Program-made: the position numbers and the translations under genes | DNA from: Naegleria gruberi | Taxonomy: Eukaryota | Strand: one strand, 5' to 3' | Assembly: GCA_000004985.1 (NCBI GenBank) | Contig: GG738852.1 | Length of the DNA stretch: 64,000 nucleotides | Shown here: positions 1 to 64,000 of the stretch, in pieces | Position numbering within the stretch: position 1 is the first letter of the stretch | How the letters are laid out: each line of letters opens with the position of its first letter | Notes under the pieces: model-generated | Seen by the model: only the letters and a program-made list of their open reading frames with translations | The model's database searches: none | What the model was told of the DNA's origin: nothing

Positions 1-351
1 AATCTTCTTTTTAATTGTTTCAAATCCCGAATATTCTACAATGATCATCAATACACCATGAATATCATCACTTGGACAGTTAAATGAATTGTTTTGATAA
101 TAGTCAAGAATGTATTTCAAATATTCCTCCTTTTCTTTTCCAATTTCAACTACTATATCTTTACTTTTACCAAAACTTTCCATCAAAATGGGAGCATCCT
201 GCAAAACAGCCTGTCTATTCACCTTGTACTTTTTCTTGCTGGTACTCAATTCAATAGAACAGTCAGATCTTTCAAAGGCCTTCTTACGTGTAAAAGATAG
301 ACCCTCATTTCCTCCCAATTTATTAAAAGCATTTGTCAACCAACTGAACAT
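1..351 (-). CDS. Partial CDS (5' end only, continues past the window edge); unknown function
   Basis: Reverse-complement reading from ATG (revcomp of cat at 349-351) gives 117 codons with no stop (MFSWLTNAFNKLGGNEGLSF...DIHGVLMIIVEYSGFETIKKKI) and is still open at position 1. It is absent from the ORF track, presumably because it is truncated by the window. Confidence 0.4.
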   Translation of the reverse strand, partial: MFSWLTNAFNKLGGNEGLSFTRKKAFERSDCSIELSTSKKKYKVNRQAVLQDAPILMESFGKSKDIVVEIGKEKEEYLKYILDYYQNNSFNCPSDDIHGVLMIIVEYSGFETIKKKI

Positions 352-1195
352 TTTTCGGAGGTACTACTAACAGTAACAACTATTTTTGTGATGAAATGTT
401 CTTCTTGTTCGCGTGATGATGCTTTTTGCACGATCAATTTTTTTTTAAAAATAAATATTGCAATCAAATAGCAAGTTCATGCCAACAACACTTATTGTGT
501 TTTGTAAAGCAGTTCCTTCATAGAGTGAATATAATAATATTTAAACAAAGTTGTTGCTGTGAATAATTCCAGTATGAATTGTTGAATAAATTAAGTTACT
601 CACGACTCATTTGACTATTGAAACAAAGGAATGATTAAGTACTCCCTTTTTTTAATATCAAAACAGGTCAGACATGACACACTCTTCACTATCAAAATAA
701 ACAGTGGAATATCACTAATTTTCCATCTGATGGTCCAATGAGATAACTTTCTTTCTAATAATGACTTCTTTGCATCATAATCTATTCAATCTGAATTTCT
801 TAGAAAATGTTGATAAATAAGCATTTAACTATAATGTTACAACAGCTTAATAAAAATTGATAAATAGTTTAGTTGCATATTTATAATGACACCAATATAT
901 TTCAAATTTTGTAATGATTCGAATGAAAGAACTCAAAGTCTCCTGCTTCGTTGATAACATTCTTTTATGGTAACATCTCTCTCCATACAAAACACCTTTC
1001 CTCAATCAAACCCTTTCAAGGATTTTCCACTCCCTCCAAAGTCTCTCCATGATTACGTCCCATCAAAGACCATCAATTATAAAATATTTCATTGCCAACT
1101 CTCTAACTCCTCACTCTCCCTCACTTTTGAATACAAAGTATTGAATCAAACAAGCGTTCTTCAATCCAAACCATTACATCAATGATCATTAAAAA

Positions 1196-2626
1196 ATGTA
1201 CAAACCAAACAATAGCCAACAACCTTTGGGATTTGAGGTTGACAATCAGAGCAAGCTAAGAAACGAAGATGAACAAGAACGAATCAAAACATTTTTAAAT
1301 AATCGTTTGAATGAAAGTTTTGATGGTCATGGATTGTTTAATAGAAATTTTGATACTCCGTCACCATTTACAAGAGAACAACCTCATCATCATCAGGGAA
1401 GTGCATTGACATCCTTGTTGAAGCATCAATTGAAACAATCAACAATGGAGACAAGGCCTACTACAATGAATGAAATTCTAAAGATGGTCATGATGGCAGG
1501 TCCTCTTCCCTCATCCACTCTTGGATTACAACAGCAGAAGGATTCGGTAATGATTGATAAGTTGGGAAGTTATGCTGGCATGATTAATACTCAATCATCA
1601 CACGATCCACAAGTTATTTCAGATTTCAATGATCTGAAATCTAGAAGCCAAGTGTTGGAGAGGGAAATGAAACAAATTACTGAAATGTCATCGAGTCAAG
1701 ATAGATGTTCTCTTAAAGAATCTGTGCTTTCTGTATTGTATCAAATAATAGATGAAGTACTTTCGGATACAACCTCCTCTTTGCCACTCTGTTGGTCAAC
1801 GAGCAATTCTAACAAGGGTGAAAGTGCTGAACAACTCATCAAGACACTCAGTCTTAAATGGAAGAATGACTATCAACAATATTCCTCTAATAATTCCATG
1901 CAACAACATCTTTACCAATATCTTTCCAAACATAGTTTTTTAACGAATCAAGAACTGATAGATTTAATGGTCAATAGCCACAACCTGTTGGATACTGATA
2001 GCAGTATCAAAACATCTGATTCTCAAACCCTGAACAACAGCACATCCCAAAACATTCTCCAAATGGAAACCACCAACATGACAACAGAAGAGGAAATTTA
2101 TTCCCTCTTTCCTTCCGCTGAGGATTTTGATATGGTATTCAAATCGTTGGGAGAGTCTAGCAATGCTCCATTGATTATTTCACTTGATAATTCCATGGAT
2201 GATATTAAGATCACTAGCTCTGCTGGTGACTCAGTTGCCTCCTCAAGGTCGAATAATTCATCTCCACTTGGAACTCCTAATAACATTACTACTGACACAA
2301 TTGCAAACAACAATAGTCCTCCTTCCTTCGAAAATCCTTCCTCCACCAAACAACTAATTGTAAAAAAGACATCTCCAACAAGCTCCAAAACCACCTCCAA
2401 ATCATCCAATGTAGATAAGAATCAACTCTTTGGTTCCTTCCTGTTAAAAACCAGTTCTAGTTTTGATACAACCAAGATTTCAAAGACTAGAAAATCTTCG
2501 AAAAGTGCTCCAGCCCAACTTGTTGATAAACAAAAACTAGAAGTAGATTTTAGTCGAGGTTTTCTCAATTGGAACTGGAAAGAGCAACCAAAACGATCCA
2601 ACCATCACGAACCAGAAATTATGTAA
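1196..2626 (+). CDS. Hypothetical Ser/Asn/Thr-rich low-complexity protein (476 aa)
   Basis: Long intact ORF starting with ATG at 1196 and ending TAA. Low-complexity S/N/T tracts typical of this genome. No domain recognised by eye. Confidence 0.5.
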   Translation: MYKPNNSQQPLGFEVDNQSKLRNEDEQERIKTFLNNRLNESFDGHGLFNRNFDTPSPFTREQPHHHQGSALTSLLKHQLKQSTMETRPTTMNEILKMVMMAGPLPSSTLGLQQQKDSVMIDKLGSYAGMINTQSSHDPQVISDFNDLKSRSQVLEREMKQITEMSSSQDRCSLKESVLSVLYQIIDEVLSDTTSSLPLCWSTSNSNKGESAEQLIKTLSLKWKNDYQQYSSNNSMQQHLYQYLSKHSFLTNQELIDLMVNSHNLLDTDSSIKTSDSQTLNNSTSQNILQMETTNMTTEEEIYSLFPSAEDFDMVFKSLGESSNAPLIISLDNSMDDIKITSSAGDSVASSRSNNSSPLGTPNNITTDTIANNNSPPSFENPSSTKQLIVKKTSPTSSKTTSKSSNVDKNQLFGSFLLKTSSSFDTTKISKTRKSSKSAPAQLVDKQKLEVDFSRGFLNWNWKEQPKRSNHHEPEIM

Positions 2627-2902
2627 ATTATTAAATTATTAAATAAATTTAATTTGTTTTACAATGTTATCATTATTATAAAATTATTCAACACATTATT
2701 AATCAAGCTTCAACCAACAAATGTTTCTCCTTCAACAAATATTTTTTGCTCATCTCTTGAAACCTTCTTAGATGAACACCTGACTTCGGTAGTTTATCTT
2801 CCGACACTCCCTTTGTTGCATTAATTGATCATCTTTTTTTACATCGGAATAAAATATTTTATTTTATAATTTTAAAAAAAATTCATTATCCAACAACTAA
2901 CG

Positions 2903-4138
2903 ATGAGTTACGCCAACAGAGAACTTATTAAATCAATTGTTGATTTCTTATCAAAGGAAACCACTGAAGGCACTCAAGTTGCTGCCCAAATGCTCCGTGA
3001 TACATATCAAATTCCTTCCGAAGGAGCTAATACTATTAATTTGGAACAAGTTTGGAGATCAGGTTGCCAACAATTAAATATTGTTGATAATTCTAGTGAT
3101 GAAAAGTTCAAAGCTTTCATGAAGCAATTGGATTCTATGGGATATTTCAAGAATACTACAGCAACCGATACATATGAAATGCGTTATGAAAAGGCTAAAC
3201 ATAAATTCCAAGAAAAGATGAAGGCACACCAACAACAACAAGTAACACCATCCGTCGATGTTGAAAAGGCTGAAAAGGCAAAGGAAGAAGGAAATGAAAA
3301 ATTAAAGAACAAGGACTTTGATGGAGCTGTTGAATGTTACAAGGAAGCTATGAAGTTCAATCCAGAAAATCACATTTATCCAAGTAATATGGCTGCTGCC
3401 TACATTAGTTTGAATCAATATGAAAAGGCATTGAAATGTGCTGAACAATCCATCAAATTGAATGATAAATATGTCAAGGCCTATCAAAGACTTGCTCAAG
3501 CTCAAGCTAAATTGAATAAGAAGAAGGAAGCTATTGCTACCTATGAAAAGCTCATTGAATTGAATCCAGAAGCTGAAGTTGAATATAGAGCCAAGATTGA
3601 ACAACTCTCTGCACCTGCTACTGCTGCCAGTAATCCATTTGCTGGGCTTGGTGGAATGGGTGGAGCTAATCCATTGGGTGGCCTTGGTGGTCTCGGTGGT
3701 CTTGGTGGATTGGGTGACATGTTAAATAATCCACAATTCATGCAAATGGCCATGAATATGATGCAACAACCAGGTATGCAAGAAATGATGGGTAACATGA
3801 TGAGAAATATGGGTGGTGCAGGCGGTCTTGCAAACATGTTTGGTGGTATGGATGGTCAATCAGGTGTGCCAAACTTTGATGAACAACAAAAAGTTGTCAT
3901 GAATCAAATTTTGGAAGATCCAGAAGTTCAACAAAGTGACAAGCTCACTAGAATTTTCACTGCTGCTCGTGATGATCCACAAACTCTCGTGCAACATATG
4001 AGTGATCCAGAAGTTTCTGCTTTTATGCAAAAGTATGCCACTAAAATGTTCGGTGGAAATAATCCATTCTCATCAATGTTTGGAGGTGGTCCAAGAGATG
4101 ATAATGATAAGCATGACGATAGTAATATGTACGCATAA
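2903..4138 (+). CDS. Small glutamine-rich TPR co-chaperone (SGT-like) with Gly/Met/Gln-rich linker and C-terminal STI1/DP-like motifs
   Basis: The N-terminal dimerisation-like region (IKSIVDFLSKE...) and three TPR motifs (AEKAKEEGNEKLKNKDFDGAVECYKEAMKFNPEN...YVKAYQRLAQAQAKLNK) resemble SGTA/Sgt2. The linker carries a GGLGGLGGLGGLG repeat and NPQFMQMAMNMMQQPGMQEMM, matching the Q/M-rich SGT C-domain. The C-terminus has DPEVQQ...DPEVSAFMQKYATKMFGG DP-type motifs. Confidence 0.65.
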   Translation: MSYANRELIKSIVDFLSKETTEGTQVAAQMLRDTYQIPSEGANTINLEQVWRSGCQQLNIVDNSSDEKFKAFMKQLDSMGYFKNTTATDTYEMRYEKAKHKFQEKMKAHQQQQVTPSVDVEKAEKAKEEGNEKLKNKDFDGAVECYKEAMKFNPENHIYPSNMAAAYISLNQYEKALKCAEQSIKLNDKYVKAYQRLAQAQAKLNKKKEAIATYEKLIELNPEAEVEYRAKIEQLSAPATAASNPFAGLGGMGGANPLGGLGGLGGLGGLGDMLNNPQFMQMAMNMMQQPGMQEMMGNMMRNMGGAGGLANMFGGMDGQSGVPNFDEQQKVVMNQILEDPEVQQSDKLTRIFTAARDDPQTLVQHMSDPEVSAFMQKYATKMFGGNNPFSSMFGGGPRDDNDKHDDSNMYA

Positions 4139-4230
4139 ATTGATAATAAATTTTGTAATAACAACAAATTAGGAAAATTAGATTTATTTCTTTTTGATTT
4201 CTAAATGTCATTTAAAATTTAGCTCTTTTA

Positions 4231-7200
4231 TTAAGGCTTTTCAGGCTCAACAACGACTTCCTTTTGTGTGAAAATAATTCTTAGTCTAACTTTCAGTGCT
4301 GTATTGGTGCACTTGTCTAGTTCCTTATAGAATGAGGTCAAAAATTGTTGTCGTGAAGGTGGAGAGGTAGAATAGAGAATGTGGAATAAATGTTGGAAAA
4401 AGTAGAGAATTTGTTCTAACATTTCATCTTCAGATATGTCACCATCATTTTGTTTGAATAACGAAGTTGCAACAGTAGAATACTTTCTCTTCTTGGCAAG
4501 AATAATTTCAGGACAAACATCCCATTCAATAGTCAAAAATAAAAGTACTAATTCTTGGAAAGAGGATTCCAAAAGAATCTTCATTTCCTTGTCTTGAGCA
4601 GGACCAGAGTCAGAATTTGTCCACTTGTCACTGTGCAATTTTGGAATGAATGGGGCAAGTAATCTACAGACCATGTAGAATTGTTCCCTTGTCTCCAATT
4701 TAGAGGTTTGTGATTTTCTGGCTTTGGCAAGGAATTTTCTCAAACTAATAAATGATTCGTGACCTGAAGAGTACAGGAATGTCTGCAAGATACACAAGAG
4801 GCATTCAGATGGAGTTTTCACAACTTTTCCCATTTCGTGAGTATTTTCTAAGTCATTTACAAGAAGTGGATGAGGATTAGCATGCAAGAAATGCATGAGA
4901 ATGGCAAAGAGACAATCTGAAACTGATGGGGAGGTAGGAGTTGAGTAATTTGGAAGAGAGGCCAAGAACAAGCCAGTGGTATAGGAGCATTTGAAGAGTT
5001 GGTGTGGTGGACAGACTGATGTGTTCTGGATGAGACAATCCACGAGTTTGGAAATAATTTCTTGGAGAGTTAATGGCAAACACATTACTTCAATAATTCC
5101 AGCATTCAAACGCAATTCGAATGTATTGGAAAATTCATAGAAAATATGTTTTGGATTAATGTAGGTATGATTGGCTCTGGGTTCCTGAATTGTTGGCAAT
5201 ACTTCAGAAATATTGGTAATCAAAGTTAAAAAGTAATGAAGATCAAATGTTTGGTCTATATAGGTCTTTCCTGTCTTTTTGATAAAGTTTGAATCGTCCA
5301 CAGAAATTCCAAAGTGTGATTTGGCAACTGCAGAAAAGCTTGCATCCATATCAGATAACAGATACTTTTCATTCTTGCAAATAATGGTAAAGAGCATTTC
5401 CTTAATTTCAATTGGCAAATCAACATAGTAAAGTAGTAATTCCTTCACAAATGTCATTGGATAATCGTGGTAGGCAAATAATCCACCATACTTATCCAAT
5501 ATTTGACGTAAAAAGTCAAACAAATTCAATTCGCATAAACGTCTACAAATTAAATCAAGTATTGGAATCATTCTCAAGCAAATATTATTGTAATAGGATG
5601 GATTAGCATTCAAAAAATCATCTGTTTTCATTGCACCAAATCCTTCTGGATATTGGGAGTGATACTTGTGGTGAGCAGTGAAATTATCATTTACATCAAA
5701 CAAGTTAGGATTGCGATTAAGATCCAAGAATAAGTCAACTCTCTTGGAAAATTGATTATCAGTAATAATGAGGAGAAGAATATTATGGGCATACTTGTGT
5801 TCGATAGCCTTCTTTTCAGTTGAATCCTCTGTTGGCTTGTTTGATAGATTAGGATCTTCATTTTTAGCTCTATCAATGAGTGCAAGACAAACAGTTTCCA
5901 AAGGTAAAAATTCAAATTCCCAAATCAATTTAGTCAAAGTACTTGAGACTTGCTTAACTTTGACGAATATGGATTCATCTTGATCTCCTGATTCATTCTC
6001 TTCAGATAAAAATTCATCAAGTACATGGTTAATCATCTTGTAAACACTATCCACCAACAATCTTGGAGGAAGTAACATTGGTATCCATTTCTTCCAGAAA
6101 GCAACTTTTTCCTTACTAAATTCTTTCTCAAATACTCTGCTCCAAATAGCGCATAATAAATAATTAGAGTGTGGAATATTCTCAAGGTTTTTCATGGTGC
6201 TAACCTTATCTCGTTTATCCCAAAAGCTATCACAAAGGTTCTCTACCTTTTTGAGAATCTCTTTTGGATCTTCTGGTTTTTTAGGATCGTTTTTCTGTTG
6301 TGCTACTGTTGATGGAGCTTCTGTTTCAGTAATCTTGATATTCTCAAATGATGTTTTAATAAAGTCTGGGTAGAGTCTTGTCTTGGATGTTAGTTTTCCA
6401 AACTCTTCGACTGTTTTTCCACAAACACTCACCAAACGTTGCAATACCTTCTTAGATTTGTCAAGATTAGTTAATTTGATTGGAGACAATTTGAAAACCT
6501 TCATACAAGCACTTATTAAGGTTCTTTTGAAGGTTTCAGAAATTTTCTCTGGAGGTAATTTAGAGGCATTCTTATCGAAAAAGTGTACAACACGTTTAGA
6601 ATCTGTAATCAAGTACAACATGGCCTTGATACAAAAGTTTTCAAGTAATAAATAGAGACGGTGATGGTTATTTTCCAAGGTAGTATTACCAATGGCTAGA
6701 TAAATTTCAATGTACAAGTGGAAGAAAATGTCTCCACCAAAGTATCTCAAATATCTCATCAATCTAAAGTTGATAATTTCCAAAAATACATAATTACAAT
6801 GATTACTACGAGTCTTTCCTTCGAGAAGATCTTTGAAATTATTGACAGCAAATGGCAAACAGTACAGAGTTCTGGAGAGGGTTTCTACAATAGCAGGAGG
6901 AATGTAAGCTTCTGTAAAATTATCTGTTGTTGTTGGTTGAGAGTTGCCACCATCAGTTTTTGGTTGTGGGGGCGTAAGATTTTTCAGGCTATCACACAAG
7001 CTATCAAAGAGTCTGTGTCTGGCATGAACAGACAATACAAGAATCATATTTACACTGAGAGGAACAATTTTTCCTTCAAATGGATAGAACAATTCGATCT
7101 TGCCTGAATCATTAGGAATAGTTTTGATAGATTCGACCAGATCTGGCTTTTTCAAAAAATCAATTAAAAAGTCTGAACTTGGTTTGGTAAAGTATGAGGA

Positions 7201-9258
7201 AAGTAAGAATAATCTCTTCAACCCAATTTCATCGAGATTGTAAAGATTTTTACCGTAGGTATTTCTCCACTCTTCAAATTCCTTAATGTGGGCCTGATCA
7301 TCCTTGTTAAGACGTCTTAGGAGAATGTAAGAATAGTGAGTATTGATCAATTCTTCCTCACTTGGGCGCCACTTAGTATAATTCTTATCTTTCAATTCTT
7401 GTACGAGCTTGATGAATTCTCTTTCGCACAATGGATCATCAAAGAAACGTTTAGCTTCCAATACAGGATGTACTTGGAGGAGGAGCCAAATAATGAAATG
7501 ATCTTTCATATGATCTCCATATAATTCTACGCATTTTCTAATGCTTAACAACTGATAACTTGCTTCAACAGTTGGATCTTTTGAAATGTTAATAAAATTA
7601 CCCTTATGATGGAGAGTGGTTGAATCTGATAATTCATCTTCTCCAAATAATACTATTCTCATATTTAGCATTACTTTACGAGTAATGAAAGCGTACATTT
7701 GATTTGCCAATAAAATCCATTTTCCAATTATTCCCTTAGATACATCAGTAAAGATATTCTCTGCAGCTGGATACATGTCCTTTTCATCGAGTAATTGAAG
7801 AACTCTGAGCACAACAGCTTCATGAAGCATTTCTTTGGTAAAATTTGTTTTACACTTTTCCAATTCTTCTTGATTTTTCTTTTCGGTATTGTATTGAAAT
7901 TTCTTATCCAGAGCAGGAATTACTTCGAATGCATCACAACAAATATGTTGCGAGAGGGCACTGGATAATCTTTGAACTTTTCTAATCCATTCAGTAGAAC
8001 CTCTCTTTGGTGTAAAGAGTCCAAACTTGAAATTGATATCATTCTTAGAAGAGCTTCCATTATATTGCATTGCATGTGAATAGTCACACACAGGAAGATG
8101 TTGCAAAAATACGATTGATCTGGCATTTTCACAACACATGCTAAGCATCTTTCTGAGCTTTTGGGTCTTGACCTTTAAATCTTGAATAATGGAAAGTGGA
8201 AATTGAGTGGCAACATGTTTGGTTGTTAGGGAGTGCACTAAATTCATGAGCTTGTAGAATGGCATCATACTGGCAACTCTATAAACAAGGTCATTTACAA
8301 TATGCTTCAATTCTTCATCTCTTCCATTACAACTTCTATGATTAGTGCTGAGGAACATGATCATGACTCGAAAAACTACAACAAGAGTTTCCAAAATCAA
8401 GTGTTCATCACTTTTTCTAGAGGCTGATTGAGTTGCAAATTTAATACTATAAGTGCAAATACTCTTGAACATGTTGTTGATGAATGAGAGATACCTCTTG
8501 CAAATTTCAATGTCATAGTCAGATTTCACAGTCTTTGGCATTTCTGACATTATTTTCACCAATTCTGTAATGACAAAGTAAGCAGAACAGCTCACAGTTC
8601 CTATACATTCATGAGTTATACAATCATGTAAAAAATCAAATACAGTATCAACTTCATTTGGCTGCACAGTGTTATTAGGATTAAACTCGTAAGGTGAATT
8701 TCTAAATCCATTAACAAAAACATCCTGCATTTCATCATACTCGTAAGAATCCACTTTTTCATTCATTTTGGTAAATGTTGCAATTGATGAAAAATGTCCA
8801 GGTTGTTCCTTGATTGACTTGAAGAAGAGGGAAAGAAATGGTGGTAAAAAGCTTTTAAAGTCCACTTGTTCTTGTCTTAAAAATTCCAAGAGACAAGTAT
8901 TGGCTGTTGGTTTTGTTACGCTATTAGGTCCTAGAAGAAGAGAGGATTTTGGTATTGGTCCAAAAAGTACTTGATCCGGAAAATCAAGAATCAAACCACT
9001 ACTTTTTATCAAGTATATGAGGAAGGGAGAAATAATACTTCTCTTATACGTTGTGGTTACCATTTCATCACCGGGTGTATTCCAATTCGTAGAATATTCA
9101 TCCACAACATCAAGTGATGTAACTCTCAACCTCTTTTGTTCTGATGACTTGATATAATTTGGAAAACCAGTAGAATCATCCTTTCCACCTCCATTATTAT
9201 CATCCGAAAAATTTGAGTGATGACTACCACCATTGGTGAGGGATGATGATGGTAACAT
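4231..9258 (-). CDS. Large uncharacterised protein (1675 aa), probably alpha-helical/HEAT-like scaffold
   Basis: Single uninterrupted 5 kb ORF on the minus strand with ATG start (cat at 9256-9258). No catalytic motif recognised. Head-to-head with IFT81, sharing a ~240 bp promoter. Confidence 0.55.
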   Translation of the reverse strand: MLPSSSLTNGGSHHSNFSDDNNGGGKDDSTGFPNYIKSSEQKRLRVTSLDVVDEYSTNWNTPGDEMVTTTYKRSIISPFLIYLIKSSGLILDFPDQVLFGPIPKSSLLLGPNSVTKPTANTCLLEFLRQEQVDFKSFLPPFLSLFFKSIKEQPGHFSSIATFTKMNEKVDSYEYDEMQDVFVNGFRNSPYEFNPNNTVQPNEVDTVFDFLHDCITHECIGTVSCSAYFVITELVKIMSEMPKTVKSDYDIEICKRYLSFINNMFKSICTYSIKFATQSASRKSDEHLILETLVVVFRVMIMFLSTNHRSCNGRDEELKHIVNDLVYRVASMMPFYKLMNLVHSLTTKHVATQFPLSIIQDLKVKTQKLRKMLSMCCENARSIVFLQHLPVCDYSHAMQYNGSSSKNDINFKFGLFTPKRGSTEWIRKVQRLSSALSQHICCDAFEVIPALDKKFQYNTEKKNQEELEKCKTNFTKEMLHEAVVLRVLQLLDEKDMYPAAENIFTDVSKGIIGKWILLANQMYAFITRKVMLNMRIVLFGEDELSDSTTLHHKGNFINISKDPTVEASYQLLSIRKCVELYGDHMKDHFIIWLLLQVHPVLEAKRFFDDPLCEREFIKLVQELKDKNYTKWRPSEEELINTHYSYILLRRLNKDDQAHIKEFEEWRNTYGKNLYNLDEIGLKRLFLLSSYFTKPSSDFLIDFLKKPDLVESIKTIPNDSGKIELFYPFEGKIVPLSVNMILVLSVHARHRLFDSLCDSLKNLTPPQPKTDGGNSQPTTTDNFTEAYIPPAIVETLSRTLYCLPFAVNNFKDLLEGKTRSNHCNYVFLEIINFRLMRYLRYFGGDIFFHLYIEIYLAIGNTTLENNHHRLYLLLENFCIKAMLYLITDSKRVVHFFDKNASKLPPEKISETFKRTLISACMKVFKLSPIKLTNLDKSKKVLQRLVSVCGKTVEEFGKLTSKTRLYPDFIKTSFENIKITETEAPSTVAQQKNDPKKPEDPKEILKKVENLCDSFWDKRDKVSTMKNLENIPHSNYLLCAIWSRVFEKEFSKEKVAFWKKWIPMLLPPRLLVDSVYKMINHVLDEFLSEENESGDQDESIFVKVKQVSSTLTKLIWEFEFLPLETVCLALIDRAKNEDPNLSNKPTEDSTEKKAIEHKYAHNILLLIITDNQFSKRVDLFLDLNRNPNLFDVNDNFTAHHKYHSQYPEGFGAMKTDDFLNANPSYYNNICLRMIPILDLICRRLCELNLFDFLRQILDKYGGLFAYHDYPMTFVKELLLYYVDLPIEIKEMLFTIICKNEKYLLSDMDASFSAVAKSHFGISVDDSNFIKKTGKTYIDQTFDLHYFLTLITNISEVLPTIQEPRANHTYINPKHIFYEFSNTFELRLNAGIIEVMCLPLTLQEIISKLVDCLIQNTSVCPPHQLFKCSYTTGLFLASLPNYSTPTSPSVSDCLFAILMHFLHANPHPLLVNDLENTHEMGKVVKTPSECLLCILQTFLYSSGHESFISLRKFLAKARKSQTSKLETREQFYMVCRLLAPFIPKLHSDKWTNSDSGPAQDKEMKILLESSFQELVLLFLTIEWDVCPEIILAKKRKYSTVATSLFKQNDGDISEDEMLEQILYFFQHLFHILYSTSPPSRQQFLTSFYKELDKCTNTALKVRLRIIFTQKEVVVEPEKP

Positions 9259-9439
9259 TTTTTTATGTGTTGCTGATTTAAAATTATTGCATTTAAAAGT
9301 TGTTTATTATATATTTGATTTTATTATTGTATTGTTGGTATGGTGGTAAAGTTTTGATTTTATCTTGAATGAAATGAATGTGATTTTAAAATTAGGAATA
9401 AGAGAAATTCAAATTATTGTTCTCTATGAGTTTAACAAA

Positions 9440-9452
9440 TTTCCCGCCAAAA
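9440..9452. promoter_or_regulatory. E2F-like GC-rich motif TTTCCCGCCAAAA in the bidirectional promoter between IFT81 and the 1675-aa gene
   Basis: A GC-rich 9-mer TTTCCCGCC followed by AAAA stands out in an otherwise AT-rich intergenic stretch, 45 bp upstream of the IFT81 ATG. It matches the E2F consensus TTTSSCGC. Confidence 0.25.
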
Positions 9453-9496
9453 TCAAGTACAACAGAGGAAAACTACATCAAACAACACGTAAAAAA

Positions 9497-11807
9497 ATGT
9501 TCAGCAACAACGTAGAGCAACCACCACCAACAGCCAGAAGTGCCATGCCTGGAAGTAGGGCTACTACAAGAGGAGGCGCTCGAGGTGTTTCCTTTAGGGA
9601 ACAAGGACACGGAAGTGAGGAAATCGAAGTGATGGTACAAACATTGAACAAACATTTAAAGATGAATCTTACATTGGTATCTTTTGATGAATTGTCAAGT
9701 TCAAAGCCAAGTAGATTATTGGAAGTTTTGAATTCTTTGGTTGGATATTTATCTCCTGAATATAAAGCTGATATTTCTAAGGAATCTCCGGAAGTAACGT
9801 TCCAAAGAATTAGTCAATTTTTAGTAGTAATATTGGGCATGAAAAATTTGAGACAAGAAAATCAGTAAGTTTCTTTTGATTAGTATCCTTAATTAATCGT
9901 AATTATGAATTGTTGCTGCCAATAATAATTTATAAAAGAAATGAACTTGCCCAAGGAATGGTAAATGGAGATAGAAAGACTCTCTACCCAATTCTTTTCA
10001 GTATCTGTTCTAAAATTGAAGATATGCAAAAGAGAGTTTATTTGGCCAAATATATGGTGGAAATTAAGGTACCAGATGAATTTTTAATGGATCAAGAAGT
10101 TAGCTCTGTCTTTCAACAATACAAACAACTTATTCAAACTTTTAAAACAACTCACCAACAGACAACTGCTCTAAGAGATTCTACCCAAGATCCAGAACAG
10201 ATCAAACAACGTATTCTTAAAATGGAACGTGACAAGGAACAATTAAAAGTTAAAAGTGAAGAATTGACTAAAAAGATGAGAGAATTATCTGTAGGTTTTT
10301 TAAATATCAATTTCCAGATAATTTATTTTCATAATAGAATGATTCTGAAGCATTTATTGAGCTAACAAGTAAATTAAATAAGGAACAAGATGAAAGATTT
10401 TCATTGGAAAAAAGTCAACAAGATCAGCTCCATAAGTTGAGAGAAAGTGAAGATAAATTAGCTGTAGTACAAAAAGCATTACAAGAAACAGAGGAAGATA
10501 TTGGAAATGGTGATGTGGATGGACTAATTGAAGGATTAGAAGAAACTGTTTCCAAGTACAGAGAGGATACCCAAACCAAGTTCCCATTGGAACTTCAAGA
10601 AAAACAATACAAGATTGATATTTTAAAGAAGGTATCAAATATGAGCTCAATGACTGATGCCCTTCTTTCAGTGGATAGTGATATTAGAAGATTGAAGGAA
10701 GAAATTACCACTCTTCAAGACGAATTATCTCAAAAAACAGAAAATCAACAAAATAAGGACGATAACAGACTCACATCAATGGTTAAAGTTGTACAGAAAA
10801 AGAAGCAAGATATGGAAAAAAGGCTTCAAACCAATCAAAAGGAATTGAGCAAAGTTCAACAAAAAATCAAAAAAGTTGAAGAAGACTTGAAACAATACGA
10901 AGGCCAAAAGATACCTACACCAGAAGAATTTGAAGCTTTGAAACATGAAGTAATGTCAAAAGCAAACGTTGCTAAAAAGATGAAGGCAGAACTCAGTGAA
11001 TTGAAGAAGGAAAATCTTGTTTTGAGAAGAACTGAGGATATTTTGAAATCAAAGGATGAAAAGGTGGAAGGTTTCTTACGAAAACTGGAACAAGAAAAGG
11101 GTATTCAAGGTTTTAGACAAATTCAAAAAGAAATTATTGACACTTCACAAACAAAGAACGAGATTGATAAGGAGAAGGGAGAAACTCTTGAAGAAATTTC
11201 CAAGATTGTACAGGAACTTAACGAAAAGATAAATGCTCAAAAAGAACGTCTCAAACAACCAGTCAAGCAACTCAAGATTTTGCGTGAAGAACACCAAGTT
11301 GTAGAAAATGAATTCAATGATAAGAAGGCAGTGTATGATAACATCAAGTTGGGACAAGAAAGTGAAGTCAGCAAGTTAAAAACAGATATTAAGGAATTAC
11401 AGGATGAAATTGATAGACAACAAAGTCTTTACTATTTACTTCAAAGTCAAAGCTGCTTGAACAATGCAATCAAGTCAAGACTGGAAGATGAAAAGGAATA
11501 TTTGGATTCAAAGAATTCTGGCAAGCGATTCAGTTTGGAATATCAATCCTATACCTCATACTTGAAGGGTAAGATTGATAAACTCGAACAATTGAGTAAA
11601 GAATTGAGAGAAAAACAAAAGTACATTAAGGAAACCCACGATCCAAACATGAGACAAATTGAACAATTTAGCAATTTGAGAAAGCTGTTAGAATTGAAAC
11701 TGAAGCTTAATAGAGAAGGTATCACAAACAGTAATAATTTGAGACAAGCCTTTGGTAAATCTGACGCATTCTCTCAACAACAAGGTGTTGACAGATTGGT
11801 TTTGTAA
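9497..11807 (+). CDS. IFT81: Intraflagellar transport protein 81 (IFT-B core), 3 exons
   Basis: Exons are 9497..9864, 9939..10290 and 10338..11807. Intron 1 runs gtaagt at 9865 to AG at 9938 (74 nt); intron 2 runs gtaggt at 10291 to AG at 10337 (47 nt). The spliced N-terminus (EEIEVMVQTLNKHLKMNLTLVSFDELSSSKPSRLLEVLNSLVGYL... / TLYPILFSICSKIEDMQKRVYLAKYMVEIKVPDEFLMDQEV) aligns with the IFT81 calponin-homology region (human [25 protein letters not shown]). The rest is long coiled-coil. The three ORF-track pieces lie in three frames, consistent with the two introns. ORF-track starts at 9365 and 10404 are TTG artefacts. Confidence 0.8.
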
Positions 11808-11907
11808 AGTGTATAAAATTTATTGTAATATTTTTTAATCTATTCCATTTACAAATGAAGTACATAAAGAAGAGAAATTATAGTAGCAGTGAAATATATT
11901 CAAAAGT

Positions 11908-13530
11908 TTAATCAAATTTAATACCTTGAGCCAATGGTAAAGTGTTACCATAATTGACTGTGGCAGTAGATCTTCTCATGTATTGCTTCCAAGAATCAGA
12001 ACCACTTTCACGACCACCGCCTGTAGCCTTTTCACCACCAAAAGCACCTCCAATTTCAGCACCATTTGTTGGAATATTAACATTGACAATACCACAATCA
12101 GAACCATTTGGACCAAGCCATTGGAACATGTTAGATTGACTCTTTGTGAATACACTACTGCTCAAACCTTGTTCAACAGAATTATTAATATGAATAGCTT
12201 CATCGAGAGTCTTGAATTTCATAACATAAACAATTGGAACAAAGGTTTCATGTTGAACAACTGGAGCATCATAGGCAATTTCAATAATTGTTGGTTCAAC
12301 ATAATTTCCAGGTCTATCGAGAACATTACCACCATAGAGAATCTTTCCTCCTTGTTGTTTAGCTTGTTCAATAGCTTTCTTATATTGTTGAACTGCATTC
12401 TTTGTGTGCAAAGGTCCACACAAGAAACCAGATTCCTTAATTGGATCACCAATCTTGACATTGGAATAACCCTTCTTTAACTTGGAAATGAATTGATCAT
12501 AGACATTTTCTTGAATAATAAGACGACGAGTAGTGGTACAACGTTGACCAGCAGTACCAACACAAGCAAACAAGACACTTCTGAAAGCAATTTCAAGATC
12601 AGCATCTTCACAAACAATGATAGCATTATTACCACCCAATTCCAATAAAGATTTACCCCATCTATCATCAACAACTTCTCTGACCTTCTTACCAATTTGA
12701 GTACTTCCAGTAAAACTGACTAATCCAATTCTCTTATCAGCAGAAATAGCTTGACCAATATCAGATCCACCAGTCATAATTGTACAAATAGCAGGATCTA
12801 ACTTGTTATCCTTCAAAACTTGTTGAATAATTTTACCAGTTGCAATTGTTGATAATGAAGTTGTTGGAGCACCTTTCCAAACCATAGTATTACCACAAAT
12901 TAAAGCAAGAGCAGCATTCCATCCATAAACAGCAACAGGGAAATTGAATGCAGTAATTGCACCAACAGTTCCGATAGGATTCCACAATTCATACATGGCA
13001 TGGTTTGGTCTTTCACTTGGCATAACTTGACCATTGATCATTCTAGATAAACCAGTTGCAAAATCACAAATATCAACAAATTCTTGAACTTCACCAACAC
13101 CTTCTGGTAAAATCTTACCCATTTCCAAACTAACCAATTTACCCAAATCATTAATATTTTCACGGAGAGCAACACCAATTTGTCTAACAATTTCTCCTCT
13201 GTATGGAGCAGGCTTATTACGCCATTCAATTTCTGCCTTCTTGGTCAATTTCATAGCTTGTTCATATTCGGTAATGGTTGGACCAACAGAAGTAGAAATG
13301 ACTCTATTATCTGATGGTGAAATAGATTGGAAAACTTCACCTGATCCTTTCCATTCTCCTCCAATACAAATACCTGGATTACCTTCTTCAACGAGACCTA
13401 ATCTTGGCAAAAAATCATATTCGGAGAAGGAATATTTTGATGATGAAAAACGCACTTGTTTACTGATAAGATTTTTCACCAAGGAATTGGCGGCTGATGA
13501 TGATTTCTTAGAGATGATTTGTCTTTGCAT
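11908..13530 (-). CDS. ALDH7A1: Alpha-aminoadipic semialdehyde dehydrogenase (antiquitin, ALDH7 family) with N-terminal presequence
   Basis: Near-collinear identity blocks with human ALDH7A1: [115 protein letters not shown] and [14 protein letters not shown]. The N-terminal extension is basic/Ser-rich, mitochondrial-like. Confidence 0.9.
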
Positions 13531-13820
13531 TTTTTCAAGTGTTGTAATCTAGAGGTCTTGGGTAAAAGGAGAGCGTTGATTTTTTCGCACCATCTGTGAT
13601 ATTGTAAAAATAGGTGGATGTTTCAATTTAATAGCTTTGTTTTTGAGGGTTCTGTTTTTGTTTGAAGACAAGAATTGCATTTTAATAAATTGAATATATT
13701 TCAAGAGATGGATTAGTGGTTGTAAATTTATTTAAATAAGCAGAGGAAATAAATTCAACAGTCGGCTAATTGAAATTCAACAAAAAAGTTCAAAATAAGG
13801 GATTCGTTATTTGGGATTAT

Positions 13821-15590
13821 TTAAGATATTCTATACCACGTTGAAGCATGTTGTTTCTTTTTAGCTTGATATTCATCTTCAAGATTAGTATTGTAGATTT
13901 GATCGAAAATTTCAAAAGCCTTAATATCTTGATTGAGAAGATCTGAAACCGATTGATTAGTGTACGTTTTAAATCTAGACCGAAGTTCCAAATATCTATC
14001 CAAATCTTCCTCTTGAATAGCTAAACTAGAAAGGGTTAGGAATGGATACGAATTGGTTGGATCAACACTCATAGCCTTCTCCAGTATAGTTGTAATTTCT
14101 TCTTGTGGTCTCCCCATTTTGTGAAGAAGGACAGCTTTCATGTTAAGTAGTGTACACATGTCAGATTTTCTCTCTGGCTCAATTTCAAAACATTTCTCAA
14201 TATCTTTCATTGCCATAAAAGTATCATACATTGAAAATGCTTCTGCTCTGTCCTTATAAATTTGATAATAATCAGGGAAGATTTCCAAACATTTTGAAAA
14301 TTGAACAAATGCCTCTTGGAAATTTCCAGAAATCATGTGCAACACACCAAGTGTCTTGGTACTGTTAACCTTGATAAAAAATTCATCGCTAGGATTGCAC
14401 AATGTGAGAGCCTTGTGAAAACATGAAATTCCCTCTTGCGTCAATTCTCTATTCCCAAACACATTAAATCCTTTCAAATAGCCTATGTTACAATAGGCAT
14501 ATATAAATGAAGGGTCCAATGAATAGGATTCTTCAAAAATTCCAGTCATTGCTTCATTATCTGTACAATCACAAAAGAACATTAATACACCCTCCAAACA
14601 TTTTTGATGGGCTCTACAGTGTCTCCAATGTTTGTCCAAAAATGCATGTGATAATGCAAACATGTCCTTGTTAATATTATTGAGCATGTTTTCCAAATTT
14701 TTAATCTGTCTTCCATTGTAAAGTAATCCAAATTCTGCAAACTTGATACATCCAATTTTTTGGTCTGTTTGTCTATACAGTTCCAAAATGTGATAGTAAA
14801 ACTTTTCCAAAAGAGGATTTTTCCTATACGATGATTCATAGTATCCAATACTAGAAATCAAATGTTGTCTGTAAATGTTCTGTATGGCATCTTTAATGTC
14901 ATCGAACGATGTTTGATCTTTTTCAATTATTTCTCTCATAATTTCCAATGCATGATAGAAAGATTCGTATCTTTGTGTATCCATGTTAACACCACATGTT
15001 GCATGTTGATGTGGTGTACTACTGTGATGCATTCTTTTTACTTTTTTCAATTGAGGCTCTCCACATTCAGAGTTGTTGCATGTTGATGAGGTGAGGTGTT
15101 GCCTTGATTGTAAAAAGTCTAAATATTGATCATGGTAATATTCATGTGCAAATTCTATAACTTCCGTTAATCCCCATGCCTTCAAGTTTTGCCAATCCTC
15201 TTGATTTGGTAATACAGAGCATGTTGTTGTATTTTCTTCAGTGCTAGATATGTGTTGTTGTGATGATGGCCCCACAATTCCATTCAAAATACAATCAATA
15301 GCCATGATGGCCATATCTTTACTCGTCGACTGCAACAAATTCATTACATAAAACTTTTCGCACAGAGAAGAACATGTGGCAAAATCTACCTCTGTCAAAT
15401 TTTGCATTGATTTGGATAGACGATTCCGATTTGTAAATAATGGATTGCCATTTCTACCTGTAATATTTTCACTACCATCAAACAGTGATACTGTTGTTGG
15501 TATTGTTGTTTGTTCTTGTGTTGGTTGGGAATGTGTTTCAGCCTCGTTTTCCCGTTGTTGCTGCTCATGATAGTCCTGCTGATGTTGCAT
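13821..15590 (-). CDS. Hypothetical protein with C-terminal TPR-like helical repeats (589 aa)
   Basis: Intact ORF with ATG start. The C-terminal half shows TPR-like periodicity (YAYCNIGYLKGFNVFGNRELTQEGISCFHKALTLCNPSDEF...FQEAFVQFSKCLEIFPDYYQIYKDRAEAF). No named ortholog recognised. Confidence 0.45.
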   Translation of the reverse strand: MQHQQDYHEQQQRENEAETHSQPTQEQTTIPTTVSLFDGSENITGRNGNPLFTNRNRLSKSMQNLTEVDFATCSSLCEKFYVMNLLQSTSKDMAIMAIDCILNGIVGPSSQQHISSTEENTTTCSVLPNQEDWQNLKAWGLTEVIEFAHEYYHDQYLDFLQSRQHLTSSTCNNSECGEPQLKKVKRMHHSSTPHQHATCGVNMDTQRYESFYHALEIMREIIEKDQTSFDDIKDAIQNIYRQHLISSIGYYESSYRKNPLLEKFYYHILELYRQTDQKIGCIKFAEFGLLYNGRQIKNLENMLNNINKDMFALSHAFLDKHWRHCRAHQKCLEGVLMFFCDCTDNEAMTGIFEESYSLDPSFIYAYCNIGYLKGFNVFGNRELTQEGISCFHKALTLCNPSDEFFIKVNSTKTLGVLHMISGNFQEAFVQFSKCLEIFPDYYQIYKDRAEAFSMYDTFMAMKDIEKCFEIEPERKSDMCTLLNMKAVLLHKMGRPQEEITTILEKAMSVDPTNSYPFLTLSSLAIQEEDLDRYLELRSRFKTYTNQSVSDLLNQDIKAFEIFDQIYNTNLEDEYQAKKKQHASTWYRIS

Positions 15591-16136
15591 AGTTTATAAA
15601 GGTTGAATGGTTTTAGTGCGAGCAGTAATTCAATTTTTTTTTAATGTTGTGATTATTAAGAGATAGAAAGTTAGTGTATGAGAAACATTGACATCTCCAG
15701 TGTAAACAGCACTCAATCCATATTAAGATTGTATTTTACCGAAAGTGAGCAACAAGTTGGAATTATCCGCTGTAGATTAAAGACAAATAACAAATCACTT
15801 TGATTGAGATTTAGCCTCAGGGGTGAAAGTTTGCTTGAATATAGTTCATTGAACAACATGTTTGGGTTTATTGGAGTTTAAGGTGCTGAATGACAACATT
15901 GAGGCAACGTTTACAAAATCTTTCTTGCATTAATATTCTTTCATTTTTATATGAGCATTTTTTTGTATTTACTAGTTTTCAGAATTCTTCTATGATTCCT
16001 TTACAGTTAGTTGAGATAAAGAATAATTCGATTAGCATTATTATTGGTTAAGAATGGAAAATTATTATTCTCCAACTGGCCAAGGAAAGACTACTTTAAT
16101 TTTGGAGGGAAATTTGATTAGATACCACAAATAAAA

Positions 16137-17034
<898 letters not shown>

Positions 17035-17163
17035 ATCTCGTTATCATGTGCTCAGTAATATGGTTGCATGCAAACACAACAACAGAAATAAAACTTAATT
17101 TATAATCTTTACAATTAATTATCATCACTTTTCAATAACTTTGAGTTCTTATGAACATTTCAT

Positions 17164-17886
17164 TTAGACAGACTCAGTTTGAGCCATTTCATTGTTTCGT
17201 GAGAGTGAAAATACCTTTGGTCCCGAAAGGTTTCTTCTGTACATGTATTTCAATGCCAATTGAATACATGCTAAAAACAATCCAATTCCATTAGGAATAT
17301 AAATGGCAGAATTTGAAATTAAATATCCATATAAAAGCCAAGTGAAACTGCAACCAGCACTGGCAGCAGCAAGGAGAAGTTGAATTGATTCGGAATTTTG
17401 CTTTTCCAGAACTTGTTTAATAGTAACAAGAGGACTTCCAAACATGATAACACTTCCAATGGCAGAGATTGCACCCAAATAGCTCACAACCTTATGTGAA
17501 GGAGCAATAAACAATACGAAACTCAATGATAAAATATAAATTACAAGACCAATTGAACATTTTGAAATAAATTCCTCCTTCTTATCAGTAATTCTATAAT
17601 ACAACCAATTATAATAGCAAGCTGCAATAAATCCAACCATATTGGTAATGACCAAAATCATATCCTCGATTATTACTCCATATGTTACCCACAATAATGC
17701 ACTAATACACATTGCAAGATACGGAAAAGGTGTAATATTAGACAAGTCAATGCTTGATTCTCCTAATTCTGTTGTTTTTCCTTGTTTTTGTTTCAGGGCA
17801 CTAGTCAACAATCTATAAGGAGAGTAAAATACAAAGATTGCCAATCCTGTTCCAATCCATCCAATAATATTAATCAGTGCACTCAT
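17164..17886 (-). CDS. SWEET sugar transporter (MtN3/saliva family, 7 TM, two triple-helix bundles)
   Basis: About 240 aa, 7 predicted TM helices in a 3+1+3 arrangement with conserved Pro and Trp/Tyr positions typical of SWEET/SLC50 (FPYLAMCISALLWVTYG; GSPLVTIKQVLEKQNSESIQ...SFTWLLYGYL). The first ATG is at revcomp 17884-17886; the ORF-track start at 17892 is TTG. Confidence 0.7.
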   Translation of the reverse strand: MSALINIIGWIGTGLAIFVFYSPYRLLTSALKQKQGKTTELGESSIDLSNITPFPYLAMCISALLWVTYGVIIEDMILVITNMVGFIAACYYNWLYYRITDKKEEFISKCSIGLVIYILSLSFVLFIAPSHKVVSYLGAISAIGSVIMFGSPLVTIKQVLEKQNSESIQLLLAAASAGCSFTWLLYGYLISNSAIYIPNGIGLFLACIQLALKYMYRRNLSGPKVFSLSRNNEMAQTESV

Positions 17887-18257
17887 TTCCAATAATTATA
17901 ATTATGATGATCTAATTTTCTCTCCTTCCAAAAGGCTGTTTTAATGTAATTTGTAGATGATGATACAATCGGAAGGAATTTTTTTATGATTTGTTTTTTT
18001 AAAATTGGAAAATTAATTGATAGAACAACTCATCAATTTTAACCTTTAAGTTCTGATTTATTAATTTTATGTTTAATAACAATTATTAATAATAATTTCA
18101 AGATACTTGTAATTACAGTAATTCTCCTCCTCTTTTGTCAATTATCTGTAATGAGAACAAAAAGAAGATCAATGGAACATTTGGCCAAGTTCATTCTCTT
18201 CTTCTTGTTCGTAGGGATGATGATTGTGGATGATGAATTGAAACCAAACTTAAAAAA

Positions 18258-20138
18258 ATGATTTCATCAAAACAACAACATGATCGTGATGATGCTATTG
18301 AAAGAGTGGGTGTAATTGTGGATCAAATTCCTGAGGAAATACTTGCTACGATTTCATCGTATTTGGACTTGAAAACAATTGGATATTGTATGAATGTTTC
18401 TAATAGATGGAGATTATCAATTTTGAAGCATTTGAGAATTTGTTATCCGTATAGTCAAAAGAAGGATGTAATTACATTTGTTTCAAAGGAGGTACTTCAT
18501 TTGGATTCTTTTAGACAGGTTAACAAGTTTTGGTTGGGTGTCAATGAATGTGTTGCAATTGATTTAATTTCTAAAGGGAAGGAAACATTTATTGGTGGCT
18601 CTGTTCATAATTTATTGGAAAGGTTAATTGATGCAGTGAATGAATCGGAAATGTCAGATTCAGATCTTTTTGAATTGTCAATGATTTCAAGTGCTGTAAT
18701 TGGCGGGTTCAGTGGCAGTTTGGATTTCATGTCAAATCAACAACGTACCAGTGCATTGAATGGTAGTTTACAGAGTAATGTTTCCTCTCCTACTCCTCCA
18801 GGTCCTTTGCTTGGTTCACCAACTGGAGTTGGTAACATGTTCACACCTGGTTCACCAACAAATGGCGACATTGATACTTCTAATGAGACTATCATTGAGG
18901 CCCATTCATTCCAGAGAACATTTTTCAAAACTTTTGAATCATTCATGACGAAATCTAACTTCCTTAGAATGTGTTTCACTCATTTGATTGATTTGGATAA
19001 TCAACAAGTAGAGTTTAAAGAAAATGAAAAGAGAAGAAAGATTATCAAGCTGATGCAAGTTTTGAACATGTTCGTTCACTATTGTATCAGAATGGATCCT
19101 AGAGATGAGGAAAATGATGACTTGATTGTAATGCAATTGTCTCAATTTTTAGATACCTATTTGATTAATAGTGTGTCATTGGAGGAGAATAACACAAATG
19201 TTCTCAATTCTGTAAAGTATATCAAGGGCGTTCAAGTGAAACATCATTTGTACAACAAATTAGTAGCATTGGAAGAGTTGAGAAAGAAGAGACAATTCAA
19301 AATTGTCAATCCACTTTCTTCATCCTCACTGAAGCCTCAAGATATTAATCGAGAAGTTAATATTTATACAATAGGTCAAGAAGCTCTTGCAGCACAATTG
19401 ACCATTCTCGAGATGGAACACTATAGAAATTTGAGATCGTTTGAATTTGTTGGATTTCCATGGAGAAAGACACCAAACAAGTGCCCTTCCATCATTCTCA
19501 ACAATAAGCACTTTGAAAATGTTGCCAGATGGGTTGCCAATGAAATTGTCCAACCTAAAACAGTTGAAGAAAGAGCCAAGGCCTTTAAATTCTTTATTGA
19601 TATTTGCGTGAATCACTTGTCGAGTTATCAAAACTTTGGAACAATATTTGCCATATCAGCAGGCTTAATGTCTGCCTCAGCCTTCCGTCTGAAACTCACA
19701 AGACAAGAGGCAGGCAGTGAATATGAGGAAAAATTGGAAAATCTCAGAGAAATTGTCAGTTTGAGAGCTAACTTTAGAGTTTTGAGAGGTATATTAGATT
19801 CTCTCAGATCTGAAGCTTGTATACCCTACCTGGGCATGTTCTTGAGCGATTTGAAAAATCTCCACGATTCTTCCAATCAATTGAGAAAATACGTTGAAAA
19901 ATCCAAAGAGCTCAATGAGCAAGGTATTACTTGTGTCAATTGGTTTGTCATTCAGAGAGAATATCAAATAGTTCATCAACTCATGTATTGGAAACAACTT
20001 TTTGAGGATAAATATTTGAATACACTTCAAAAGGATGAAGTCATTCAACTCCGTTTAGATCAATACCTCAATCAATCGAAAGGTTTTGATGAATTATATC
20101 AAGTTAGTTTGAAACGAGAACCAAGAAATAATAATTGA
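18258..20138 (+). CDS. F-box-like / RasGEF (Cdc25-homology) domain protein
   Basis: The N-terminus carries an F-box-like motif (IPEEILATISSYLDLKTIGYCMNVSNRWRLSIL). The C-terminal half is a RasGEF catalytic domain (FEFVGFPWRKTPNKCPSIILNNKHFENVARWVANEIV...YQNFGTIFAISAGLMSASAFRLKLT...IPYLGMFLSDL) with a RasGEF-N-like region before it. Confidence 0.7.
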   Translation: MISSKQQHDRDDAIERVGVIVDQIPEEILATISSYLDLKTIGYCMNVSNRWRLSILKHLRICYPYSQKKDVITFVSKEVLHLDSFRQVNKFWLGVNECVAIDLISKGKETFIGGSVHNLLERLIDAVNESEMSDSDLFELSMISSAVIGGFSGSLDFMSNQQRTSALNGSLQSNVSSPTPPGPLLGSPTGVGNMFTPGSPTNGDIDTSNETIIEAHSFQRTFFKTFESFMTKSNFLRMCFTHLIDLDNQQVEFKENEKRRKIIKLMQVLNMFVHYCIRMDPRDEENDDLIVMQLSQFLDTYLINSVSLEENNTNVLNSVKYIKGVQVKHHLYNKLVALEELRKKRQFKIVNPLSSSSLKPQDINREVNIYTIGQEALAAQLTILEMEHYRNLRSFEFVGFPWRKTPNKCPSIILNNKHFENVARWVANEIVQPKTVEERAKAFKFFIDICVNHLSSYQNFGTIFAISAGLMSASAFRLKLTRQEAGSEYEEKLENLREIVSLRANFRVLRGILDSLRSEACIPYLGMFLSDLKNLHDSSNQLRKYVEKSKELNEQGITCVNWFVIQREYQIVHQLMYWKQLFEDKYLNTLQKDEVIQLRLDQYLNQSKGFDELYQVSLKREPRNNN

Positions 20139-20288
20139 GGTGACTTTGTAAAATAAATCATGATGTATTAAAATCTATTGTTTAATCATACACCAATGTG
20201 CTTGCTATACATATTATGGAGAATCTTATTGAATGTGTTACAAATTATTAATTACAATTATTAATAATTAAATACTTTAAATTAAAAA

Positions 20289-21440
20289 ATGGAACAACAT
20301 GAAACGGAGGAGGAATATTTACCAGCTTCAGAGGAGGAAGATAATCAGCCAGTGGAAGAAGAAGAATACCAAAGAGAGGAAGCCGATGAAGAAAATTCTA
20401 GAATGATGCACGATGATGAAATTATACAACAAAATGATGACACTGAGGAACAACAATCCTTCGGAATGAATGATGAAGAGGATGAAGAACAAGGAGAGGA
20501 AGAGGATCGATTTATGGATCAAGCAGAAATGGAAGAATTAGTAAAGGCTTATCACAGTAAGAAGAGAAATCCACTGGAACATCAGCAAGCTCCCGAAGAA
20601 CAATCACAAGAATTTAATACTGTACACTCTACTAATTCTCAGAATTTAATTGAACAAATTACGAGAAATAAGATTTTCAACTCTATTTATTATAAGGAAG
20701 AATGCTTTGGTTTGAATGCTGCTACAGTAATTGATAAAGCAGAAAATTTGGATTCTATTGGAGGAACTTTTGGAGGGTTGAGAAAACCAACAAATTTTCT
20801 CTCTCTTTTAATGAAAATGTTACAAATTGAAGTGGATTTGGAGTCGACTGTTGCATATATTCATAATGGAGAGTTTAAATACTTGACAGCTTTGGGAGCT
20901 CTCTATTTGAGATTGGTTGGAAATGCTGTAGATGTTTATGAGCAATTGGAACCGCTATATTCAGATTATAGAAAGTTGAGATTAAGACTCATTGATGGTT
21001 CTTGTAAAATTTTGCATATGGATGAATTTATTGAAATGTTACTTACGAGTGATTCATTTTGTGATGTTAAATTGCCATTCCTGCTGAGTAGAAAGGTATT
21101 GGAAAAGAATGGTAAATTGGGTCCATATGTTTCTGCACTTGAAACTAATGAAGAGTATAAGGCAATTGTTGAAATGAAGAATAGAAAGGAAGATCCACAA
21201 CAAGAACCTGAAGAGACTGCTGAGATGAACCCTATAGAAAGTGCCAAACCATCGACTACTACCAAGAAGAAATCTGGATCTGGATTTAAATTAAATTTAA
21301 AGAAGAAATCAACCTCAGCAACCAGTAGCTCATCGAGTACTAATCAAGAAGAATCCTCTGAAAAATCAGGAGATAATTCTCTATCCATTGAGGAAACAAA
21401 CAAATTGAGGATAAGCTTAGGTTTGAAGCCTCTTCTCTAA
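20289..21440 (+). CDS. Pre-mRNA splicing factor PRP38 family protein with acidic N-terminus and Ser-rich C-terminus
   Basis: Conserved PRP38 core: IFNSIYYKEECFGLNAATVIDKAENLDSIGGTFGG..KPTNFLSLLMKMLQIEVDLESTVAYIHNGEFKYLTALGALYLRL...YEQLEPLYSDYRKLR. Flanked by Glu/Asp-rich and Ser-rich tails. Confidence 0.75.
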   Translation: MEQHETEEEYLPASEEEDNQPVEEEEYQREEADEENSRMMHDDEIIQQNDDTEEQQSFGMNDEEDEEQGEEEDRFMDQAEMEELVKAYHSKKRNPLEHQQAPEEQSQEFNTVHSTNSQNLIEQITRNKIFNSIYYKEECFGLNAATVIDKAENLDSIGGTFGGLRKPTNFLSLLMKMLQIEVDLESTVAYIHNGEFKYLTALGALYLRLVGNAVDVYEQLEPLYSDYRKLRLRLIDGSCKILHMDEFIEMLLTSDSFCDVKLPFLLSRKVLEKNGKLGPYVSALETNEEYKAIVEMKNRKEDPQQEPEETAEMNPIESAKPSTTTKKKSGSGFKLNLKKKSTSATSSSSSTNQEESSEKSGDNSLSIEETNKLRISLGLKPLL

Positions 21441-21605
21441 TTTTGTGATTCATTCTTAAATTGGAATCATCAAACTAGGCTCAGCACAGTATTAATAGAA
21501 AATAGATTTACATAAATAAATGATTTGCTATCATTATTCCATTATTCAGGACGATTTAAGGATGCAAAAGATTCAAACAATATCTATAATAATACAAATA
21601 GCCAT

Positions 21606-22727
21606 TCACGAGTTTACTTCAACACGACAAATTGGACAACAAGTAGAGTGATTATTCAACCAATTATCAATGCAATTCTTATGGAAAATATGGGCACACT
21701 TTGTAATCCATCTCACTTCATCTCCCTCTTCAAAGTCACACATACAAGTAATACACATGTCACCCTCAGTAATTTGTGGCATATCTGATTGACATACTTC
21801 TCCAAAATGATTTAATGTACAACATGGCAATGAATCCAAAATATTTTCTGAAACTGTCTTTTTCTTAACAGTATTATCTAATTGTAAAAGAAGATCATAA
21901 TCTTCAGCAGTTAATTCTCTTTGAGTAAGGGCAAGCAATAAATTATATTCGATACCACATTCTCTAGCATAGTCATTGACATGATGATCAGTGAGTGAGT
22001 GAGAAATGGCTTGTTGTAATTGAGCTTCTTCATCCGAATTGCTTCCGTGTTGATGATGTCTGTTATTATTGTTATTCGAATAATTATTATCTGCATATCT
22101 AATAGGTGGTGGAGTGTAAATCTTTGAGGAAACTTTCTCTCTCTTTTCAATTACTTCTTCTTGTTGCTTTTTCAATTCTCTGTGATGAATTCTTCTCTTT
22201 GGATTAATTCTCATTCTCTTAAACTTTTGCTTGACTTTCTTCATATTGGCCAAGTGTTTAAACTTCATTCCTCCCAAACAATGATTGTATTCATATTCTT
22301 CAAAGTATTCTTCATATAAATTATTGTTGTATTCTTCTTCTTCTGCTTCTTCAAAGCCTTCTTCATCTTCATCAATCAATTCTTCCAATTGATTATTGAA
22401 AATATCTTCATATTCAGCATTGAATGGATATTCAAACTTGATAACTTGATATTCAAAATCTTCAGAAGCATTGAACAATTCTTCTTCTAAATCCATAACA
22501 TCACCCCATTCACTTGTATTGGTACTATTGCTATTATTACTCAATGATGAGTAGGTGCTACAATTTGTTTGATCATTAAAATCTTCAAAGAGAATTTCCT
22601 CACTTGATTTGCTCATCTTCAAGGTAACCAATTCTGCTACTTCTATGATATTTTGGTCGTCCTTGTTGCTAAATCCATTGATCATGATTGTTTTGTTGGT
22701 TTTTTTCTTGTTTGAAATTGAATTCAT
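21606..22727 (-). CDS. RING-H2 E3 ubiquitin ligase with UIM-like motif and acidic/Asn-rich regions
   Basis: C-terminal C3H2C3 RING-H2 (CITCMCDFEEGDEVRWITKCAHIFHKNCIDNWLNNHSTCCPICR). A UIM-like motif (DEEAQLQQAISHSLTD) lies upstream of it. Confidence 0.6.
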   Translation of the reverse strand: MNSISNKKKTNKTIMINGFSNKDDQNIIEVAELVTLKMSKSSEEILFEDFNDQTNCSTYSSLSNNSNSTNTSEWGDVMDLEEELFNASEDFEYQVIKFEYPFNAEYEDIFNNQLEELIDEDEEGFEEAEEEEYNNNLYEEYFEEYEYNHCLGGMKFKHLANMKKVKQKFKRMRINPKRRIHHRELKKQQEEVIEKREKVSSKIYTPPPIRYADNNYSNNNNNRHHQHGSNSDEEAQLQQAISHSLTDHHVNDYARECGIEYNLLLALTQRELTAEDYDLLLQLDNTVKKKTVSENILDSLPCCTLNHFGEVCQSDMPQITEGDMCITCMCDFEEGDEVRWITKCAHIFHKNCIDNWLNNHSTCCPICRVEVNS

Positions 22728-22906
22728 TTCCTGTTATTTACGAACAGTTAAAAATAGATTTCAAGGTTCAACTTCCAGGTTGCCATCTCAATTGTCATGG
22801 TTGTAAATGTTCACAAAAGATTTGACAAGATTTTCATTCCTTCTGAAGAAATTTGATAAAGTTTAGGAGATTTTATTAATAATCTTTTCACTGTTTGTTA
22901 TTAATT

Positions 22907-23817
22907 TTATACATTTACAACAGTTGTTCCTGTAGCACCAGTTGTAACAACAGTGATACCACCACTTGGTCCTCCCTTATTTCCTCTCTTTGTTGTATAG
23001 ATTACCAAAGCTGCAATTGCAATGCATGATAAACAACAACAAGCAATAATACCAATAATGACACCAATGGCAATTCCTGTTGCATCTGGTGGAGTTGCTT
23101 CCTTAACATTTCTTGAAGGAGTATCTGAACTAGTGGTTGATTCCAAATAGCCATCCAAATAGCATTTGGAAGTTTCAGAGGTTAATGTGATTGTGAATAA
23201 TTCATCAATATTTGAAGGAGCTACCAAGGAAACTGGTTTGTCTTGGCCCAAAAGACTTAACAATCCCACTTCGAAAGTAAAGAAGTTTCCCTCAGATGTC
23301 TTGATCTTTAGTTTGCCACCTGCAGCAACATGAACAGTTCCAGTATATTTCATTCCCTTTGGAACAAGCATTTTATAGGAACCAGAGCTAGGAATGTCGT
23401 TAGTTCTAGATGTTGCAACTAGATTGTTGATGGAGGAAGGTAAATCAGTTGAAGATTTGTCCTTAAATTCCATAGTAATAACAGTGGAGCAAATATCTAA
23501 TAGGTCTTTTCTCTGAAGTGTGAAAATGTCTCCATCTTTGTCAGGAATTAATTCTAATTCGAGTAATTTATCTGTAACTTGAATGGTCTTGAAGGTTTCT
23601 CCATTTCTAAGAACCAAAATGTTGCAAATAAAAGGGGTTGAACTATGGTCAAGTTAGCCTTCATATTACTTTGAAAAGGAACTGATGAAATAGATTTATA
23701 ATCCCCTCCAAACGTAAAGTACCTTTTGCCAGCTCCAAAATTAACATCACACACAATAAATTCGCTAATCATTAAGGTTGCTGTTAAGGCAAGCAAAAAT
23801 AGTAAGGAAGCTTTCAT
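22907..23817 (-). CDS. Type I membrane protein (signal peptide, Ser/Thr-rich ectodomain, single TM, short tail); probably 2 exons
   Basis: Exon 1 encodes the signal peptide MKASLLFLLALTATLMISEF... A likely GT intron (~80 nt, donor after ...GAGK, acceptor ...catag near 23641) joins it to the frame of ORF 22907..23617. That exon carries the ectodomain, a TM helix (IAIGVIIGIIACCCLSCIAIAALVIY) and a Gly-rich tail. The exact junction is not certain. Confidence 0.45.
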
Positions 23818-23903
23818 GTTGAAGTTGTTGAAGTATTTGTTTTGTTTTCAATATATTCAAAATTATTTTGTTCTCTGGCTTTTTAAACCTTTTGCATCCT
23901 TTG

Positions 23904-23915
23904 TGCCTGCAGGCA
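23904..23915. promoter_or_regulatory. Perfect 12-bp palindrome TGCCTGCAGGCA in a divergent promoter region
   Basis: A GC-rich perfect palindrome in the AT-rich intergenic between the membrane-protein gene (start 23817, minus) and the DUF4116 gene (start 24404, plus). Candidate dimeric transcription-factor site. Confidence 0.15.
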
Positions 23916-24403
23916 GTTTGTCAACGAACGCATTTATGCACTTTTAAAGACAGAGTTTACAACTGTAAATCGAGTGCCCTCCATTACAACGTAAAGTGTT
24001 TGTCGTAAATAGTATTGTTCCTGTAATGAGGTGAGTGTTACGATTACTGAGGAAGAGAATTAAATACGAATTGTGCATATGTGCCTGTTGTGTAAAACCA
24101 AGCATAAGTTGACACTTCATGCATTGTTGTACGATATTTTGATCATTCAATATACACATCTCAAAGCAATTACTTACCATTCACATCGACAATATTAAAT
24201 TGGTGTCAGATCCGGCTACAGGTTATTGATGGCAATCTTAATGAGAACCTATTCTCAAGAAATTTCAATGTCCTCCTATTTTTAATTAACTTGTTTGCAT
24301 TCTTATTGAATTAAAACAATTTTTGTCAATTTCCTTGAAATGATAATATTAATACATTTGAAGGGAAGTTGTAAATTATGTATTGTGTGAACATCCAATA
24401 ACA

Positions 24404-26242
24404 ATGTCCAAAAAAAACCCAAAAAAAATGTCAAGCATTGCCACAACTGTGCATCTTGTGGATTTCCATCCAACACTCACATGCAATCACCTTCATCTCT
24501 TCCGACAATTCATGATGCAAACTCAATCACGCAAAAGTACTTTCCTCCGACTTCGAACAGATGCATTATTACTGGGTGGTTATCATTTACGCACTCTCCG
24601 TATATTGTTGAGTCAAGTAGAAGATGAGTTTCGAAAAGAGTTATTGGATGATGAACAAGTCATGTCAAAATATGTTGATTTTGATGGTAGATTGTATTTT
24701 TGGGCAAGTGATAGATTGAAAGATGATTTTAATTTCATTAAGAGAGCTGTTCAACAGAATGGAATGTTAATATTAAGCATTAATGAAGGACATTTATCAA
24801 GAGATTTGATGATGACAGCAGTTCAAGAGGATGGTTTGGCAATTAAAGCTGGTTTTGATTCAGATTTGGAAATTTGTAGACAAGCTGTCAAAAGCAATGG
24901 ACTGGCATTTGATTATATAAGCGGAGACATGGTAAATAATGAGATTGCTAACTTGGCTTTTGATGATAATCCATTTGATGACCGTTGTTCTTACCTAATT
25001 ACAGATGAACATGTTCGAAATAAGGTGGCTCTCCATTGTGGAATTTTGACAAATGACGTTGGGTCAAATTTTAGAAAGGAAATAATTGAAGAGGTTTTAA
25101 AAATTAGTCCATTCTCCCAACATTATTTATACCAGTTTAATAATCTGTCTGAGGATGAAATATTTGATTTGACTAAAATAGCCATTCAATATGCTGGTGA
25201 TGTGGACGAAATAATTCGTCTCGACGATTTCACAATCGAACAATGTGAAGAATTGGTAAAATATGAAGGAAATATTCTTGGTTTAATTGAGGATGAAGAT
25301 CAAACAAGAGAAATGATTCAAAGTGCTGTGAGAAATTGTGGAACATCTCTGAATTTTGCCAATAAGGAACTTGTTGATGATGAAATTATACTGGATGCAA
25401 TCAAACAAGATCCACAAGCTATTCAATTCACTAAATATGATAGTAATTTCATATTGGATCGTGTGAGAGAGAATGGAGAGGTTCTGGCTCATATTCATGA
25501 AGAGCAACAATTTGGAGAGGACAGAGAAATAGTATTGGCTGCTGTGAGTAATTATGGAATGGCACTGGGGTATGCCTCTGGAGAATTACAAGATGATGAG
25601 GAAATTGTAATGGCAGCAGTTTCAAATTGTGGAGTGGCTTTGGAATTTGCCGATAATCGATTGAGAGGTAGACCAGATTTTGTTCTCAAGGCAGTTTCTG
25701 AGAATGGTCTTGCATTAGAATTTGCCCTTATTCAAAACGAGGAAATTGTAACAACTGCTCTCAATCAATGCGTATTTGCCTTCTCTTTTGTTGAGCCACA
25801 ATGGGTTACTAAGGAAATTGCTATTATGGCAATTAAAAGATGCCCTTATTTGTTCAAAGAGGAAAATATGCTCCACGTTCGTGATAGAGAGGTGACACTT
25901 TGTGCAGTAGCAGGTTTTGGAGGAAATTTGCAATTTGCAGCAGATGAATTCAAGTCTGATTCAGAAGTTGTAATGATTGCTGTGTCAAATTGTGGATCGA
26001 CACTGAGTGAGGCAGATGAAGATTTGCAGGATGATTACGAAATAGTCAAGGCAGCTATAATGAACAATCCATCAAGTCTGGATTTTGCATCCGATAGACT
26101 CAAATTAGATTGGTCACTCCTCAGACTTTATAAAGAATTGCAAGATGCTGACCTTTTCATTCTCAATTCATGGGAAGATGAGTTTGGCTCCACTTTGAAA
26201 CGATACAGAGAGGAGGAAGATGACTTGTTAGAAGGAAGATGA
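24404..26242 (+). CDS. DUF4116-like repeat protein (~613 aa)
   Basis: Ten or more tandem ~30-35 aa repeats of the form (D/N)xE(I/V)V(M/L)xAVxxNGxAL(E/Q)FA (e.g. EIVMAAVSNCGVALEFADNRLRGRPDFVLKAVSENGLALEFA). This is the pattern I associate with Pfam DUF4116. The first in-frame ATG is at 24404; the ORF-track start at 24383 is TTG. Confidence 0.6.
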   Translation: MSKKNPKKMSSIATTVHLVDFHPTLTCNHLHLFRQFMMQTQSRKSTFLRLRTDALLLGGYHLRTLRILLSQVEDEFRKELLDDEQVMSKYVDFDGRLYFWASDRLKDDFNFIKRAVQQNGMLILSINEGHLSRDLMMTAVQEDGLAIKAGFDSDLEICRQAVKSNGLAFDYISGDMVNNEIANLAFDDNPFDDRCSYLITDEHVRNKVALHCGILTNDVGSNFRKEIIEEVLKISPFSQHYLYQFNNLSEDEIFDLTKIAIQYAGDVDEIIRLDDFTIEQCEELVKYEGNILGLIEDEDQTREMIQSAVRNCGTSLNFANKELVDDEIILDAIKQDPQAIQFTKYDSNFILDRVRENGEVLAHIHEEQQFGEDREIVLAAVSNYGMALGYASGELQDDEEIVMAAVSNCGVALEFADNRLRGRPDFVLKAVSENGLALEFALIQNEEIVTTALNQCVFAFSFVEPQWVTKEIAIMAIKRCPYLFKEENMLHVRDREVTLCAVAGFGGNLQFAADEFKSDSEVVMIAVSNCGSTLSEADEDLQDDYEIVKAAIMNNPSSLDFASDRLKLDWSLLRLYKELQDADLFILNSWEDEFGSTLKRYREEEDDLLEGR

Positions 26243-26470
26243 TACAGAGACATTCTCACCAACAGCTAAAATTAAGAAATTAAACAGTGATGAATAAATT
26301 ACTTTACTTGTCATCTATACCTCTGAATTCGTGGTTCTTTATTCGAAACTAATCAAATATTTGCCTCACTTCTTTTGCTTTGTCAGCAGAAGGTAGGCAA
26401 CAGAAGGATTCCAACAGATTGCTTAGGACAGTGAATATCATGCTTTGAGCAAGCTCACATTGAACACTTA

Positions 26471-27814
26471 TTACTTCTTTTCTCTATTCTTTCTATCTGA
26501 ATTGTAGAATGGTGAAGAAAAGTCTGTAGTGTCTTGATCTTTGAGATTGGTATACTTAGGTTGACGAGCTCTTCCAGGATTTTTTGTTTGATAATATTTT
26601 GGCAGTAGGTCATAATTGATATGATCCTTACCGGTCGGTGCATGAGCAACTTGGGCTGCCTTCTCAGCAATTTCCTCATCATCCATAAAGAAGGCACCCT
26701 TGTGGTAGTATCTTTGTCCTGTTTTGAATTTTGGCTTTTCAGTGTTTTGAGAATTTGATTTACCCTCCTTATCTGCACTATCCTTGAAAGAGGAATTGTT
26801 TGCTCTCCTTTGTAATTCCTTATCAGATTCGTCTCTGGTTTGTTTAATGAGCGAGAGACGTTTCATTTCTCTTTCAATCCAGGCCATCATTTCGCCATTT
26901 GGATCAATATCATCAGAATCATTCACACTCAAAATATCTTCATCAATCTTGACAGCCTTCTTTCTGTTAGCTTCATTTTCCAATTCTTTATCCAAGAGCT
27001 TGACACTCTTTTCACGTTTTTGTTCTTGTCTCTTTCTTTCCAATTCTAATTGTCGATTTTCTTCTTCCTCCAATTCTTGATCAGTCTTAATAGTTGACCT
27101 CCTATTTTTAGAAATGAAAACTGGCCTAATATCTTCCTCTTCACTGCTACTACTGGAGCTATCACTACTCTCTATTTTGTGGTGATGTTGGGTAGTAATG
27201 GAGTGTTGTTGATTATTGGAAGGAATATTTTGATGAGTTGATTGTTGAATAGTTGATGATTTCACAGGTGATTGATCTTCCTTTTTCACAACCTTTAGTT
27301 TTTTTCTATCAATTTCCAAATCTTCATCATCACTACTTTCATTCATCCTTTCCTTATTCTTGGCTTCTTGAATTAGAGGAGCTGACACATCTTTTTCAGA
27401 TTTCACCACTTGGGATGAATTCATTGAATGTGTACTAGAAGCTCCTCCAAGAAGCATGGCATCCAATGAATTTAAACTAGCATCCTCTTTTTGTTTGGAA
27501 AGAAGACGAGCTCTGAGTCTTGCTCTTCTATCTTCCATATCACTATCTTCTTCATCTGATGAAGATGATTCCGATTCAAATCTTCTCTCCTCATTATTAT
27601 TCTTTGAAATGACTCTCGTTGTTGTATTAGGTTTAATAGCAGCAATAGGTTGTTGTTGTTTTGTTGTTATATTACTAATTGCTTTAGAAACTTGTTGTGG
27701 AGTAAATTGCTTTTGATTGTTTTTAGTTGATGATGCAAATACACCACCATCATCATCCGAATCGGAATTGTTGTTGGCTATTGATGGTGCTTGCCCTTTT
27801 CTAAGTCTTTTCAT
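26471..27814 (-). CDS. MFAP1: Microfibrillar-associated protein 1 (MFAP1/Spp381-like spliceosomal protein)
   Basis: The C-terminal conserved block (GQRYYHKGAFFMDDEEIAE...HINYDLLPKYYQTKNPGRARQPKYTNLKDQDTTDF) matches MFAP1 (RYYHRGAFFMDE...KNFGRSGRTKYTHLVDQDTTSF). The N-terminal half is Ser/Glu/Arg-rich and charged. Confidence 0.7.
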   Translation of the reverse strand: MKRLRKGQAPSIANNNSDSDDDGGVFASSTKNNQKQFTPQQVSKAISNITTKQQQPIAAIKPNTTTRVISKNNNEERRFESESSSSDEEDSDMEDRRARLRARLLSKQKEDASLNSLDAMLLGGASSTHSMNSSQVVKSEKDVSAPLIQEAKNKERMNESSDDEDLEIDRKKLKVVKKEDQSPVKSSTIQQSTHQNIPSNNQQHSITTQHHHKIESSDSSSSSSEEEDIRPVFISKNRRSTIKTDQELEEEENRQLELERKRQEQKREKSVKLLDKELENEANRKKAVKIDEDILSVNDSDDIDPNGEMMAWIEREMKRLSLIKQTRDESDKELQRRANNSSFKDSADKEGKSNSQNTEKPKFKTGQRYYHKGAFFMDDEEIAEKAAQVAHAPTGKDHINYDLLPKYYQTKNPGRARQPKYTNLKDQDTTDFSSPFYNSDRKNREKK

Positions 27815-27954
27815 TTTTTTAATATATTATTTCTCCACCTTCATTAAATAATATTGATATTACTAAGTAAATTGGTAATAACTATTGTTTTTATTATTTT
27901 CTAAATGTTTGAATTAAATATTCACTAAATTAATTATGAAAAATTAACAAGATA

Positions 27955-29184
27955 TTAATTTTGTTTTCCTTGCTGATAGAAATATTGAATGGTTTGAATG
28001 GCAGATTCCTTAAAGTTGTACTTTGGAGTCCAACCATTGTTGGTCAATCTTCTAACTGATGCCATTGATGCACTGACATCTCCAGCTCTCTTTGGTTTGT
28101 AAATTCTCTTCTTTGCTGGTTTACCTGAAAGTTTAGAACATTCTGATTCAACTAAATCAGCCAATTGATTAATTGTAATGTATGATCCATATCCAACATT
28201 GAAAACTCCAAATTCTCCAATATAGAATGATGCATAAACATTGGCCCAAACAACGTCCTTAACATAGACAAAGTCACGAGTTTGTCTTCCATCTCCAAAA
28301 ACTTCAATAGCTTCATTTTGCTTACAAGCTCTATCAATGAAACGTGGAATAGCAGCTGCATACTGACTGTTTGGATCTTGTCTTTCACCAAAAACATTGA
28401 AATAACGAAGAGCAATGGCAACCATTGGTTCTCCATCTTTGGAATTTTCCAAAGCTTGTTGACTGTGGAATTTACACAAAAATTCACCATCATACTTGCT
28501 TTGAGCATATGGAGATTCACAACTTGGATTCATATTTTCCATCTTTGGAACAGTTGGATCAAAACCATAAATAGCTGCAGAACTACTAAGAACGACCTTT
28601 TTAACATGTCCTGTTGCTCTAGCTTCATCCAATACAATATCAGTTCCAATAGTGTTAATATCAAAATAAATCTTTGGATTGGACATTGATTCCGGTACAG
28701 AAATAAGGGCAGCCAAATGATAAATAAATCTAATTTGGTAAGCTTGGAGAGTTTCTCTTAATTTTTGTCTATCCATAATAGAAGCCTTTACAAAAACGAT
28801 CTTTTTTGTTGAATCAATTGAATATAACATTTCTAAATTTGAATTTGTTTCAACATTTGGATTTCCTGTTGATTGTGCTGTTGAATGTAAATTATCATAA
28901 ATTACAATTCTTTGACATAATGGTTCATTCTTAATAAAATGTTCAGCAATATGTGAACCAATAAATCCAGCTCCACCTGTAATCATTACAGCATAGGCTT
29001 GTGATGGTTCTTTACTCTTCTTTAATTTTCTAAAAAAGTGTGTATTGGCAATACTATTATTTCCTCCCGAAGAATGTTGATCGAATAATAAACGAATGAC
29101 TATGACGATGGCAATGGCAGACACAAGCAGGAGAACCCACTTTCTCGGCTGTTGAAAAACATTTCCAACCATTGATTGTATCAT
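27955..29184 (-). CDS. NAD-dependent nucleotide-sugar epimerase/dehydratase (UDP-sugar 4-epimerase-like) with N-terminal membrane anchor
   Basis: Rossmann motif ITGGAGFIGSH, catalytic YAQSK (YxxxK) and the RYFNVFGERQDP...AAIPRF block typical of WbpP/GalE-like extended SDRs. It is preceded by a hydrophobic segment (KWVLLLVSAIAIVIVIRLLF), suggesting a type II Golgi/ER topology. The first ATG is at revcomp 29182-29184; the ORF-track start at 29277 is TTG. Confidence 0.7.
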   Translation of the reverse strand: MIQSMVGNVFQQPRKWVLLLVSAIAIVIVIRLLFDQHSSGGNNSIANTHFFRKLKKSKEPSQAYAVMITGGAGFIGSHIAEHFIKNEPLCQRIVIYDNLHSTAQSTGNPNVETNSNLEMLYSIDSTKKIVFVKASIMDRQKLRETLQAYQIRFIYHLAALISVPESMSNPKIYFDINTIGTDIVLDEARATGHVKKVVLSSSAAIYGFDPTVPKMENMNPSCESPYAQSKYDGEFLCKFHSQQALENSKDGEPMVAIALRYFNVFGERQDPNSQYAAAIPRFIDRACKQNEAIEVFGDGRQTRDFVYVKDVVWANVYASFYIGEFGVFNVGYGSYITINQLADLVESECSKLSGKPAKKRIYKPKRAGDVSASMASVRRLTNNGWTPKYNFKESAIQTIQYFYQQGKQN

Positions 29185-29497
29185 TTTTAGAGTTTGAGAA
29201 GTTATTGTTTGTGATGTTGTTTTTTTCTCTCTGAAGAGTTGTGTTGATTCATTACTGTGTGTTGTGTCATCCAACAACTATTTTCTTTCCGTTAGGAGAA
29301 GAAGATGACGATTAGTTATTGTATCATTATTTTACTAGATCCCATTCAACATTAGTTTTAGAAAATTGATAAAACAATCATCATGTATTAATAAATCAAA
29401 AACATGTAGTATATACAAGCAATTTACTGGAAAACTTTGATTGAACAAAAATAGCTTTTGCAATTCCATCAGCATCATCAACAATAAGATTAAAAAA

Positions 29498-30940
29498 ATG
29501 TTAAAGCGTTCCGTACAAAGTGTTAATAGATTGAGAAAGACATCACAATTGAACAAGCTTCAAAATCAATTGTTGTGTTCATTGATTGTTAGATCCTATC
29601 AATTTAATTCAAATCCTACAAAGAGTGAATTTACTGTGGGAGGAAATATTTCTACTCATGGAACCATTCCTGGTCTTCAAATTTCTGGTAGTGAAAGTTA
29701 TTCCGAAAGATTGAGAACAACTCTTTTGAGTGTAAGTGTACTCTGATTGATCAAATTTTAATCAATATTTAAATATTATTTAATTAATATTAATATGGAA
29801 TTAATTTGTATCTTTTTATATACAAAATCCTACTAATTCATCAATTCATTAACATCAAATAACACTTTATATATTATGGAATTAAATTTTATAATTTGCA
29901 TGAATGAATTTAATGATCAAATCATCATCATCAATAATTATACAAAATAGCCAATTATTATTGTACCACACGGTGAACAATGGGTTGTTGAACGTTTTGG
30001 ACGTTTCTGTAAAACATTGGACAGTGGTATTCACTTTTTACTCCCATTCTTAGATACTGTCTCCTATAAACACACAACAAAGGAAATTATATTGGAAGTT
30101 AACAAACAAACAGCCATTACAAAGGATAACGTTCAACTCTCTTTGGATGGTGTCTTGTATACAAGAATTACTGATGCCTATAAGGCCAGTTATGAAATTG
30201 AAAAGCCATTCGTTGCCATTATGAATTTGGCTCAAACTACAATGAGAAGTGAAATTGGTAAAATTACACTTGATAATACTTTTGCTGAGAGACAACATTT
30301 GAATGAAAAGATTGTTCAAGGTATTGAAAAGATTGCTTCTGGATGGGGTATTAGTATTCAAAGATATGAAATCAGAGATATTCAAGTACCAACTCAAATT
30401 AAACAAGCGATGGATCTTGAAGCTGAAGCTGAACGTAAGAAGAGAAAGACTGTTCTTGATTCATTGGCTGAAAAGGAAGCTCAAGAAAACGTTGCTAAGG
30501 GTAGAAAGACTGCTGTAGAATTGATTTCTGAAGCTAACATGATTGAAGAACAAAATATTGCTAGAGGTAGAGCTTTTGCTATCAAGGCTAATGCTGAAGC
30601 TTATGCTGAAGCTATTGAAAGATTGGCAGCTGCTATCAGTAATGAGAATGGTGAAAAGGCTGTTGCTTTAAAGATTGCTGAACAATATATTGAACAATTT
30701 GGTCATTTAGCAAAGGCTGGTAACACTGTCATTATTCCAAACAATGTCAATGATATTTCTGGACAAGTTACACAAGCTGTCACCATTTTTGATCAAATTT
30801 TCAACAAGACAAAGAACCAAACTCCAGCTCTTTCAAAGGAACAAGCCTTATTGAGGTTAAAGGAAATCAGTGGTGTTGAAGAACCAACTCATGTCAATGT
30901 CACTGAAGCTCCAATTAAGCCATCATCAAAACTTAATTAA
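29498..30940 (+). CDS. STOML2: Stomatin-like protein 2 (band 7/SPFH family, mitochondrial), 2 exons
   Basis: Exon 1 is 29498..29731 (MLKRSVQSVNRLRK... presequence-like, ends with donor gtaagt at 29732). Exon 2 is 29951..30940 (acceptor AG at 29949-50). The spliced product PIIIVPHGEQWVVERFGRFCKTLDSGIHFLLPFLD...SPFH domain...QAMDLEAEAERKKR is the SLP-2 signature. Confidence 0.8.
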
Positions 30941-31044
30941 TTGTTGTAAATTAAAGTTAGATTTATTTATTGAGCTATTTGGGAAGTTATTGTCCTAGTT
31001 AAATTTAAATTTTGCAAGTTAGTGGAGGAGTGAATATAGTACAA

Positions 31045-32223
31045 TTATTTTTGATTTGAAGAAATTAGTAATTTTACCCTTGTTAAATTTGCTCTCACAA
31101 TATAGGTCAGCACATCGTGATCAAATCTCACAAATCCTCCCACAAAATCATCCCAATATTTCACACTAAAGTCTCTTGTTGGTAGATCTGTAATTTTCAA
31201 TCTAATTTTTGCAATTAATAGAGAAGGATCACAATTCATCAAATGAACACTATGATAAATCATCACAGTTTCATCTCTGAATGTGACAAAGAAGGCAATA
31301 GGTGGTGAATGCTGTATCTCATCTTGGATTCCTTGTCTTTCTGATAATGTACTTGTATCATTTAAATGTTGATTTCCCTCAATCCTTGATATTTTCATCA
31401 ATTCATCCTCTTCCATTTTCATTACTTGTCTTCCCATACTTGTTGCTTGACTTGAATTCATCATTAATAATGAATCATTCACTTGTTTTGGTTGTTCCTC
31501 TATTTGTGATGATAATATCGATGATGAGGATGGTGTTATTGGCTCATTATGATCGGAATTATTCACATCCAATACTATAATATTTGATACACATTCCACT
31601 CCTCCAACTGCTTGTGATAAGGATGCATCTATTGAATGCTTAATTTCATTTCCAATTTTAATTAATTCAGAACTAGCTAATTGAGAATTATTCAATGAAT
31701 TTGAATTATTACTTTTTTCCTCCGTAGAACTTCTATCAGAGAGTGAACTAGATACATGATGATCATCCATATTAATAATTGGTGGTGATATTACACTTGT
31801 CGATTCCGAAGGTATTATTGAAGAAGTAGTAGTAGTAGTAGCAGTACTATTAGATGAAGATGACGATGAAATTAAATTATTCTCATCATTAGTATTATTA
31901 TTAATAATAGGTTGAGGTGATGAGGGAGGATTCAGTTTCTTCTTCTTTAACAATCTCACCGATGAATGAGCAAATGAAGTGGCAATACTAGCACTTGTAA
32001 TCTTTTGAATACCTTTTTGCTTTTTCGATTCAATTGTTTGTTGATGATTATTAACAATTTGTTTTGTGTTGTTTTGATTCTTATTAAGAGTTTCAGCAGC
32101 AGAATCATCGGAATCATCATCGGAGGAGAGAGTGGTAATTTCTGGAGAGGAATTGGGAAAGTAATCTTCAATGGGTTTGCTGGGTGTGTCTCTCTTGGCT
32201 AATTTTCGATTTTTGGTGTACAT
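31045..32223 (-). CDS. Hypothetical Ser/Asn-rich protein (392 aa)
   Basis: Intact ORF with ATG start. Extremely Ser/Asn/Thr-rich N-terminal two-thirds with a structured-looking C-terminal ~90 aa. No family recognised. Confidence 0.4.
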   Translation of the reverse strand: MYTKNRKLAKRDTPSKPIEDYFPNSSPEITTLSSDDDSDDSAAETLNKNQNNTKQIVNNHQQTIESKKQKGIQKITSASIATSFAHSSVRLLKKKKLNPPSSPQPIINNNTNDENNLISSSSSSNSTATTTTTSSIIPSESTSVISPPIINMDDHHVSSSLSDRSSTEEKSNNSNSLNNSQLASSELIKIGNEIKHSIDASLSQAVGGVECVSNIIVLDVNNSDHNEPITPSSSSILSSQIEEQPKQVNDSLLMMNSSQATSMGRQVMKMEEDELMKISRIEGNQHLNDTSTLSERQGIQDEIQHSPPIAFFVTFRDETVMIYHSVHLMNCDPSLLIAKIRLKITDLPTRDFSVKYWDDFVGGFVRFDHDVLTYIVRANLTRVKLLISSNQK

Positions 32224-32508
32224 TTTTTTTTATTGTAATTTTTTAAATATTATTTAATAGTATTATTTAATTTAATAGTTAATGATTGTTTTGATATTTT
32301 TGTAGCTTAATGAAGATTTATATGGAATTTTCAAAAATTTTAAAGTGGAATTATCTTATTCTTTTTGGCCGAATATTTCCGAAAGTAGAATAATCTCATA
32401 TTCAAATTGTGATTAATTCGTTTTCTAAACTGATAGATTTAACAATATATAATCTTTCAAATTCAATGAGTCATTCCAGAATATTACATCCATATTATTA
32501 ATAATCAA

Positions 32509-34254
32509 TTACACATTAACATTCCACGAATAATACTTTTGTAAAACATCTTTAGGTTTTCGTTGCTGAGCTTCCTCAATTAAATCAAATAAATATTTTG
32601 TAAAATTAGGAATATCATTAATAATCATGTCATTCTTCTTATTTACTTTATCAGCATAATAAACTCCATAGGTTTGTTCTAATAAACTTGCTTGTTCCCA
32701 AAATCCATTGTAATAAAATCCACCACTTGGTAGAATTTCTAAAACTGCTAATTGTTTTGGTGCAAATCTTGAATTATAAAATGTAGCACCGTGAGGACCA
32801 AATATTAATTTGGTATCATTAAAAAGTTTGAATAGACTTTGTAAATTTGGATAATCATAGCTTTCGAATATGATTAATTCTTCATTTCTTCCCCGTTTTT
32901 TCAATTCCTTATTCAAATAATCGATTAAAAGTGTTTCATTAATTATTCTTCTTCCAATATTAACTGTATCAGCATCTTGTCTTGTAAAGTAAACTATCTT
33001 TCTTCTCTTTTCGAATGGAATTGTAAATTTCGCATTCAATTTACGTAACATTTCATCATAAACACGTTGGGTAGTGAATGGATGAACGAGTGGACTTCTA
33101 CATGAATAGATTAACTTTTTAGCATGTATAGATTGTTGATGATAATGTTTGTCAACCATAAATGAATAAAATTGTTTGATTACTGGATTGTATGATTGCA
33201 ATCCTGATAAAATAGATGTTGATCCATTAGGAGATGACTCATCTTGTTGATAAATCATAGCTTGACTCCAAGTTACAGTTACTCTATCAAGAAAATGTTG
33301 AAAACTATACGAATCAGGTGATGTGCATAATATTACTGTATCCAAACGTTCATAATCCTCTTCTAATTGTATTTCCACAGTTTTTACATCATTAGGCCCA
33401 GTAGTCACTTTAACATTAGGATTTTTGAGATAACTTAAATTATTTGGCAAATGATTATACTTTCTAATAAAGGTTTTCATGGAAGGTTTCGTTTTAAAAA
33501 ATGGTAAATGTGAATGTGAATCACCCATACATGAACCTGCTGACCATTTATCACTATCAATAATTGCATCAATATACACATTATTAAACACCAATATTTG
33601 CCCATTTGTGGAAAAATAAATTGCCCATTCCAAATCAGGTGCCCATTTCATCATTTTAATTCTCTTTGATTTTTCCATCCATTCCATTTTCTGTTCATTA
33701 TTATAAAACTTTGGAGCTTTAATTTTAAATGAATGATAAATTAATTCAATTCCCCTTTCCAAATTAGTATAATTATTAGTTTGATTATTTTTCATTAGGT
33801 AGTGTTTATGTAAACAAGGTGCTGAATGTTCATGCATTCCATTCAGACATTGATCAATTTGAATAGGTGCCCAACTCTCTGATGGTAGTGTCTGTTGCTG
33901 TTGTTGTTTATTTACCTTCTTTTTTTCTATTGAAATTTCATTAATTTGCTTATTCGATTCCAATGATGATGATGATAATTTTTTAAATGATGATTCCAAT
34001 GATGATGATGATACAGTAGGTTTAATTATTTTATTAATCGAAGATGATGAAGGCTTTTTCCATTGATTAATATTCATCATCGGAATGATGACATCATTTG
34101 AATGATCATTATCATGATGTGTAAATGATGATGATGATGGAGAAGATGAAGGTATTTTTGTAATTAATAAAAGAAAACAAATAGATAGAAATATGATCGT
34201 TAATAATAGGAGGAATATTTTAAAGGTGTGTTTTGTTGAAACATTTTGATGCAT
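32509..34254 (-). CDS. Glycosyltransferase family 61 (DUF563/EOGT-like), type II membrane protein
   Basis: N-terminal signal-anchor (FKIFLLLLTIIFLSICFLLLIT), a Ser-rich stem and a C-terminal GT61 hallmark region (YFTRQDADTVNIGRRIINE...LIFGPHGATFYNSRFAP...VLEILP). Confidence 0.55.
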   Translation of the reverse strand: MHQNVSTKHTFKIFLLLLTIIFLSICFLLLITKIPSSSPSSSSFTHHDNDHSNDVIIPMMNINQWKKPSSSSINKIIKPTVSSSSLESSFKKLSSSSLESNKQINEISIEKKKVNKQQQQQTLPSESWAPIQIDQCLNGMHEHSAPCLHKHYLMKNNQTNNYTNLERGIELIYHSFKIKAPKFYNNEQKMEWMEKSKRIKMMKWAPDLEWAIYFSTNGQILVFNNVYIDAIIDSDKWSAGSCMGDSHSHLPFFKTKPSMKTFIRKYNHLPNNLSYLKNPNVKVTTGPNDVKTVEIQLEEDYERLDTVILCTSPDSYSFQHFLDRVTVTWSQAMIYQQDESSPNGSTSILSGLQSYNPVIKQFYSFMVDKHYHQQSIHAKKLIYSCRSPLVHPFTTQRVYDEMLRKLNAKFTIPFEKRRKIVYFTRQDADTVNIGRRIINETLLIDYLNKELKKRGRNEELIIFESYDYPNLQSLFKLFNDTKLIFGPHGATFYNSRFAPKQLAVLEILPSGGFYYNGFWEQASLLEQTYGVYYADKVNKKNDMIINDIPNFTKYLFDLIEEAQQRKPKDVLQKYYSWNVNV

Positions 34255-34377
34255 TTTTTTGTAATCATCTTTGAAATTGATATCTTGTGTGTGAAAATTC
34301 AGATTGTTTAGGATAAAATATTTGAAGGAATGGTTATTCTTTGATTTTGGAAGGTTTGTGAGCTATTCTAAAATAAA

Positions 34378-35856
34378 CTATTCAATATTATGCCTCAAAC
34401 TTTGAAGATATAAATCCGTCATTAAATAAAACATTCCATTGGCAGCTCCAATCATATCCCTGAAAGCACTTATATTCGAATCTAATATAATTCTACTTGC
34501 AGCTTCTCCAACTCCACTCTGTGAATAAATTATAACATGATTATCACATACGAAACCAAAATAATCTCCATTGAAATTATCTCCATTATCATCACCTCCA
34601 CCTCCATGATTTAATGTAACCAATTGAGTATTACAAAGATAGAAACGAGGAGAATCGTATATACTTTCTTCTGTAATTTGAATTCTTGTAGAGGCACTTC
34701 CCTTGTCAATTAAGGCAAATTTAAATAAAACAGTGACAGTTTTAACAAGAATTTCAGTTTCAGATAGAGTACAAAGAATGGAGAAACTATTGTCATCATC
34801 ATTCGATTCAGTAAATGCCAAAATGTTAGAGCACTCAAATCTTTTAACATTATTCAAATATTTTGGCATTCTCAAATCGAATTGTGAAACTGGATGGGAA
34901 ATATCACTCTCATGATAGAGTGTCAAATGAGTTGAAATATTACTTGATTGATGACTTGTCAAAATATAGCCATCATCCAAGTTGACTATATGATTAGGTA
35001 ATGATGGAGTTTTAGTAGCCAAAGATGGATTAAAGGCAGTTCTATGAACGACTACTCCCATTCTATTGATTTCAATGAGACCTACATGGAATGGATTAAT
35101 TTGACTTGGAGATCTTTGAATATTCGAAACGAAAATTGAAGAACTTGATAAGAGAATATTTCCAAACTCGATTGTGTTTTGATCGTAATTGAAAACAGTC
35201 CACATGAGTTGACCATTTAAATAAGGTGAACTCATATTGAAAGCTGAGATTTTGTCCTTATACGAAACATAGAGAATCGATTTGTTATCAATGGCTAAAT
35301 CGACAATTTCAGTTTCAGATGCAGTACCTGTCATTACAACAGCCTTTCCAAATGTTTCATAATTTTTGGAAGTGTCAATTTTCAAAACGTACCAAATCTT
35401 ATGATTCCAAATTCTTGGCAGGTACATGAAACTTCTTTCATTATCCATAATTGATCTATTCTCATTCAATCTTGAGAAATTCTTTGGAAATTCAAAAGAC
35501 GAAACCATTGTTTTCCCACCACTCAAAACATCAAATGCAATTAATCTCTCCGAATGATCCACTAAATTCCAATAGACACTTAATATCTGATTAGATCTCT
35601 CATCAAGAATGATTGGAAAGGAGCTTACATCCACCCTATTTACCTCTGGAAACTTTCCAATAAATTCAGCATGATGTCGAGTCATATTGGCAACAAATCT
35701 ATTTCTCAATCGAGTGGCATCTCGTTCATTCCAGGAAGCACTTACTGTTCCATGCATCATCATTATGATAATCATGAAACAACACAACACAATGAACATG
35801 CAACCGTGTGCATGTGGTGAGGTACTCTTCCAAGTACAACCTTTGAGCAACATCAT
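34378..35856 (-). CDS. Hypothetical secreted/membrane protein (492 aa) with hydrophobic N-terminus
   Basis: Intact ORF with ATG start. N-terminal hydrophobic stretch (MFIVLCCFMIIIMMMHGTVSA) consistent with a signal peptide. Several N-glycosylation sequons. No family recognised. Confidence 0.4.
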   Translation of the reverse strand: MMLLKGCTWKSTSPHAHGCMFIVLCCFMIIIMMMHGTVSASWNERDATRLRNRFVANMTRHHAEFIGKFPEVNRVDVSSFPIILDERSNQILSVYWNLVDHSERLIAFDVLSGGKTMVSSFEFPKNFSRLNENRSIMDNERSFMYLPRIWNHKIWYVLKIDTSKNYETFGKAVVMTGTASETEIVDLAIDNKSILYVSYKDKISAFNMSSPYLNGQLMWTVFNYDQNTIEFGNILLSSSSIFVSNIQRSPSQINPFHVGLIEINRMGVVVHRTAFNPSLATKTPSLPNHIVNLDDGYILTSHQSSNISTHLTLYHESDISHPVSQFDLRMPKYLNNVKRFECSNILAFTESNDDDNSFSILCTLSETEILVKTVTVLFKFALIDKGSASTRIQITEESIYDSPRFYLCNTQLVTLNHGGGGDDNGDNFNGDYFGFVCDNHVIIYSQSGVGEAASRIILDSNISAFRDMIGAANGMFYLMTDLYLQSLRHNIE

Positions 35857-36133
35857 TTTCTTGAATATTCAAGTAGTAACTGTTCGTGTTGACAATTTTT
35901 TTTTGGCATTGTGAAAGAAAATCAGCGAAAAAACAATGAAAAAGAGGCCGCAGAGGTAATGTGGATGAAAAGAGAATGTTTAGTTTTTAAGGGGTTACCA
36001 TTCGAGATGTTTAATTGGAAGCTTCGAACTTGTTTACAATATTTTTACAATTATGTTAAAAGTTAAATATATTCCTTGACACTCTAATTTCTTAAAGTGT
36101 TGTAATTGTGAAATTGATCTTGGTTGTCAAAAA

Positions 36134-37981
36134 ATGAGTCAATTGTATCATGACACTTTATATTGCATCTTGGAATTTGTTAATATTCGAGATGGTGTTT
36201 CTATTCTCTCTGTTTCAAGATCGTGGCATGAATTGGATCGATATGAAATTGTGTGGAAAACATTACTTTCGAATTGGTTGAAAATTAAAATTCATGACTA
36301 TTCTAATCTGAAAAAGAATATTGGAAAGAGTGATGAGAAATATTGTGAAAAGACATTAACTTGCCTTCGGAAACTATACAAACAAAACATTGAGAATGAA
36401 AAACAAGTGAAAATTAATTTTATGGGAAATGATTCGAATAATGATCAATCAATAATGAATAATGGAGAAGAATATAAGAAATTAGTCCGTTCTGCGCTGT
36501 ATTCAGTGTTTCGTGTGAATATGATGAATGGATTTGGAGTGTTGGTAATGAAAAATTTAGGGGAAAATATATTGGAATTTCAACATTCGAATGTGTTTGC
36601 TCAATTCCACCTCGATCAGGCAAAAAAGTTTATTCTCAACAAGCCAATCAACAAACAAGAACTCACACTGGAAGAATCAGAGTATTGGAATAGATTCTCT
36701 CCTTCTCTTTTAAATTTCTGTGTTCAAAGAAAGCAATTCGATATTTGTAAAATGTTGAATAATTTCAGGCCAACTCTAAATGATCGTCTTCTACCAAAGC
36801 TATTGTTTCAATTTGATGAGAGAGAGAAATTGGAAGCTATTAAGAATTATATTTTAAATTTCAAAGATCAGAATGGATACAATCTCACTCCACAACTTTC
36901 TGGAATTGTTATGAATTTCAAGGTCACAAACATTCTAGGATTTGAATATTTAAGGGAGTGTGTAGAGATTCTGTATCCTGGCAATTGGAATCAAATATTG
37001 GAAAACTCTGTCAAGAGTAATCGATTGGAACTGCTCTCTGAAAAGAAAATTGGAAATGTGGAAGAATTTGTAGAGTTTTGTAAAATTGCAGAATTGAAAA
37101 AAATTGAACTTTATATGGCTCCCAGGTTTTGTAATATATTTTCACATGGATTTGATTTTTTGCATGTGCTGTTTAAATGTGAACTGATTGATCAATTTGA
37201 TATGAAACTCCTTCTTCACAAGTATCAATTCAGAGAGAAGGAAGTGATGAAATTTATTGAAATTATGCCAGATTTTGATCCATATGAATGTGTCCTAGAT
37301 CATCGAGGTATAGCTCACAACTTTGTGAATACTTTCCTCACAAAACCATATGGTGCCATGACACATTATTTCAATAATTACTTTGACAAATATCCAAAAT
37401 TTAATCTTGTACAACTAATTCACAAATTGAATGAATTAGATGGAGGAAATAGGCCTGATTCATACTATGATGAGTATCTTAACAAATTTATAGCGTCATT
37501 ATTTGCAGAATTTGAATTTAATTGGTTTGAGGCTATTGATGCCATTACTATTTTGGGAAAATTCATCACTCACTCACTCAATATTGAATGTCTTGTGAAA
37601 ATTTGTGAAAAATATAATGATTGGAATCCAGAAGAAAGAACATGGAATGTTGGTTGTTTTAATGCCTTCCAAACTTTGTTGGAAAACGTGCATTGTATCA
37701 ATTACAATGGTGAACATATTCCATTCGTAGAGTATTGTAAAACATTCTATCAAAATTATCAATATTCTGAATTGGATAAAGATATTTATTCGAAAGATAC
37801 TTGTTGGAAAGTGGAAAATAGGGAAAATCTTGCAAAACTATATCATACAGCTCTCAATTTAATTCACAAACTCAGTCCACAAGATCAGGAGGACATGGTC
37901 ATTTATACAAAAATAAGATCCATACCAAGATATCGAAATTTTACAACATATGAAACTCTGTACAGGGACGAAGATTTATAA
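36134..37981 (+). CDS. Hypothetical protein with F-box-like N-terminus (615 aa)
   Basis: N-terminal LYCILEFVNIRDGVSILSVSRSWHEL resembles an F-box. The remainder is Asn/Lys-rich and unassigned. Confidence 0.4.
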   Translation: MSQLYHDTLYCILEFVNIRDGVSILSVSRSWHELDRYEIVWKTLLSNWLKIKIHDYSNLKKNIGKSDEKYCEKTLTCLRKLYKQNIENEKQVKINFMGNDSNNDQSIMNNGEEYKKLVRSALYSVFRVNMMNGFGVLVMKNLGENILEFQHSNVFAQFHLDQAKKFILNKPINKQELTLEESEYWNRFSPSLLNFCVQRKQFDICKMLNNFRPTLNDRLLPKLLFQFDEREKLEAIKNYILNFKDQNGYNLTPQLSGIVMNFKVTNILGFEYLRECVEILYPGNWNQILENSVKSNRLELLSEKKIGNVEEFVEFCKIAELKKIELYMAPRFCNIFSHGFDFLHVLFKCELIDQFDMKLLLHKYQFREKEVMKFIEIMPDFDPYECVLDHRGIAHNFVNTFLTKPYGAMTHYFNNYFDKYPKFNLVQLIHKLNELDGGNRPDSYYDEYLNKFIASLFAEFEFNWFEAIDAITILGKFITHSLNIECLVKICEKYNDWNPEERTWNVGCFNAFQTLLENVHCINYNGEHIPFVEYCKTFYQNYQYSELDKDIYSKDTCWKVENRENLAKLYHTALNLIHKLSPQDQEDMVIYTKIRSIPRYRNFTTYETLYRDEDL

Positions 37982-38033
37982 AAACAGCAACAGTTCAATA
38001 ATTTGATGATGGAATTTAATCTCCTTCTTGGAA

Positions 38034-40931
38034 TTATTCAATTGATATTTTGCAAACTTGAACATTTTCCTTGTGTGATGAAATTCTAACAGTTGAAGTA
38101 TATCTTTGCTCATTAGGTCTCATATAATTGAGGAAGAAGGTACACAAAACGGTTGTACCACCTGTCAAGCCCTGAGAATAATTCGAATAATAATTGGTGG
38201 TTGCAATGTAATCACCTGGTTGGGCTTTCTTAATCATGTATTCCTCAGGTCCATAACCCTCTCTGAAATCTCTAGAGACCAGACCTTTAATTCTTGTATT
38301 GGGATGACCATAGTAGGCATGTTCTCCATAGGGCTTTGGTTCTTCAACATGTAGATCCAAATCTACCATATCTGTATCCCATGCCATACTAATACGGATA
38401 TCGAGATCAAAATTATAAATCAAACTTTGGTCAACTATTGGCAAATTTGGATCTTTGAGAAGGAGATGGTTCATTTCCAATGCAACTGTGAGTTCAATTT
38501 CAGAAAAACGTTCATCCCATTTTCCTACAATTACCTTATTGAATAATTGCATGGCTTCTTCATACTTTCCTAATCTTTCCTTAATGAGAGCCAAATCTCT
38601 GAATGATTGAGGTTCGAAAGAGTTGATTTTCTTGACCTTTTCGAATATCAATTCGGCTAATTCCAATTCATCAGCTTGATCCAATCTATATCCAACAATT
38701 CTGTATAATTGTACATTTTCCAATTCCAATTCAACAATATTGGATAAAATTCTTACTCCAAGAGTTTTGTTACCTTGTTTGGTCAAAAAGTAATCAGCCA
38801 CATCCAAGTAGAAAGCAGGAGAGTCCTTATATTCTTTTCTCTGGTTTAAATATTCAATGTAAGGATCTTGGGCTGTGGTGATAGCTTCGTAATATGTTGC
38901 ATTTGGAGTCCAAGGAGTGATAGTAATGGAACCTTCTATTGGACTGGATGATGAATCAGTTGTACTTGTAATCCTTTTACGTTTGCTACTAGTGGGAATT
39001 TCATTTTCTCTTCTATCATCACTTATATCATAACTTCTATCATCAGAGGTTTGAGAAAATCGAGTTCTTCCTAGCAAACTTCTCTTTTTCTTGCTTTGAA
39101 TTCTTTTAAGAGTAGCCATGTCAAAATTTACTCTATGCCAATCAGTACGAAGTTTCCATTTTTTGATAAATTGCTTTAGTTTTTTCTTTTCCTGTTTTTT
39201 TGTGGAAGACTCGTTTCGTTTTTGAGATTCAAAGAAGGACTCTCTCCACTTTGGCAGACTCTCTGGTGGAACAATATTGTATTTAATGTACTGACTCACT
39301 GATTCGAGTACGAGAAGAGAGGTTGATTCAGTGACAATACTGAACTCTTGACTAGTTTTTCTAATTTCATCCATGAATAGATGGGAGAATGAGGAAAGAG
39401 ATTGGATTTTTTCCTGAGCCCATAAATGTGGAACTATGGCAGATTCTTTGGAAACTTGTACCCTAGTAGTTGGAATATTAATTTCCTGTGTTTGAATAAT
39501 CTTGGATCCATATTTGAATGTGACACCAACTGAAACTGTTGGATTATTGAAATTTTTGATTTTACCAAATAGGTTGAAAACTTCTCCTTCTTTTACCCCA
39601 ACTGGTTCGTGTGGATAAACTTGTTCCATATCACAACTCTCATAATCAGCTACCAAAAAAAGTAATTGATTCTTTCCAATTATTTCCAATATCTTTTCAA
39701 TACTAGTTTCATTTGCATTCAAATAAGCTCCTCCCGATTTCACTGCAATATTTTTCAACAGTTGACTGTTTGTAATTGCAGAAGTGTTTAAAAAGAATAC
39801 TGGCTTCTCAAAAGTGCATTTGGGTGTCAGCTCTAAACCAAAGTTGTGAATTCCATTTGTGAATGCAATACAATAATCAACGTTGCTACAGATCAATTCT
39901 TCTCCAAATAGCTTCATATTAGAGGCACCATCATAGACTACGCTGTTTTGAATAAATAGTAAAAGAGATTCTTTTGAATTAAATTCTTGTTGGTCAACTA
40001 TGGTATTACTAAATAATGATAAGGTAATAGGACCATTTTCTAATCTATTGAGAATTAATTTCAAGAGATTTACATTTTCCTCATGTTGATCTGATTGACT
40101 GAGCGAAACATCCCAAATTATTTGAACCTTATTTCCAATGCTCTCTAATTTTAACTCTTCTGGAATTGCAGAAACAGGAAGTGAAACCATAAAGTAGTCA
40201 TTCTCAGTAGCTAACAAAATATTATCAGTGCTCTTTACCTTTCTTACCAACTCAATTGAGAAACCTGTTAAGCTTTTACTCAAATCACTTTTTTCCAATC
40301 TTTGAATGTTTGAATTAGAACCAGACTTAATTAACTTCTCTCCATTTTCCATTTTCATTACAATACTGGAATCGAAGTCATGGATGGCACTCTCATTAAA
40401 CATGAATTCAACATTAGCATCTCTCAAAAGATTAAATTCTTGATACGAAAGTGGAAACCAAGCAGAGGCGGATAATTTGTTTCCATTTTCAACAATTTCT
40501 TTCATGATGATTTGATACTTGACTCTAATGGTCTTATCTTGTCCAAACACGAGAGGATAAACTCGTGTTTTGAAGCAATTAGAATTGTCAACCTTCTCGG
40601 CAATTGAAACTTGTTTGTGAGATCTCACTTCAGATTCGAATATCTTTTTTGAACTCTCCTTCTCCACAGGTACAGCATCAATCAATTCTCCATCCACTTG
40701 CATTGCAAATCCAATAACAGATGCACCATCCGGAAGTGGCATGATCAATTCACCTCCTAAATCTCTCTTAGAAACTTCATTTCTAAAAGTCATGGTCGAA
40801 ACTATTTGTACAATAGGATAGATAATATTACATTGAATCTTGTGCCCAACAATTGGTAAGATTGTCGAAGCCTTGTCAGAGTATTCTTCACCCACTCTCA
40901 CATGAATAACCTCTCTTTTGGAATGTGTCAT
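38034..40931 (-). CDS. VIT domain + von Willebrand factor A domain protein (VWA5A/PARP4-like architecture) with C-terminal helical-repeat region
   Basis: N-terminal VIT-like region (IIYPIVQIVSTMTFRNE...MPLPDGASVIGFAMQVDGELIDAVPVEKE...RVYPLVFGQDKTIRVKYQI). A vWA-like DxSxS (IIWDVSLSQSD) follows. The C-terminus has TPR-like repeats and a conserved tail. Confidence 0.55.
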   Translation of the reverse strand: MTHSKREVIHVRVGEEYSDKASTILPIVGHKIQCNIIYPIVQIVSTMTFRNEVSKRDLGGELIMPLPDGASVIGFAMQVDGELIDAVPVEKESSKKIFESEVRSHKQVSIAEKVDNSNCFKTRVYPLVFGQDKTIRVKYQIIMKEIVENGNKLSASAWFPLSYQEFNLLRDANVEFMFNESAIHDFDSSIVMKMENGEKLIKSGSNSNIQRLEKSDLSKSLTGFSIELVRKVKSTDNILLATENDYFMVSLPVSAIPEELKLESIGNKVQIIWDVSLSQSDQHEENVNLLKLILNRLENGPITLSLFSNTIVDQQEFNSKESLLLFIQNSVVYDGASNMKLFGEELICSNVDYCIAFTNGIHNFGLELTPKCTFEKPVFFLNTSAITNSQLLKNIAVKSGGAYLNANETSIEKILEIIGKNQLLFLVADYESCDMEQVYPHEPVGVKEGEVFNLFGKIKNFNNPTVSVGVTFKYGSKIIQTQEINIPTTRVQVSKESAIVPHLWAQEKIQSLSSFSHLFMDEIRKTSQEFSIVTESTSLLVLESVSQYIKYNIVPPESLPKWRESFFESQKRNESSTKKQEKKKLKQFIKKWKLRTDWHRVNFDMATLKRIQSKKKRSLLGRTRFSQTSDDRSYDISDDRRENEIPTSSKRKRITSTTDSSSSPIEGSITITPWTPNATYYEAITTAQDPYIEYLNQRKEYKDSPAFYLDVADYFLTKQGNKTLGVRILSNIVELELENVQLYRIVGYRLDQADELELAELIFEKVKKINSFEPQSFRDLALIKERLGKYEEAMQLFNKVIVGKWDERFSEIELTVALEMNHLLLKDPNLPIVDQSLIYNFDLDIRISMAWDTDMVDLDLHVEEPKPYGEHAYYGHPNTRIKGLVSRDFREGYGPEEYMIKKAQPGDYIATTNYYSNYSQGLTGGTTVLCTFFLNYMRPNEQRYTSTVRISSHKENVQVCKISIE

Positions 40932-40977
40932 TTTTTTTTGATTGTTTTTGACTGATCACACTTTTAGCCTTTTTATT

Positions 40978-41135
40978 CACTACAAATCTAGGGTGAAAAA
41001 TAGCTTTTTAGCTTGGTCAATAGAATTTTCGCTGGAGGGGCGGATCCACTCGACAAATTGTCGACCGCTCTCTATGGTTTTGAGATTGTTCCAAGTTCGC
41101 TATTTTCAAAACTCTTGCAAAATTAATTTGTAGTG
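40978..41135. mobile_element. MITE-like non-autonomous element (158 bp) with perfect 10-bp terminal inverted repeats CACTACAAAT
   Basis: The 5' end CACTACAAAT (40978-40987) and 3' end ATTTGTAGTG (41126-41135) are exact reverse complements. The interior has a GC-rich core (gctggaggggcggatccactcgacaaattgtcgaccgc) and no coding capacity. It lies 47 bp upstream of the ATG of the VIT-vWA gene. Its 3' terminal 20 nt recur at 51121-51140. No clear target-site duplication is seen. Confidence 0.5.
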
Positions 41136-41389
41136 GGTTGAAGGTGATAGGAAAAAGTTATGATCGAAATGCTTTTTGAAATTACATAATTTTTCGTTTT
41201 TTCTTATTTGGTGTAACATTGAATCTCTCAAGAAAAGGAATTTAACTTTCATGAAACGCTGTTATCTGTTCTTTTGAGATTGTTGATCAATTTGTTTATT
41301 GATTTAGTACAGGCAATTCCGTTGTAAGAAAAACCATTATATAAGTATATTAATAAGACCAATTAAGGAATAGTTATAACATGTGGAAA

Positions 41390-41460
41390 TCGGGCGTGGT
41401 ATAGTGGTAGCATTCCAGACTGTCACTCTGGCGACCCGGGTTCAATTCCCGGCGTTCGAG
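41390..41460 (+). tRNA. tRNA-Asp (anticodon GTC)
   Basis: Acceptor stem tcgggcg/cgttcga (two G-U pairs). D-arm GTATAGTGGTAG. Anticodon stem-loop ccaga-CTGTCAC-tctgg with GTC anticodon. T-arm ccggg-TTCAATT-cccgg. Discriminator G. Downstream TTTT pol III terminator at 41467-41470. Confidence 0.8.
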
Positions 41461-41659
41461 TTAAAATTTTATGCTGTTTTAGTTTTTTAGAACTTTTCAT
41501 AATAGCTACATGTTCTAGACATTATAGTATATATGTGCTTCAATTTTCAAATTTTGGTGTTTTGTTTTTATTGAGATAATCACCAAAGTTTGGAACTCTT
41601 TTTTTCTATCACGAACTCGTGTTCAAGTTCCAGCCATTAACACACAGTTTACAAAAAAA

Positions 41660-42771
41660 ATGACTGAAAATCCACCTCTCATCATTGATAATGGTTCCTC
41701 TCTCATGAAAGCTGGTTTATCTGATGATGATGCTCCATGTGCAGTCTTTCCCACAGTTACTGGACGACAAAAAGTTTCCACCCTCATGGTTGGAATGAAT
41801 AACATTGACAAGACGTTCGTTGGAGATAATACATTTGGACTCAGGAGAGGTATAAATGTGTTCTATTATCCAATTGATCGTGGATTGATTACTGACTGGG
41901 ATCAAATGGAAAAGATATGGGATTACATATTTAATTCTGAATTAAGAGTTGCTCCAGAGTATCATGAAGTATTATTGTTAGAAATTCCATTAAATCCAAT
42001 GGAAACTAAAGAGAAAATGTCACAAAGCATGTTTGAAACTTTTAGGGTGAGAAGTTTGTGTTTGGCAAATCAATGTGCCATGTCAATGTTTGCAAGTGGT
42101 AGAATGACAGGTATAGTGTTGGAATCAGGCGATGGTGTTACCAATTCAGTGCCTATTTATGAAGGATACGCACTGTCACATGCCACTATCAGAGTTGAAT
42201 TAGGAGGTAAAGATCTGACAGATTATTTGAGGAAAATCTTAATGGAACGAGGATATAATTTCACCACAAAGCATGAAACTGAAATAGTAAGGTATATGAA
42301 AGAAAAAACTGGTTGTGTTGCTAGTAACTTTTTGGAAGAAACAATATCAGAAATTCCTTATGAATTACCGGATGGAAATATAATTCACTTGGAATAGAAA
42401 GATACAAAACTACTGAGATATTATTTCAACCAAATCTTGTTGGAATGGAGGTTGGTGGAATTCATGAAAATATTTTCACTTCTATTAGAAAGTCTGATTT
42501 AGATATTAGAAAGGAATTGTATTCGAATATTTTTCTTTCGGGAGGATCGACATTGTTCAATGGAATAGTAGAACGATTGTATAATGAATTGAGGGAATTA
42601 TCTCCCTCCTCAATGAACATTCGAATAACAGCACCACCAGAAAGAAAGTACACTGCATGGATTGGTGGTAGTATTTTCTCCAAATTATCAACCTTCCAAT
42701 CGATGTGCATAACCTTAGAGGAATATGAAGAGAGTGGATACAATATAATTCATAGAAAGGGCATCTTTTGA
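41660..42771 (+). CDS. Divergent actin / actin-like protein gene interrupted by a 1-bp frameshift (possible pseudogene or sequence error)
   Basis: Two ORF-track pieces (41660..42397 and 42445..42771) are collinear with actin: DNGSSLMKAGLSDDDAPCAVFPTV, WDQMEKIWDYIFNSELRVAPEYHEVLLLEIPLNP, IVLESGDGVTNSVPIYEGYALSHA, YELPDGNIIHL // GIERYKTTEILFQPNLVGMEVGGIHE, APPERKYTAWIGGSIFSKLSTFQSMCITLEEYEESGYNIIHRKGIF. The reading frame shifts by -1 at the GG at 42391-42392. Restoring one G gives ...IIHLGIERYK, which matches actin ...VITIGNERFR. Confidence 0.65.
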
Positions 42772-42899
42772 GACTGCCAGGTTTCCAGTCCATAACAATA
42801 AGACAATAAATGCCAGTAAGCATGATCCTAAGTCGTTTCTAATTTCAGGAATGAAAACAAAGGATAAGAAAATTACAATGATTGATTCAAAAGTTAAAA

Positions 42900-43017
42900 G
42901 ACTACAGCACCACAGGTTCCCAAGTTGTCTCCAACCTCAGTACTGATGTGGCTCGACGATGCTTAACTTCTCAAATCGGACGGGATGAGGTGTATTCATC
43001 GTGATATGGCCGTAGCC
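42900..43017 (-). rRNA. 5S ribosomal RNA gene (dispersed copy)
   Basis: The minus-strand sequence is ggctacggccatatcacgatgaatacacctcatcccgtccgatttgagaagttaagcatcgtcgagccacatcagtactgaggttggagacaacttgggaacctgtggtgctgtagtc. It aligns along its length with eukaryotic 5S (GCCTACGGCCATACCACC...CCCGTCCGATCTGCGAAGTTAAGC...GTACTTGGATGGGAGAC...TGGGAATACCGGGTGCTGTAGGC), and the 5'/3' ends pair as helix I. It is followed on the same strand by a TTTT terminator (plus 42896-42899). Confidence 0.85.
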
Positions 43018-44371
43018 ATTCATTACCTTAATACAATGAATATAAAGAATATTGAAAATCTCCGAAAGCAGTAAAAGGGACTGTGTGATTCTATTTCAAT
43101 AAATATTGTTTTTCATTTTGTAATTTTAGACGGGAAGCCTGCCAGGAATATGGCGACTATCCCGCTACAGTCTTTGACTGTATGAACAGTGAAGGCAACG
43201 AATCTATTGATTGTTGGTTCAGTAAGTTTGTTGTTTAGAAAAGCTTGCTACGTGACCATTTATTTATCACCTTTGAATTTTATCTATTTAGAAAGAGAAA
43301 CTTGTGGTTGATCAATAAACCTTCAAATTTCGAATTTGAGTCTTCAAATATTTGCTCTCACTTTTTCTTAGTTGAACTTCTTCATGAACAGGATTTACCT
43401 ACAAACCTGCGGCAAGTGTTTATTTCCAAGACAAAATAAAACCCTAACTCCAATACAGTGCAATGAAGATACTAAATGTTTAGTTGTAGTGCTTGTTCAT
43501 TCTGCTCGAGATTAGCTTTGAATACACAATCACCATGTTGATTAATAAAAGGAAAGTGTTGATTCCAATCTTAATAGAATTTTATAGATTAGGTTGTGTA
43601 CGGCGTAATTGTAATATTTTTTTCTTTTAATTGATAAAAAGTTTAAGGTACCAATCTGCATGTTCACAAATCCCCCATTCACAAACCATGGCTGGTTAGG
43701 AATGCAGCAATCATCTATGAACGAGGAAACCTACAGCGAAGCATGTTTCCAGTTCGATATCATGCTCAAGATATGTGACTACAGAGTCTTCATCTTGGTT
43801 AACCTCAAAGGTCAGATTGACTCAAAAAAGTCGAGTTTATGTATTCCTACAGAAAAGATCCTGTAGAAGTACAGTCAATGGTTTTATCAATCTTGCCACT
43901 AGGAGGTAGATATATTGCCCCAACGAGGAGAGGAATTGGAGATGGAAACTTATGGTTCGATTTATAATAATAAAATTCCTCATCATCAATAAAATATTTG
44001 AATAAGATTTTTTGCTGTAATGTTAGTAGTAGGGTGAGCGTGCAATAAGAAAGCTGTAGTAAGGCGAGAACTTGGGCGGTAGATTCATTGGAATTTCAAC
44101 TGCTCAACTTCATGTTGTTATTTGATGAGTCAACAAGTCTTGAGAGCAAAACAAGCCAGGATCGAAATAGTGAATCGATTTTCCAAGTTTGACCTGTTGA
44201 AAGAGAACAAGGTAAAGAGCAGCTGCTCACCACAAAGTTGTATGTTGTTTGGTTGTTGTGTGCGACTGCACAATTCAACCAAGGTATCTAACGTTCTTGT
44301 TAAATTCCGTACGTTACACAAAACCAACAAACTTTCAACACTCAAAAAAATTAATTTAATCCACTATCACA

Positions 44372-44641
44372 ATGACCGATCCAAAGGACCTCACTGAAAC
44401 TGAAGAAGTTGTTGAAGAAGAAGAACAAGAAGAAACAACAACAAAGAAGGCTGTTCCAAAGAGAACTAGAGAAGAAAAGGACGAAGAACCAGAAGAAGAG
44501 GAAGAAGCTGAAGCCGAAGTAGATGAAGACGACGAAGATGATGAAGAATACGTCGAAGAAGAGGAAGACGATGAAGATGAAGATGAGGACGAAGAAGACG
44601 ATGATGATGAAGATGAAGCTCCAAAGAAGAAGAGAAAGTAA
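44372..44641 (+). CDS. Small hyper-acidic protein (89 aa) with C-terminal basic NLS-like tail (prothymosin/nucleoplasmin-like composition)
   Basis: ATG in a good context (cacaATGa). More than 60% Glu/Asp (EEEEQEETTT...DEDDEDDEEYVEEEEDDEDEDEDEEDDDDEDE), ending in APKKKRK. The opposite-strand poly-Ser ORF 44356..44703 is its mirror-image artefact. Confidence 0.45.
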   Translation: MTDPKDLTETEEVVEEEEQEETTTKKAVPKRTREEKDEEPEEEEEAEAEVDEDDEDDEEYVEEEEDDEDEDEDEEDDDDEDEAPKKKRK

Positions 44642-45133
44642 ACTTGCTCACTGATCAATAGCTTAATTCCACAATTTTCAACAAATCTCTCTCCATACAA
44701 CAACCTACTCTCATCACACTTTATTTATATACCTAAATTGCTAAACCTCTCTACAAATCAACAAGCTTGTATTGTTGATAGATTTTCCTCTCTCTAGATT
44801 CTGCTAGCTAGTGAAACCACTCCTCACTACTACAACAATATCCCTAAAATTAGAGTAAATTTAAATATTTACCTGTTCTTTCAAAGTGTGTAATCTTCTC
44901 TCAATGATATGTTGGTACAAACGGGGAACAAGATTGGTAATAATATTGAGCATCCAATGGTTAGAGCTCTTGCTATCAAAAAGTAGATAATAGCTTTGGT
45001 TACTACTCCCAAGAACAAGGACTTTTAACATCATTACGAATTGCTCCTCTTATTGACTTTGTCCTCCTGCCAATAAATGGACGTTCACTTGTCAATCAAC
45101 AAAAAAACGCGAAAATTAACATTCCACATAACA

Positions 45134-45857
45134 ATGAGCAATAAATTCACTGGTGTTTTTCGTAGATTGTGGGAATCCCCAATAGGTTTGTATTCTTTGT
45201 TCTCTTCTTGTTGTTAATGATCATTAATTATAACTACAAAACTGAAAACAATGAAAATTTACGGTAAAAAAAACAATATTTTGTTACTGTTATACATGAT
45301 GACGATAATGATGATGATTGTATTTGCTCATCTGCTCTGATTTAAATTCATTGATTATTGATGACATTGAAATTATTATTATGGTGAACATCTACTTTTT
45401 ACCATTGGCCATGTTGATGATAATTATTATTATATTAATTGGAAAATGTTATATTCTATTAACAATCATCATTGATAATTATTCGGAATAATATAACAAT
45501 GTGGATATTTAATGATGATCAATAGGAATGAAAACTACTCACTTCTGGGGTCCAGTAGCAAACTGGGGTATTGCCATTGCTGGTTTGGCTGATTATGACA
45601 GACCACCAGAACTTGTTTCTGGTCCAATGACTTTTGCTCTTGCAGCCTACAGTGCAGTTTTCATGAGATTTGCCTGGATGGTAAAGCCTCGTAACATGCT
45701 CCTTCTTTACTGTCACGTTGTTAATGAAGGTGTTCAATTGTATCACTTGACTAGAAAGGTTAATTATGAATTGAATAAGAAACCAGTGGATGCTGCTCTT
45801 TCCACTACTGATTCATCAACACCACCACCAACTAATGTTACTGAAAAGAGTAATTAA
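45134..45857 (+). CDS. MPC1: Mitochondrial pyruvate carrier 1 (MPC1/BRP44L family), 2 exons
   Basis: Exon 1 is 45134..45185 (MSNKFTGVFRRLWESPI, donor gtttgt at 45186). Exon 2 is 45526..45857 (acceptor AG at 45524-25). The spliced product ...GMKTTHFWGPVANWGIAIAGLADYDRPPELVSGPMTFALAAYSAVFMRFAWMVKPRNMLLLYCHVVNEGVQL matches the MPC1 core (STHFWGPVANWGLPIAAI...RMTFALCCYSLTFMRFAY..PRN). Confidence 0.8.
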
Positions 45858-46356
45858 TTTGAGGAATTTTTTGGAATAAAGGTATTATTGATTAATAGTA
45901 TTATTCATAATGAAATACCTCAATAATCTTCATTAAATCTTCATCACCAAGTAGATCAGTCAAACATTAATGGCAAAATCAAATTGTAATGATTACCAAA
46001 ATGTATGGAAACAACCAATGGGTATTAACCTTGGTCATAACAAGTGTTGGTTTTCAAACATTATTTAGGCTGCCAACATGGCAATTTAATCCCTCATTCT
46101 TATTAAGACATGACAAATGACACTTGTTGAGGACCTATGACGCTGCCGACCAACAAATGTTTGAACTCCTCCCGCTTCAGTACGAAGCCATAAAATAGAA
46201 AAACAAATACCATTAACACGTTATCCTTTCGTCTCATAAAGGAGCAGAATCCTTCAGTATCATCATTTAGTCTTCATACTACTGAAAACAATTAGAAAGT
46301 TGCTAATTAACAGAGTTTCATTATCTATTTTCGAATATTATTATTGTTCAAACAAA

Positions 46357-48581
46357 ATGTCAGGAGATAATGAAGGGTTTATTGAAACCCTACTAATCAA
46401 TCTCTTCACAATACCAATAACAACAATAGCATCATCATTCCCTCATCACCATCACCAACAATATTCAACTAATCATGTCATGACCATAATGGCAAACGAA
46501 ACCTTTCCAACAATACTCAATAATAGTCAAACAAGTAATTCTACTTCCAATCGAACGGATTGTTCTCCCATTCTCTTCAACCTAGGCAAATGGAGTACTG
46601 AGAAGGAACCAAAGTTTGAATTTGGTTTATGTCCAGATTCAATCATCACTCCAATATTTTCATCAATTTTCCTTGCTCTCTTTCTTGGAATTTGTTTAAT
46701 TTCACTGATGGGAATGATATGGAAGAGAAGGAATGGATTTATACATGCAAGAAATCCAATTTACATGTTCATGACTATTGTGGCTGCATTGATATTCATT
46801 GGAGGTAATGGATTGCGATTCATGATTGGACGAAAGCTATTTCCCTGTGCAATTTATACTGTACTGTTTTTTGTATTGCCTCCACTTGTGAGTTTACCAA
46901 CAATTTTGAGATGTTTGAGATTGTTTTTCATGTGAGTTTTAATTGTTTAATATTATTAATATTATTTAATTAATATTTTGGTTTATTAATGTTTTTTTCT
47001 GGAATGTTTATTGTTACTGGATGGATTAATAATAGGTATAAATTGAATTTACAAAAAACTAAATTATTCGAATTGAAGAATATGGGAAAATCGAATCAAG
47101 CTATTCAAACAGGAGAAAATGTAAATTCACAAATTCAATCATTTGAAATGAATGTAACAAATAGTCAAAATAATTCATCATTAGGAGTTGTGGATTCGAA
47201 TAGTAATAGCTTAACTATTTCATCAAGTGAAAAACAAATTTATGGAAATGAGGATTTAATTCACAGAAGGTCAAACATTACCGAAATTATCAATAATACC
47301 AATCCTAGTACTACCATTGATCCAGAGAAGGCCATTGAACTCAATGCTAAGAGTATTGATATCAAGACAGCTGGAGTTTCACCAATTTTGAAATCTGTCG
47401 ATAATCCAAACGGAAATGTGGATTTTTCAACATCTCATTATTCGAATGGATCTTCAACAATGGAAAACATGTCTCAACAAGATCTGGTTGATTCCTCTCC
47501 AAGACTTTTCAAAAACAATGACAATTTATTTGATGTAGATGTTACAGAAACAGATGATAGTGATTCGTATTCAGATATTGACAGTCGATCCACTTGGGCA
47601 TTTAGAGATTTATCTGATTTACAATCAGAAGTTAGAAGGTTTCAAATATTTACCTTCATGTCAAGTTACAAGTTTGTTCTCATTCTCTATTCTACATTTG
47701 TCATTTTCCAAATAGCTTTGTGGTTAATTTTGGGAGGTGTTGAGGAAGCTCTCTTCTCCAACTCACTAAGTCATACTGGTGAGAGAATCTTTCTTTTGGA
47801 AGGTGGAATGCTTGTTTTTGATAGAGGATGTTCAATGAGCACCAAGATGGTCCTCATCATTGCAGGAGAATCAGTTATTTACATTATTTTTGAAATTGTA
47901 GCACTGATATTATGTATCAGATCAGACAGAGACACATGGAGTGTGAAAAAAGAGGCCATTCTCATTATCATCTTTCAAGTTATAGCAATAATTGCATTTG
48001 TAGTGACTGGTTTAATTGATGAAATTGTTACATTGACAGATTACTTTATTCCATATGGGTATTCACTCATGACCTTTTCACTTGTTGAAGTTTTCACTAC
48101 TGTGCTATTGCCAGTTGTGTATGCAATAGTGAGTGAGTATAGGAATTTAAGGAGAATGGATACAGAGTTTGACTCTGAGTTGGAACAAGTTCTACGTAAT
48201 AGAAAATCATTCAATAAGATGTTGGACTTTGCACGTCGAAGTTATGCACCTGAGAGTGTGTTGTGCTATCGAGATATTCAGAGATTTAAAAAGTTGAGAG
48301 CTAACAATCGAAGAAAGATGGCTCATCACATTGTAAATTCATATCTAACGAGTGGATCTCCTTTGGAATTGAATATTGACAATATTATAATAAGAAAAAA
48401 GGAATTTTCTGATAGGGTTTCTAATACCAATGAAAAGCTTCCAAGAGACATGTTCAATCAGATCCAAGACCATTGTTTGGTTGATATGAGAGACATTTTT
48501 GATCGTCTGAGATCTTCTGATAAGGAGATTTACCAAATGATACAAGATTGGAGGATGAAGCAATCAAAATTAATTAACTGA
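46357..48581 (+). CDS. 7TM receptor-like protein with C-terminal RGS domain (7TM-RGS), paralog A, 2 exons
   Basis: Exons are 46357..46931 and 47036..48581. The intron runs gtgagt at 46932 to AG at 47035 (104 nt). Splicing restores ...LRCLRLFFM/YKLNLQKTKLFEL, collinear with the intronless paralog C (...AYFMYKINLQKTKLFE). It has an extracellular Cys pair (CSPILFNLGKW...GLCPD), 7 TM helices with a long Asp/Ser-rich loop after TM3, and an RGS domain (FNKMLDFARRSYAPESVLCYRDIQRFKK...AHHIVNSYLTSGSPLELNI...IQDHCLVDM..FDRL). Confidence 0.7.
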
Positions 48582-48821
48582 ATTTGATTCAATCATTTAT
48601 TGTAACAACGGTTATTATGATTATTTCAAAATATTAGTATGGCAAATTGACATAAAAGAAGTTAGATATCAGCATCAGAATCAGAATGTACCTGAATAGA
48701 GAATGCCATATCTGAATCAGTAAATACTCAAATAGGATTTTGTTTGATTTTGAAGTTGTTTCTCGACGATATAAAAGGTTGACTTGGTTCTGGCTTAATT
48801 CAAAACAATAATCAGAAAAAA

Positions 48822-49298
48822 ATGAAAAAGATTTCAATCATTATTCTTTTAGCATTGCTATTGTTGGCAGTTATCATTGGCATTGAATGTCAACAAAATC
48901 AAGATCCTTACTCTTATGACACTTATGGTTATGCTCAACAACAAGGAGGACAACAACAACAACCAAGTTCCCAACAAGGTTCTCAAGATCAACAAGGTTC
49001 ACAAGACCAACAAGGTTCTCAAGATCAACAACAATTCGATCCAAATCAACAAGGTCAAGTTGATCCTAACCAACAACAACAACAAGAAATGTTCGAACAA
49101 ATGAGCTATGGTTACAGAAGACCTTATAATTATAGACCATACTACAGACCATACTATAGACCTTATTATAGACCTTATTATAGACCATACTACAGACCAT
49201 ATTATAGACCATATTATAGACCATATCATAGACCATATCATAGACCATACAATTACAATCAATATGGAAGTCATGGTGGAAATTATGGAAAATATTAA
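48822..49298 (+). CDS. Secreted low-complexity protein: signal peptide, Gln-rich GSQDQQ repeats and a C-terminal (RPYY)n Tyr/Pro/Arg repeat
   Basis: ATG start and a hydrophobic signal (MKKISIIILLALLLLAVIIGIEC). GSQDQQ occurs three times. It ends with YRRPYNYRPYYRPYYRPYYRPYYRPYYRPYYRPYYRPYHRPYHRPYNY encoded by a 12-nt tandem DNA repeat. Confidence 0.6.
   Translation: MKKISIIILLALLLLAVIIGIECQQNQDPYSYDTYGYAQQQGGQQQQPSSQQGSQDQQGSQDQQGSQDQQQFDPNQQGQVDPNQQQQQEMFEQMSYGYRRPYNYRPYYRPYYRPYYRPYYRPYYRPYYRPYYRPYHRPYHRPYNYNQYGSHGGNYGKY
49117..49252 (+). repeat. 12-nt tandem repeat (agaccatactac/agaccttattat variants, ~11 units) encoding (RPYY)n
   Basis: Direct inspection: tatagaccttattatagaccttattatagaccatactacagaccatattatagaccatattatagaccatatcatagaccatatcat. 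Coding, inside the preceding CDS. Confidence 0.8.
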
Positions 49299-49618
49299 AT
49301 TGTTAACAATAAAGAAGTGTGACCTTTGTGAGAGAATATTGAAACCTTTTTATCTGCTGGACATGAGTTGTTTTCAATCCTTTCATTTCTTGAACAATAT
49401 CTAATTGCTTGTTGGAGTTCTTCGAATAATCTGTCATGTCATTGAAACAATGCCTCTGCAGAAAACTTTGAATATATCTCCAATACAGAACAATTTTCAA
49501 GTGCTTAATGGTCTCTTGTACCGTAAAGTCCTGAGAGATGTGGTCTACAACCATGGCTATTAAGTTTCGTCAAAAAGTTTGTTATACCACATGTTGCTGT
49601 TTACACTACTATAACAAT

Positions 49619-50692
49619 TTATTCATTGAGTTGGAAAAGAGCCCAATCTACTCTTGGTTGAATGGTCTTTCCATCTTCCATCACATTAGAAATCATGTGT
49701 CCAGCAAACATTTCAGTCTTATACTCTGTGCCATTATCATCGACCAAAATTGGAACATTGACGTATCCTCTTGGAATATCTTGTGAGTCAATCTTTGGCC
49801 ATGCACCAGGTTGACAATCTCCTCTCCATATTCCCTTCTCTGAAAATACACAGAAAGTTGTAATCCATCCACCCAAATAACGAGGACCTGATCCACCGCC
49901 TGAAATGTGAGCTACTCTATTCCACCACTCCTTATTGGGATTTCCCTTGATTGATTCTACAAAATGATCCAAAACAGGGAATAACAAAGCAGACCATTGT
50001 TCCATATATCCTTCCTTTGTGTCAAATTCCAATAATCTATTAGCTCTTTCTCTAATCTTAACCCAGTCCTCAACCTCCCCCAATAATGTAACACTTGGCA
50101 AGTTACAACACAACGAAAACTTGTAATCAAAGTAATTCTTCATAGCAGCCATAAGGACCACTGCTCCAACCATCCTATCATTCTCAGTGGTGGTAGTAAA
50201 ATCTGGCATGACCCATTCTCTTACGCTTGGATCCTTAATATTCTGTGCAATTTGATTGGTCATATCCAATGAGAGGGAAACATAATCAGCCGAGAATAAA
50301 TTACCAGAACCGTAGACTGTTAGCTGTTTCTTTCCATCAAAGTCTACAAATTTGCCTCTCAATTCTTCTGACTTTCCATTCACATAATTTGAAAATTGAG
50401 TACAAATAGCTAGCCATACATCATCAGGTTTAATGACCAAATTATGGTGATAGGAATAGGCTTGAACAGCACTTTTTACAAAAGAGTTTGATCCCAACTT
50501 GATCATGGATTCATCTATTTTACCAAAACTTGATGTAATCGGTTGCTTTACATAAACTTCCTTTTCTTCAGGAGTCTTTGAAGAGGAATAGTTTCTCTCC
50601 TTTCCAGGAAGAATTTGTTCAGGTTTAAAGGCTTGTTGGGGTTTGGAAACATTTTCAACCTTCACCTCTGTAACTTGGAATGTAATGGGCAT
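49619..50692 (-). CDS. Hypothetical conserved protein (~357 aa; possibly DUF4419-like)
   Basis: The ORF-track start at 50806 is GTG; the first ATG is at revcomp 50690-50692 ([10 protein letters not shown]...). It is globular-looking and Trp/Gly-rich ([37 protein letters not shown]...[19 protein letters not shown]). The family assignment is tentative. Confidence 0.4.
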
Positions 50693-51069
50693 TTTTTTTC
50701 GTGTTGTAATTTTGTTCCTCGTTACTGTAAGGTGGAGTTTATTAATAGGAAAAGGTGTAGCTATTATTTGGGTTGAACAACCACACACAGGTATTGTAGA
50801 GTTCACCTTTGGTGAACCACTCTTATGATGAACTCAGCTCAATTAGCTCAATTGAATTGTAATCTAATTGTTGTTTGTCCAAGTTAACACTTAGTAAAAT
50901 ACAATGTTTGTAAATACTGTATATAATACAAATGTGGCATTGTATTCTTGATTGACTTCCTGTTGAGCCAATGGTAGGTCTAATTCAAACGCTTTGACCA
51001 GGTCATTACAAGTGCAATGACCATCAAATTCTATCCTATAGTTGAGAGGAATCTGAGATATCAGGATGT

Positions 51070-51140
51070 AATCTACACTGAAAATAGCCATCGATTCAAA
51101 GGCTTGCCAGGGGTGACTTGGGCAAAATTAATTTGTAGTG
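51070..51140. mobile_element. Truncated/short copy of the CACTACAAAT-TIR MITE-like element
   Basis: gcaaaattaatttgtagtg (51121-51140) is identical to the 3' terminus of the element at 40978-41135. Upstream, ctacactgaaaatagc resembles that element's 5' region (ctagggtgaaaaatagc). Confidence 0.35.
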
Positions 51141-51237
51141 CAAGGTCAGATTTCCAAAATTGATAATTACAATTATTGAAATACTCAATGAAGTCTTGAC
51201 TGTAGTAATTGACGTTTCTCTTGGTTGGAATGATTTC

Positions 51238-53177
51238 TTACTGTGTAGAATTTGTTGATTGAACTGAATTGTTCAAAGATTTGAGTTCTTTGACAATGTC
51301 ACCAATTTGCTTGTTGGAGCTCTTCAATCTTTCGAATAGATCTGTCATGTCGTTAAGGCAATGATCTTGGATGAGTGCAAACAAATTGTGTGAAATATTT
51401 GGATTTTCCTCAATTAACTTTTCAATTTCACTCCTCCTTTCTTCAATTTTGCTAATATTCAATTCTAGTGGAGCACCAGCAGTAAGGTAAGCCTTCAAAA
51501 TGTGAGTGGCTGCCTTCTTTCTGTTTGCCTTTCTTGCCTTTTTAAATCTCTGTATATCTCTCCAACACAAAACGCTCTCAGTGCAATAACTTCTTCTTGC
51601 AAAGTCAAGTAAGATTTGATAGGTCTTTTTGTTTTTCAAAACCTTCTCAATTCCTGTTTCTTTCACAGCTTGTTTCCTTTCAGTGTCATTGTTGGATTGT
51701 GAGAGCTTGCTCTTTCTGTCGCTGATAAAGGCATACATGGCAGGCATTCCAACACACATAATAATTTCAATCAGCTCATAAATCCATAACGCCAATCCAG
51801 TTGGAACCAAATAGTCCAATAACTTTTCTGTAATATCCAACATGCCAACAACTATAAAAATGATGGCAGCTCCAACCTGAACAATGATTAGAAGGAGTGT
51901 TTCTCTCTTAATTCCCCATGTATCTCTATCAGCCATAACTGCCAAGATGAGGAATACCAATTCTAAGAAGATGTAGACCAGTGCATGGACACCAACAATC
52001 AAGACTGTTGTAGTAGTGAGACCACAACCTCTTTCAAAGACAAACAGACCACCATCAAAGAGGAATAATCTCTTTTTGTTTGGATCTGTACTTGCATTAT
52101 AAGTCACCTCCTCAACAATTCCTAAAACTACCCAAATTATAACTCCAACAAGGAATGCAATGGCATAGGTGGAAAGGATAAACTTTTTGCTGATGAAAAA
52201 GTTCAGAATGGCCAATTGTTTAACTTGTTTTTTAACATCACTAACTTCCTTAAATTCACTCATATTCCAAGTTGAAACGTCAGCTTGTGATTCAGAATCT
52301 CCATCAGTTGTTGAATCATCCCAATTTGGAGGATCGAGTCCAATATCCTCATAATTGTTAGGATCAAAGTTGTTAACCACCTTGTGAATTTGTTCTTGCC
52401 TTCCTGCCATGTCTTCCAATCCAAATATTTTAGAGTCTGATTTTTTCAATTCCACCTCAGTTTGTTCCTTTAGCTGGTTAATTGGTACAATGCCATTCGG
52501 GTTTGTCACTGATGTAGCACCAACAGTGCTGTCTTTTGCTGAAACATCAAAAAGTTTCATCTTTAAAAGATTAATCTTGTACATGAGATAAATTCTCAAC
52601 ATTCTGAAAACTGTCGGTAGCATTACAGCTGGAGGTAATGTAAAGAAACTAAAAGTAATTATACCACAAGGGAATATCTTTCGTCCGATGATTATTCTCA
52701 ATGTTAATCCAACAACAAATACGAAACCAGCACATAAAGTCATGTACAATGATGTGGGATCTCTTGCCATAATATGTCCACTCTTCCTCTTAAATATCAC
52801 TCCTGTTGTTGTCAAAAAGAAATGTCAACAAACAATTTAAAACAATAAATTATTGAAACTTTACCAATTGCACTGAAAATAACACTTATTATATAAACAA
52901 TCACAAAGGTCAACACCAAAGCAAAACTAATATAAGTATCAGGACACAGCCCATAATCAATTGTGCCATTATTTCCCTCCCGAGACCATCCTCCCAAGTT
53001 GAATAATATAGGATCACATGCAAAAGCACTACTATTAGTTGAATTCAATAATCCAATGAATGGACTTGTATCATTTAAAATTCCTCTTCCAATCATCCAC
53101 CCATTGATATTCTCCCGAAGGAACACCTCCAGAGCATCTTCCATTAATCCAAAGTGTGTGGGTTGACTTGCTGGCAT
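51238..53177 (-). CDS. 7TM-RGS receptor-like protein, paralog B, 2 exons
   Basis: Minus-strand exons are 52865..53177 and 51238..52802. The intron runs gtaaag (revcomp of 52863-64) to cag (revcomp ending 52803), 62 nt. The splice joins ...FSAIG to GVIFKRKSGHIMARDPTSLY..., collinear with paralog C (LTGVGVFWKRKSSHVEARSPIY). Same extracellular Cys pair (CDPILFNLGGW...GLCPD), 7 TM and C-terminal RGS domain (YQILLDFARRSYCTESVLCWRDIQRFKKARKANRKKAATHILKAYLTAGAPLELNI). Confidence 0.7.
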
Positions 53178-53190
53178 TTTTTTTTGATAG

Positions 53191-53205
53191 GTTGGCGCGG
53201 TTTTT
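53191..53205. promoter_or_regulatory. E2F-like GC motif GTTGGCGCGGTTTTT in the divergent promoter between 7TM-RGS B and the Rieske-domain gene
   Basis: TTGGCGCGG/CCGCGCCAA is close to the palindromic E2F consensus TTTSGCGCSAAA. It sits in a 240-bp AT-rich intergenic region. Confidence 0.2.
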
Positions 53206-53416
53206 CTGTACAGTGCGATGACATTGAAATGAATGATAAAAGAGGAAGGGTTTTTTGTTAAAGAGGAATTTTCATGTATTTAATTTGTAAAATGTTTTTT
53301 TTTATTCGAAACAGTCTTCTCGTTTGTAAAGTACATGTATTAAGAATTGCACACCTTGAAATGTTTACTAGTTAATAAAATTAAATTTACAATAATATTA
53401 ATTATATTTAAAAAAA

Positions 53417-54355
53417 ATGTTCAATAGATTTCTTGGTGGTGGATCCTCCAATCATCACCAATTGCCACCAAACAACAATAACACAAATAATAATAACATG
53501 TTGGCACCACCTCGTAAGAGATCTTCATCCTCCAGTTCTGATCAAACAACAACTCTAACCACTATTATTCCGAAGAATATCAAACCTTTACCTCCAATGA
53601 CTACCTCTCCTACTCTGATTGATACTACCAACAACATCAGTAATTCCTCCTATACAGCATTCAATTCATCCTCCTCACAACAACAATCCAGTGATTTTAA
53701 TAATACAACAAGAATTTATTTATCTTCATCATCAGGGAATAGATTAATATTAATTAAAAATTTAAATCAAATTCCATTGAATGGAAGGTTTGTTTTTAAT
53801 GATGAGGAGAGTAGGAGATTGATAGCTATATTCAGGACAAAAAAGAATAAGATTTATGCTATTGATGAATATTGTTATCATATGGGAGGTCCTTTGGAGA
53901 AGGGTGATATTGAAGATTTGATGGTGAATTATAAAGATAGCAAAACGAGGAAACATTCATGTGTAGTGTGTCCTTGGCATCATTATTATATTAGTTTGAA
54001 AACTGGTGAATCATTCTATTTGGATATTGATCATACTTATAAATCAAAGGGACAAAGACAACGTACCTATCCTCTGTATTATAATAGTGAAACGATGGAT
54101 TTGTATTTGGAATTGGATTCGAGATTGGAATTGAGTTATTCACCAACAGTTAATTGTACTGGTTGCGAGAGTGATAAAAATCCTATTAAACCTTTGGATT
54201 CGGATCACTATGTAAAAATTCATCAACAAAAGTATTCTAATATTGAGAGTAGTAATACTAAACCTCATAGTGTTGTAAATTTGAAAGAGTTGAAAGAAAA
54301 ACGAGAATTGAAAAAGATTAATCCAGATATTGATTTTCAAATCAAAAAGGAATAA
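53417..54355 (+). CDS. Rieske [2Fe-2S] domain protein with Asn/Ser-rich N-terminal region
   Basis: Rieske ligand boxes CYHMGGPL and CPWHHYYISL (CxH...CxxH, 24 residues apart) in the C-terminal half. The N-terminal ~120 aa are poly-Asn/Ser low complexity. Confidence 0.6.
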   Translation: MFNRFLGGGSSNHHQLPPNNNNTNNNNMLAPPRKRSSSSSSDQTTTLTTIIPKNIKPLPPMTTSPTLIDTTNNISNSSYTAFNSSSSQQQSSDFNNTTRIYLSSSSGNRLILIKNLNQIPLNGRFVFNDEESRRLIAIFRTKKNKIYAIDEYCYHMGGPLEKGDIEDLMVNYKDSKTRKHSCVVCPWHHYYISLKTGESFYLDIDHTYKSKGQRQRTYPLYYNSETMDLYLELDSRLELSYSPTVNCTGCESDKNPIKPLDSDHYVKIHQQKYSNIESSNTKPHSVVNLKELKEKRELKKINPDIDFQIKKE

Positions 54356-54390
54356 TAAGAACGAATTCAAAACCTCATGATTTATTAAAA

Positions 54391-56391
54391 TCAAACTTGA
54401 TCTGAAAATGTTACCGTTGGATTCATCAACGTTAACGTAGATGTGGAATTTACAAGATTGGAACTTGTTGCGGAGGTATCTAACTTGCTTTCAGTATAGG
54501 TAGATGCTTTTTTGTAATTCTTTACAAAATCTGAGATTACATTATTAGAATTTTTCAATCTATCAAACAAATCTGCCATGTCATTCAAACAATGGTCCTG
54601 CACAGCTTTGAAAATATCAGTTGGAATTTTGCCATTGGTTGATTCTATTTGCTTCACTTGTTCAAGAATTTCGGCACTTTTGAAGGTAATCTTTGGCATG
54701 TTAAGTTCTAATGGAGCACCAACGGTCATGTAAGCATTGACAATGTGGTTTACTGCCTTTTTCCTCTGACTTCTCTTTGCCTTCTTGAATCTTTGAATAT
54801 CTCTCCAACACAAGACACTCTCAGTGCAGTAACTTCTTCTAGCAAATTCGAGTACAATTTTGAACATTTTACGATTTTTGAGAACCTTCTCTAAGCCACT
54901 TTCAGATTCGGTATTTTTGGCTAGTTTCTTGTCAAATATTATGGAACGAATGACTGGAATAGTGACACACACAATTACTTCAATGAACATGTACCCCCAC
55001 AAAATGAAACCATATGGGAAATAGGCATCTGTAACAGATGCGATGAAATCAATATTAGCAGCAACTACAAACAAAATAGCACTAGTTAATTGAATAACAA
55101 TCAAAATCATAGTCTCCCTCTTAATTCCCCAAGAGTCTCTGTCTGCTGTAAAGGCAAATATTAAAAATACCAATTCCAAGAGAATGAACAAGATTGATTC
55201 TACAGAAATCATAATGGTAGTTGTAGTATTCATACCACAACCGTGTGAAAATAGAAGAATACCACCCTCATTCAAGAATATTCTCTTCTTGTTTGGATCT
55301 GTACTTGTATTGTAAATTGCTTCCTCAGCAACACCAACAATAAGCCAAATAATTACACCAAATAAGAAGGAAAGAATGTAAATCACAGTAATGAATTTGA
55401 CACTGATTAGGAAATTGAAAATTTTCAACTTTCTCAATTCTTTTTGCACATCTGCCAAATCCTTATATTCACTCATATTCCAAGTTGAAACGTCTGCTTG
55501 TGAATCATTATCAGTATCAAAATTACTTTCATCATCATCATCTGTAACAGTATTTGAAGTAGTTCCATTAATGGAATCAAGTTGAGGTTCATATTCATGA
55601 TTTTTTGCAATTACTCTAGAGAGACGTTCTTGTCTTTTCACTATACCATCCTCTTGTCCAAAGAATTGTTGTTGTTGGGTTCCACTTTGAGTTTCAATTG
55701 TAAAATTATCAATTGCTTGTTTCAATTCAATATTACCTGAAGTGTTATCACCTCCTGTATTTGTAGTACTGGTATTTTGTAAATTAGTCGGTGATTCGAA
55801 TAGTTTAGTTTTCTGTAAATTAATCTTGTACATGAAATATGCTCTCATTAATCTGAAAATAGTAGGTAATGTCACAGCTGCAGGAAATGTGAAAAAGCAA
55901 ATAGTTAACAAACCACAAGGGAATAACCTTCTCGAGATGACAATTCTCAAAGTCATTCCCACAATGAAAAAGAAAGCAGCACATAAAGTAAAGGCGAGAT
56001 AGATTGGACTTCTCGCTTCGACGTGACTGGACTTTCTCTTCCAGAAAACACCTACACCTGTCAATAATACAGTAATTATATATACAATCATAAATGCTAG
56101 ACATGTGGCAAAGGCAAAATAGGTATCATTGCAGAGACCGTATTGAGATGTAACGTTCATTTCACGAATCCATGGCGTACCGATGAGAGAGGAATCACAA
56201 ACTTTAGTATTATTGGTGGTGAAATTTAATGTTGAATTATCTGAAAGCATGGAGAATGGTTCCATTAATGAATGTTGAAAATATGAATTAATCAGGAGAG
56301 CTGCGATATTGTTGGATGGTGTGATGGCATATTGTTCAAAGAAAGGAGAGAGTTGCTGACTGTTGGCAACTTGAAATTGTTGCAGAGACAT
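54391..56391 (-). CDS. 7TM-RGS receptor-like protein, paralog C (intronless, 666 aa)
   Basis: Single ORF with ATG start. N-terminal ectodomain with sequons and a Cys pair, 7 TM helices (TM1 FATCLAFMIVYIITVLLTGVGVF ... TM7 YFPYGFILWGYMFIEVIVCVTIPVI) with a long acidic loop after TM3, and a C-terminal RGS domain (FKIVLEFARRSYCTESVLCWRDIQRFKKAKRSQRKKAVNHIVNAYMTVGAPLELNM). Confidence 0.75.
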   Translation of the reverse strand: MSLQQFQVANSQQLSPFFEQYAITPSNNIAALLINSYFQHSLMEPFSMLSDNSTLNFTTNNTKVCDSSLIGTPWIREMNVTSQYGLCNDTYFAFATCLAFMIVYIITVLLTGVGVFWKRKSSHVEARSPIYLAFTLCAAFFFIVGMTLRIVISRRLFPCGLLTICFFTFPAAVTLPTIFRLMRAYFMYKINLQKTKLFESPTNLQNTSTTNTGGDNTSGNIELKQAIDNFTIETQSGTQQQQFFGQEDGIVKRQERLSRVIAKNHEYEPQLDSINGTTSNTVTDDDDESNFDTDNDSQADVSTWNMSEYKDLADVQKELRKLKIFNFLISVKFITVIYILSFLFGVIIWLIVGVAEEAIYNTSTDPNKKRIFLNEGGILLFSHGCGMNTTTTIMISVESILFILLELVFLIFAFTADRDSWGIKRETMILIVIQLTSAILFVVAANIDFIASVTDAYFPYGFILWGYMFIEVIVCVTIPVIRSIIFDKKLAKNTESESGLEKVLKNRKMFKIVLEFARRSYCTESVLCWRDIQRFKKAKRSQRKKAVNHIVNAYMTVGAPLELNMPKITFKSAEILEQVKQIESTNGKIPTDIFKAVQDHCLNDMADLFDRLKNSNNVISDFVKNYKKASTYTESKLDTSATSSNLVNSTSTLTLMNPTVTFSDQV

Positions 56392-57377
56392 TAGTTGTTT
56401 TTTTTGCTGTGTATGAAATGTTGTTAGACAGTTCTGTAGTGCGAAGAGATTCTTTCTTTGGTATTGACGTGTGAGGTAAATGGTCGCAGATGGTGGTCAG
56501 TAGGGCTCTTTGTAAGGGCAGTCATTTAAAAGATGCCCGATGTGAAACATAATCAAATGACAACCTCAATTAAAGAAAATTATGAATAACAAATGATAAG
56601 TTGAATAATGCCATTTTAGTGTTTGGTAATTTGGAGTCATACTCATGCAAGCAATTTTCTTAAAGCACCCCACTCCACAACAAAATTCACTTTCAATCAT
56701 ATTATTTTGAACTCGACACAAGCATTGGAGGTCTTACTTATTAAAACTTCGACTGGGTTGTCAAGTTGCAGTGTCTCTTTGCATAAGAATATGGACATTA
56801 AGGAGGTGTTTAACTCTTACATCCACTTTTCAACTAATGTCTTACTGGAGTTGGTCCCTATAATTCTTGCTGGTCAATAGGCTGAGAGAATTTGTTTCAA
56901 ATATGAACGGAGATTGTCCTTATTTCTAAAAAACAATAATTGAAAAAATAAGATCAACTTTTTCTTGATCTTTGATAGTGTTTGAAATCATATTTTACTT
57001 ATTTGGACAAGTATTTGAAATATATGAAATCTGATGTTCATTCTAGTAGTACGAAAGACTTGGCAAAGTACATGGAGAGAAAATTTACACAACTTGCATT
57101 CCAAATTTGGTTTGTTTTACAAGTCAACGAGAACAGTGAAGATAATGCACTCCAGCAGATATGGTTCAATTATTAATAGTTATTGGTGTTGCCTTGTTTT
57201 TGCCCAGTTTGGTACTTAACCTGTTATCCGAAATATTTTATTCGAAATCTAACTACTATTGTTACCAATAAACTGTGATGGTATGTACCCTTTACAATAT
57301 TTCGTTTGATTATCGTGTTTCCTTTCACTTGTGTTGTTTCTAATTTGGCAACCAACAAATTTACCAATTCAAAAAAA

Positions 57378-58924
57378 ATGTTTGCAAACCGAAACCACCT
57401 TTTTGCCATCTCTACAAGTAAACTCACAGAGGAACCAAAGAGCAACTCTCTCTATCACGATTATGTGATGCAAACTGGATCTTTATATTCTTATTGTGCA
57501 CTTTCTCCGATAAACAAGTCGAATGTGAAGGAAATTCGGTCGAATGAAACAGATTATGTGATGGCAATTTCTGATTCTTGCCACAATCAATATTCATCTG
57601 TTTTAACTTATTATTCATCATTTGATATATTTTCTGATGCTGCCGTCGATTCGGATATTCTCGCACAAACATTTTCTAAAAGTAATACGAAACTATTTGA
57701 TCCAAGCGAAAGAATAATCAATGTGGAAATTGCATCACAGAAGAAAATTGTATTGACCAATATGAAAATGTACATTGCTCAACAAACTGATGAGACTTTA
57801 AGTAATGGTGTAGAATTACCACAATTACAAGTTGGTGATCAAGTGAAATGTGTGAGAACTAGTTCTAGAACTGAGTTCTTTTTCTTGCTAACTGGTAAGT
57901 ATTGATTATTCATCTCTCTCATTTAATTTTATGGAAATTTAATTCAATTTATGGATATTGTTTGTTTAATTATTTGTTAAATTATTTGTTAAATTTCGAA
58001 TATGTTAAAGAAATGGGAAAGGTTTATGTTTATGGAAAGAATAGCAGTGGAGTATTTGGATTAGGGACAGATCATGATATGAACCTTACTAAATTTACAT
58101 TCCACGAATTTTTATCATCCCTTCCAAGTCCAGTTGTTGATATTGAAATGGGCTACTTGTTTGCTGTTGTGAGATGTAAGAATGGTGATTGTTATGGATG
58201 TGGATACAATTGCTATATTAATGTGGGTGCTGAAGGAGATAGAACAGTTGATTTGAATCATTTTACACTTGTTTCTAAATTGCAAGGTCGAGTGAAGAAA
58301 CATGCTTGTGGAAGTTTTCATTCATTGTACTTGACTTTTAACAATGAATTGTATGGATGTGGTTTAATGACAGAGTAAGTAGTGTTGTGTACTAGTTGTG
58401 TTACTAATATTGATTTTTATAATGATGATTAGTGGTCAACTTGGAAAAGTGTGGGAAGATCAATATAAGAATACTGACTGTGTCAATTTGGTAAGAATTC
58501 AGTTTGAGAATGCGTCCCATTTCAAATCTATTTGTTGCTCTGGATATTCCTCCTTTGCTCTTTCACGTAAGTTTTTTTTAAACAATTAAAGTTTACATTG
58601 AACTATTCCACACCATTAGAAAATAATGAGCTATTGCATTTTGGTAAGAGTAGTAGTAACGTGAAACATCATAGTATTCTCCGAAAGACTGAACACCTCA
58701 CATTCGTTCCATTATTTAATGCTCATGAATTAATTGGAGATTTCGGAAGAAAACCAGATGAAATTGTAGATTTGGCAGTAATGAAAGGAAATGATTTATA
58801 TTGTGGAATGATTATGTGTAGAGAAGGAATTCAAAAAGGAATAATTGAAATGGAAAATTATTTACGGAGATTTGCTGTGCACAATGGAGCCATGACTTTG
58901 AGTGATGTCACTTTGCATTTCTAA
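57378..58924 (+). CDS. RCC1-like repeat protein, 4 exons
   Basis: Exons are 57378..57894, 58011..58374, 58433..58566 and 58620..58924. Donors are gtaagt at 57895, 58375 and 58567; acceptors are AG at 58009-10, 58431-32 and 58618-19. All are phase-consistent. RCC1-type blades: GKVYVYGKNSSGVFGLG, GDCYGCGYNCYINVG, ELYGCGLMTE/DGQLGKV. Confidence 0.5.
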
Positions 58925-59427
58925 TAATTTTCGTGCGTCATTCTGTAATCTCCAAAATATTCAAAATCCATCTCGTTTTAATAAATTCCTCACAAAATGA
59001 AACTCTTTTGTAAAGTTGTAACTGCCAATGTTCTGTTTACTGTGCATTTTGGAAGTTTGACACGAGTGAGGGAACAATCAAATCACTTTTATCCATGTTC
59101 ACTCGTTATCGGTAAAGAAATGAGCTATGTTAAGTTTCGGTTCAGTGTTTGAGTTGATAATAATTGCAATTTAAACAAGAGACAATAAACCTGGTCTTTA
59201 TTATTCTAAATTACACTAATTCAAAGTTTATTCTAGAATTGCAAACTTCATTTCCCTGTGCATTGGAACTCTTCGTAATTGCAATGAAACAAATGAAAGA
59301 GGTAGTAACTTTCGAACAATGAACTTGCTATTCTCCACAAGTTTAAATCAAAACTCCCGTTCAGTTCGTACTCCAAACAAAATCAAAACAAACAGAAACG
59401 TTAATTATAACCTACAATATCAAAATA

Positions 59428-60615
59428 ATGGATCTCTACATTCCTTCTGATTTAAACAATTGTGATGATGATTTTTGTGACGAAATGTTGCCAGTTGAAG
59501 AAAAATTAGAAAGAAGAATGGATGAATTGACAATTTTAGATGGTGATGCATTTGTCTCAAACACAACAAGCAATTCTCAAACAACAGGTGCTTGGATTCG
59601 TGCTAAACATTTGGAAGAAGAAGGTTATGATCAAGAATTGGTTGACCACAGTGAAAATTTTGTCGATTTGGTTATTGTAATGGATTGTACTGGATCAATG
59701 TCTGGTGAAATTGAAGTTGCCAAACGAACTGTAACTACTATCATCTCAACACTTCATGAAAAGTTTCAATCTGATTTGAGATTTTCAGCTGTCAGTTATA
59801 GAGATCACACTGATGATTATGCAGTTAAGGAATTCCCATTTACAAAGGATTTGAATAAGGCAAAGGGTTATATCAATACAATGTCAGCTCAAGGTGGAGG
59901 TGATCATCCTGAAGCTTTGGCATCAGCTCTCTATGTCATTAATGAAATGCCATTTAATAAGAAGGGAAAGAAGATTGTTGTTTGGGTTGCTGATGCTCCT
60001 CCACATGGAATGAAAACATCATCTGATAGCTATCCAGAAGGATGTAAGGATCAACAAGGAAATGTCATTGATTGGATCAAATTGGGATCTGCTCTCCAGG
60101 AGAAGAATGTTGTCTTTTATGGAATTTTGTGTGAAAGAGCAAAGGATGATCAACAATTGACCTTGTTTATGGATTATTTGACAACTAAAACTGATGGTAA
60201 ATGTTTACTCTTAACAGATGCTAATAAGATACCAAATTTGGTGATTAATGGTTGTGTGGAAGATGAAGATATGGACAATCTTGTTGCAAAGAAAATTAAA
60301 GAATTGGGAGAAGAGAAGGTCAATAATTTGGGAATGGATGATTTACTTAAACTCATTCACAATGAAACATCCTCTGAAAAGGTTGCCCAAGTTAAAACCT
60401 TTGAAATTGCCTCAACCAGAACTAAGAATTTGATGAATTATTCAACCTTATCTGATATGCAATGTGATGATTATGTTTCAGCTCAGAATGTCATGACTAG
60501 AAATGATGATTGTGAGGCAGAGAGCGATTCTTTTGATGATTATGGAGGTGTTTACTACAAAGCACCAACTATGGAAAAGGTGGCAAAGGCCTATTCCAGA
60601 AATTTGAGAAAGTAA
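59428..60615 (+). CDS. von Willebrand factor type A (vWA) domain protein with acidic N-terminus
   Basis: vWA/MIDAS-like core: DLVIVMDCTGSMSGEIEVAKRTV...FSAVSYRDHTDDYAVKEF...GGGDHPEALASALYVINEMPFNKKGKKIVVWVADAPPHG. Resembles the vWA of alpha-kinase/copine-type proteins. Confidence 0.6.
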   Translation: MDLYIPSDLNNCDDDFCDEMLPVEEKLERRMDELTILDGDAFVSNTTSNSQTTGAWIRAKHLEEEGYDQELVDHSENFVDLVIVMDCTGSMSGEIEVAKRTVTTIISTLHEKFQSDLRFSAVSYRDHTDDYAVKEFPFTKDLNKAKGYINTMSAQGGGDHPEALASALYVINEMPFNKKGKKIVVWVADAPPHGMKTSSDSYPEGCKDQQGNVIDWIKLGSALQEKNVVFYGILCERAKDDQQLTLFMDYLTTKTDGKCLLLTDANKIPNLVINGCVEDEDMDNLVAKKIKELGEEKVNNLGMDDLLKLIHNETSSEKVAQVKTFEIASTRTKNLMNYSTLSDMQCDDYVSAQNVMTRNDDCEAESDSFDDYGGVYYKAPTMEKVAKAYSRNLRK

Positions 60616-60716
60616 TTTTGCATCTTTGTAAATAGTATGTAAATAAATAAATAGAATTTCGAGAATATTTATTAAACTATAGGATAGGCATTGATTTGCC
60701 TTTATAGAAATGGTTA

Positions 60717-61835
60717 TCATTTATTGGAATTTCTGAAAAAAGTAAATGTATCATTGAAAAAACGCAAAATCGATGGGATGATACTCCATCTTTGTTTTGT
60801 TATGTTATTTTCATCATTATTCTCAATTTTTGGAATGGAAATTATTTTGGAATTTTCAACTTGTTTCAATATGAAATGAATATTTTCATATTGAGATTGA
60901 ATTTGTTCCGAAGCAAATAAAATATTCATTTCATTTTCTTCCATTGCAATTTGTACAATTTCCACATCATTTCTCAATTCCAAATTTAGAAATTGTAATA
61001 AATGTCCTTGATGTTTCAATACAAGTTTGGCCAATTCTCTGTCTTGCTTCCATTCTTGAAAATTCATATAGAATTCTTTGAATTCATTACTATTCTTCAA
61101 TTCATTTCCATACTTTTCCTGAATATTTGTAAAATACTTTACAAGATTAATTTTCATTGTAATCTCGGGCTTACTGTATTTCAAAATATTGTAAACAGTG
61201 CACATATATTGAGGATATTTTTCTATAAGATCGAGTACTCGCTCATCCAATATATCTCCCTTGATATACCTAAATGGATCCTCTCCTTTTTCAATGCAAA
61301 TTTCCAATAGTTCAATATAATCTACAATATAATTCTTATCAATAAAATACAATTCACAATAATTCCTTTCCACACAATATTTGATAAATTCCCAATTTGA
61401 TTTTAGTTCACTTCCCACATACTGATAAATGCATCCACTATTATCATAAGTTTGTTCTAATAATTGTTTAATAAATTGAAAATTATTTAACAATTCCTCA
61501 TCCGCACCATCAATATTGTAAATTCTATATTTGGATGTATTCATTACTACTTGTGGATCTTTTCTAAATTCACTATTTGAAGGAAAATATCTCATTGGAA
61601 TTCCTTCACTTTTTTCAATCATTTTCAATATGAAGTTTCGTTCAAGTTTCAATGAAGTTTGCTCTAATGCACGGAAATATCTTCTACTGAGTGCCAATTC
61701 TACAACATCAATATCATCCTTCAAACCGTTAGAGGCATGATTAAAATTAAAGTTAAATTGTTTGATAAAATATAGAACTAGTCTCTTATTATTTTTTAGA
61801 GTTTCAGAGGCGTATTTTAAACCTTCTGGAAACAT
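60717..61835 (-). CDS. DUF4116-like repeat protein, downstream ORF (372 aa); probably the 3' part of one gene with 61838..63004
   Basis: The repeats (ELAKLVLKHQGHLLQFLNLELRNDVEIVQIAMEEN...) match the DUF4116-like pattern. Its ATG (revcomp 61833-61835) lies 2 nt after the TAA of the upstream ORF, in the +2 frame. Confidence 0.5.
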   Translation of the reverse strand: MFPEGLKYASETLKNNKRLVLYFIKQFNFNFNHASNGLKDDIDVVELALSRRYFRALEQTSLKLERNFILKMIEKSEGIPMRYFPSNSEFRKDPQVVMNTSKYRIYNIDGADEELLNNFQFIKQLLEQTYDNSGCIYQYVGSELKSNWEFIKYCVERNYCELYFIDKNYIVDYIELLEICIEKGEDPFRYIKGDILDERVLDLIEKYPQYMCTVYNILKYSKPEITMKINLVKYFTNIQEKYGNELKNSNEFKEFYMNFQEWKQDRELAKLVLKHQGHLLQFLNLELRNDVEIVQIAMEENEMNILFASEQIQSQYENIHFILKQVENSKIISIPKIENNDENNITKQRWSIIPSILRFFNDTFTFFRNSNK

Positions 61836-61837
61836 TT

Positions 61838-63004
61838 TTAATAGGTCAATATCATTTTCAATATATTTCCTATCAAAGAATTCAAGTGTTGAAACCCATT
61901 TAATCCTAATTTAATATATTGAATTAGTTCAATATTAAACTGGTCGTCTTGTTCAAATAGAGGATTAATATAGGCATAGTTGAATGCGTTACATTTACAA
62001 AACCACAAACTCATTTCTCTGTCATTGTAAAACTCATTGTAAACATAATTAAATGTTAAATTAGTCTCTTTTGCGCATTCTTTAATAAATTCTCTATTGA
62101 GCTTAATTTCATTATAGACGTGATCTATATTCTCTGGATTACATTTGATTGCAAATTGTTGAATATCAATACTGGTGTTATAGGGTAATATTAATGAAAG
62201 TGAGTTTCCACGTTGTAACATTGATTTTTGAAAGTTGATATTCTTTTTAATATCTTCTCCAAAATATTCGAATGGTAGTGATTCAACTTTTGGTTGTAAT
62301 TTAAATATTGATTCATCATTTCTTAATTCATATGGTAAATATGGAAATATTCTATAATTACTTTTCAAGACAATTTTGCAAAATTCCAAATTAGATTTTA
62401 AATTTTCAGATAAATATCTAAAGGATGTTTCTGAATTTTTAATTGAATTCAGTGCTATACCCTTGTTATTCTTAACGTCTTCATTTGTAACGTATTTCAT
62501 CAATGATCCATTTATAGAAAGTGCCATATTACACAATTCAAAGTCAGATCTCAATTCTTGTGATGCAAATTCAAATGCTTGAACATTACTTTGCAATGCT
62601 ATTTTAACTAATTCTCTATCATTTTGATAATTTGGAAAATATTTCAATAAATTTCCATTTCTAGAAAGTATAATTTTCATAATATTGCTGTTACTGGTCA
62701 ATAGTTTGGATTGATATTTAATTAATTGATAAGTTAACATATTAATATTGTAATCACTAGAATTTTTCAAACTTGTTTCAATTAACTCTTCATCATTTAA
62801 AATTTTATCATATTCACTCTCCGGAAATTTTTCATAATTGATCAATAATTCATCTCCATCTTTCTTTACAATTTCCAATCTTTCACTTTGAAGTGTATTT
62901 AAAGTGAATTTACTTGATGAAAAACGAGCCAATGATGATGAACTGAAGAGCTGTGGTTTTATCAATTTGTGTGTTAAAACACCAAGCTTGACAAGTTGTT
63001 TCAT
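61838..63004 (-). CDS. DUF4116-like repeat protein, upstream ORF (388 aa); probably the 5' part of one gene with 60717..61835
   Basis: ATG start at revcomp 63002-63004. Repeats: ELVKIALQSNVQAFEFASQELRSDFELCNMALSINGSLMKYV... A candidate 26-nt GT..AG micro-intron (plus 61870..61895) would fuse it in frame to the downstream ORF. Confidence 0.5.
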   Translation of the reverse strand: MKQLVKLGVLTHKLIKPQLFSSSSLARFSSSKFTLNTLQSERLEIVKKDGDELLINYEKFPESEYDKILNDEELIETSLKNSSDYNINMLTYQLIKYQSKLLTSNSNIMKIILSRNGNLLKYFPNYQNDRELVKIALQSNVQAFEFASQELRSDFELCNMALSINGSLMKYVTNEDVKNNKGIALNSIKNSETSFRYLSENLKSNLEFCKIVLKSNYRIFPYLPYELRNDESIFKLQPKVESLPFEYFGEDIKKNINFQKSMLQRGNSLSLILPYNTSIDIQQFAIKCNPENIDHVYNEIKLNREFIKECAKETNLTFNYVYNEFYNDREMSLWFCKCNAFNYAYINPLFEQDDQFNIELIQYIKLGLNGFQHLNSLIGNILKMILTY

Positions 63005-63249
63005 TTTTTTTTGATTGGTAAAGCTTTGTTCATATCAAGTTCCGATCACAAGCCTGTCTCCAACCTTTAGAAATGCTGTCCAGAAAAACTATCAATGACT
63101 GCAAATAGCATTATGACAAACTCTCTGGTTGACTTATTATCAGCTTTTGGAGATTAGGTTGTTATTGATATAATTCATTCTTAAGTGGAGACGTGTAGAT
63201 CTCTGGAGGTTGATATAAATTCGTCGATCCGCTGGACCAGAAGAAAATT

Positions 63250-63420
63250 TGCAAGTTGAGTGTCACCCGTATAAAATTTTTGATGGTCAGTTTGTGAAAA
63301 CTCAATATCAAGCTGTCTTGTCCTTGTATGCTTCTAGTTGAACTACTGGTGTTGTTTTGGACTCTGGTGATGGTGCCTGCCACTGTTCCAATTTATGAAG
63401 GTTATGCTTTGCCACACTCT
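63250..63420 (+). pseudogene. Degraded fragment of a canonical actin gene
   Basis: + strand: ...QAVLSLYAS(S*)TTGVVLDSGDGA-CH-CSNL... corresponds to actin [39 protein letters not shown]. The downstream nucleotides ccaatttatgaaggttatgctttgccacac still encode [10 protein letters not shown] out of frame. Stops and indels are present, with no continuation as actin on either side. Confidence 0.55.
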
Positions 63421-64000
63421 TCATCCAAACATTCATCATCATCCTCAAAATGACCATTATCAACAGTTATGGATGGATCAACAACAGTAAGATCTCCACA
63501 CTTTATCATCTTCATCAACATTGATTGCAGCATTGTTAAATACAATTCCGACACTTATTGGTAGTTGCCAGCTGGCAGGTTGGGACAAGTGGCCTTAATA
63601 GATTTAAGAGTGTTGTCAGGTCCCGCCAATTCCCTTTGTAAAATCAAAGGCTATTTTTACCTTAAAAAAATGGCATACTTCTTTGTATTCGAGGAGGTAT
63701 CGTACAAGGAAATCATTGCGTAACAGGTTGCTCAACTTTAGTATTGGTAAATCGATGTAGTAGTTTTGAACTAATATGAATTGGATGAATCGACTAGTAC
63801 GTATTTATTTAAGGCTGTGATATTCCGATCATCATCATCATTATTATAGTTGATCAACAGGACGATTCATCATCATCAACAACAAAAACAAGAACAGCTT
63901 CCGAATCAGATCAAACCACAGAGGGTAGGAAGTTCCAACTCTGCTATCAAAGGTCCTGGTGTTTTTTGCTTGCTAACTTTGATGACACGTTTGTACCCTC

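What the first reader, a model, noticed from the sequence alone, without database searches (positions are those of the whole stretch)
46357..56391. Cluster of three paralogous 7TM-RGS receptor-like genes within 10 kb, interleaved with a secreted repeat protein, a DUF4419-like gene and a Rieske-domain gene
Three genes (46357-48581 +, 51238-53177 -, 54391-56391 -) share one architecture. Each has a glycosylated ectodomain with a conserved Cys pair (C..ILFNLG.W...GLCPD), 7 TM helices with a long acidic loop after TM3, and a C-terminal RGS domain. Two carry a single phase-conserved intron at different positions; the third is intronless. This points to local duplication with intron gain or loss, or retroposition. 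7TM-RGS proteins (AtRGS1 type) are self-contained GPCR-GAP modules known from plants and scattered protists. A tandem family like this is a candidate chemosensory expansion.
Basis: partly seen in the sequence, partly recalled or inferred. Interest (0 to 1): 0.6.

Follow-up and report, generated by a model that had tools for sequence, protein, structure and literature searches.

The report
Three Naegleria 7TM-RGS receptor-like genes
The window is from the amoeba Naegleria gruberi and holds three old, intact copies of a membrane receptor-like protein with a built-in G-protein "off switch" (RGS domain), a protein class already described in Naegleria, so this adds members to a known class.

Summary
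Three paralogous genes lie at the stated coordinates: g1 46357-48581 (+), g2 51238-53177 (-) and g3 54391-56391 (-). They are 38-49% identical. Each has a small Cys-pair ectodomain with N-glycosylation sequons, seven TM helices, a 108-187 aa acidic loop between TM3 and TM4, and a C-terminal RGS domain above Pfam's threshold. Both introns are confirmed by an ortholog-bearing contig from a related Naegleria, but their phases differ (2 and 1).

The window is Naegleria gruberi; g2 and g3 are NAEGRDRAFT_64076 and 64078. The class is published: Bosch et al. 2022 report 28 7TM-RGS proteins in N. fowleri and show GAP activity for three of the four RGS domains they tested.

What is added here:
- The RGS boxes keep the Galpha-contact residues.
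- g1 and g2 are under strong purifying selection (dN/dS about 0.1).
- The 7TM module is shared with other Heterolobosea and Anaeramoeba.
- It has no detectable sequence homology to the AtRGS1 7TM domain.
- In two AlphaFold models it most resembles class C GPCR bundles.
- The g3-g2 tandem pair predates Naegleria speciation.
- A decayed copy of g2's 3' end sits beside the DUF4419 gene, and both are missing from the related contig.

A chemosensory role is untested.

The parts
46357..46931 (+). g1 exon 1: N-terminal ectodomain (4 sequons, Cys69/Cys92), TM1-TM3
   Evidence: The ortholog exon in L002 (4627-4121) is 70% aa identical.
46932..47035 (+). g1 intron, 104 nt, GTGAGT..AATAG, phase 2
   Evidence: Same position and phase in the L002 ortholog (GTGAGT..ATTAG).
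47036..48581 (+). g1 exon 2: acidic TM3-TM4 loop (aa 205-391), TM4-TM7, RGS domain (about 48171-48578), stop codon
   Evidence: dN/dS against L002 is 0.125 overall, 0.04-0.05 in the TM parts and 0.07 in the RGS part.
52865..53177 (-). g2 exon 1: ectodomain (4 sequons, Cys54/Cys78) and TM1. This exon is missing from the public model NAEGRDRAFT_64076.
52803..52864 (-). g2 intron, 62 nt, GTAAAG..AACAG, phase 1
   Evidence: Same position and phase in L002 (GTAGAG..AACAG).
51238..52802 (-). g2 exon 2: TM2-TM3, acidic loop (aa 191-298), TM4-TM7, RGS domain (about 51286-51660), stop codon
   Evidence: 100% identical to P0001 / XP_002680987. dN/dS is 0.087.
54391..56391 (-). g3, intronless, 666 aa (= NAEGRDRAFT_64078): ectodomain, 7TM region about 56121-54913, RGS domain about 54903-54487
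   Evidence: The ortholog in L003 is also intronless.
49366..49491 (-). Decayed partial copy of g2's 3' end: two pieces of the RGS box with an internal deletion, no TM part.
   Evidence: tblastn 50% over 38 aa, E 1.3e-4. blastn to the g2 and g3 3' ends and to L002.
49619..50806 (-). DUF4419 gene, unrelated and interleaved. The likely ATG is at 50692. Together with the relic it is absent from the orthologous interval of L002.
48822..49298 (+). Repeat-protein gene with a signal-peptide-like N-terminus, then Q-rich and (PYYR)n repeats. Unrelated and interleaved; conserved between g2 and g1 in L002.
53417..54355 (+). Rieske-type ferredoxin gene (NAEGRDRAFT_64077). Unrelated; lies between g3 and g2; absent from the 126-nt spacer in N. 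lovaniensis.

Best explanation
The three genes are intact, selectively maintained members of the Naegleria 7TM-RGS family.

What each protein is:
- A GPCR-fold seven-helix membrane domain. The N-terminus is predicted to face outward and carries a small Cys-pair, sequon-rich ectodomain.
- A conserved Cys at the top of TM3 and a second in the TM4-TM5 loop, in the places used by the canonical GPCR disulfide.
- A cytoplasmic C-terminal RGS box tethered at the membrane.

Most likely mechanism:
- By analogy with the N. fowleri 7TM-RGS proteins and AtRGS1, the RGS box acts as a GTPase-accelerating protein. It keeps fast-exchanging ('self-activating') Galpha subunits in the GDP state.
- An extracellular cue acting on the 7TM/ectodomain relieves that brake, by conformational change, phosphorylation or removal from the membrane.
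- The long acidic, Ser/Thr-rich loop between TM3 and TM4 has conserved FGxED and DSESxADVSTW motifs. It is a candidate regulatory or phosphorylation element.

Shown versus inferred:
- Shown here: gene structures, domain content, GPCR-like fold of the models, retention of Galpha-contact residues, purifying selection, ancient paralogy.
- Inferred: GAP activity of these particular proteins, topology, ligand control, and any sensory role.
For: Identity:
- The organism is N. gruberi.

RGS domain:
- RGS HMM is above threshold in all three.
- The profile-to-PDB alignment places family 'SYCpESvlcW' on RGS16 'EFSEENLEFW', 'aPLELNi' on 'aPKEVNI', and 'DlFeRL' on RGS10 'DSYsRF'.
- By the published RGS4 numbering (recalled, not checked here), E87, N128, D163 and R167 are therefore kept. 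They are invariant in the family alignment and correspond to E524, N564, D607 and R611 in g3.

7TM domain:
- Seven TM helices with pLDDT 70-88.
- C159 and C385 (top of TM3 and the TM4-TM5 loop) and the ectodomain pair C65/C87 are invariant or nearly so.

Selection:
- dN/dS is 0.125 for g1 and 0.087 for g2, and 0.04-0.10 in the TM and RGS parts.

Biochemical precedent:
- N. fowleri has 28 7TM-RGS proteins. RGS boxes of Nf 7TM RGS2, 3 and 4 accelerate GTP hydrolysis on Nf Galpha subunits, including self-activating ones. This works through the canonical interface, because it is lost in the switch-1 G-to-S mutant (PMC9283941).
- The AtRGS1 mechanism is described in PMC3718340.
Against: - No GAP assay, expression data or localisation exists for these three proteins.
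- The tested N. fowleri proteins are much larger (over 1,200 aa) and have GPS, EGF or lectin ectodomains that these lack.
- The residue equivalent to RGS4 N88 is Ser in all three.
- The structure models come from shallow alignments (13-14 sequences, mean pLDDT about 61). The ectodomain and the long loop are unmodelled.
- Topology was not run through a dedicated predictor.
- No ligand is known for any protist 7TM-RGS protein.
Confidence: 0.8

Rival explanations
1. The proteins are conventional agonist-activated GPCRs that act as exchange factors (GEFs) for Galpha. The fused RGS box only sharpens or terminates the signal. They would then be a receptor with a built-in desensitiser, not a GAP-type receptor.
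For: - The 7TM domain has a bona fide GPCR fold with a conserved TM3 / TM4-TM5-loop Cys pair.
- Naegleria has both slow-exchanging and fast-exchanging Galpha subunits, and both types interact with 7TM-RGS proteins (PMC9283941).
Against: - No 7TM-RGS protein has been shown to have GEF activity.
- No sequence similarity to any GPCR with known G-protein coupling: no Pfam hit and no GPCR hit against PDB sequences.
- The TM3-TM4 loop, a G-protein contact region in GPCRs, is replaced by a disordered acidic insert of 108-187 aa.
Confidence: 0.12
2. The RGS box is a non-catalytic docking or effector module, as in RGS-RhoGEF, GRK or axin. It would bind active Galpha or another partner without GAP function.
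For: - The domain is divergent: 35-45 bits to PF00615, and single-sequence phmmer finds only RGS22 at E 0.0024.
- The RGS4 N88 equivalent is Ser.
- Some RGS domains are known to have lost GAP activity (PMC3971589).
Against: - The equivalents of E87, N128, D163 and R167 are invariant across the family.
- dN/dS in the RGS part is 0.07-0.10.
- Three of the four 7TM-RGS boxes tested in N. fowleri were active GAPs; the fourth could not be assayed.
Confidence: 0.08
3. The cluster arose by recent local duplication, and intronless g3 is a retrocopy of an intron-bearing neighbour.
For: - Three paralogs lie within 10 kb.
- One copy has no intron.
- A decayed partial copy at 49366-49491 shows that local duplication does happen at this locus.
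Against: - The copies are only 38-49% identical.
- g2 groups with N. lovaniensis P0003 and N. fowleri P0009, not with g3 or g1.
- N. lovaniensis has the same g3-like then g2-like tandem pair on one strand.
- The g3-like N. lovaniensis gene is also intronless.
- The g2 ortholog there has its single intron at a third position, in TM3. Intron turnover therefore explains the pattern.
Confidence: 0.05

Closest known systems
Naegleria fowleri 7TM RGS proteins (Bosch, Jeck & Siderovski 2022, PMC9283941)
   Same: - Same genus.
- Same architecture: 7TM followed by a C-terminal RGS box.
- Part of a large lineage-specific family (28 in N. fowleri).
- g2 has an N. fowleri ortholog, FDP41_005716 (P0009).
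- GAP action on self-activating Galpha is shown for three members.
   Different: - The characterised members, Nf 7TM RGS1-4, are over 1,200 aa and have GPS, EGF or lectin ectodomains.
- g1-g3 are 625-706 aa with an ectodomain of only 83-97 aa, no Pfam domain in it, and a long acidic TM3-TM4 loop.
- None of this compact subfamily has been assayed.
- Whether the N. fowleri ortholog is among the published 28 could not be checked. Its public model lacks the RGS end.
Arabidopsis AtRGS1 and plant RGS1 proteins
   Same: - 7TM followed by a C-terminal RGS box.
- The RGS boxes are homologous (hhalign Prob 95.9%, E 5e-9).
- The E320-equivalent Glu and the '(M/L)E(L/V)N' Asn are shared.
- Expected role as a membrane GAP for a self-activating Galpha.
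   Different: - The 7TM domains show no detectable sequence homology (Prob 2% and 0.27%).
- Plants have one copy with a very short N-terminus and a short TM3-TM4 loop.
- Only a short pre-TM1 motif looks alike (GLCPDTY versus GGCPSDY), and that match is not significant.
Class C GPCR 7TM domains (mGlu, GABA-B, TAS1R, GPR156, GPR158, GPRC5D)
   Same: - GPR158 also works with an RGS protein (RGS7), though in trans.
   Different: - No sequence-level match: no PF00003 hit at E <= 0.1 and no GPCR in a profile search of PDB sequences.
- No Venus-flytrap or Cys-rich ectodomain.
- Structural identity is only 6-15%.
Trichomonas vaginalis 7TM-RGS proteins (Bradford et al. 2013, as cited in PMC9283941 and PMC3971589)
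   Same: - 7TM-RGS proteins of an 'excavate' protist that pair with self-activating Galpha subunits.
- The Naegleria 7TM module is also found in another metamonad, Anaeramoeba.
   Different: - No Trichomonas sequence was compared here.
- The primary paper was not available in the library.

Membership tests
RGS domain (PF00615) | Match to the family HMM above the gathering score | tested here: met
   35.5, 45.0 and 43.1 bits against a cut-off of 23.9.
RGS domain (PF00615) | All-helical RGS fold | tested here: met
   [not shown]
RGS domain (PF00615) | Galpha switch-contact residues (RGS4 E87, N88, N128, D163, R167) | tested here: met
   The E87, N128, D163 and R167 equivalents are invariant in 9 family members. 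The N88 equivalent is Ser in g1-g3. RGS4 numbering is recalled from Tesmer et al. 1997 and was not checked here.
RGS domain (PF00615) | GAP activity on a Galpha subunit | not testable with these tools
   Needs a biochemical assay. The precedent is in N. fowleri relatives only.
7TM-RGS architecture (GAP-type receptor) | Seven TM helices N-terminal to the RGS box in one polypeptide | tested here: met
   Hydropathy shows 3 + 4 helices. AF2 helices in g3: 91-121, 129-152, 159-198, 331-362, 389-416, 421-446, 462-493, then RGS. The same is seen in the paralog model.
7TM-RGS architecture (GAP-type receptor) | GPCR-type helix packing | tested here: met
   [not shown]
7TM-RGS architecture (GAP-type receptor) | N-terminus outside and RGS in the cytoplasm | tested here: inconclusive
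   Consistent with sequons and Cys pairs in the N-terminus and the TM4-TM5 loop, and with basic TM1-TM2 and post-TM3 segments. No topology predictor or experiment was used.
Plant AtRGS1 family (orthology) | 7TM domain homologous to the plant RGS1 7TM domain | tested here: not met
   hhalign Prob 2%, and 0.27% with a broad 29-sequence profile.
Plant AtRGS1 family (orthology) | RGS box homologous to the plant RGS1 RGS box | tested here: met
   hhalign Prob 95.9%, E 5.4e-9 over 95 columns.
Class C GPCR (PF00003, 7tm_3) | Sequence match to the 7tm_3 profile or to class C receptors | tested here: not met
   No Pfam hit in the TM parts at E <= 0.1. A profile search of PDB sequences at E <= 10 finds no GPCR.
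Class C GPCR (PF00003, 7tm_3) | Large Venus-flytrap or Cys-rich extracellular domain | tested here: not met
   The ectodomain is 83-97 aa with two Cys and no Pfam domain.
Adhesion-like Naegleria 7TM RGS1-4 subgroup | GPS motif, EGF or lectin domains in the ectodomain | tested here: not met
   No such Pfam hits. Proteins are 625-706 aa, against over 1,200 aa for Nf 7TM RGS1-4.
Heterolobosean/metamonad 7TM-RGS module (defined here) | Conserved ICL1 'K/R-R-x-x-x-x-x-x-A/S-R', 'GRxxFPC' before TM3, 'GC' in the TM4-TM5 loop and 'D-x-W' after TM5, with the module linked to an RGS box | tested here: met
   The TM-only profile finds 211 cluster representatives at E <= 1e-3. Named sources are Naegleria, Willaertia, Acrasis, Pharyngomonas and Anaeramoeba. 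8 of 10 distant hits scanned carry PF00615.

The most novel reading that the evidence does not exclude
The 7TM module of these genes defines a separate, ancient GPCR-fold family of 'excavate' protists (Heterolobosea plus at least the metamonad Anaeramoeba). It would be structurally nearest to class C receptors. It would have been fused to an RGS box independently of the plant AtRGS1 fusion, so receptor-GAP signalling would have arisen convergently at least twice. In the Naegleria/Willaertia branch it acquired a long acidic, Ser/Thr-rich TM3-TM4 insert that could act as a phospho-regulated switch replacing the usual G-protein-contact loop.
Probability: 0.3. Interest if true: 0.55.

Novelty: new member of a known kind. 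Interest (0 to 1): 0.3.

Why it matters
7TM-RGS proteins are the proposed 'receptor' of the self-activating G-protein cycle, which may be the older eukaryotic mode of G-protein signalling. No ligand or regulatory mechanism is known outside plants.

This compact Naegleria subfamily is small (about 650 aa), lacks adhesion-type ectodomains, and is under strong constraint. N. gruberi is non-pathogenic, which may make these genes convenient for GAP assays and structural work.

Two results bear on whether receptor-GAPs arose once or several times:
- The TM domain is not detectably related to the AtRGS1 TM domain.
- In models it looks class C-like.

In practical terms, the public g2 model lacks its first exon and therefore TM1 and the ectodomain. 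Genome-wide 7TM-RGS counts based on TM prediction would miss it.

Tried and rejected
Searches that failed or added nothing:
- The afdb50 fold library was unavailable.
- Single-sequence phmmer of the g3 RGS box against PDB found only RGS22 weakly, so a family profile was used.
- The word-indexed homolog search with the TM alignment found only 8 proteins. The exhaustive profile search found 211.
- Contig look-ups for the N. gruberi proteins P0001 and P0007 found nothing on record. Whether P0007 and P0012 (same 233-kb scaffold) are also in tandem is unknown.
- Bradford 2013 and Anantharaman 2011 were not held under the ids tried.

Questions left open:
- An exact look-up of my spliced g1 protein found no match. 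None of the 291 fetched proteins exceeds 54% identity to it. I cannot say whether g1 is annotated under another model.

Ideas considered and rejected:
- Assembly duplication: identity is only 38-49%.
- Pseudogenes: ORFs are intact and dN/dS is about 0.1.
- Recent tandem duplication or retroposition: orthologs exist in other species, and an intronless ortholog exists in N. lovaniensis.
- A functional operon-like link between the receptors and the DUF4419, Rieske or repeat genes. These neighbours are not conserved in N. lovaniensis, and DUF4419 is not conserved in L002.
- No Galpha gene was found among window ORFs of at least 180 aa.


Full report
**Source of the window.** The g2 protein is 100% identical to a Naegleria gruberi predicted protein on a 938,756-bp scaffold. 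Exact look-ups give g2 = NAEGRDRAFT_64076 (XP_002680987), the Rieske gene = NAEGRDRAFT_64077, and g3 = NAEGRDRAFT_64078. G+C content is 28-36%.

**Gene models.**
- ORF listing and direct reading of the splice regions, followed by assembly in a script, give three genes.
- g1: 46357-46931 + 47036-48581 (+), 706 aa. Its intron is 104 nt, GTGAGT..AATAG, phase 2.
- g2: 53177-52865 + 52802-51238 (-), 625 aa. Its intron is 62 nt, GTAAAG..AACAG, phase 1.
- g3: 56391-54391 (-), 666 aa, uninterrupted.
- Splicing restores motifs that are continuous in the other paralogs.
- A 10.8-kb contig from a related Naegleria (L002, Logan SRR25266747, about 78% nt identity) carries orthologs of g2 and g1. Their introns are at exactly the same positions and phases but differ in length and sequence. 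This is good comparative support for both introns.
- The g3 ortholog in the same sample (L003) is also intronless.
- The public g2 model (510 aa) starts at Met116 and lacks exon 1, so it lacks the ectodomain and TM1.

**Check of the observation.**
- All three proteins match PF00615 (RGS) above the gathering score.
- Hydropathy gives three hydrophobic helices, a long hydrophilic gap, then four more.
- The gap is 187, 108 and 120 aa long, with pI 4.05-4.28 and 31-42% S/T/N/Q.
- Each N-terminal region has 4-5 N-x-S/T sequons and two Cys.
- Pairwise identities are 39.5% (g1/g2), 38.5% (g1/g3) and 49.4% (g2/g3).
- The interleaved genes are as described: a repeat protein with a signal-peptide-like N-terminus, DUF4419 and a Rieske-type protein.
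The two introns differ in phase, and the ectodomain motif is degenerate in g3.

**RGS domain.**
- A profile of nine family RGS boxes finds R4-type and other RGS structures in PDB.
- The printed alignments put the family's invariant Glu of 'SYC(T/P)ES' on the second Glu of RGS16 'SEEN'. They put the invariant Asn of 'PLELN' on the Asn of 'PKEVN'. They put the invariant Asp and Arg of 'D(L/I)F(D/E)RL' on 'DSYsRF' of RGS10.
- In RGS4 numbering (recalled from the RGS4-Gialpha1 structure paper, not checked here), E87, N128, D163 and R167 are kept and N88 is Ser.
- The domain therefore looks competent for the canonical Galpha interface. Activity itself is untested.

**7TM domain.**
- No Pfam family matches it at E <= 0.1. 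A family profile finds no GPCR among PDB sequences even at E <= 10.
- AlphaFold2 on a 14-sequence family alignment gives seven TM helices with pLDDT 70-88. The ectodomain and the long loop are disordered.
- The GPCR fold is therefore well supported. The class C preference is reproducible, but the margin is small and it rests on predicted models.
- Invariant residues include a Cys at the top of TM3 and a Cys in the TM4-TM5 loop (C159 and C385 in g3), where GPCRs have their conserved disulfide. The ectodomain pair C65/C87 is also conserved. Disulfide formation is inferred.

**Relation to AtRGS1.**
- I recovered genuine plant RGS1 proteins using a recalled AtRGS1 sequence. A 305-aa A. thaliana protein matched it at 100% over the 66% of the query it covers. 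Camelina RGS1 matched at 93% over the full length. I then aligned twelve of these proteins.
- Profile-profile comparison shows the RGS boxes are homologous (Prob 95.9%, E 5e-9).
- The TM domains are not detectably related: Prob 2%, and 0.27% with a 29-sequence profile that includes short-loop relatives.
- 'AtRGS1 type' is thus correct for the architecture and the likely mode of action, but not as a statement of family membership of the receptor part.

**Extent of the family.**
- An exhaustive profile search with the TM-only alignment finds 211 cluster representatives at E <= 1e-3, and 143 at E <= 1e-10.
- Named members come from N. gruberi, N. lovaniensis, N. fowleri, Willaertia magna, Acrasis kona, Pharyngomonas kirbyi and the metamonad Anaeramoeba flamelloides.
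- Eight of ten distant hits scanned carry an RGS domain, so the TM module and the RGS box travel together.
- Many distant members have almost no TM3-TM4 insert (0-40 aa). The long acidic loop is therefore a feature of the Naegleria/Willaertia branch.
- At least seven N. gruberi genes belong to the compact subfamily: g1, g2, g3, P0007, P0012, P0015 and P0291.

**History of the cluster.**
- A neighbour-joining tree places g2 with N. lovaniensis P0003 and N. fowleri P0009. It places g3 with P0005 and P0007, and g1 loosely with P0015.
- N. lovaniensis has two adjacent genes on one strand (L001 7484-9874 and 10001-12338). Their best window matches are g3 and g2 respectively. The tandem g3-then-g2 order therefore predates the split of these species.
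- Flanking genes are not shared. The Rieske gene is absent from the 126-nt spacer there.
- The N. lovaniensis g2 ortholog has its only intron inside TM3 (FFILPP|AMMLPT, phase 1). That is a third position, so introns have turned over in this family. Retroposition is not needed to explain intronless g3.
- dN/dS against the L002 orthologs is 0.125 (g1) and 0.087 (g2). It is lowest in the TM segments (0.04-0.08) and the RGS box (0.07-0.10), and highest in the g1 loop (0.31).

**What is already known.**
- Bosch, Jeck and Siderovski (PMC9283941) describe 28 7TM-RGS proteins in N. fowleri. They show GAP activity of three of their RGS boxes on Nf Galpha subunits, including self-activating ones. They also show loss of that activity with the RGS-insensitive Galpha mutant.
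- The same paper proposes an adaptive radiation for sensing extracellular cues.
- De Mendoza et al. count 229 RGS proteins in N. gruberi and note 7TM-RGS proteins in many 'bikonts' (PMC3971589).
- The finding is therefore a set of new, uncharacterised members of a known kind.

**Verdict.**
- The evolutionary reading (recent duplication, AtRGS1 type) needs correction.
- The functional reading (chemosensory) remains a reasonable but untested inference that is already in the literature.
- Interest is modest. The class C-like fold, the lack of TM homology with plants and the distribution across excavate lineages are the parts worth following up.

Noticed in passing
window 49366-50806 (minus strand); L002 1662-2153: A decayed partial copy of g2's RGS-coding 3' end lies just downstream of the DUF4419 gene. 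It is two pieces with an internal deletion and translates as '..VLYWRYIQSF|LQRHCFNDMTDYSKNSNKQLDIVQEMKGLK'. In the related contig L002 the g2 stop is 62 nt from the repeat-protein gene, and both DUF4419 and the relic are absent. The spacer after the relic matches the spacer after the g2 stop in L002; the DNA after the live g2 stop does not. This suggests insertion of a roughly 2-kb DUF4419 block with duplication of the target, or deletion between the direct repeats in the other lineage.
   Followed up: yes
window 52865-53177 (g2 exon 1): The public model of g2 (NAEGRDRAFT_64076, 510 aa) starts at Met116 and lacks exon 1, so it lacks the ectodomain and TM1. The gene call in the related contig is truncated the same way. 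The N. fowleri ortholog model (560 aa) lacks the RGS end. Censuses of 7TM-RGS proteins based on such models would miscount.
   Followed up: partly
L001 about 10562-10757 (N. lovaniensis ortholog of g2): The ortholog's single intron is inside TM3 (phase 1). That position is intron-free in g2, and g2's own intron site is continuous in the ortholog. This indicates intron loss and gain between Naegleria species.
   Followed up: yes
g1-g3 just before TM1 (e.g. g3 aa 84-92); plant RGS1 aa 9-15: The short motif 'YGLCPDTY' immediately before TM1 resembles the invariant 'GGCPSDY' immediately before TM1 of plant RGS1. It was the only segment hhalign paired between the two TM domains, and the match is not significant (Prob 2%).
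   Followed up: partly
plant RGS1 proteins: Several plant RGS1 proteins carry precomputed weak hits to PF00003 (class C 7tm_3). The Naegleria models also resemble class C bundles most closely. This may be coincidence or may hint at a deep link. It was not tested further.
   Followed up: no
window 41390-41460 (+), 42899-43017 (-), 43650-43878 (-): Three non-coding RNA genes lie within about 5 kb upstream of g1: tRNA-Asp(GTC), a 5S rRNA (106 bits) and a U3 snoRNA (78 bits).
   Followed up: no
window about 32233-43620 versus L002 7287-9587: About 11 kb of the window corresponds to only about 2.3 kb in the related contig. The block includes the VIT-domain gene, an actin-like exon, tRNA-Asp and the 5S rRNA gene. 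This points to an indel or rearrangement between the lineages.
   Followed up: no
window 24383-26242 (+); protein P0111: The window has a gene with seven DUF4116 repeats. One family relative (P0111) combines a truncated TM part, an RGS box and eleven DUF4116 repeats.
   Followed up: no
window 48822-49298 (+): The repeat protein has 18-nt QQGSQD repeats (48972-49031) and ten 12-nt PYYR repeats (49129-49249). The long ORFs on the opposite strand and in other frames here (48999-49274, 49108-49404) are by-products of the repeats.
   Followed up: partly
window 18258-20138 (+): A gene combines an F-box-like domain with a RasGEF domain.
   Followed up: no
L003 flanks (28-2524 and 5263-5808): In the related sample, the genes flanking the g3 ortholog match nothing next to g3 in the window, including the Rieske gene. 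The g3 neighbourhood is therefore not conserved between these lineages, or the contig is too short to show it.
   Followed up: partly

Follow-up and report, generated by a model that had tools for sequence, protein, structure and literature searches.

A predicted secreted, tyrosine-rich tandem-repeat protein of Naegleria gruberi

The locus and its product

The window analysed here is a 64-kb stretch of Naegleria gruberi DNA (contig GG738852.1). It has about 33% G+C and carries long, closely spaced open reading frames (ORFs). Downstream of an ORF for a 7TM-RGS protein and upstream of a DUF4419 ORF lies an ORF of 158 codons that appears to be an intron-less gene (Table 1). The RGS and DUF4419 ORFs are each 100% identical to NCBI entries named 'predicted protein [Naegleria gruberi]', which places the window in the nuclear genome of this species. 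Overlapping ORFs of 60-98 aa are present in other frames and on the opposite strand.

Table 1. Features of the 158-codon ORF and its flanks (positions in the window)
Feature	Position	Strand	Evidence or remark
Conserved upstream blocks (putative promoter and 5' leader)	48735..48812	+	Identical or near-identical in the related Naegleria contig L009
ORF of 158 codons, ATG to TAA	48822..49298	+	Intron-less gene (predicted)
Signal-peptide-like N-terminus MKKISIIILLALLLLAVIIGIEC, codons 1-23	48822..48890	+	Hydropathy, predicted helix, ortholog identity
Acidic Gln-rich spacer, residues 24-94	48891..49103	+	Composition, charge; ends in the conserved hinge FEQM
GSQDQQ x3, 18-nt tandem repeat within the spacer	48978..49031	+	Tandem Repeats Finder
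Basic Tyr-rich tail, residues 95-158	49104..49295	+	Contains the RPY array; C-terminal sequence NYNQYGSHGGNYGKY
RPY-unit array: RPYNY, RPYY x7, RPYH x2, RPYN	49119..49253	+	Tandem Repeats Finder, translation
Stop codon TAA (49296-49298) and AATAAA (49308-49313), within TAACAATAAAGAAGTGTGA	49296..49313	+	

The encoded protein has four parts, which in order are a signal-like N-terminus, an acidic Gln-rich spacer, an RPY array and a Gly/Tyr end. Written in full it reads MKKISIIILLALLLLAVIIGIEC, followed by QQNQDPYSYDTYGYAQQQGGQQQQPSSQQ(GSQDQQ)x3QFDPNQQGQVDPNQQQQQEMFEQM, followed by SYGYR-RPYNY-(RPYY)x7-(RPYH)x2-RPYN-YNQYGSHGGNYGKY. Two residues are especially frequent over the whole length, namely tyrosine (29/158) and glutamine (32/158).

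The leader starts with MKK, continues with an 18-residue hydrophobic run, ISIIILLALLLLAVIIGI (I4-I21; 14-18 residues hydrophobic by inspection), and ends in ECQ. It can be divided into an n-region with KK, a hydrophobic core and a c-region GIEC, and its Kyte-Doolittle 9-mer means reach 3.7. By the -1/-3 rule, cleavage would be expected after C23 or G20. Cleavage at the inferred site C23|Q24 would leave 135 residues with a mass of 16.8 kDa, a pI of 9.05 and an N-terminal Gln. By hydropathy and inspection the leader is the only hydrophobic segment of the 158-aa protein, whose C-terminus is not hydrophobic, and so we see no grounds for a polytopic membrane topology or a GPI signal.

The remainder of the protein falls into two blocks of opposite charge. 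The spacer (residues 24-94) contains 31 Q and 7 D, has a net charge of -9 and is devoid of basic residues. The tail (residues 95-158) contains 25 Y, 12 R, 11 P, 5 G and 3 H and has a net charge of +13, and a dibasic RR is placed exactly where the basic block starts. Tyrosine thus accounts for 25/64 residues (39%) after the EQM hinge. The original prediction had rightly described the tail as Tyr-rich, and its figure of about 30% was slightly too low. A single-sequence AlphaFold model has one confident helix over residues 2-25 and a short helix over residues 85-94. The pLDDT of about 45-56 outside these helices fits intrinsic disorder for the rest of the chain.

Two in-frame tandem repeats

Both blocks contain short repeats. 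Tandem Repeats Finder reports the 18-nt array of the spacer at 48972-49031 (period 18, 3.3 copies, 90% matches). The three GSQDQQ copies named in the original prediction are present there, and they differ at two nucleotide positions (TCT/TCA and GAT/GAC), both of which are synonymous.

The 12-nt array of the tail is the top-scoring tandem repeat of the whole window (49129-49249, 10.1 copies, 89% matches, 0% indels, score 179). Its unit is AGA CC(A/T) TA(C/T) TA(C/T). The earlier count of 'about ten' RPYY or RPYH units was fair, as there are seven perfect RPYY units (residues 105-132, 49134-49217), two RPYH units and one RPYN unit. Across the ten 12-nt units, variation is confined to positions 6, 9, 10 and 12. 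The seven RPYY units differ from one another only at third codon positions, and always synonymously, and the replacements of Tyr by His and of Tyr by Asn are restricted to the three 3'-most of the ten units. An Asn is also present ahead of unit 1, in the RPYNY lead-in. About 19-26% of random substitutions in the 12-nt unit are expected to be synonymous. Five changes that are all synonymous have a probability of about 3e-4 to 1e-3, a rough figure that takes an inferred number of independent events.

Coding signal and flanking elements

A codon-usage model was built from the window's other long ORFs. It gives frame 0 a log-odds score of 0.44 bits per codon, within the range of the window's 25 long ORFs (0.23-0.61 bits per codon), and scores the other five frames at -0.13 to 0.11. 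The ORF uses the locally preferred codons, with AGA for every Arg, CCA or CCT for Pro, and CAA for Gln. The overlapping antisense and alternative-frame ORFs were rejected as coding on the basis of their codon usage and of the pattern of conservation.

Putative promoter and poly(A) elements flank the ORF. The upstream blocks are, in order, GGATTTTGTTTGATTT (48735-48750), TTGTTTCTC, a TATA-like GATATAAAAGGTT, TGGCTTAAT and CAAAACAAT. The TATA-like element itself, TATAAAAG, lies at 48770-48777, 52 nt 5' of the ATG. A TATA-like hexamer is found within 120 nt upstream of only 4/21 other long ORFs of the window. On the downstream side, AATAAA begins 10 nt past the stop codon.

A syntenic ortholog with a different repeat

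An ortholog of the upstream RGS protein (P0175, 78% identical) is encoded on the 10.8-kb Logan contig L009 from run SRR25266747, which derives from a related Naegleria. This contig is collinear with 43620-48902 and 51263-52948 of the window at 78-88% nucleotide identity. Directly downstream of the RGS ortholog, and in the same orientation as in the window, lies an ATG-initiated ORF (8592-8969) that encodes MKKISIIILLAIVLLALLIGIECQNNQQGYQQGQYDPNQGQQQYNPNQQYNPNQQYDPNQQYDPNQQDSYEQMGYGNNYGYHRPYGYGYHYGYHRPYGYHYGYHRPYGYHNGYGYPYHYGYHGHY.

The beginning of the gene is well conserved. Through Q24 the two leaders are identical at 20/24 residues, and all four replacements within residues 1-24 exchange one hydrophobic residue for another. 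Six synonymous codon changes are found in codons 1-26, five of them in codons 1-24. For codons 1-26 of the two genes we obtain dN of about 0.17, dS of about 0.7 and dN/dS of about 0.24. The GIECQ motif is invariant between the two species. Together with the hydropathy of the leader, this identity bears out the earlier call of an ORF with a signal-peptide-like N-terminus.

Conservation extends to the flanks. The upstream blocks are kept as GGATTTTGTTTGATTT ... GAT[A/T]TAAAAGGTT ... TGGCTTAAT ... CAAAACAAT, and the TATA element of the related species reads TTTAAAAGG. Beyond the gene, the ortholog has TAACAATAAA unchanged, 8 nt past its stop, and GTGTGA comes next in both species. This downstream block was read from the raw sequences, since the automatic alignment misplaces it.

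The interior of the gene has changed far more. The length difference between the two coding sequences is 99 nt, which is divisible by 3. DPNQQ motifs and the EQM-YG hinge are common to both proteins. GSQDQQ is missing from the ortholog, which has four to five copies of QQY(N/D)PN in its place. The tail of the ortholog is built of GYHRPYGYHY x3 without an RPYY array and is Gly/His-rich, with Tyr 20/52 (38%), Arg 3 and Pro 4. The tail charge is +13 with 3 His in N. gruberi versus +3 with 9 His in the ortholog, and the spacer charge is -9 versus -5. The RR at the start of the basic block is not kept in the ortholog. Despite the unlike repeat units, tail Tyr content is almost the same in the two species (39% and 38%).

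The arrays have been replaced through slippage and unequal exchange. The ortholog carries GYHRPYGYHY x3 instead of RPYY, so selection acts on the architecture and tyrosine density of the protein and not on the RPYY peptide. The original prediction had proposed purifying selection on the peptide. Such selection is supported for the coding frame by the synonymous-only variation and by the dN/dS of the leader; it does not hold for RPYY as such.

These comparisons also bear on whether the ORF arose by chance when a 12-nt minisatellite expanded in intergenic DNA. Stop-free repeats do open several frames, as the overlapping ORFs of other frames and of the opposite strand illustrate, and a search of the large protein collection brought up no match to the target, unlike the N. 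gruberi models of both neighbours. Such an origin is nevertheless very improbable. Frame 0 alone is coding-like, the variation among the RPYY units is exclusively synonymous, and the start, signal peptide, stop region and promoter/poly(A) blocks have been kept in the related species although its synonymous sites are close to saturation. We therefore read the region, from its sequence features, as a genuine gene, because it combines coding-like codon usage in one frame, synonymous-only RPYY variation, a TATA-like box and AATAAA, and a syntenic ortholog.

The annotation status of the gene is less clear. The search of the large protein collection brought back the N. gruberi models of both neighbours and nothing that matched the target protein. 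Exact-sequence look-ups returned no record for the target, for the neighbours or for the product of the related contig, and as the look-ups were blank for these other proteins too, this absence is weak evidence. The gene seems, with some uncertainty, to have no counterpart in the N. gruberi protein models that could be retrieved.

The conserved leader could also be an uncleaved signal anchor, which would make the product a type II membrane-anchored surface protein, either an adhesin or a component of the glycocalyx, with its Gln-rich and Tyr-rich blocks exposed at the cell surface. The 18-residue core (I4-I21), with KK before it and E after it, exceeds a typical signal-peptide core, AlphaFold models a 24-residue helix over the segment, and the ortholog has a segment of like length and character. 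We regard an anchor as rather improbable, since the two species have exactly the same GIEC-Q c-region, whose residues at -1 and -3 are small or allowed, and this suits a conserved cleavage site. In addition, the sub-threshold HMM matches of the protein are only to N-terminal signal or lipoprotein leaders.

Phyletic range and database searches

The gene is missing from the corresponding position in two other members of the genus. In both Naegleria lovaniensis (L010) and Naegleria fowleri (L011), a very large minus-strand gene lies 42-86 bp downstream of the RGS ortholog, and the syntenic position has no small ORF. Searches of these two loci by blastn and tblastn recovered no counterpart of the target, and tblastn of both orthologs against all loci retrieved found nothing further. 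Two scans of JGI metagenomes, one using a nucleotide pattern of the signal peptide and one using profile-derived peptide patterns, likewise yielded no further ortholog. Matches to the DUF4419 neighbour were considered as a second route to synteny and set aside as uninformative, as all of them are paralogs at unrelated loci or lie on a virus-like contig. On present evidence the gene seems confined to the N. gruberi clade.

Whole-protein searches, both word-indexed and exhaustive (HMMER), found no eukaryotic relative and returned low-complexity matches only, which we do not accept as evidence of homology. These searches missed the ortholog on L009 too and are thus insensitive to sequences of this kind. 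Among protein families, Pfam gives only FAM176 at 16.4 bits against a cut-off of 31.5, and NCBIfam gives only sub-threshold matches to N-terminal signal or lipoprotein leader regions. The ortholog also has only sub-threshold family matches. The best match in a PDB sequence search is non-significant (E 1.4).

The best statistical matches are unnamed secreted prokaryotic (YRPY)n miniproteins of 94-147 aa, in about 30 clusters with E values of 1.8e-7 to 1e-2. Examples are P0001-P0003, P0009, P0012 (from a Pirellulaceae metagenome-assembled genome) and P0025 (Haloarchaeobius amylolyticus). They belong to no Pfam or NCBIfam family, and the genomic context of one of them was uninformative. They consist of a signal peptide, then a short spacer, then a Y-R-P-Y-type array without interruption, about 100 aa in total, and resemble the target in this layout. 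Many of them have an EVGYRYRR lead-in and an aromatic/hydrophobic PGVSxWxGF C-terminus, and they have no Gln-rich block; beyond the array, including these two end motifs, the target shows no similarity to them. The search for YRPY/RPYY homologs that the original prediction had suggested finds matches in the repeat of these prokaryotic proteins and no eukaryotic homolog.

Could the N. gruberi gene be a horizontally acquired copy of such a miniprotein? About 30 bacterial and archaeal proteins with a signal peptide and YRPYYRPYY-type repeats are the sole database matches at E < 0.01, a G-Y-R..RRP lead-in precedes the array in these proteins and in the target, and Naegleria feeds on bacteria. We consider this very improbable. 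The likeness is limited to the low-complexity repeat, and composition-adjusted BLASTP produces no alignment for most of the matches. The leader and spacer have no similarity to the prokaryotic proteins, and the codon usage of the gene is typical of Naegleria. Moreover, the ortholog of the related Naegleria has no RPYY array, which indicates that the array of N. gruberi is a recent local expansion. The resemblance between the target and the prokaryotic proteins most likely reflects convergence.

Proposed function

Our best explanation is that the gene encodes a secreted, disordered, two-block protein that forms cross-linkable extracellular material. We hold this explanation as a whole tentatively, at somewhat less than an even chance. 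Its preferred function, which we infer, would be that of a self-associating, cross-linkable matrix, cyst-wall or adhesive protein. The 158-aa precursor would enter the secretory pathway by means of a cleavable N-terminal signal peptide and give rise to a mature protein of about 135 aa (about 16.8 kDa, pI about 9). The released protein would comprise an acidic Gln/Asn/Pro-rich block (-9) and then a basic (RPYY)n block (+13) in which about 40% of the residues are tyrosine. Short in-frame tandem repeats would make up both blocks and turn over fast by slippage and unequal exchange, while selection would preserve frame, signal peptide, charge asymmetry and tyrosine density. During transit the acidic block would keep the sticky tail soluble. 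Once outside the cell, the Tyr/Arg tail (Tyr/His in the relative) would self-associate through pi-pi and cation-pi contacts, and oxidative tyrosine cross-linking could then fix it into a cyst wall or a substrate-adhesive layer.

Arg/Tyr stickers are known to drive the condensation of low-complexity domains, and the R/Y tail is an extreme form of the sticker grammar behind such condensation. The repeats of the spacer (QQY(N/D)PN in the relative and QQFDPNQQ in N. gruberi) resemble in composition the PQGGYQQYN-type repeats of the Sup35 N-domain. The N. gruberi spacer is Asp-rich, and Asp disfavours amyloid. Prion-like and sticker domains are intracellular, whereas the target carries a secretion signal. 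In a bolder version of the preferred explanation, the protein would be a two-block polyampholyte, with an acidic prion-like Gln/Asn block and a basic Arg/Tyr block, that self-coacervates outside the cell into an adhesive or wall material, and the independent evolution of (R-P-Y-Y)n in the widespread prokaryotic miniproteins would point to a cross-domain 'RPYY' motif of extracellular materials. We consider this version improbable.

Cross-linked tyrosine-rich proteins are established components of resistant walls in protists, for example in the oocyst and sporocyst walls of Eimeria (PMC4776368, PMC2726925). The coccidian wall proteins, which include GAM56, GAM82 and the tyrosine-rich sporocyst wall protein of Eimeria and TyRP of Toxoplasma, are secreted, contain tyrosine-rich low-complexity sequence and are cross-linked in the resistant wall (PMC4776368, PMC2726925). 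The target has in common with them a signal-like leader and a very Tyr-rich region (39% of 64 residues). It differs in being much smaller, in consisting almost entirely of short tandem repeats, in its acidic Gln-rich block and in belonging to a different eukaryotic supergroup. Neither word-indexed nor exhaustive HMMER searches detected homology to GAM56, GAM82 or TyRP. A search of the literature found nothing relevant on RPYY repeats, on cyst-wall proteins of Naegleria or on tyrosine-rich encystment proteins. N. fowleri and N. lovaniensis form cysts without the gene at the syntenic locus, so the protein is not a core cyst-wall component of the genus. A role in the cyst wall would be at most that of a lineage-specific accessory component.

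The main rival to a cross-linkable matrix protein is a precursor from which an antimicrobial-like host-defence peptide, either secreted or phagosomal, would be made. According to this explanation, an anionic pro-piece neutralises a cationic Pro/Arg/Tyr-rich peptide (Gly/His/Tyr-rich in the relative), which the bacterivorous amoeba uses against its prey or competitors. The order of the parts, in which a conserved signal peptide precedes an acidic spacer (-9) and a variable basic tail (+13), is the classic layout of an antimicrobial-peptide precursor, and the RR is placed right at the start of the basic block. A hypervariable tail behind a conserved signal peptide, as seen across the two species, is typical of fast-evolving defence peptides. 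Furthermore, the tetrad R-P-x-x repeats recall Pro/Arg peptides of the Bac5 type.

The secreted NLP/CNC (caenacin) peptides of C. elegans, which are rich in glycine and tyrosine and are infection-induced candidate antimicrobial peptides, offer a second point of comparison (PMC2453101). They are small secreted proteins with a signal peptide and Tyr-rich short repeats, and they diversify rapidly between species (PMC2453101). The tail of the relative (GYHRPYGYGYHYGY) comes near to them in composition; the N. gruberi tail is Arg/Pro/Tyr-rich and not Gly/Tyr-rich. The target further differs from the NLP/CNC peptides in its long acidic Gln-rich spacer, in being present as one copy in the window and not as a tandem cluster, and in the lack of homology, and the YGGYG motif is absent from both Naegleria proteins.

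We nevertheless consider a defence peptide unlikely. The RR site is lost in the ortholog. The N. gruberi tail contains neither PRP nor RPP triplets, which are characteristic of Pro/Arg antimicrobial peptides of the Bac5, PR-39 and apidaecin type, and the ortholog tail has Arg 3 and Pro 4 against Tyr of about 39%. Since Arg and Pro fall in the ortholog while Tyr stays, the feature that has been conserved is tyrosine, and not charge or proline. Known antimicrobial peptides do not usually contain 40% tyrosine. Finally, the window holds no paralogs, clustered in tandem or otherwise.

Whichever of these functions applies, the gene is an orphan, lineage-restricted case of a familiar class, the fast-evolving secreted tyrosine-rich repeat proteins, and these results do not overturn current understanding. 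The two-species comparison makes plain that the selected traits are composition and architecture and not the repeat sequence. If the matrix explanation is true, the protein would offer a first candidate for a component that is tyrosine-based and not a lectin in the cyst wall or adhesive layer of a heterolobosean. It would, moreover, give a compact example from nature of an Arg/Tyr 'sticker' polymer that is secreted. The apparent absence of the gene from the N. gruberi protein models retrieved illustrates how low-complexity secreted proteins escape annotation. As Arg-Pro bonds are trypsin-resistant, the protein would elude standard proteomics as well.

The DUF4419 Gene Next to the Repeat Protein Gene

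In the window, a DUF4419 gene is placed between the gene for the tyrosine-rich (RPYY)n protein and the second RGS gene. Comparison of the window with L009, a contig from a related Naegleria (Logan, SRR25266747), revealed that the DUF4419 gene is absent from this contig, in which the ortholog of the repeat protein gene directly adjoins the second RGS gene. Window regions 49345-49455 and 49619-50806 were compared with window region 51263-51365 and L009 region 8970-9250. Immediately after the repeat protein gene, the window carries an extra copy of the 3' end (~110 bp) of the second RGS gene, and the 24-nt core of this copy (49429-49452) matches its counterpart (51340-51363) at 83%. Together, the L009 arrangement and the RGS 3'-end copy suggest that an insertion or a duplication brought in the DUF4419 gene.

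In Naegleria, DUF4419 occurs in multiple copies; among its matches there is also a Catovirus protein. The NCBI model of the window gene has 295 aa while the ATG ORF has 357 aa. A homolog 58% identical to the window copy is found on L005 (Logan SRR12245243_628), a 71 kb contig of short, tightly packed genes, almost none of which match Pfam. This contig looks like that of a giant virus or another mobile element and not like a Naegleria chromosome.

RGS Gene Cluster and Other Genes of the Window

Three paralogous genes that encode a C-terminal RGS domain are located in the window within 10 kb of sequence, and the same cluster is found in N. lovaniensis (C9374_011229, C9374_011232, and C9374_011233). 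The first RGS protein, inspected by eye, appears to have a multi-pass membrane N-terminus; its NCBI model comprises 499 aa versus 530 aa for the ATG ORF. VIT and von Willebrand A domains, both of extracellular type, are encoded by two further ORFs of the window; no evident connection between these ORFs and the repeat protein gene was found.

RGS genes and VIT/von Willebrand A ORFs of the window
Feature	Position	Strand	Domains
First RGS gene	46989-48581	+	C-terminal RGS
Second RGS gene	51238-52815	-	C-terminal RGS
Third RGS gene	54391-56391	-	C-terminal RGS
ORF	38034-40931	-	VIT, von Willebrand A
ORF	59428-60615	+	VIT, von Willebrand A

Prokaryotic (YRPY)n Proteins and Other Tandem Repeats

The prokaryotic proteins P0001-P0032 (loci L007 and L008, 6001-6297) form a widespread, unnamed family of secreted proteins of ~100 aa, for which neither Pfam nor NCBIfam has a model. 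Each carries a signal peptide, (YRPY)n with EVGYRYRR as its lead-in, and a C-terminal end of the aromatic PGVSxWxGF type. The signal peptide of a haloarchaeal member is Tat-like.

Besides the (RPYY)n-encoding repeat, the only sizeable tandem repeats in the window are at 3631-3699 and 44471-44618. The latter is imperfect and GAA/GAC/GAT-based (period 15-36, ~70% matches), and would, if translated, give an acidic poly-Asp/Glu tract.

Follow-up and report, generated by a model that had tools for sequence, protein, structure and literature searches.

A split DUF4116 repeat gene in Naegleria gruberi that is best explained by a single-base indel and not by a micro-intron

In the stretch of Naegleria gruberi DNA analysed here (64 kb, hereafter the window), two adjacent minus-strand ORFs, A and B, most probably make up one DUF4116 gene that is broken by a single-base indel. 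We infer that the split was caused by the loss of one base (or, equivalently, the gain of two) somewhere in the minus-strand interval from ~61896 to ~61858, in a single gene that would encode a DUF4116 helical-repeat protein of ~760 aa with ~25 aa per repeat unit. Frame A would then be read upstream of the indel and frame B downstream of it, while the TAA that closes ORF A (61840..61838) and the ATG that opens ORF B (61835) would be by-products of the shift and not the true end and start of genes. As for its origin, it is roughly equally likely that the indel is present in the amoeba DNA, the gene being then a pseudogene of very recent date or a defective allele in a family with redundant members, or that it is an error of the draft assembly. 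The window itself is gene-dense with 33% GC, and it encodes eukaryotic Med23, PRP38, MFAP1, RasGEF, RGS, and actin. The parts of the split locus are these:

63004..61838, minus strand: ORF A, 388 codons plus TAA (61840..61838), 5' half of the putative DUF4116 gene (PF13475, 117 bits)
61835..60717, minus strand: ORF B, 372 codons plus stop, 3' half of the same putative gene (PF13475, 103 bits)
61841..61910, minus strand: zone of overlap between the open frames A and B, where the frame change has to fall
61858..61896, minus strand: likely indel stretch (putative placement), with short runs of GGG, TTT, TTT, and AAA inside

The layout is as the original prediction had described it, with the TAA of ORF A followed after two nucleotides (AA) by the ATG of ORF B at 61835, and with the frame of ORF B shifted by -1 (equivalently +2) relative to that of ORF A. 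The assignment of both ORFs to one repeat family likewise stands, as each has four stretches that match the Pfam DUF4116 model (PF13475), with scores of 117.1 bits for ORF A and 102.8 bits for ORF B against a cut-off of 24.9 bits. Throughout the gene, the DUF4116 units tile at ~25 aa. Moreover, frame B has no stop for 25 further codons on the 5' side of its ATG, as far as 61910. With respect to the repeat itself, frame A looks repeat-like up to ..IELIQYIKLGLNG (and still unit-like through ..FNIELIQYIKLGLNG), and frame B looks repeat-like from ..(K)YIENDIDLL on. ORF A and ORF B are most probably two halves of one DUF4116 gene and not two genes, a view supported by the public model described below and, with a weak score, by the placement of the ATG of ORF B inside a repeat unit. 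The last ~12-19 codons of ORF A (..(FQHLNS)LIGNILKMILTY, then the stop) are probably out-of-frame read-through past the indel, and the sequence around the ATG of ORF B (..ENDIDLLKMFPEG) suggests that this codon lies within repeat unit 11 and stands for an internal Met. ORF B remains a clean open frame over its 372 codons, and therefore the mutation, if real, would be very recent.

A protein search with the joined query found that the two ORFs are already spanned by one public N. gruberi NEG-M model, the 750-aa "predicted protein" XP_002680989.1 / EFC48245.1 (NAEGRDRAFT_64081). In fact, this model is obtained exactly from the window by cutting out 35 nt (61940..61906), from which it follows that the window is the NEG-M reference and that the same frame break is present in the reference assembly. 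The public model thus agrees with our reading, and with the original prediction, in joining both ORFs as one DUF4116 repeat protein, at the same locus and from the same DNA. It differs, however, in the segment by which the break is bridged, which in the original prediction was one of 26 nt. The two candidate segments are as follows:

61895..61870, minus strand: 26-nt GT..AG candidate of the original prediction (GTTTCAACACTTGAATTCTTTGATAG, GTTTCA..GATAG, 31% GC), judged a chance bridge
61940..61906, minus strand: 35-nt "intron" of XP_002680989.1 (GTTTAA..AATTAG), judged an annotation device over a frameshift

The next-best protein match to the joined query has 22% identity. The original prediction had proposed a comparison with orthologous DUF4116 genes, and since no orthologue closer than 22% identity was found in the databases searched, none is near enough to settle the junction. 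In a 15-billion-protein collection, neither ORF A nor ORF B nor the 753-aa product of the 26-nt splice has an exact match. Only the public 750-aa model is present there, in a cluster whose one member is the model itself and with no contig recorded for it, and the collection holds no transcript-derived copy of the DUF4116 protein. Neither a protein-pattern scan of metagenomes nor a scan for exact 32-mers turned up an orthologue or an environmental copy. RNA-seq of N. gruberi is on record under PRJEB23822 (cited in PMC6142364).

As a yardstick for splicing, we collected the introns of the window, taking those junctions at which adjacent same-strand ORFs must be joined and at which long open frames are restored by the joining (n=8). 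The first pointer to six of them came from a scan for the donor motif, though the ORF structure demands each one of the eight. By position, strand, length, and donor, they are the following:

9865, plus strand: intron of 74 nt, donor GTAAGT
10291, plus strand: intron of 47 nt, donor GTAGGT
29732, plus strand: intron of 219 nt, donor GTAAGT
46932, plus strand: intron of 104 nt, donor GTGAGT
52864, minus strand: intron of 62 nt, donor GTAAAG
57895, plus strand: intron of 116 nt, donor GTAAGT
58375, plus strand: intron of 58 nt, donor GTAAGT
58567, plus strand: intron of 53 nt, donor GTAAGT

These introns span 47-219 nt in length and 17-26% in GC content, and GTAAGT is the donor in five of them, with GTGAGT, GTAGGT, and GTAAAG found once each. 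All eight donors conform to GT[AG][AG][AG], whereas 14% of the GT dinucleotides across the whole window do so. For N. gruberi as a whole, published statistics give introns an average length of 203 bp and genes an average of 1.7 exons (PMC8296547, Table 2). A survey for a sub-30-nt intron class, as suggested with the original prediction, turned up no such class in this sample of the genome, as the eight introns supported within these 64 kb all have 47 nt or more, which likewise leaves a sub-40-nt class unseen among them. Genuine classes of micro-introns are found in Paramecium (~20-34 nt), Stentor (15-16 nt), and the nucleomorph of Bigelowiella natans (18-21 nt). The 26-nt candidate resembles these in its size class and its weak signals, and weak splice signals have indeed been remarked upon for micro-intron species (PMC3488318, reviewer comment). 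Unlike the N. gruberi candidate, though, the micro-introns of those organisms are genome-wide and their splicing is adapted to them, while the introns of our window measure 47-219 nt and carry strong GTAAGT-type donors.

Among the alternatives to an indel, a genuine micro-intron, whether of 26 or 35 nt, is altogether unlikely. The 26-nt version proposed originally, a spliceosomal intron at 61895..61870, is by itself very unlikely, though part of the claim holds: the segment exists, it has GT..AG ends and a length of 2 mod 3, and its excision yields a stop-free 753-aa product with the junction ...YIKLGLNG/KYIENDIDLLKMF... (that is, ..YIKLGLNG/KYIENDIDLL..). Its position is also exactly within the zone of the necessary frame change, and the intactness of ORF B for 372 codons is what a functional gene would show. 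What is not supported is its status as an intron. In its donor, GTTTCA, positions +3 and +4 are T and +5 is C, whereas purines occupy these positions in 8/8 introns of the window; the same extended donor pattern (purines at +3 to +5) is lacking in the GTTTAA of the 35-nt candidate. At 26 nt, the segment is about half as long as the shortest supported intron of the window (47 nt; n=8) and lies far from the published mean of 203 bp. Its GC content of 31% may be exon-like, being set against 29% for the surrounding sequence (60001-62000) and 17-26% for the introns, although 26 nt are too few for a firm judgement on composition. Moreover, its removal would leave repeat unit 11 at ~17 aa, without unit positions 1-5, and the public annotation picked another segment for the same purpose, which shows how arbitrary the choice is.

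We then considered how readily such bridges arise. A search for frame-restoring GT..AG segments no longer than 150 nt, whose donor lies at most 200 nt upstream of the TAA, returned bridges with the donors GTTTTA, GTGGTT, GTTTTG, GTTTAA, and GTTTCA, and within these limits no intron with a consensus donor joins the frames. The GTAAAT and GTAACG donors near the junction pair solely with ..AC ends. The more canonical 70-nt candidate ending in TTTCCAG, which had been set aside earlier for placing the downstream exon in the wrong phase, is indeed out of phase and missing from the list of frame-restoring segments. For a null expectation, 2061 random 1-nt deletions were simulated across 14 ORFs of the window that are intact, with a bridge defined as a stop-free GT..AG segment of 2 mod 3 in length. 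Here, 71% of the simulated deletions were bridged by a segment of up to 40 nt, and 94% by one of up to 80 nt. With chance alone supplying GT..AG ends and a frame-restoring length in 71% of frameshifts, the existence of the 26-nt bridge carries essentially no evidential weight. Accordingly, both the 26-nt and the 35-nt segments are judged to be chance GT..AG pairs that happen to mend the frame. The two explanations that had been offered beside the micro-intron, a genuine frameshift and a sequencing indel, account for the locus better than it does.

The repeat register across the junction was compared for the different ways of joining the frames. The unit starts anchored by the HMM are 71.5-87 nt per unit apart, with 6/10 of the intervals outside the junction being exactly 75 nt, and the four units over the junction extend for 308 nt. 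When one base is added, the spacing across the junction becomes 25.75 aa/unit, which is within the observed range, and unit 11 has ~26 aa. With the 26-nt cut, the corresponding spacing is 23.5 aa/unit, just below the observed range (unit 11, ~17 aa), and with the 35-nt cut it is 22.75 aa/unit (unit 11, ~14 aa). The spacing thus fits the unspliced sequence with one added base slightly better, a weak preference given that truncated units do occur in repeat proteins. When the repeat units of this gene were themselves made into a profile, NDIDLLKMFPE matched unit positions 10-20, with weak scores of 3.6-5.5 bits, and the Met of ORF B fell at position 17/25. Low as these scores are, they suggest that frame B is coding on the 5' side of the ORF B ATG, with the ND core of the unit in the same frame. 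The profile matches this core alone and gives no position for the indel. Family HMMs (one-unit and two-unit models from 20 homologues and the second DUF4116 gene of the window) gave all junction variants the same scores, ~182 and ~65.5 bits, the units at the junction being too divergent for these models. Structure prediction by AlphaFold2 of a 307-aa corrected segment, run without an alignment, gave a model with a mean pLDDT of 33.7 that is unusable.

That the annotated 35-nt intron (61940..61906) is real is also highly improbable. Besides its presence in the public gene model, the segment is AT-rich (14% GC by our own count), and its length is nearer to the 47-nt minimum than that of the 26-nt candidate. 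Against it, the GTTTAA donor is off consensus, and the cut takes out the helix of unit 10 (FNIELIQYIKLGLNG) and continues in the other frame with IKWVS.., with the contracted unit spacing over the junction given above. As mentioned, the 15-billion-protein collection holds no transcript-derived copy of the protein. The same annotation, moreover, demonstrably invented a 74-nt intron across the frameshift of an actin gene that lies in this very window:

41660..42771, plus strand: actin-family gene with a 1-nt frameshift at ~42392 (CACTTGGAATAG), 19 kb from the DUF4116 junction

In this gene, the first ORF covers Pfam Actin positions 3-272 and the second, in the -1 frame, positions 272-408, and since these abut at 272, no residues are missing between the two ORFs. 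Adding one G at CACTTG^GAATAG (~42392) gives ..SEIPYELPDGNIIHLGIERYKTTEILFQPN.. and restores ..PYELPDGNIIHLGIERYKTTEILFQPN.., which aligns without gaps to the closest paralogue NAEGRDRAFT_29917 (P0029) and to N. fowleri actin-1. The public 345-aa model NAEGRDRAFT_44350 (P0022) is instead reproduced exactly by cutting 42324..42397 (74 nt, donor GTAACT). This cut drops 25 actin residues, 15 of which are identical in the closest paralogue, and with them the YELPDG motif that is kept in N. fowleri actin. The 74-nt actin "intron" is therefore unambiguously fake, and the break is a frameshift of 1 nt. The two genes have in common the scaffold and the annotation, a -1 break in an otherwise intact gene, a GT..AG bridge, and a non-consensus donor; at both breaks, the downstream ORF is pristine. 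They differ in that the actin bridge is proven false by conservation, while that of the DUF4116 gene, which is without a close homologue, is judged false on the strength of its splice signals, its length, the null model, and the spacing of the repeats, and not from an alignment. By this precedent, the simplest explanation for the 35-nt intron in NAEGRDRAFT_64081 is the same, and the 26-nt proposal amounts to the same step taken by eye. As with the DUF4116 gene, the indel of the divergent actin paralogue would be either a very recent mutation in a redundant family or an assembly error. The hexamer CACTTG is found at either break, in the DUF4116 gene as in the actin gene.

The single-base indel was also weighed against readings in which both frames are used as they stand. 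It is scarcely credible that the locus makes two separately expressed products, either from two independent genes or through a dicistronic arrangement with termination and reinitiation (TAA-AA-ATG). The stop and the ATG are indeed just 2 nt apart, and each ORF is long and by itself above the Pfam threshold. There is, however, no intergenic room for a promoter, and eukaryotic ribosomes are not expected to reinitiate once they have translated an ORF of 388 codons. The open frame B upstream of the ATG for 25 codons, with the ND core of a unit there and the Met at unit position 17/25 (a weak score), together with a repeat register that appears continuous through the junction, also stands against two products.

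A broader proposal, that N. gruberi makes intact proteins from -1-broken genes by removing 26-35-nt non-consensus GT..AG segments or by recoding at CACTTG(G)AA-like sites, seems to us similarly far-fetched. For the actin gene, the break is not an intron, as the flanking residues match other actins without a gap. Were the proposal true, ORFs that look "frameshifted" but are otherwise pristine would be functional.

Programmed -1 ribosomal frameshifting, or some other recoding that joins frame A to frame B, is the least plausible of the readings. The direction of the shift is -1, a hairpin at 61877..61838 (UUGAUAGG..CCUAUUAA) folds somewhat better than shuffled sequences do (z = -2.1, with 7/200 shuffles as good), and the actin gene of the same window needs a -1 shift too and has the CACTTG hexamer in common with this site. 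Known sites of this kind combine a slippery heptamer (X XXY YYZ), read in the upstream frame, with a stable structure that follows 5-9 nt later. The DUF4116 site shares with them the direction and a weak downstream hairpin, but inspection by eye of frame A from 61915 to 61841 found no X XXY YYZ heptamer, and the structure signal is marginal for an AT-rich sequence and not significant. Cellular -1 frameshifting is, moreover, rare. Transcriptional slippage was considered as well and rejected, there being no A or T run longer than 5 bases.

On our preferred reading of a single-base indel, the DUF4116 locus is an ordinary one, with its ORFs already joined in the public model and no sign of new biology. 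To our reading, neither the 26-nt nor the 35-nt segment is an intron, and the NAEGRDRAFT_64081 model is due a frameshift or pseudogene flag. The actin model NAEGRDRAFT_44350 hides a single-base frame break behind an invented mini-intron, as this model most probably does too, which is a matter for curation, and surveys that rely on the annotation to find the shortest introns or non-canonical splice sites of Naegleria would count such false micro-introns. For a Sanger draft, two broken coding frames within 64 kb looks like a high number, and something systematic may lie behind them. If the indel in the DUF4116 gene is an assembly error, the cell would make the full-length repeat protein, and if it is real, the truncated 388-aa protein alone would be made. 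Taking both breaks together, assembly errors would mean that the reference needs polishing, while real indels would mean that N. gruberi carries very young pseudogenes in two expanded families.

The actin-family gene at 41660..42771 (+) is unambiguously split by a 1-nt frameshift, with the break placed at about 42386..42397. Here, the break sequence reads CACTTGGAATAG, and the addition of a single G regains ..HLGIERY... In the public model of this gene, NAEGRDRAFT_44350, the 74-nt intron (42324..42397) is fake and masks the frameshift, at the cost of 25 actin residues, including the YELPDG motif; 15 of these 25 residues are identical in the closest paralogue.

We also noticed the hexamer CACTTG in the frame-break zones of both this gene (42386..42391) and the split DUF4116 gene (61887..61882, (-)), and at each break the upstream frame divides it into the codons CAC TTG (CACTTGGAATAG for actin and CACTTGAATTC for DUF4116). 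This sharing is probably a coincidence. At the DUF4116 locus, an imperfect inverted repeat, UUGAUAGGAAAUAU..AUAUUGACCUAUUAA (61838..61877, (-)), extends to the stop codon (TAA) of ORF A, which is the 5' half of the gene; folding of the 131-nt region gave a marginal z of -2.1 relative to shuffles.

Three further features were considered.
24383..26242, (+): second DUF4116 gene, uninterrupted (267 bits, 7 stretches)
23826..23554 and 23653..22907, (-): third pair of ORFs on one strand between which the frame changes by -1, sharing 23554..23653
16665..16904, (+): exon resembling a ubiquitin-conjugating (E2) enzyme on visual inspection (15 protein letters not shown)

The second DUF4116 gene encodes 619 aa, as taken from the TTG-listed ORF, and because it sits in the same window, there are several local DUF4116 copies. 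In the third ORF pair, for which no Pfam match was found, the upstream member has a signal-peptide-like N-terminus (MKASLLFLLALTATLMISE..), and the candidate bridges have weak donors, such as GTAATA at 23669 (71 or 98 nt); either an intron or a frameshift could account for this frame change. The E2-like exon ends with a consensus GTAAGT donor at 16891 (+), for which no acceptor was placed; the 255-nt option yields non-E2 sequence.

Moreover, three RGS-domain genes of comparable size lie within 10 kb.
46989..48581, (+): RGS-domain gene
51238..52815, (-): RGS-domain gene
54391..56391, (-): RGS-domain gene

The domain lies close to the C-terminus in all three, and these genes are a local paralogue cluster.
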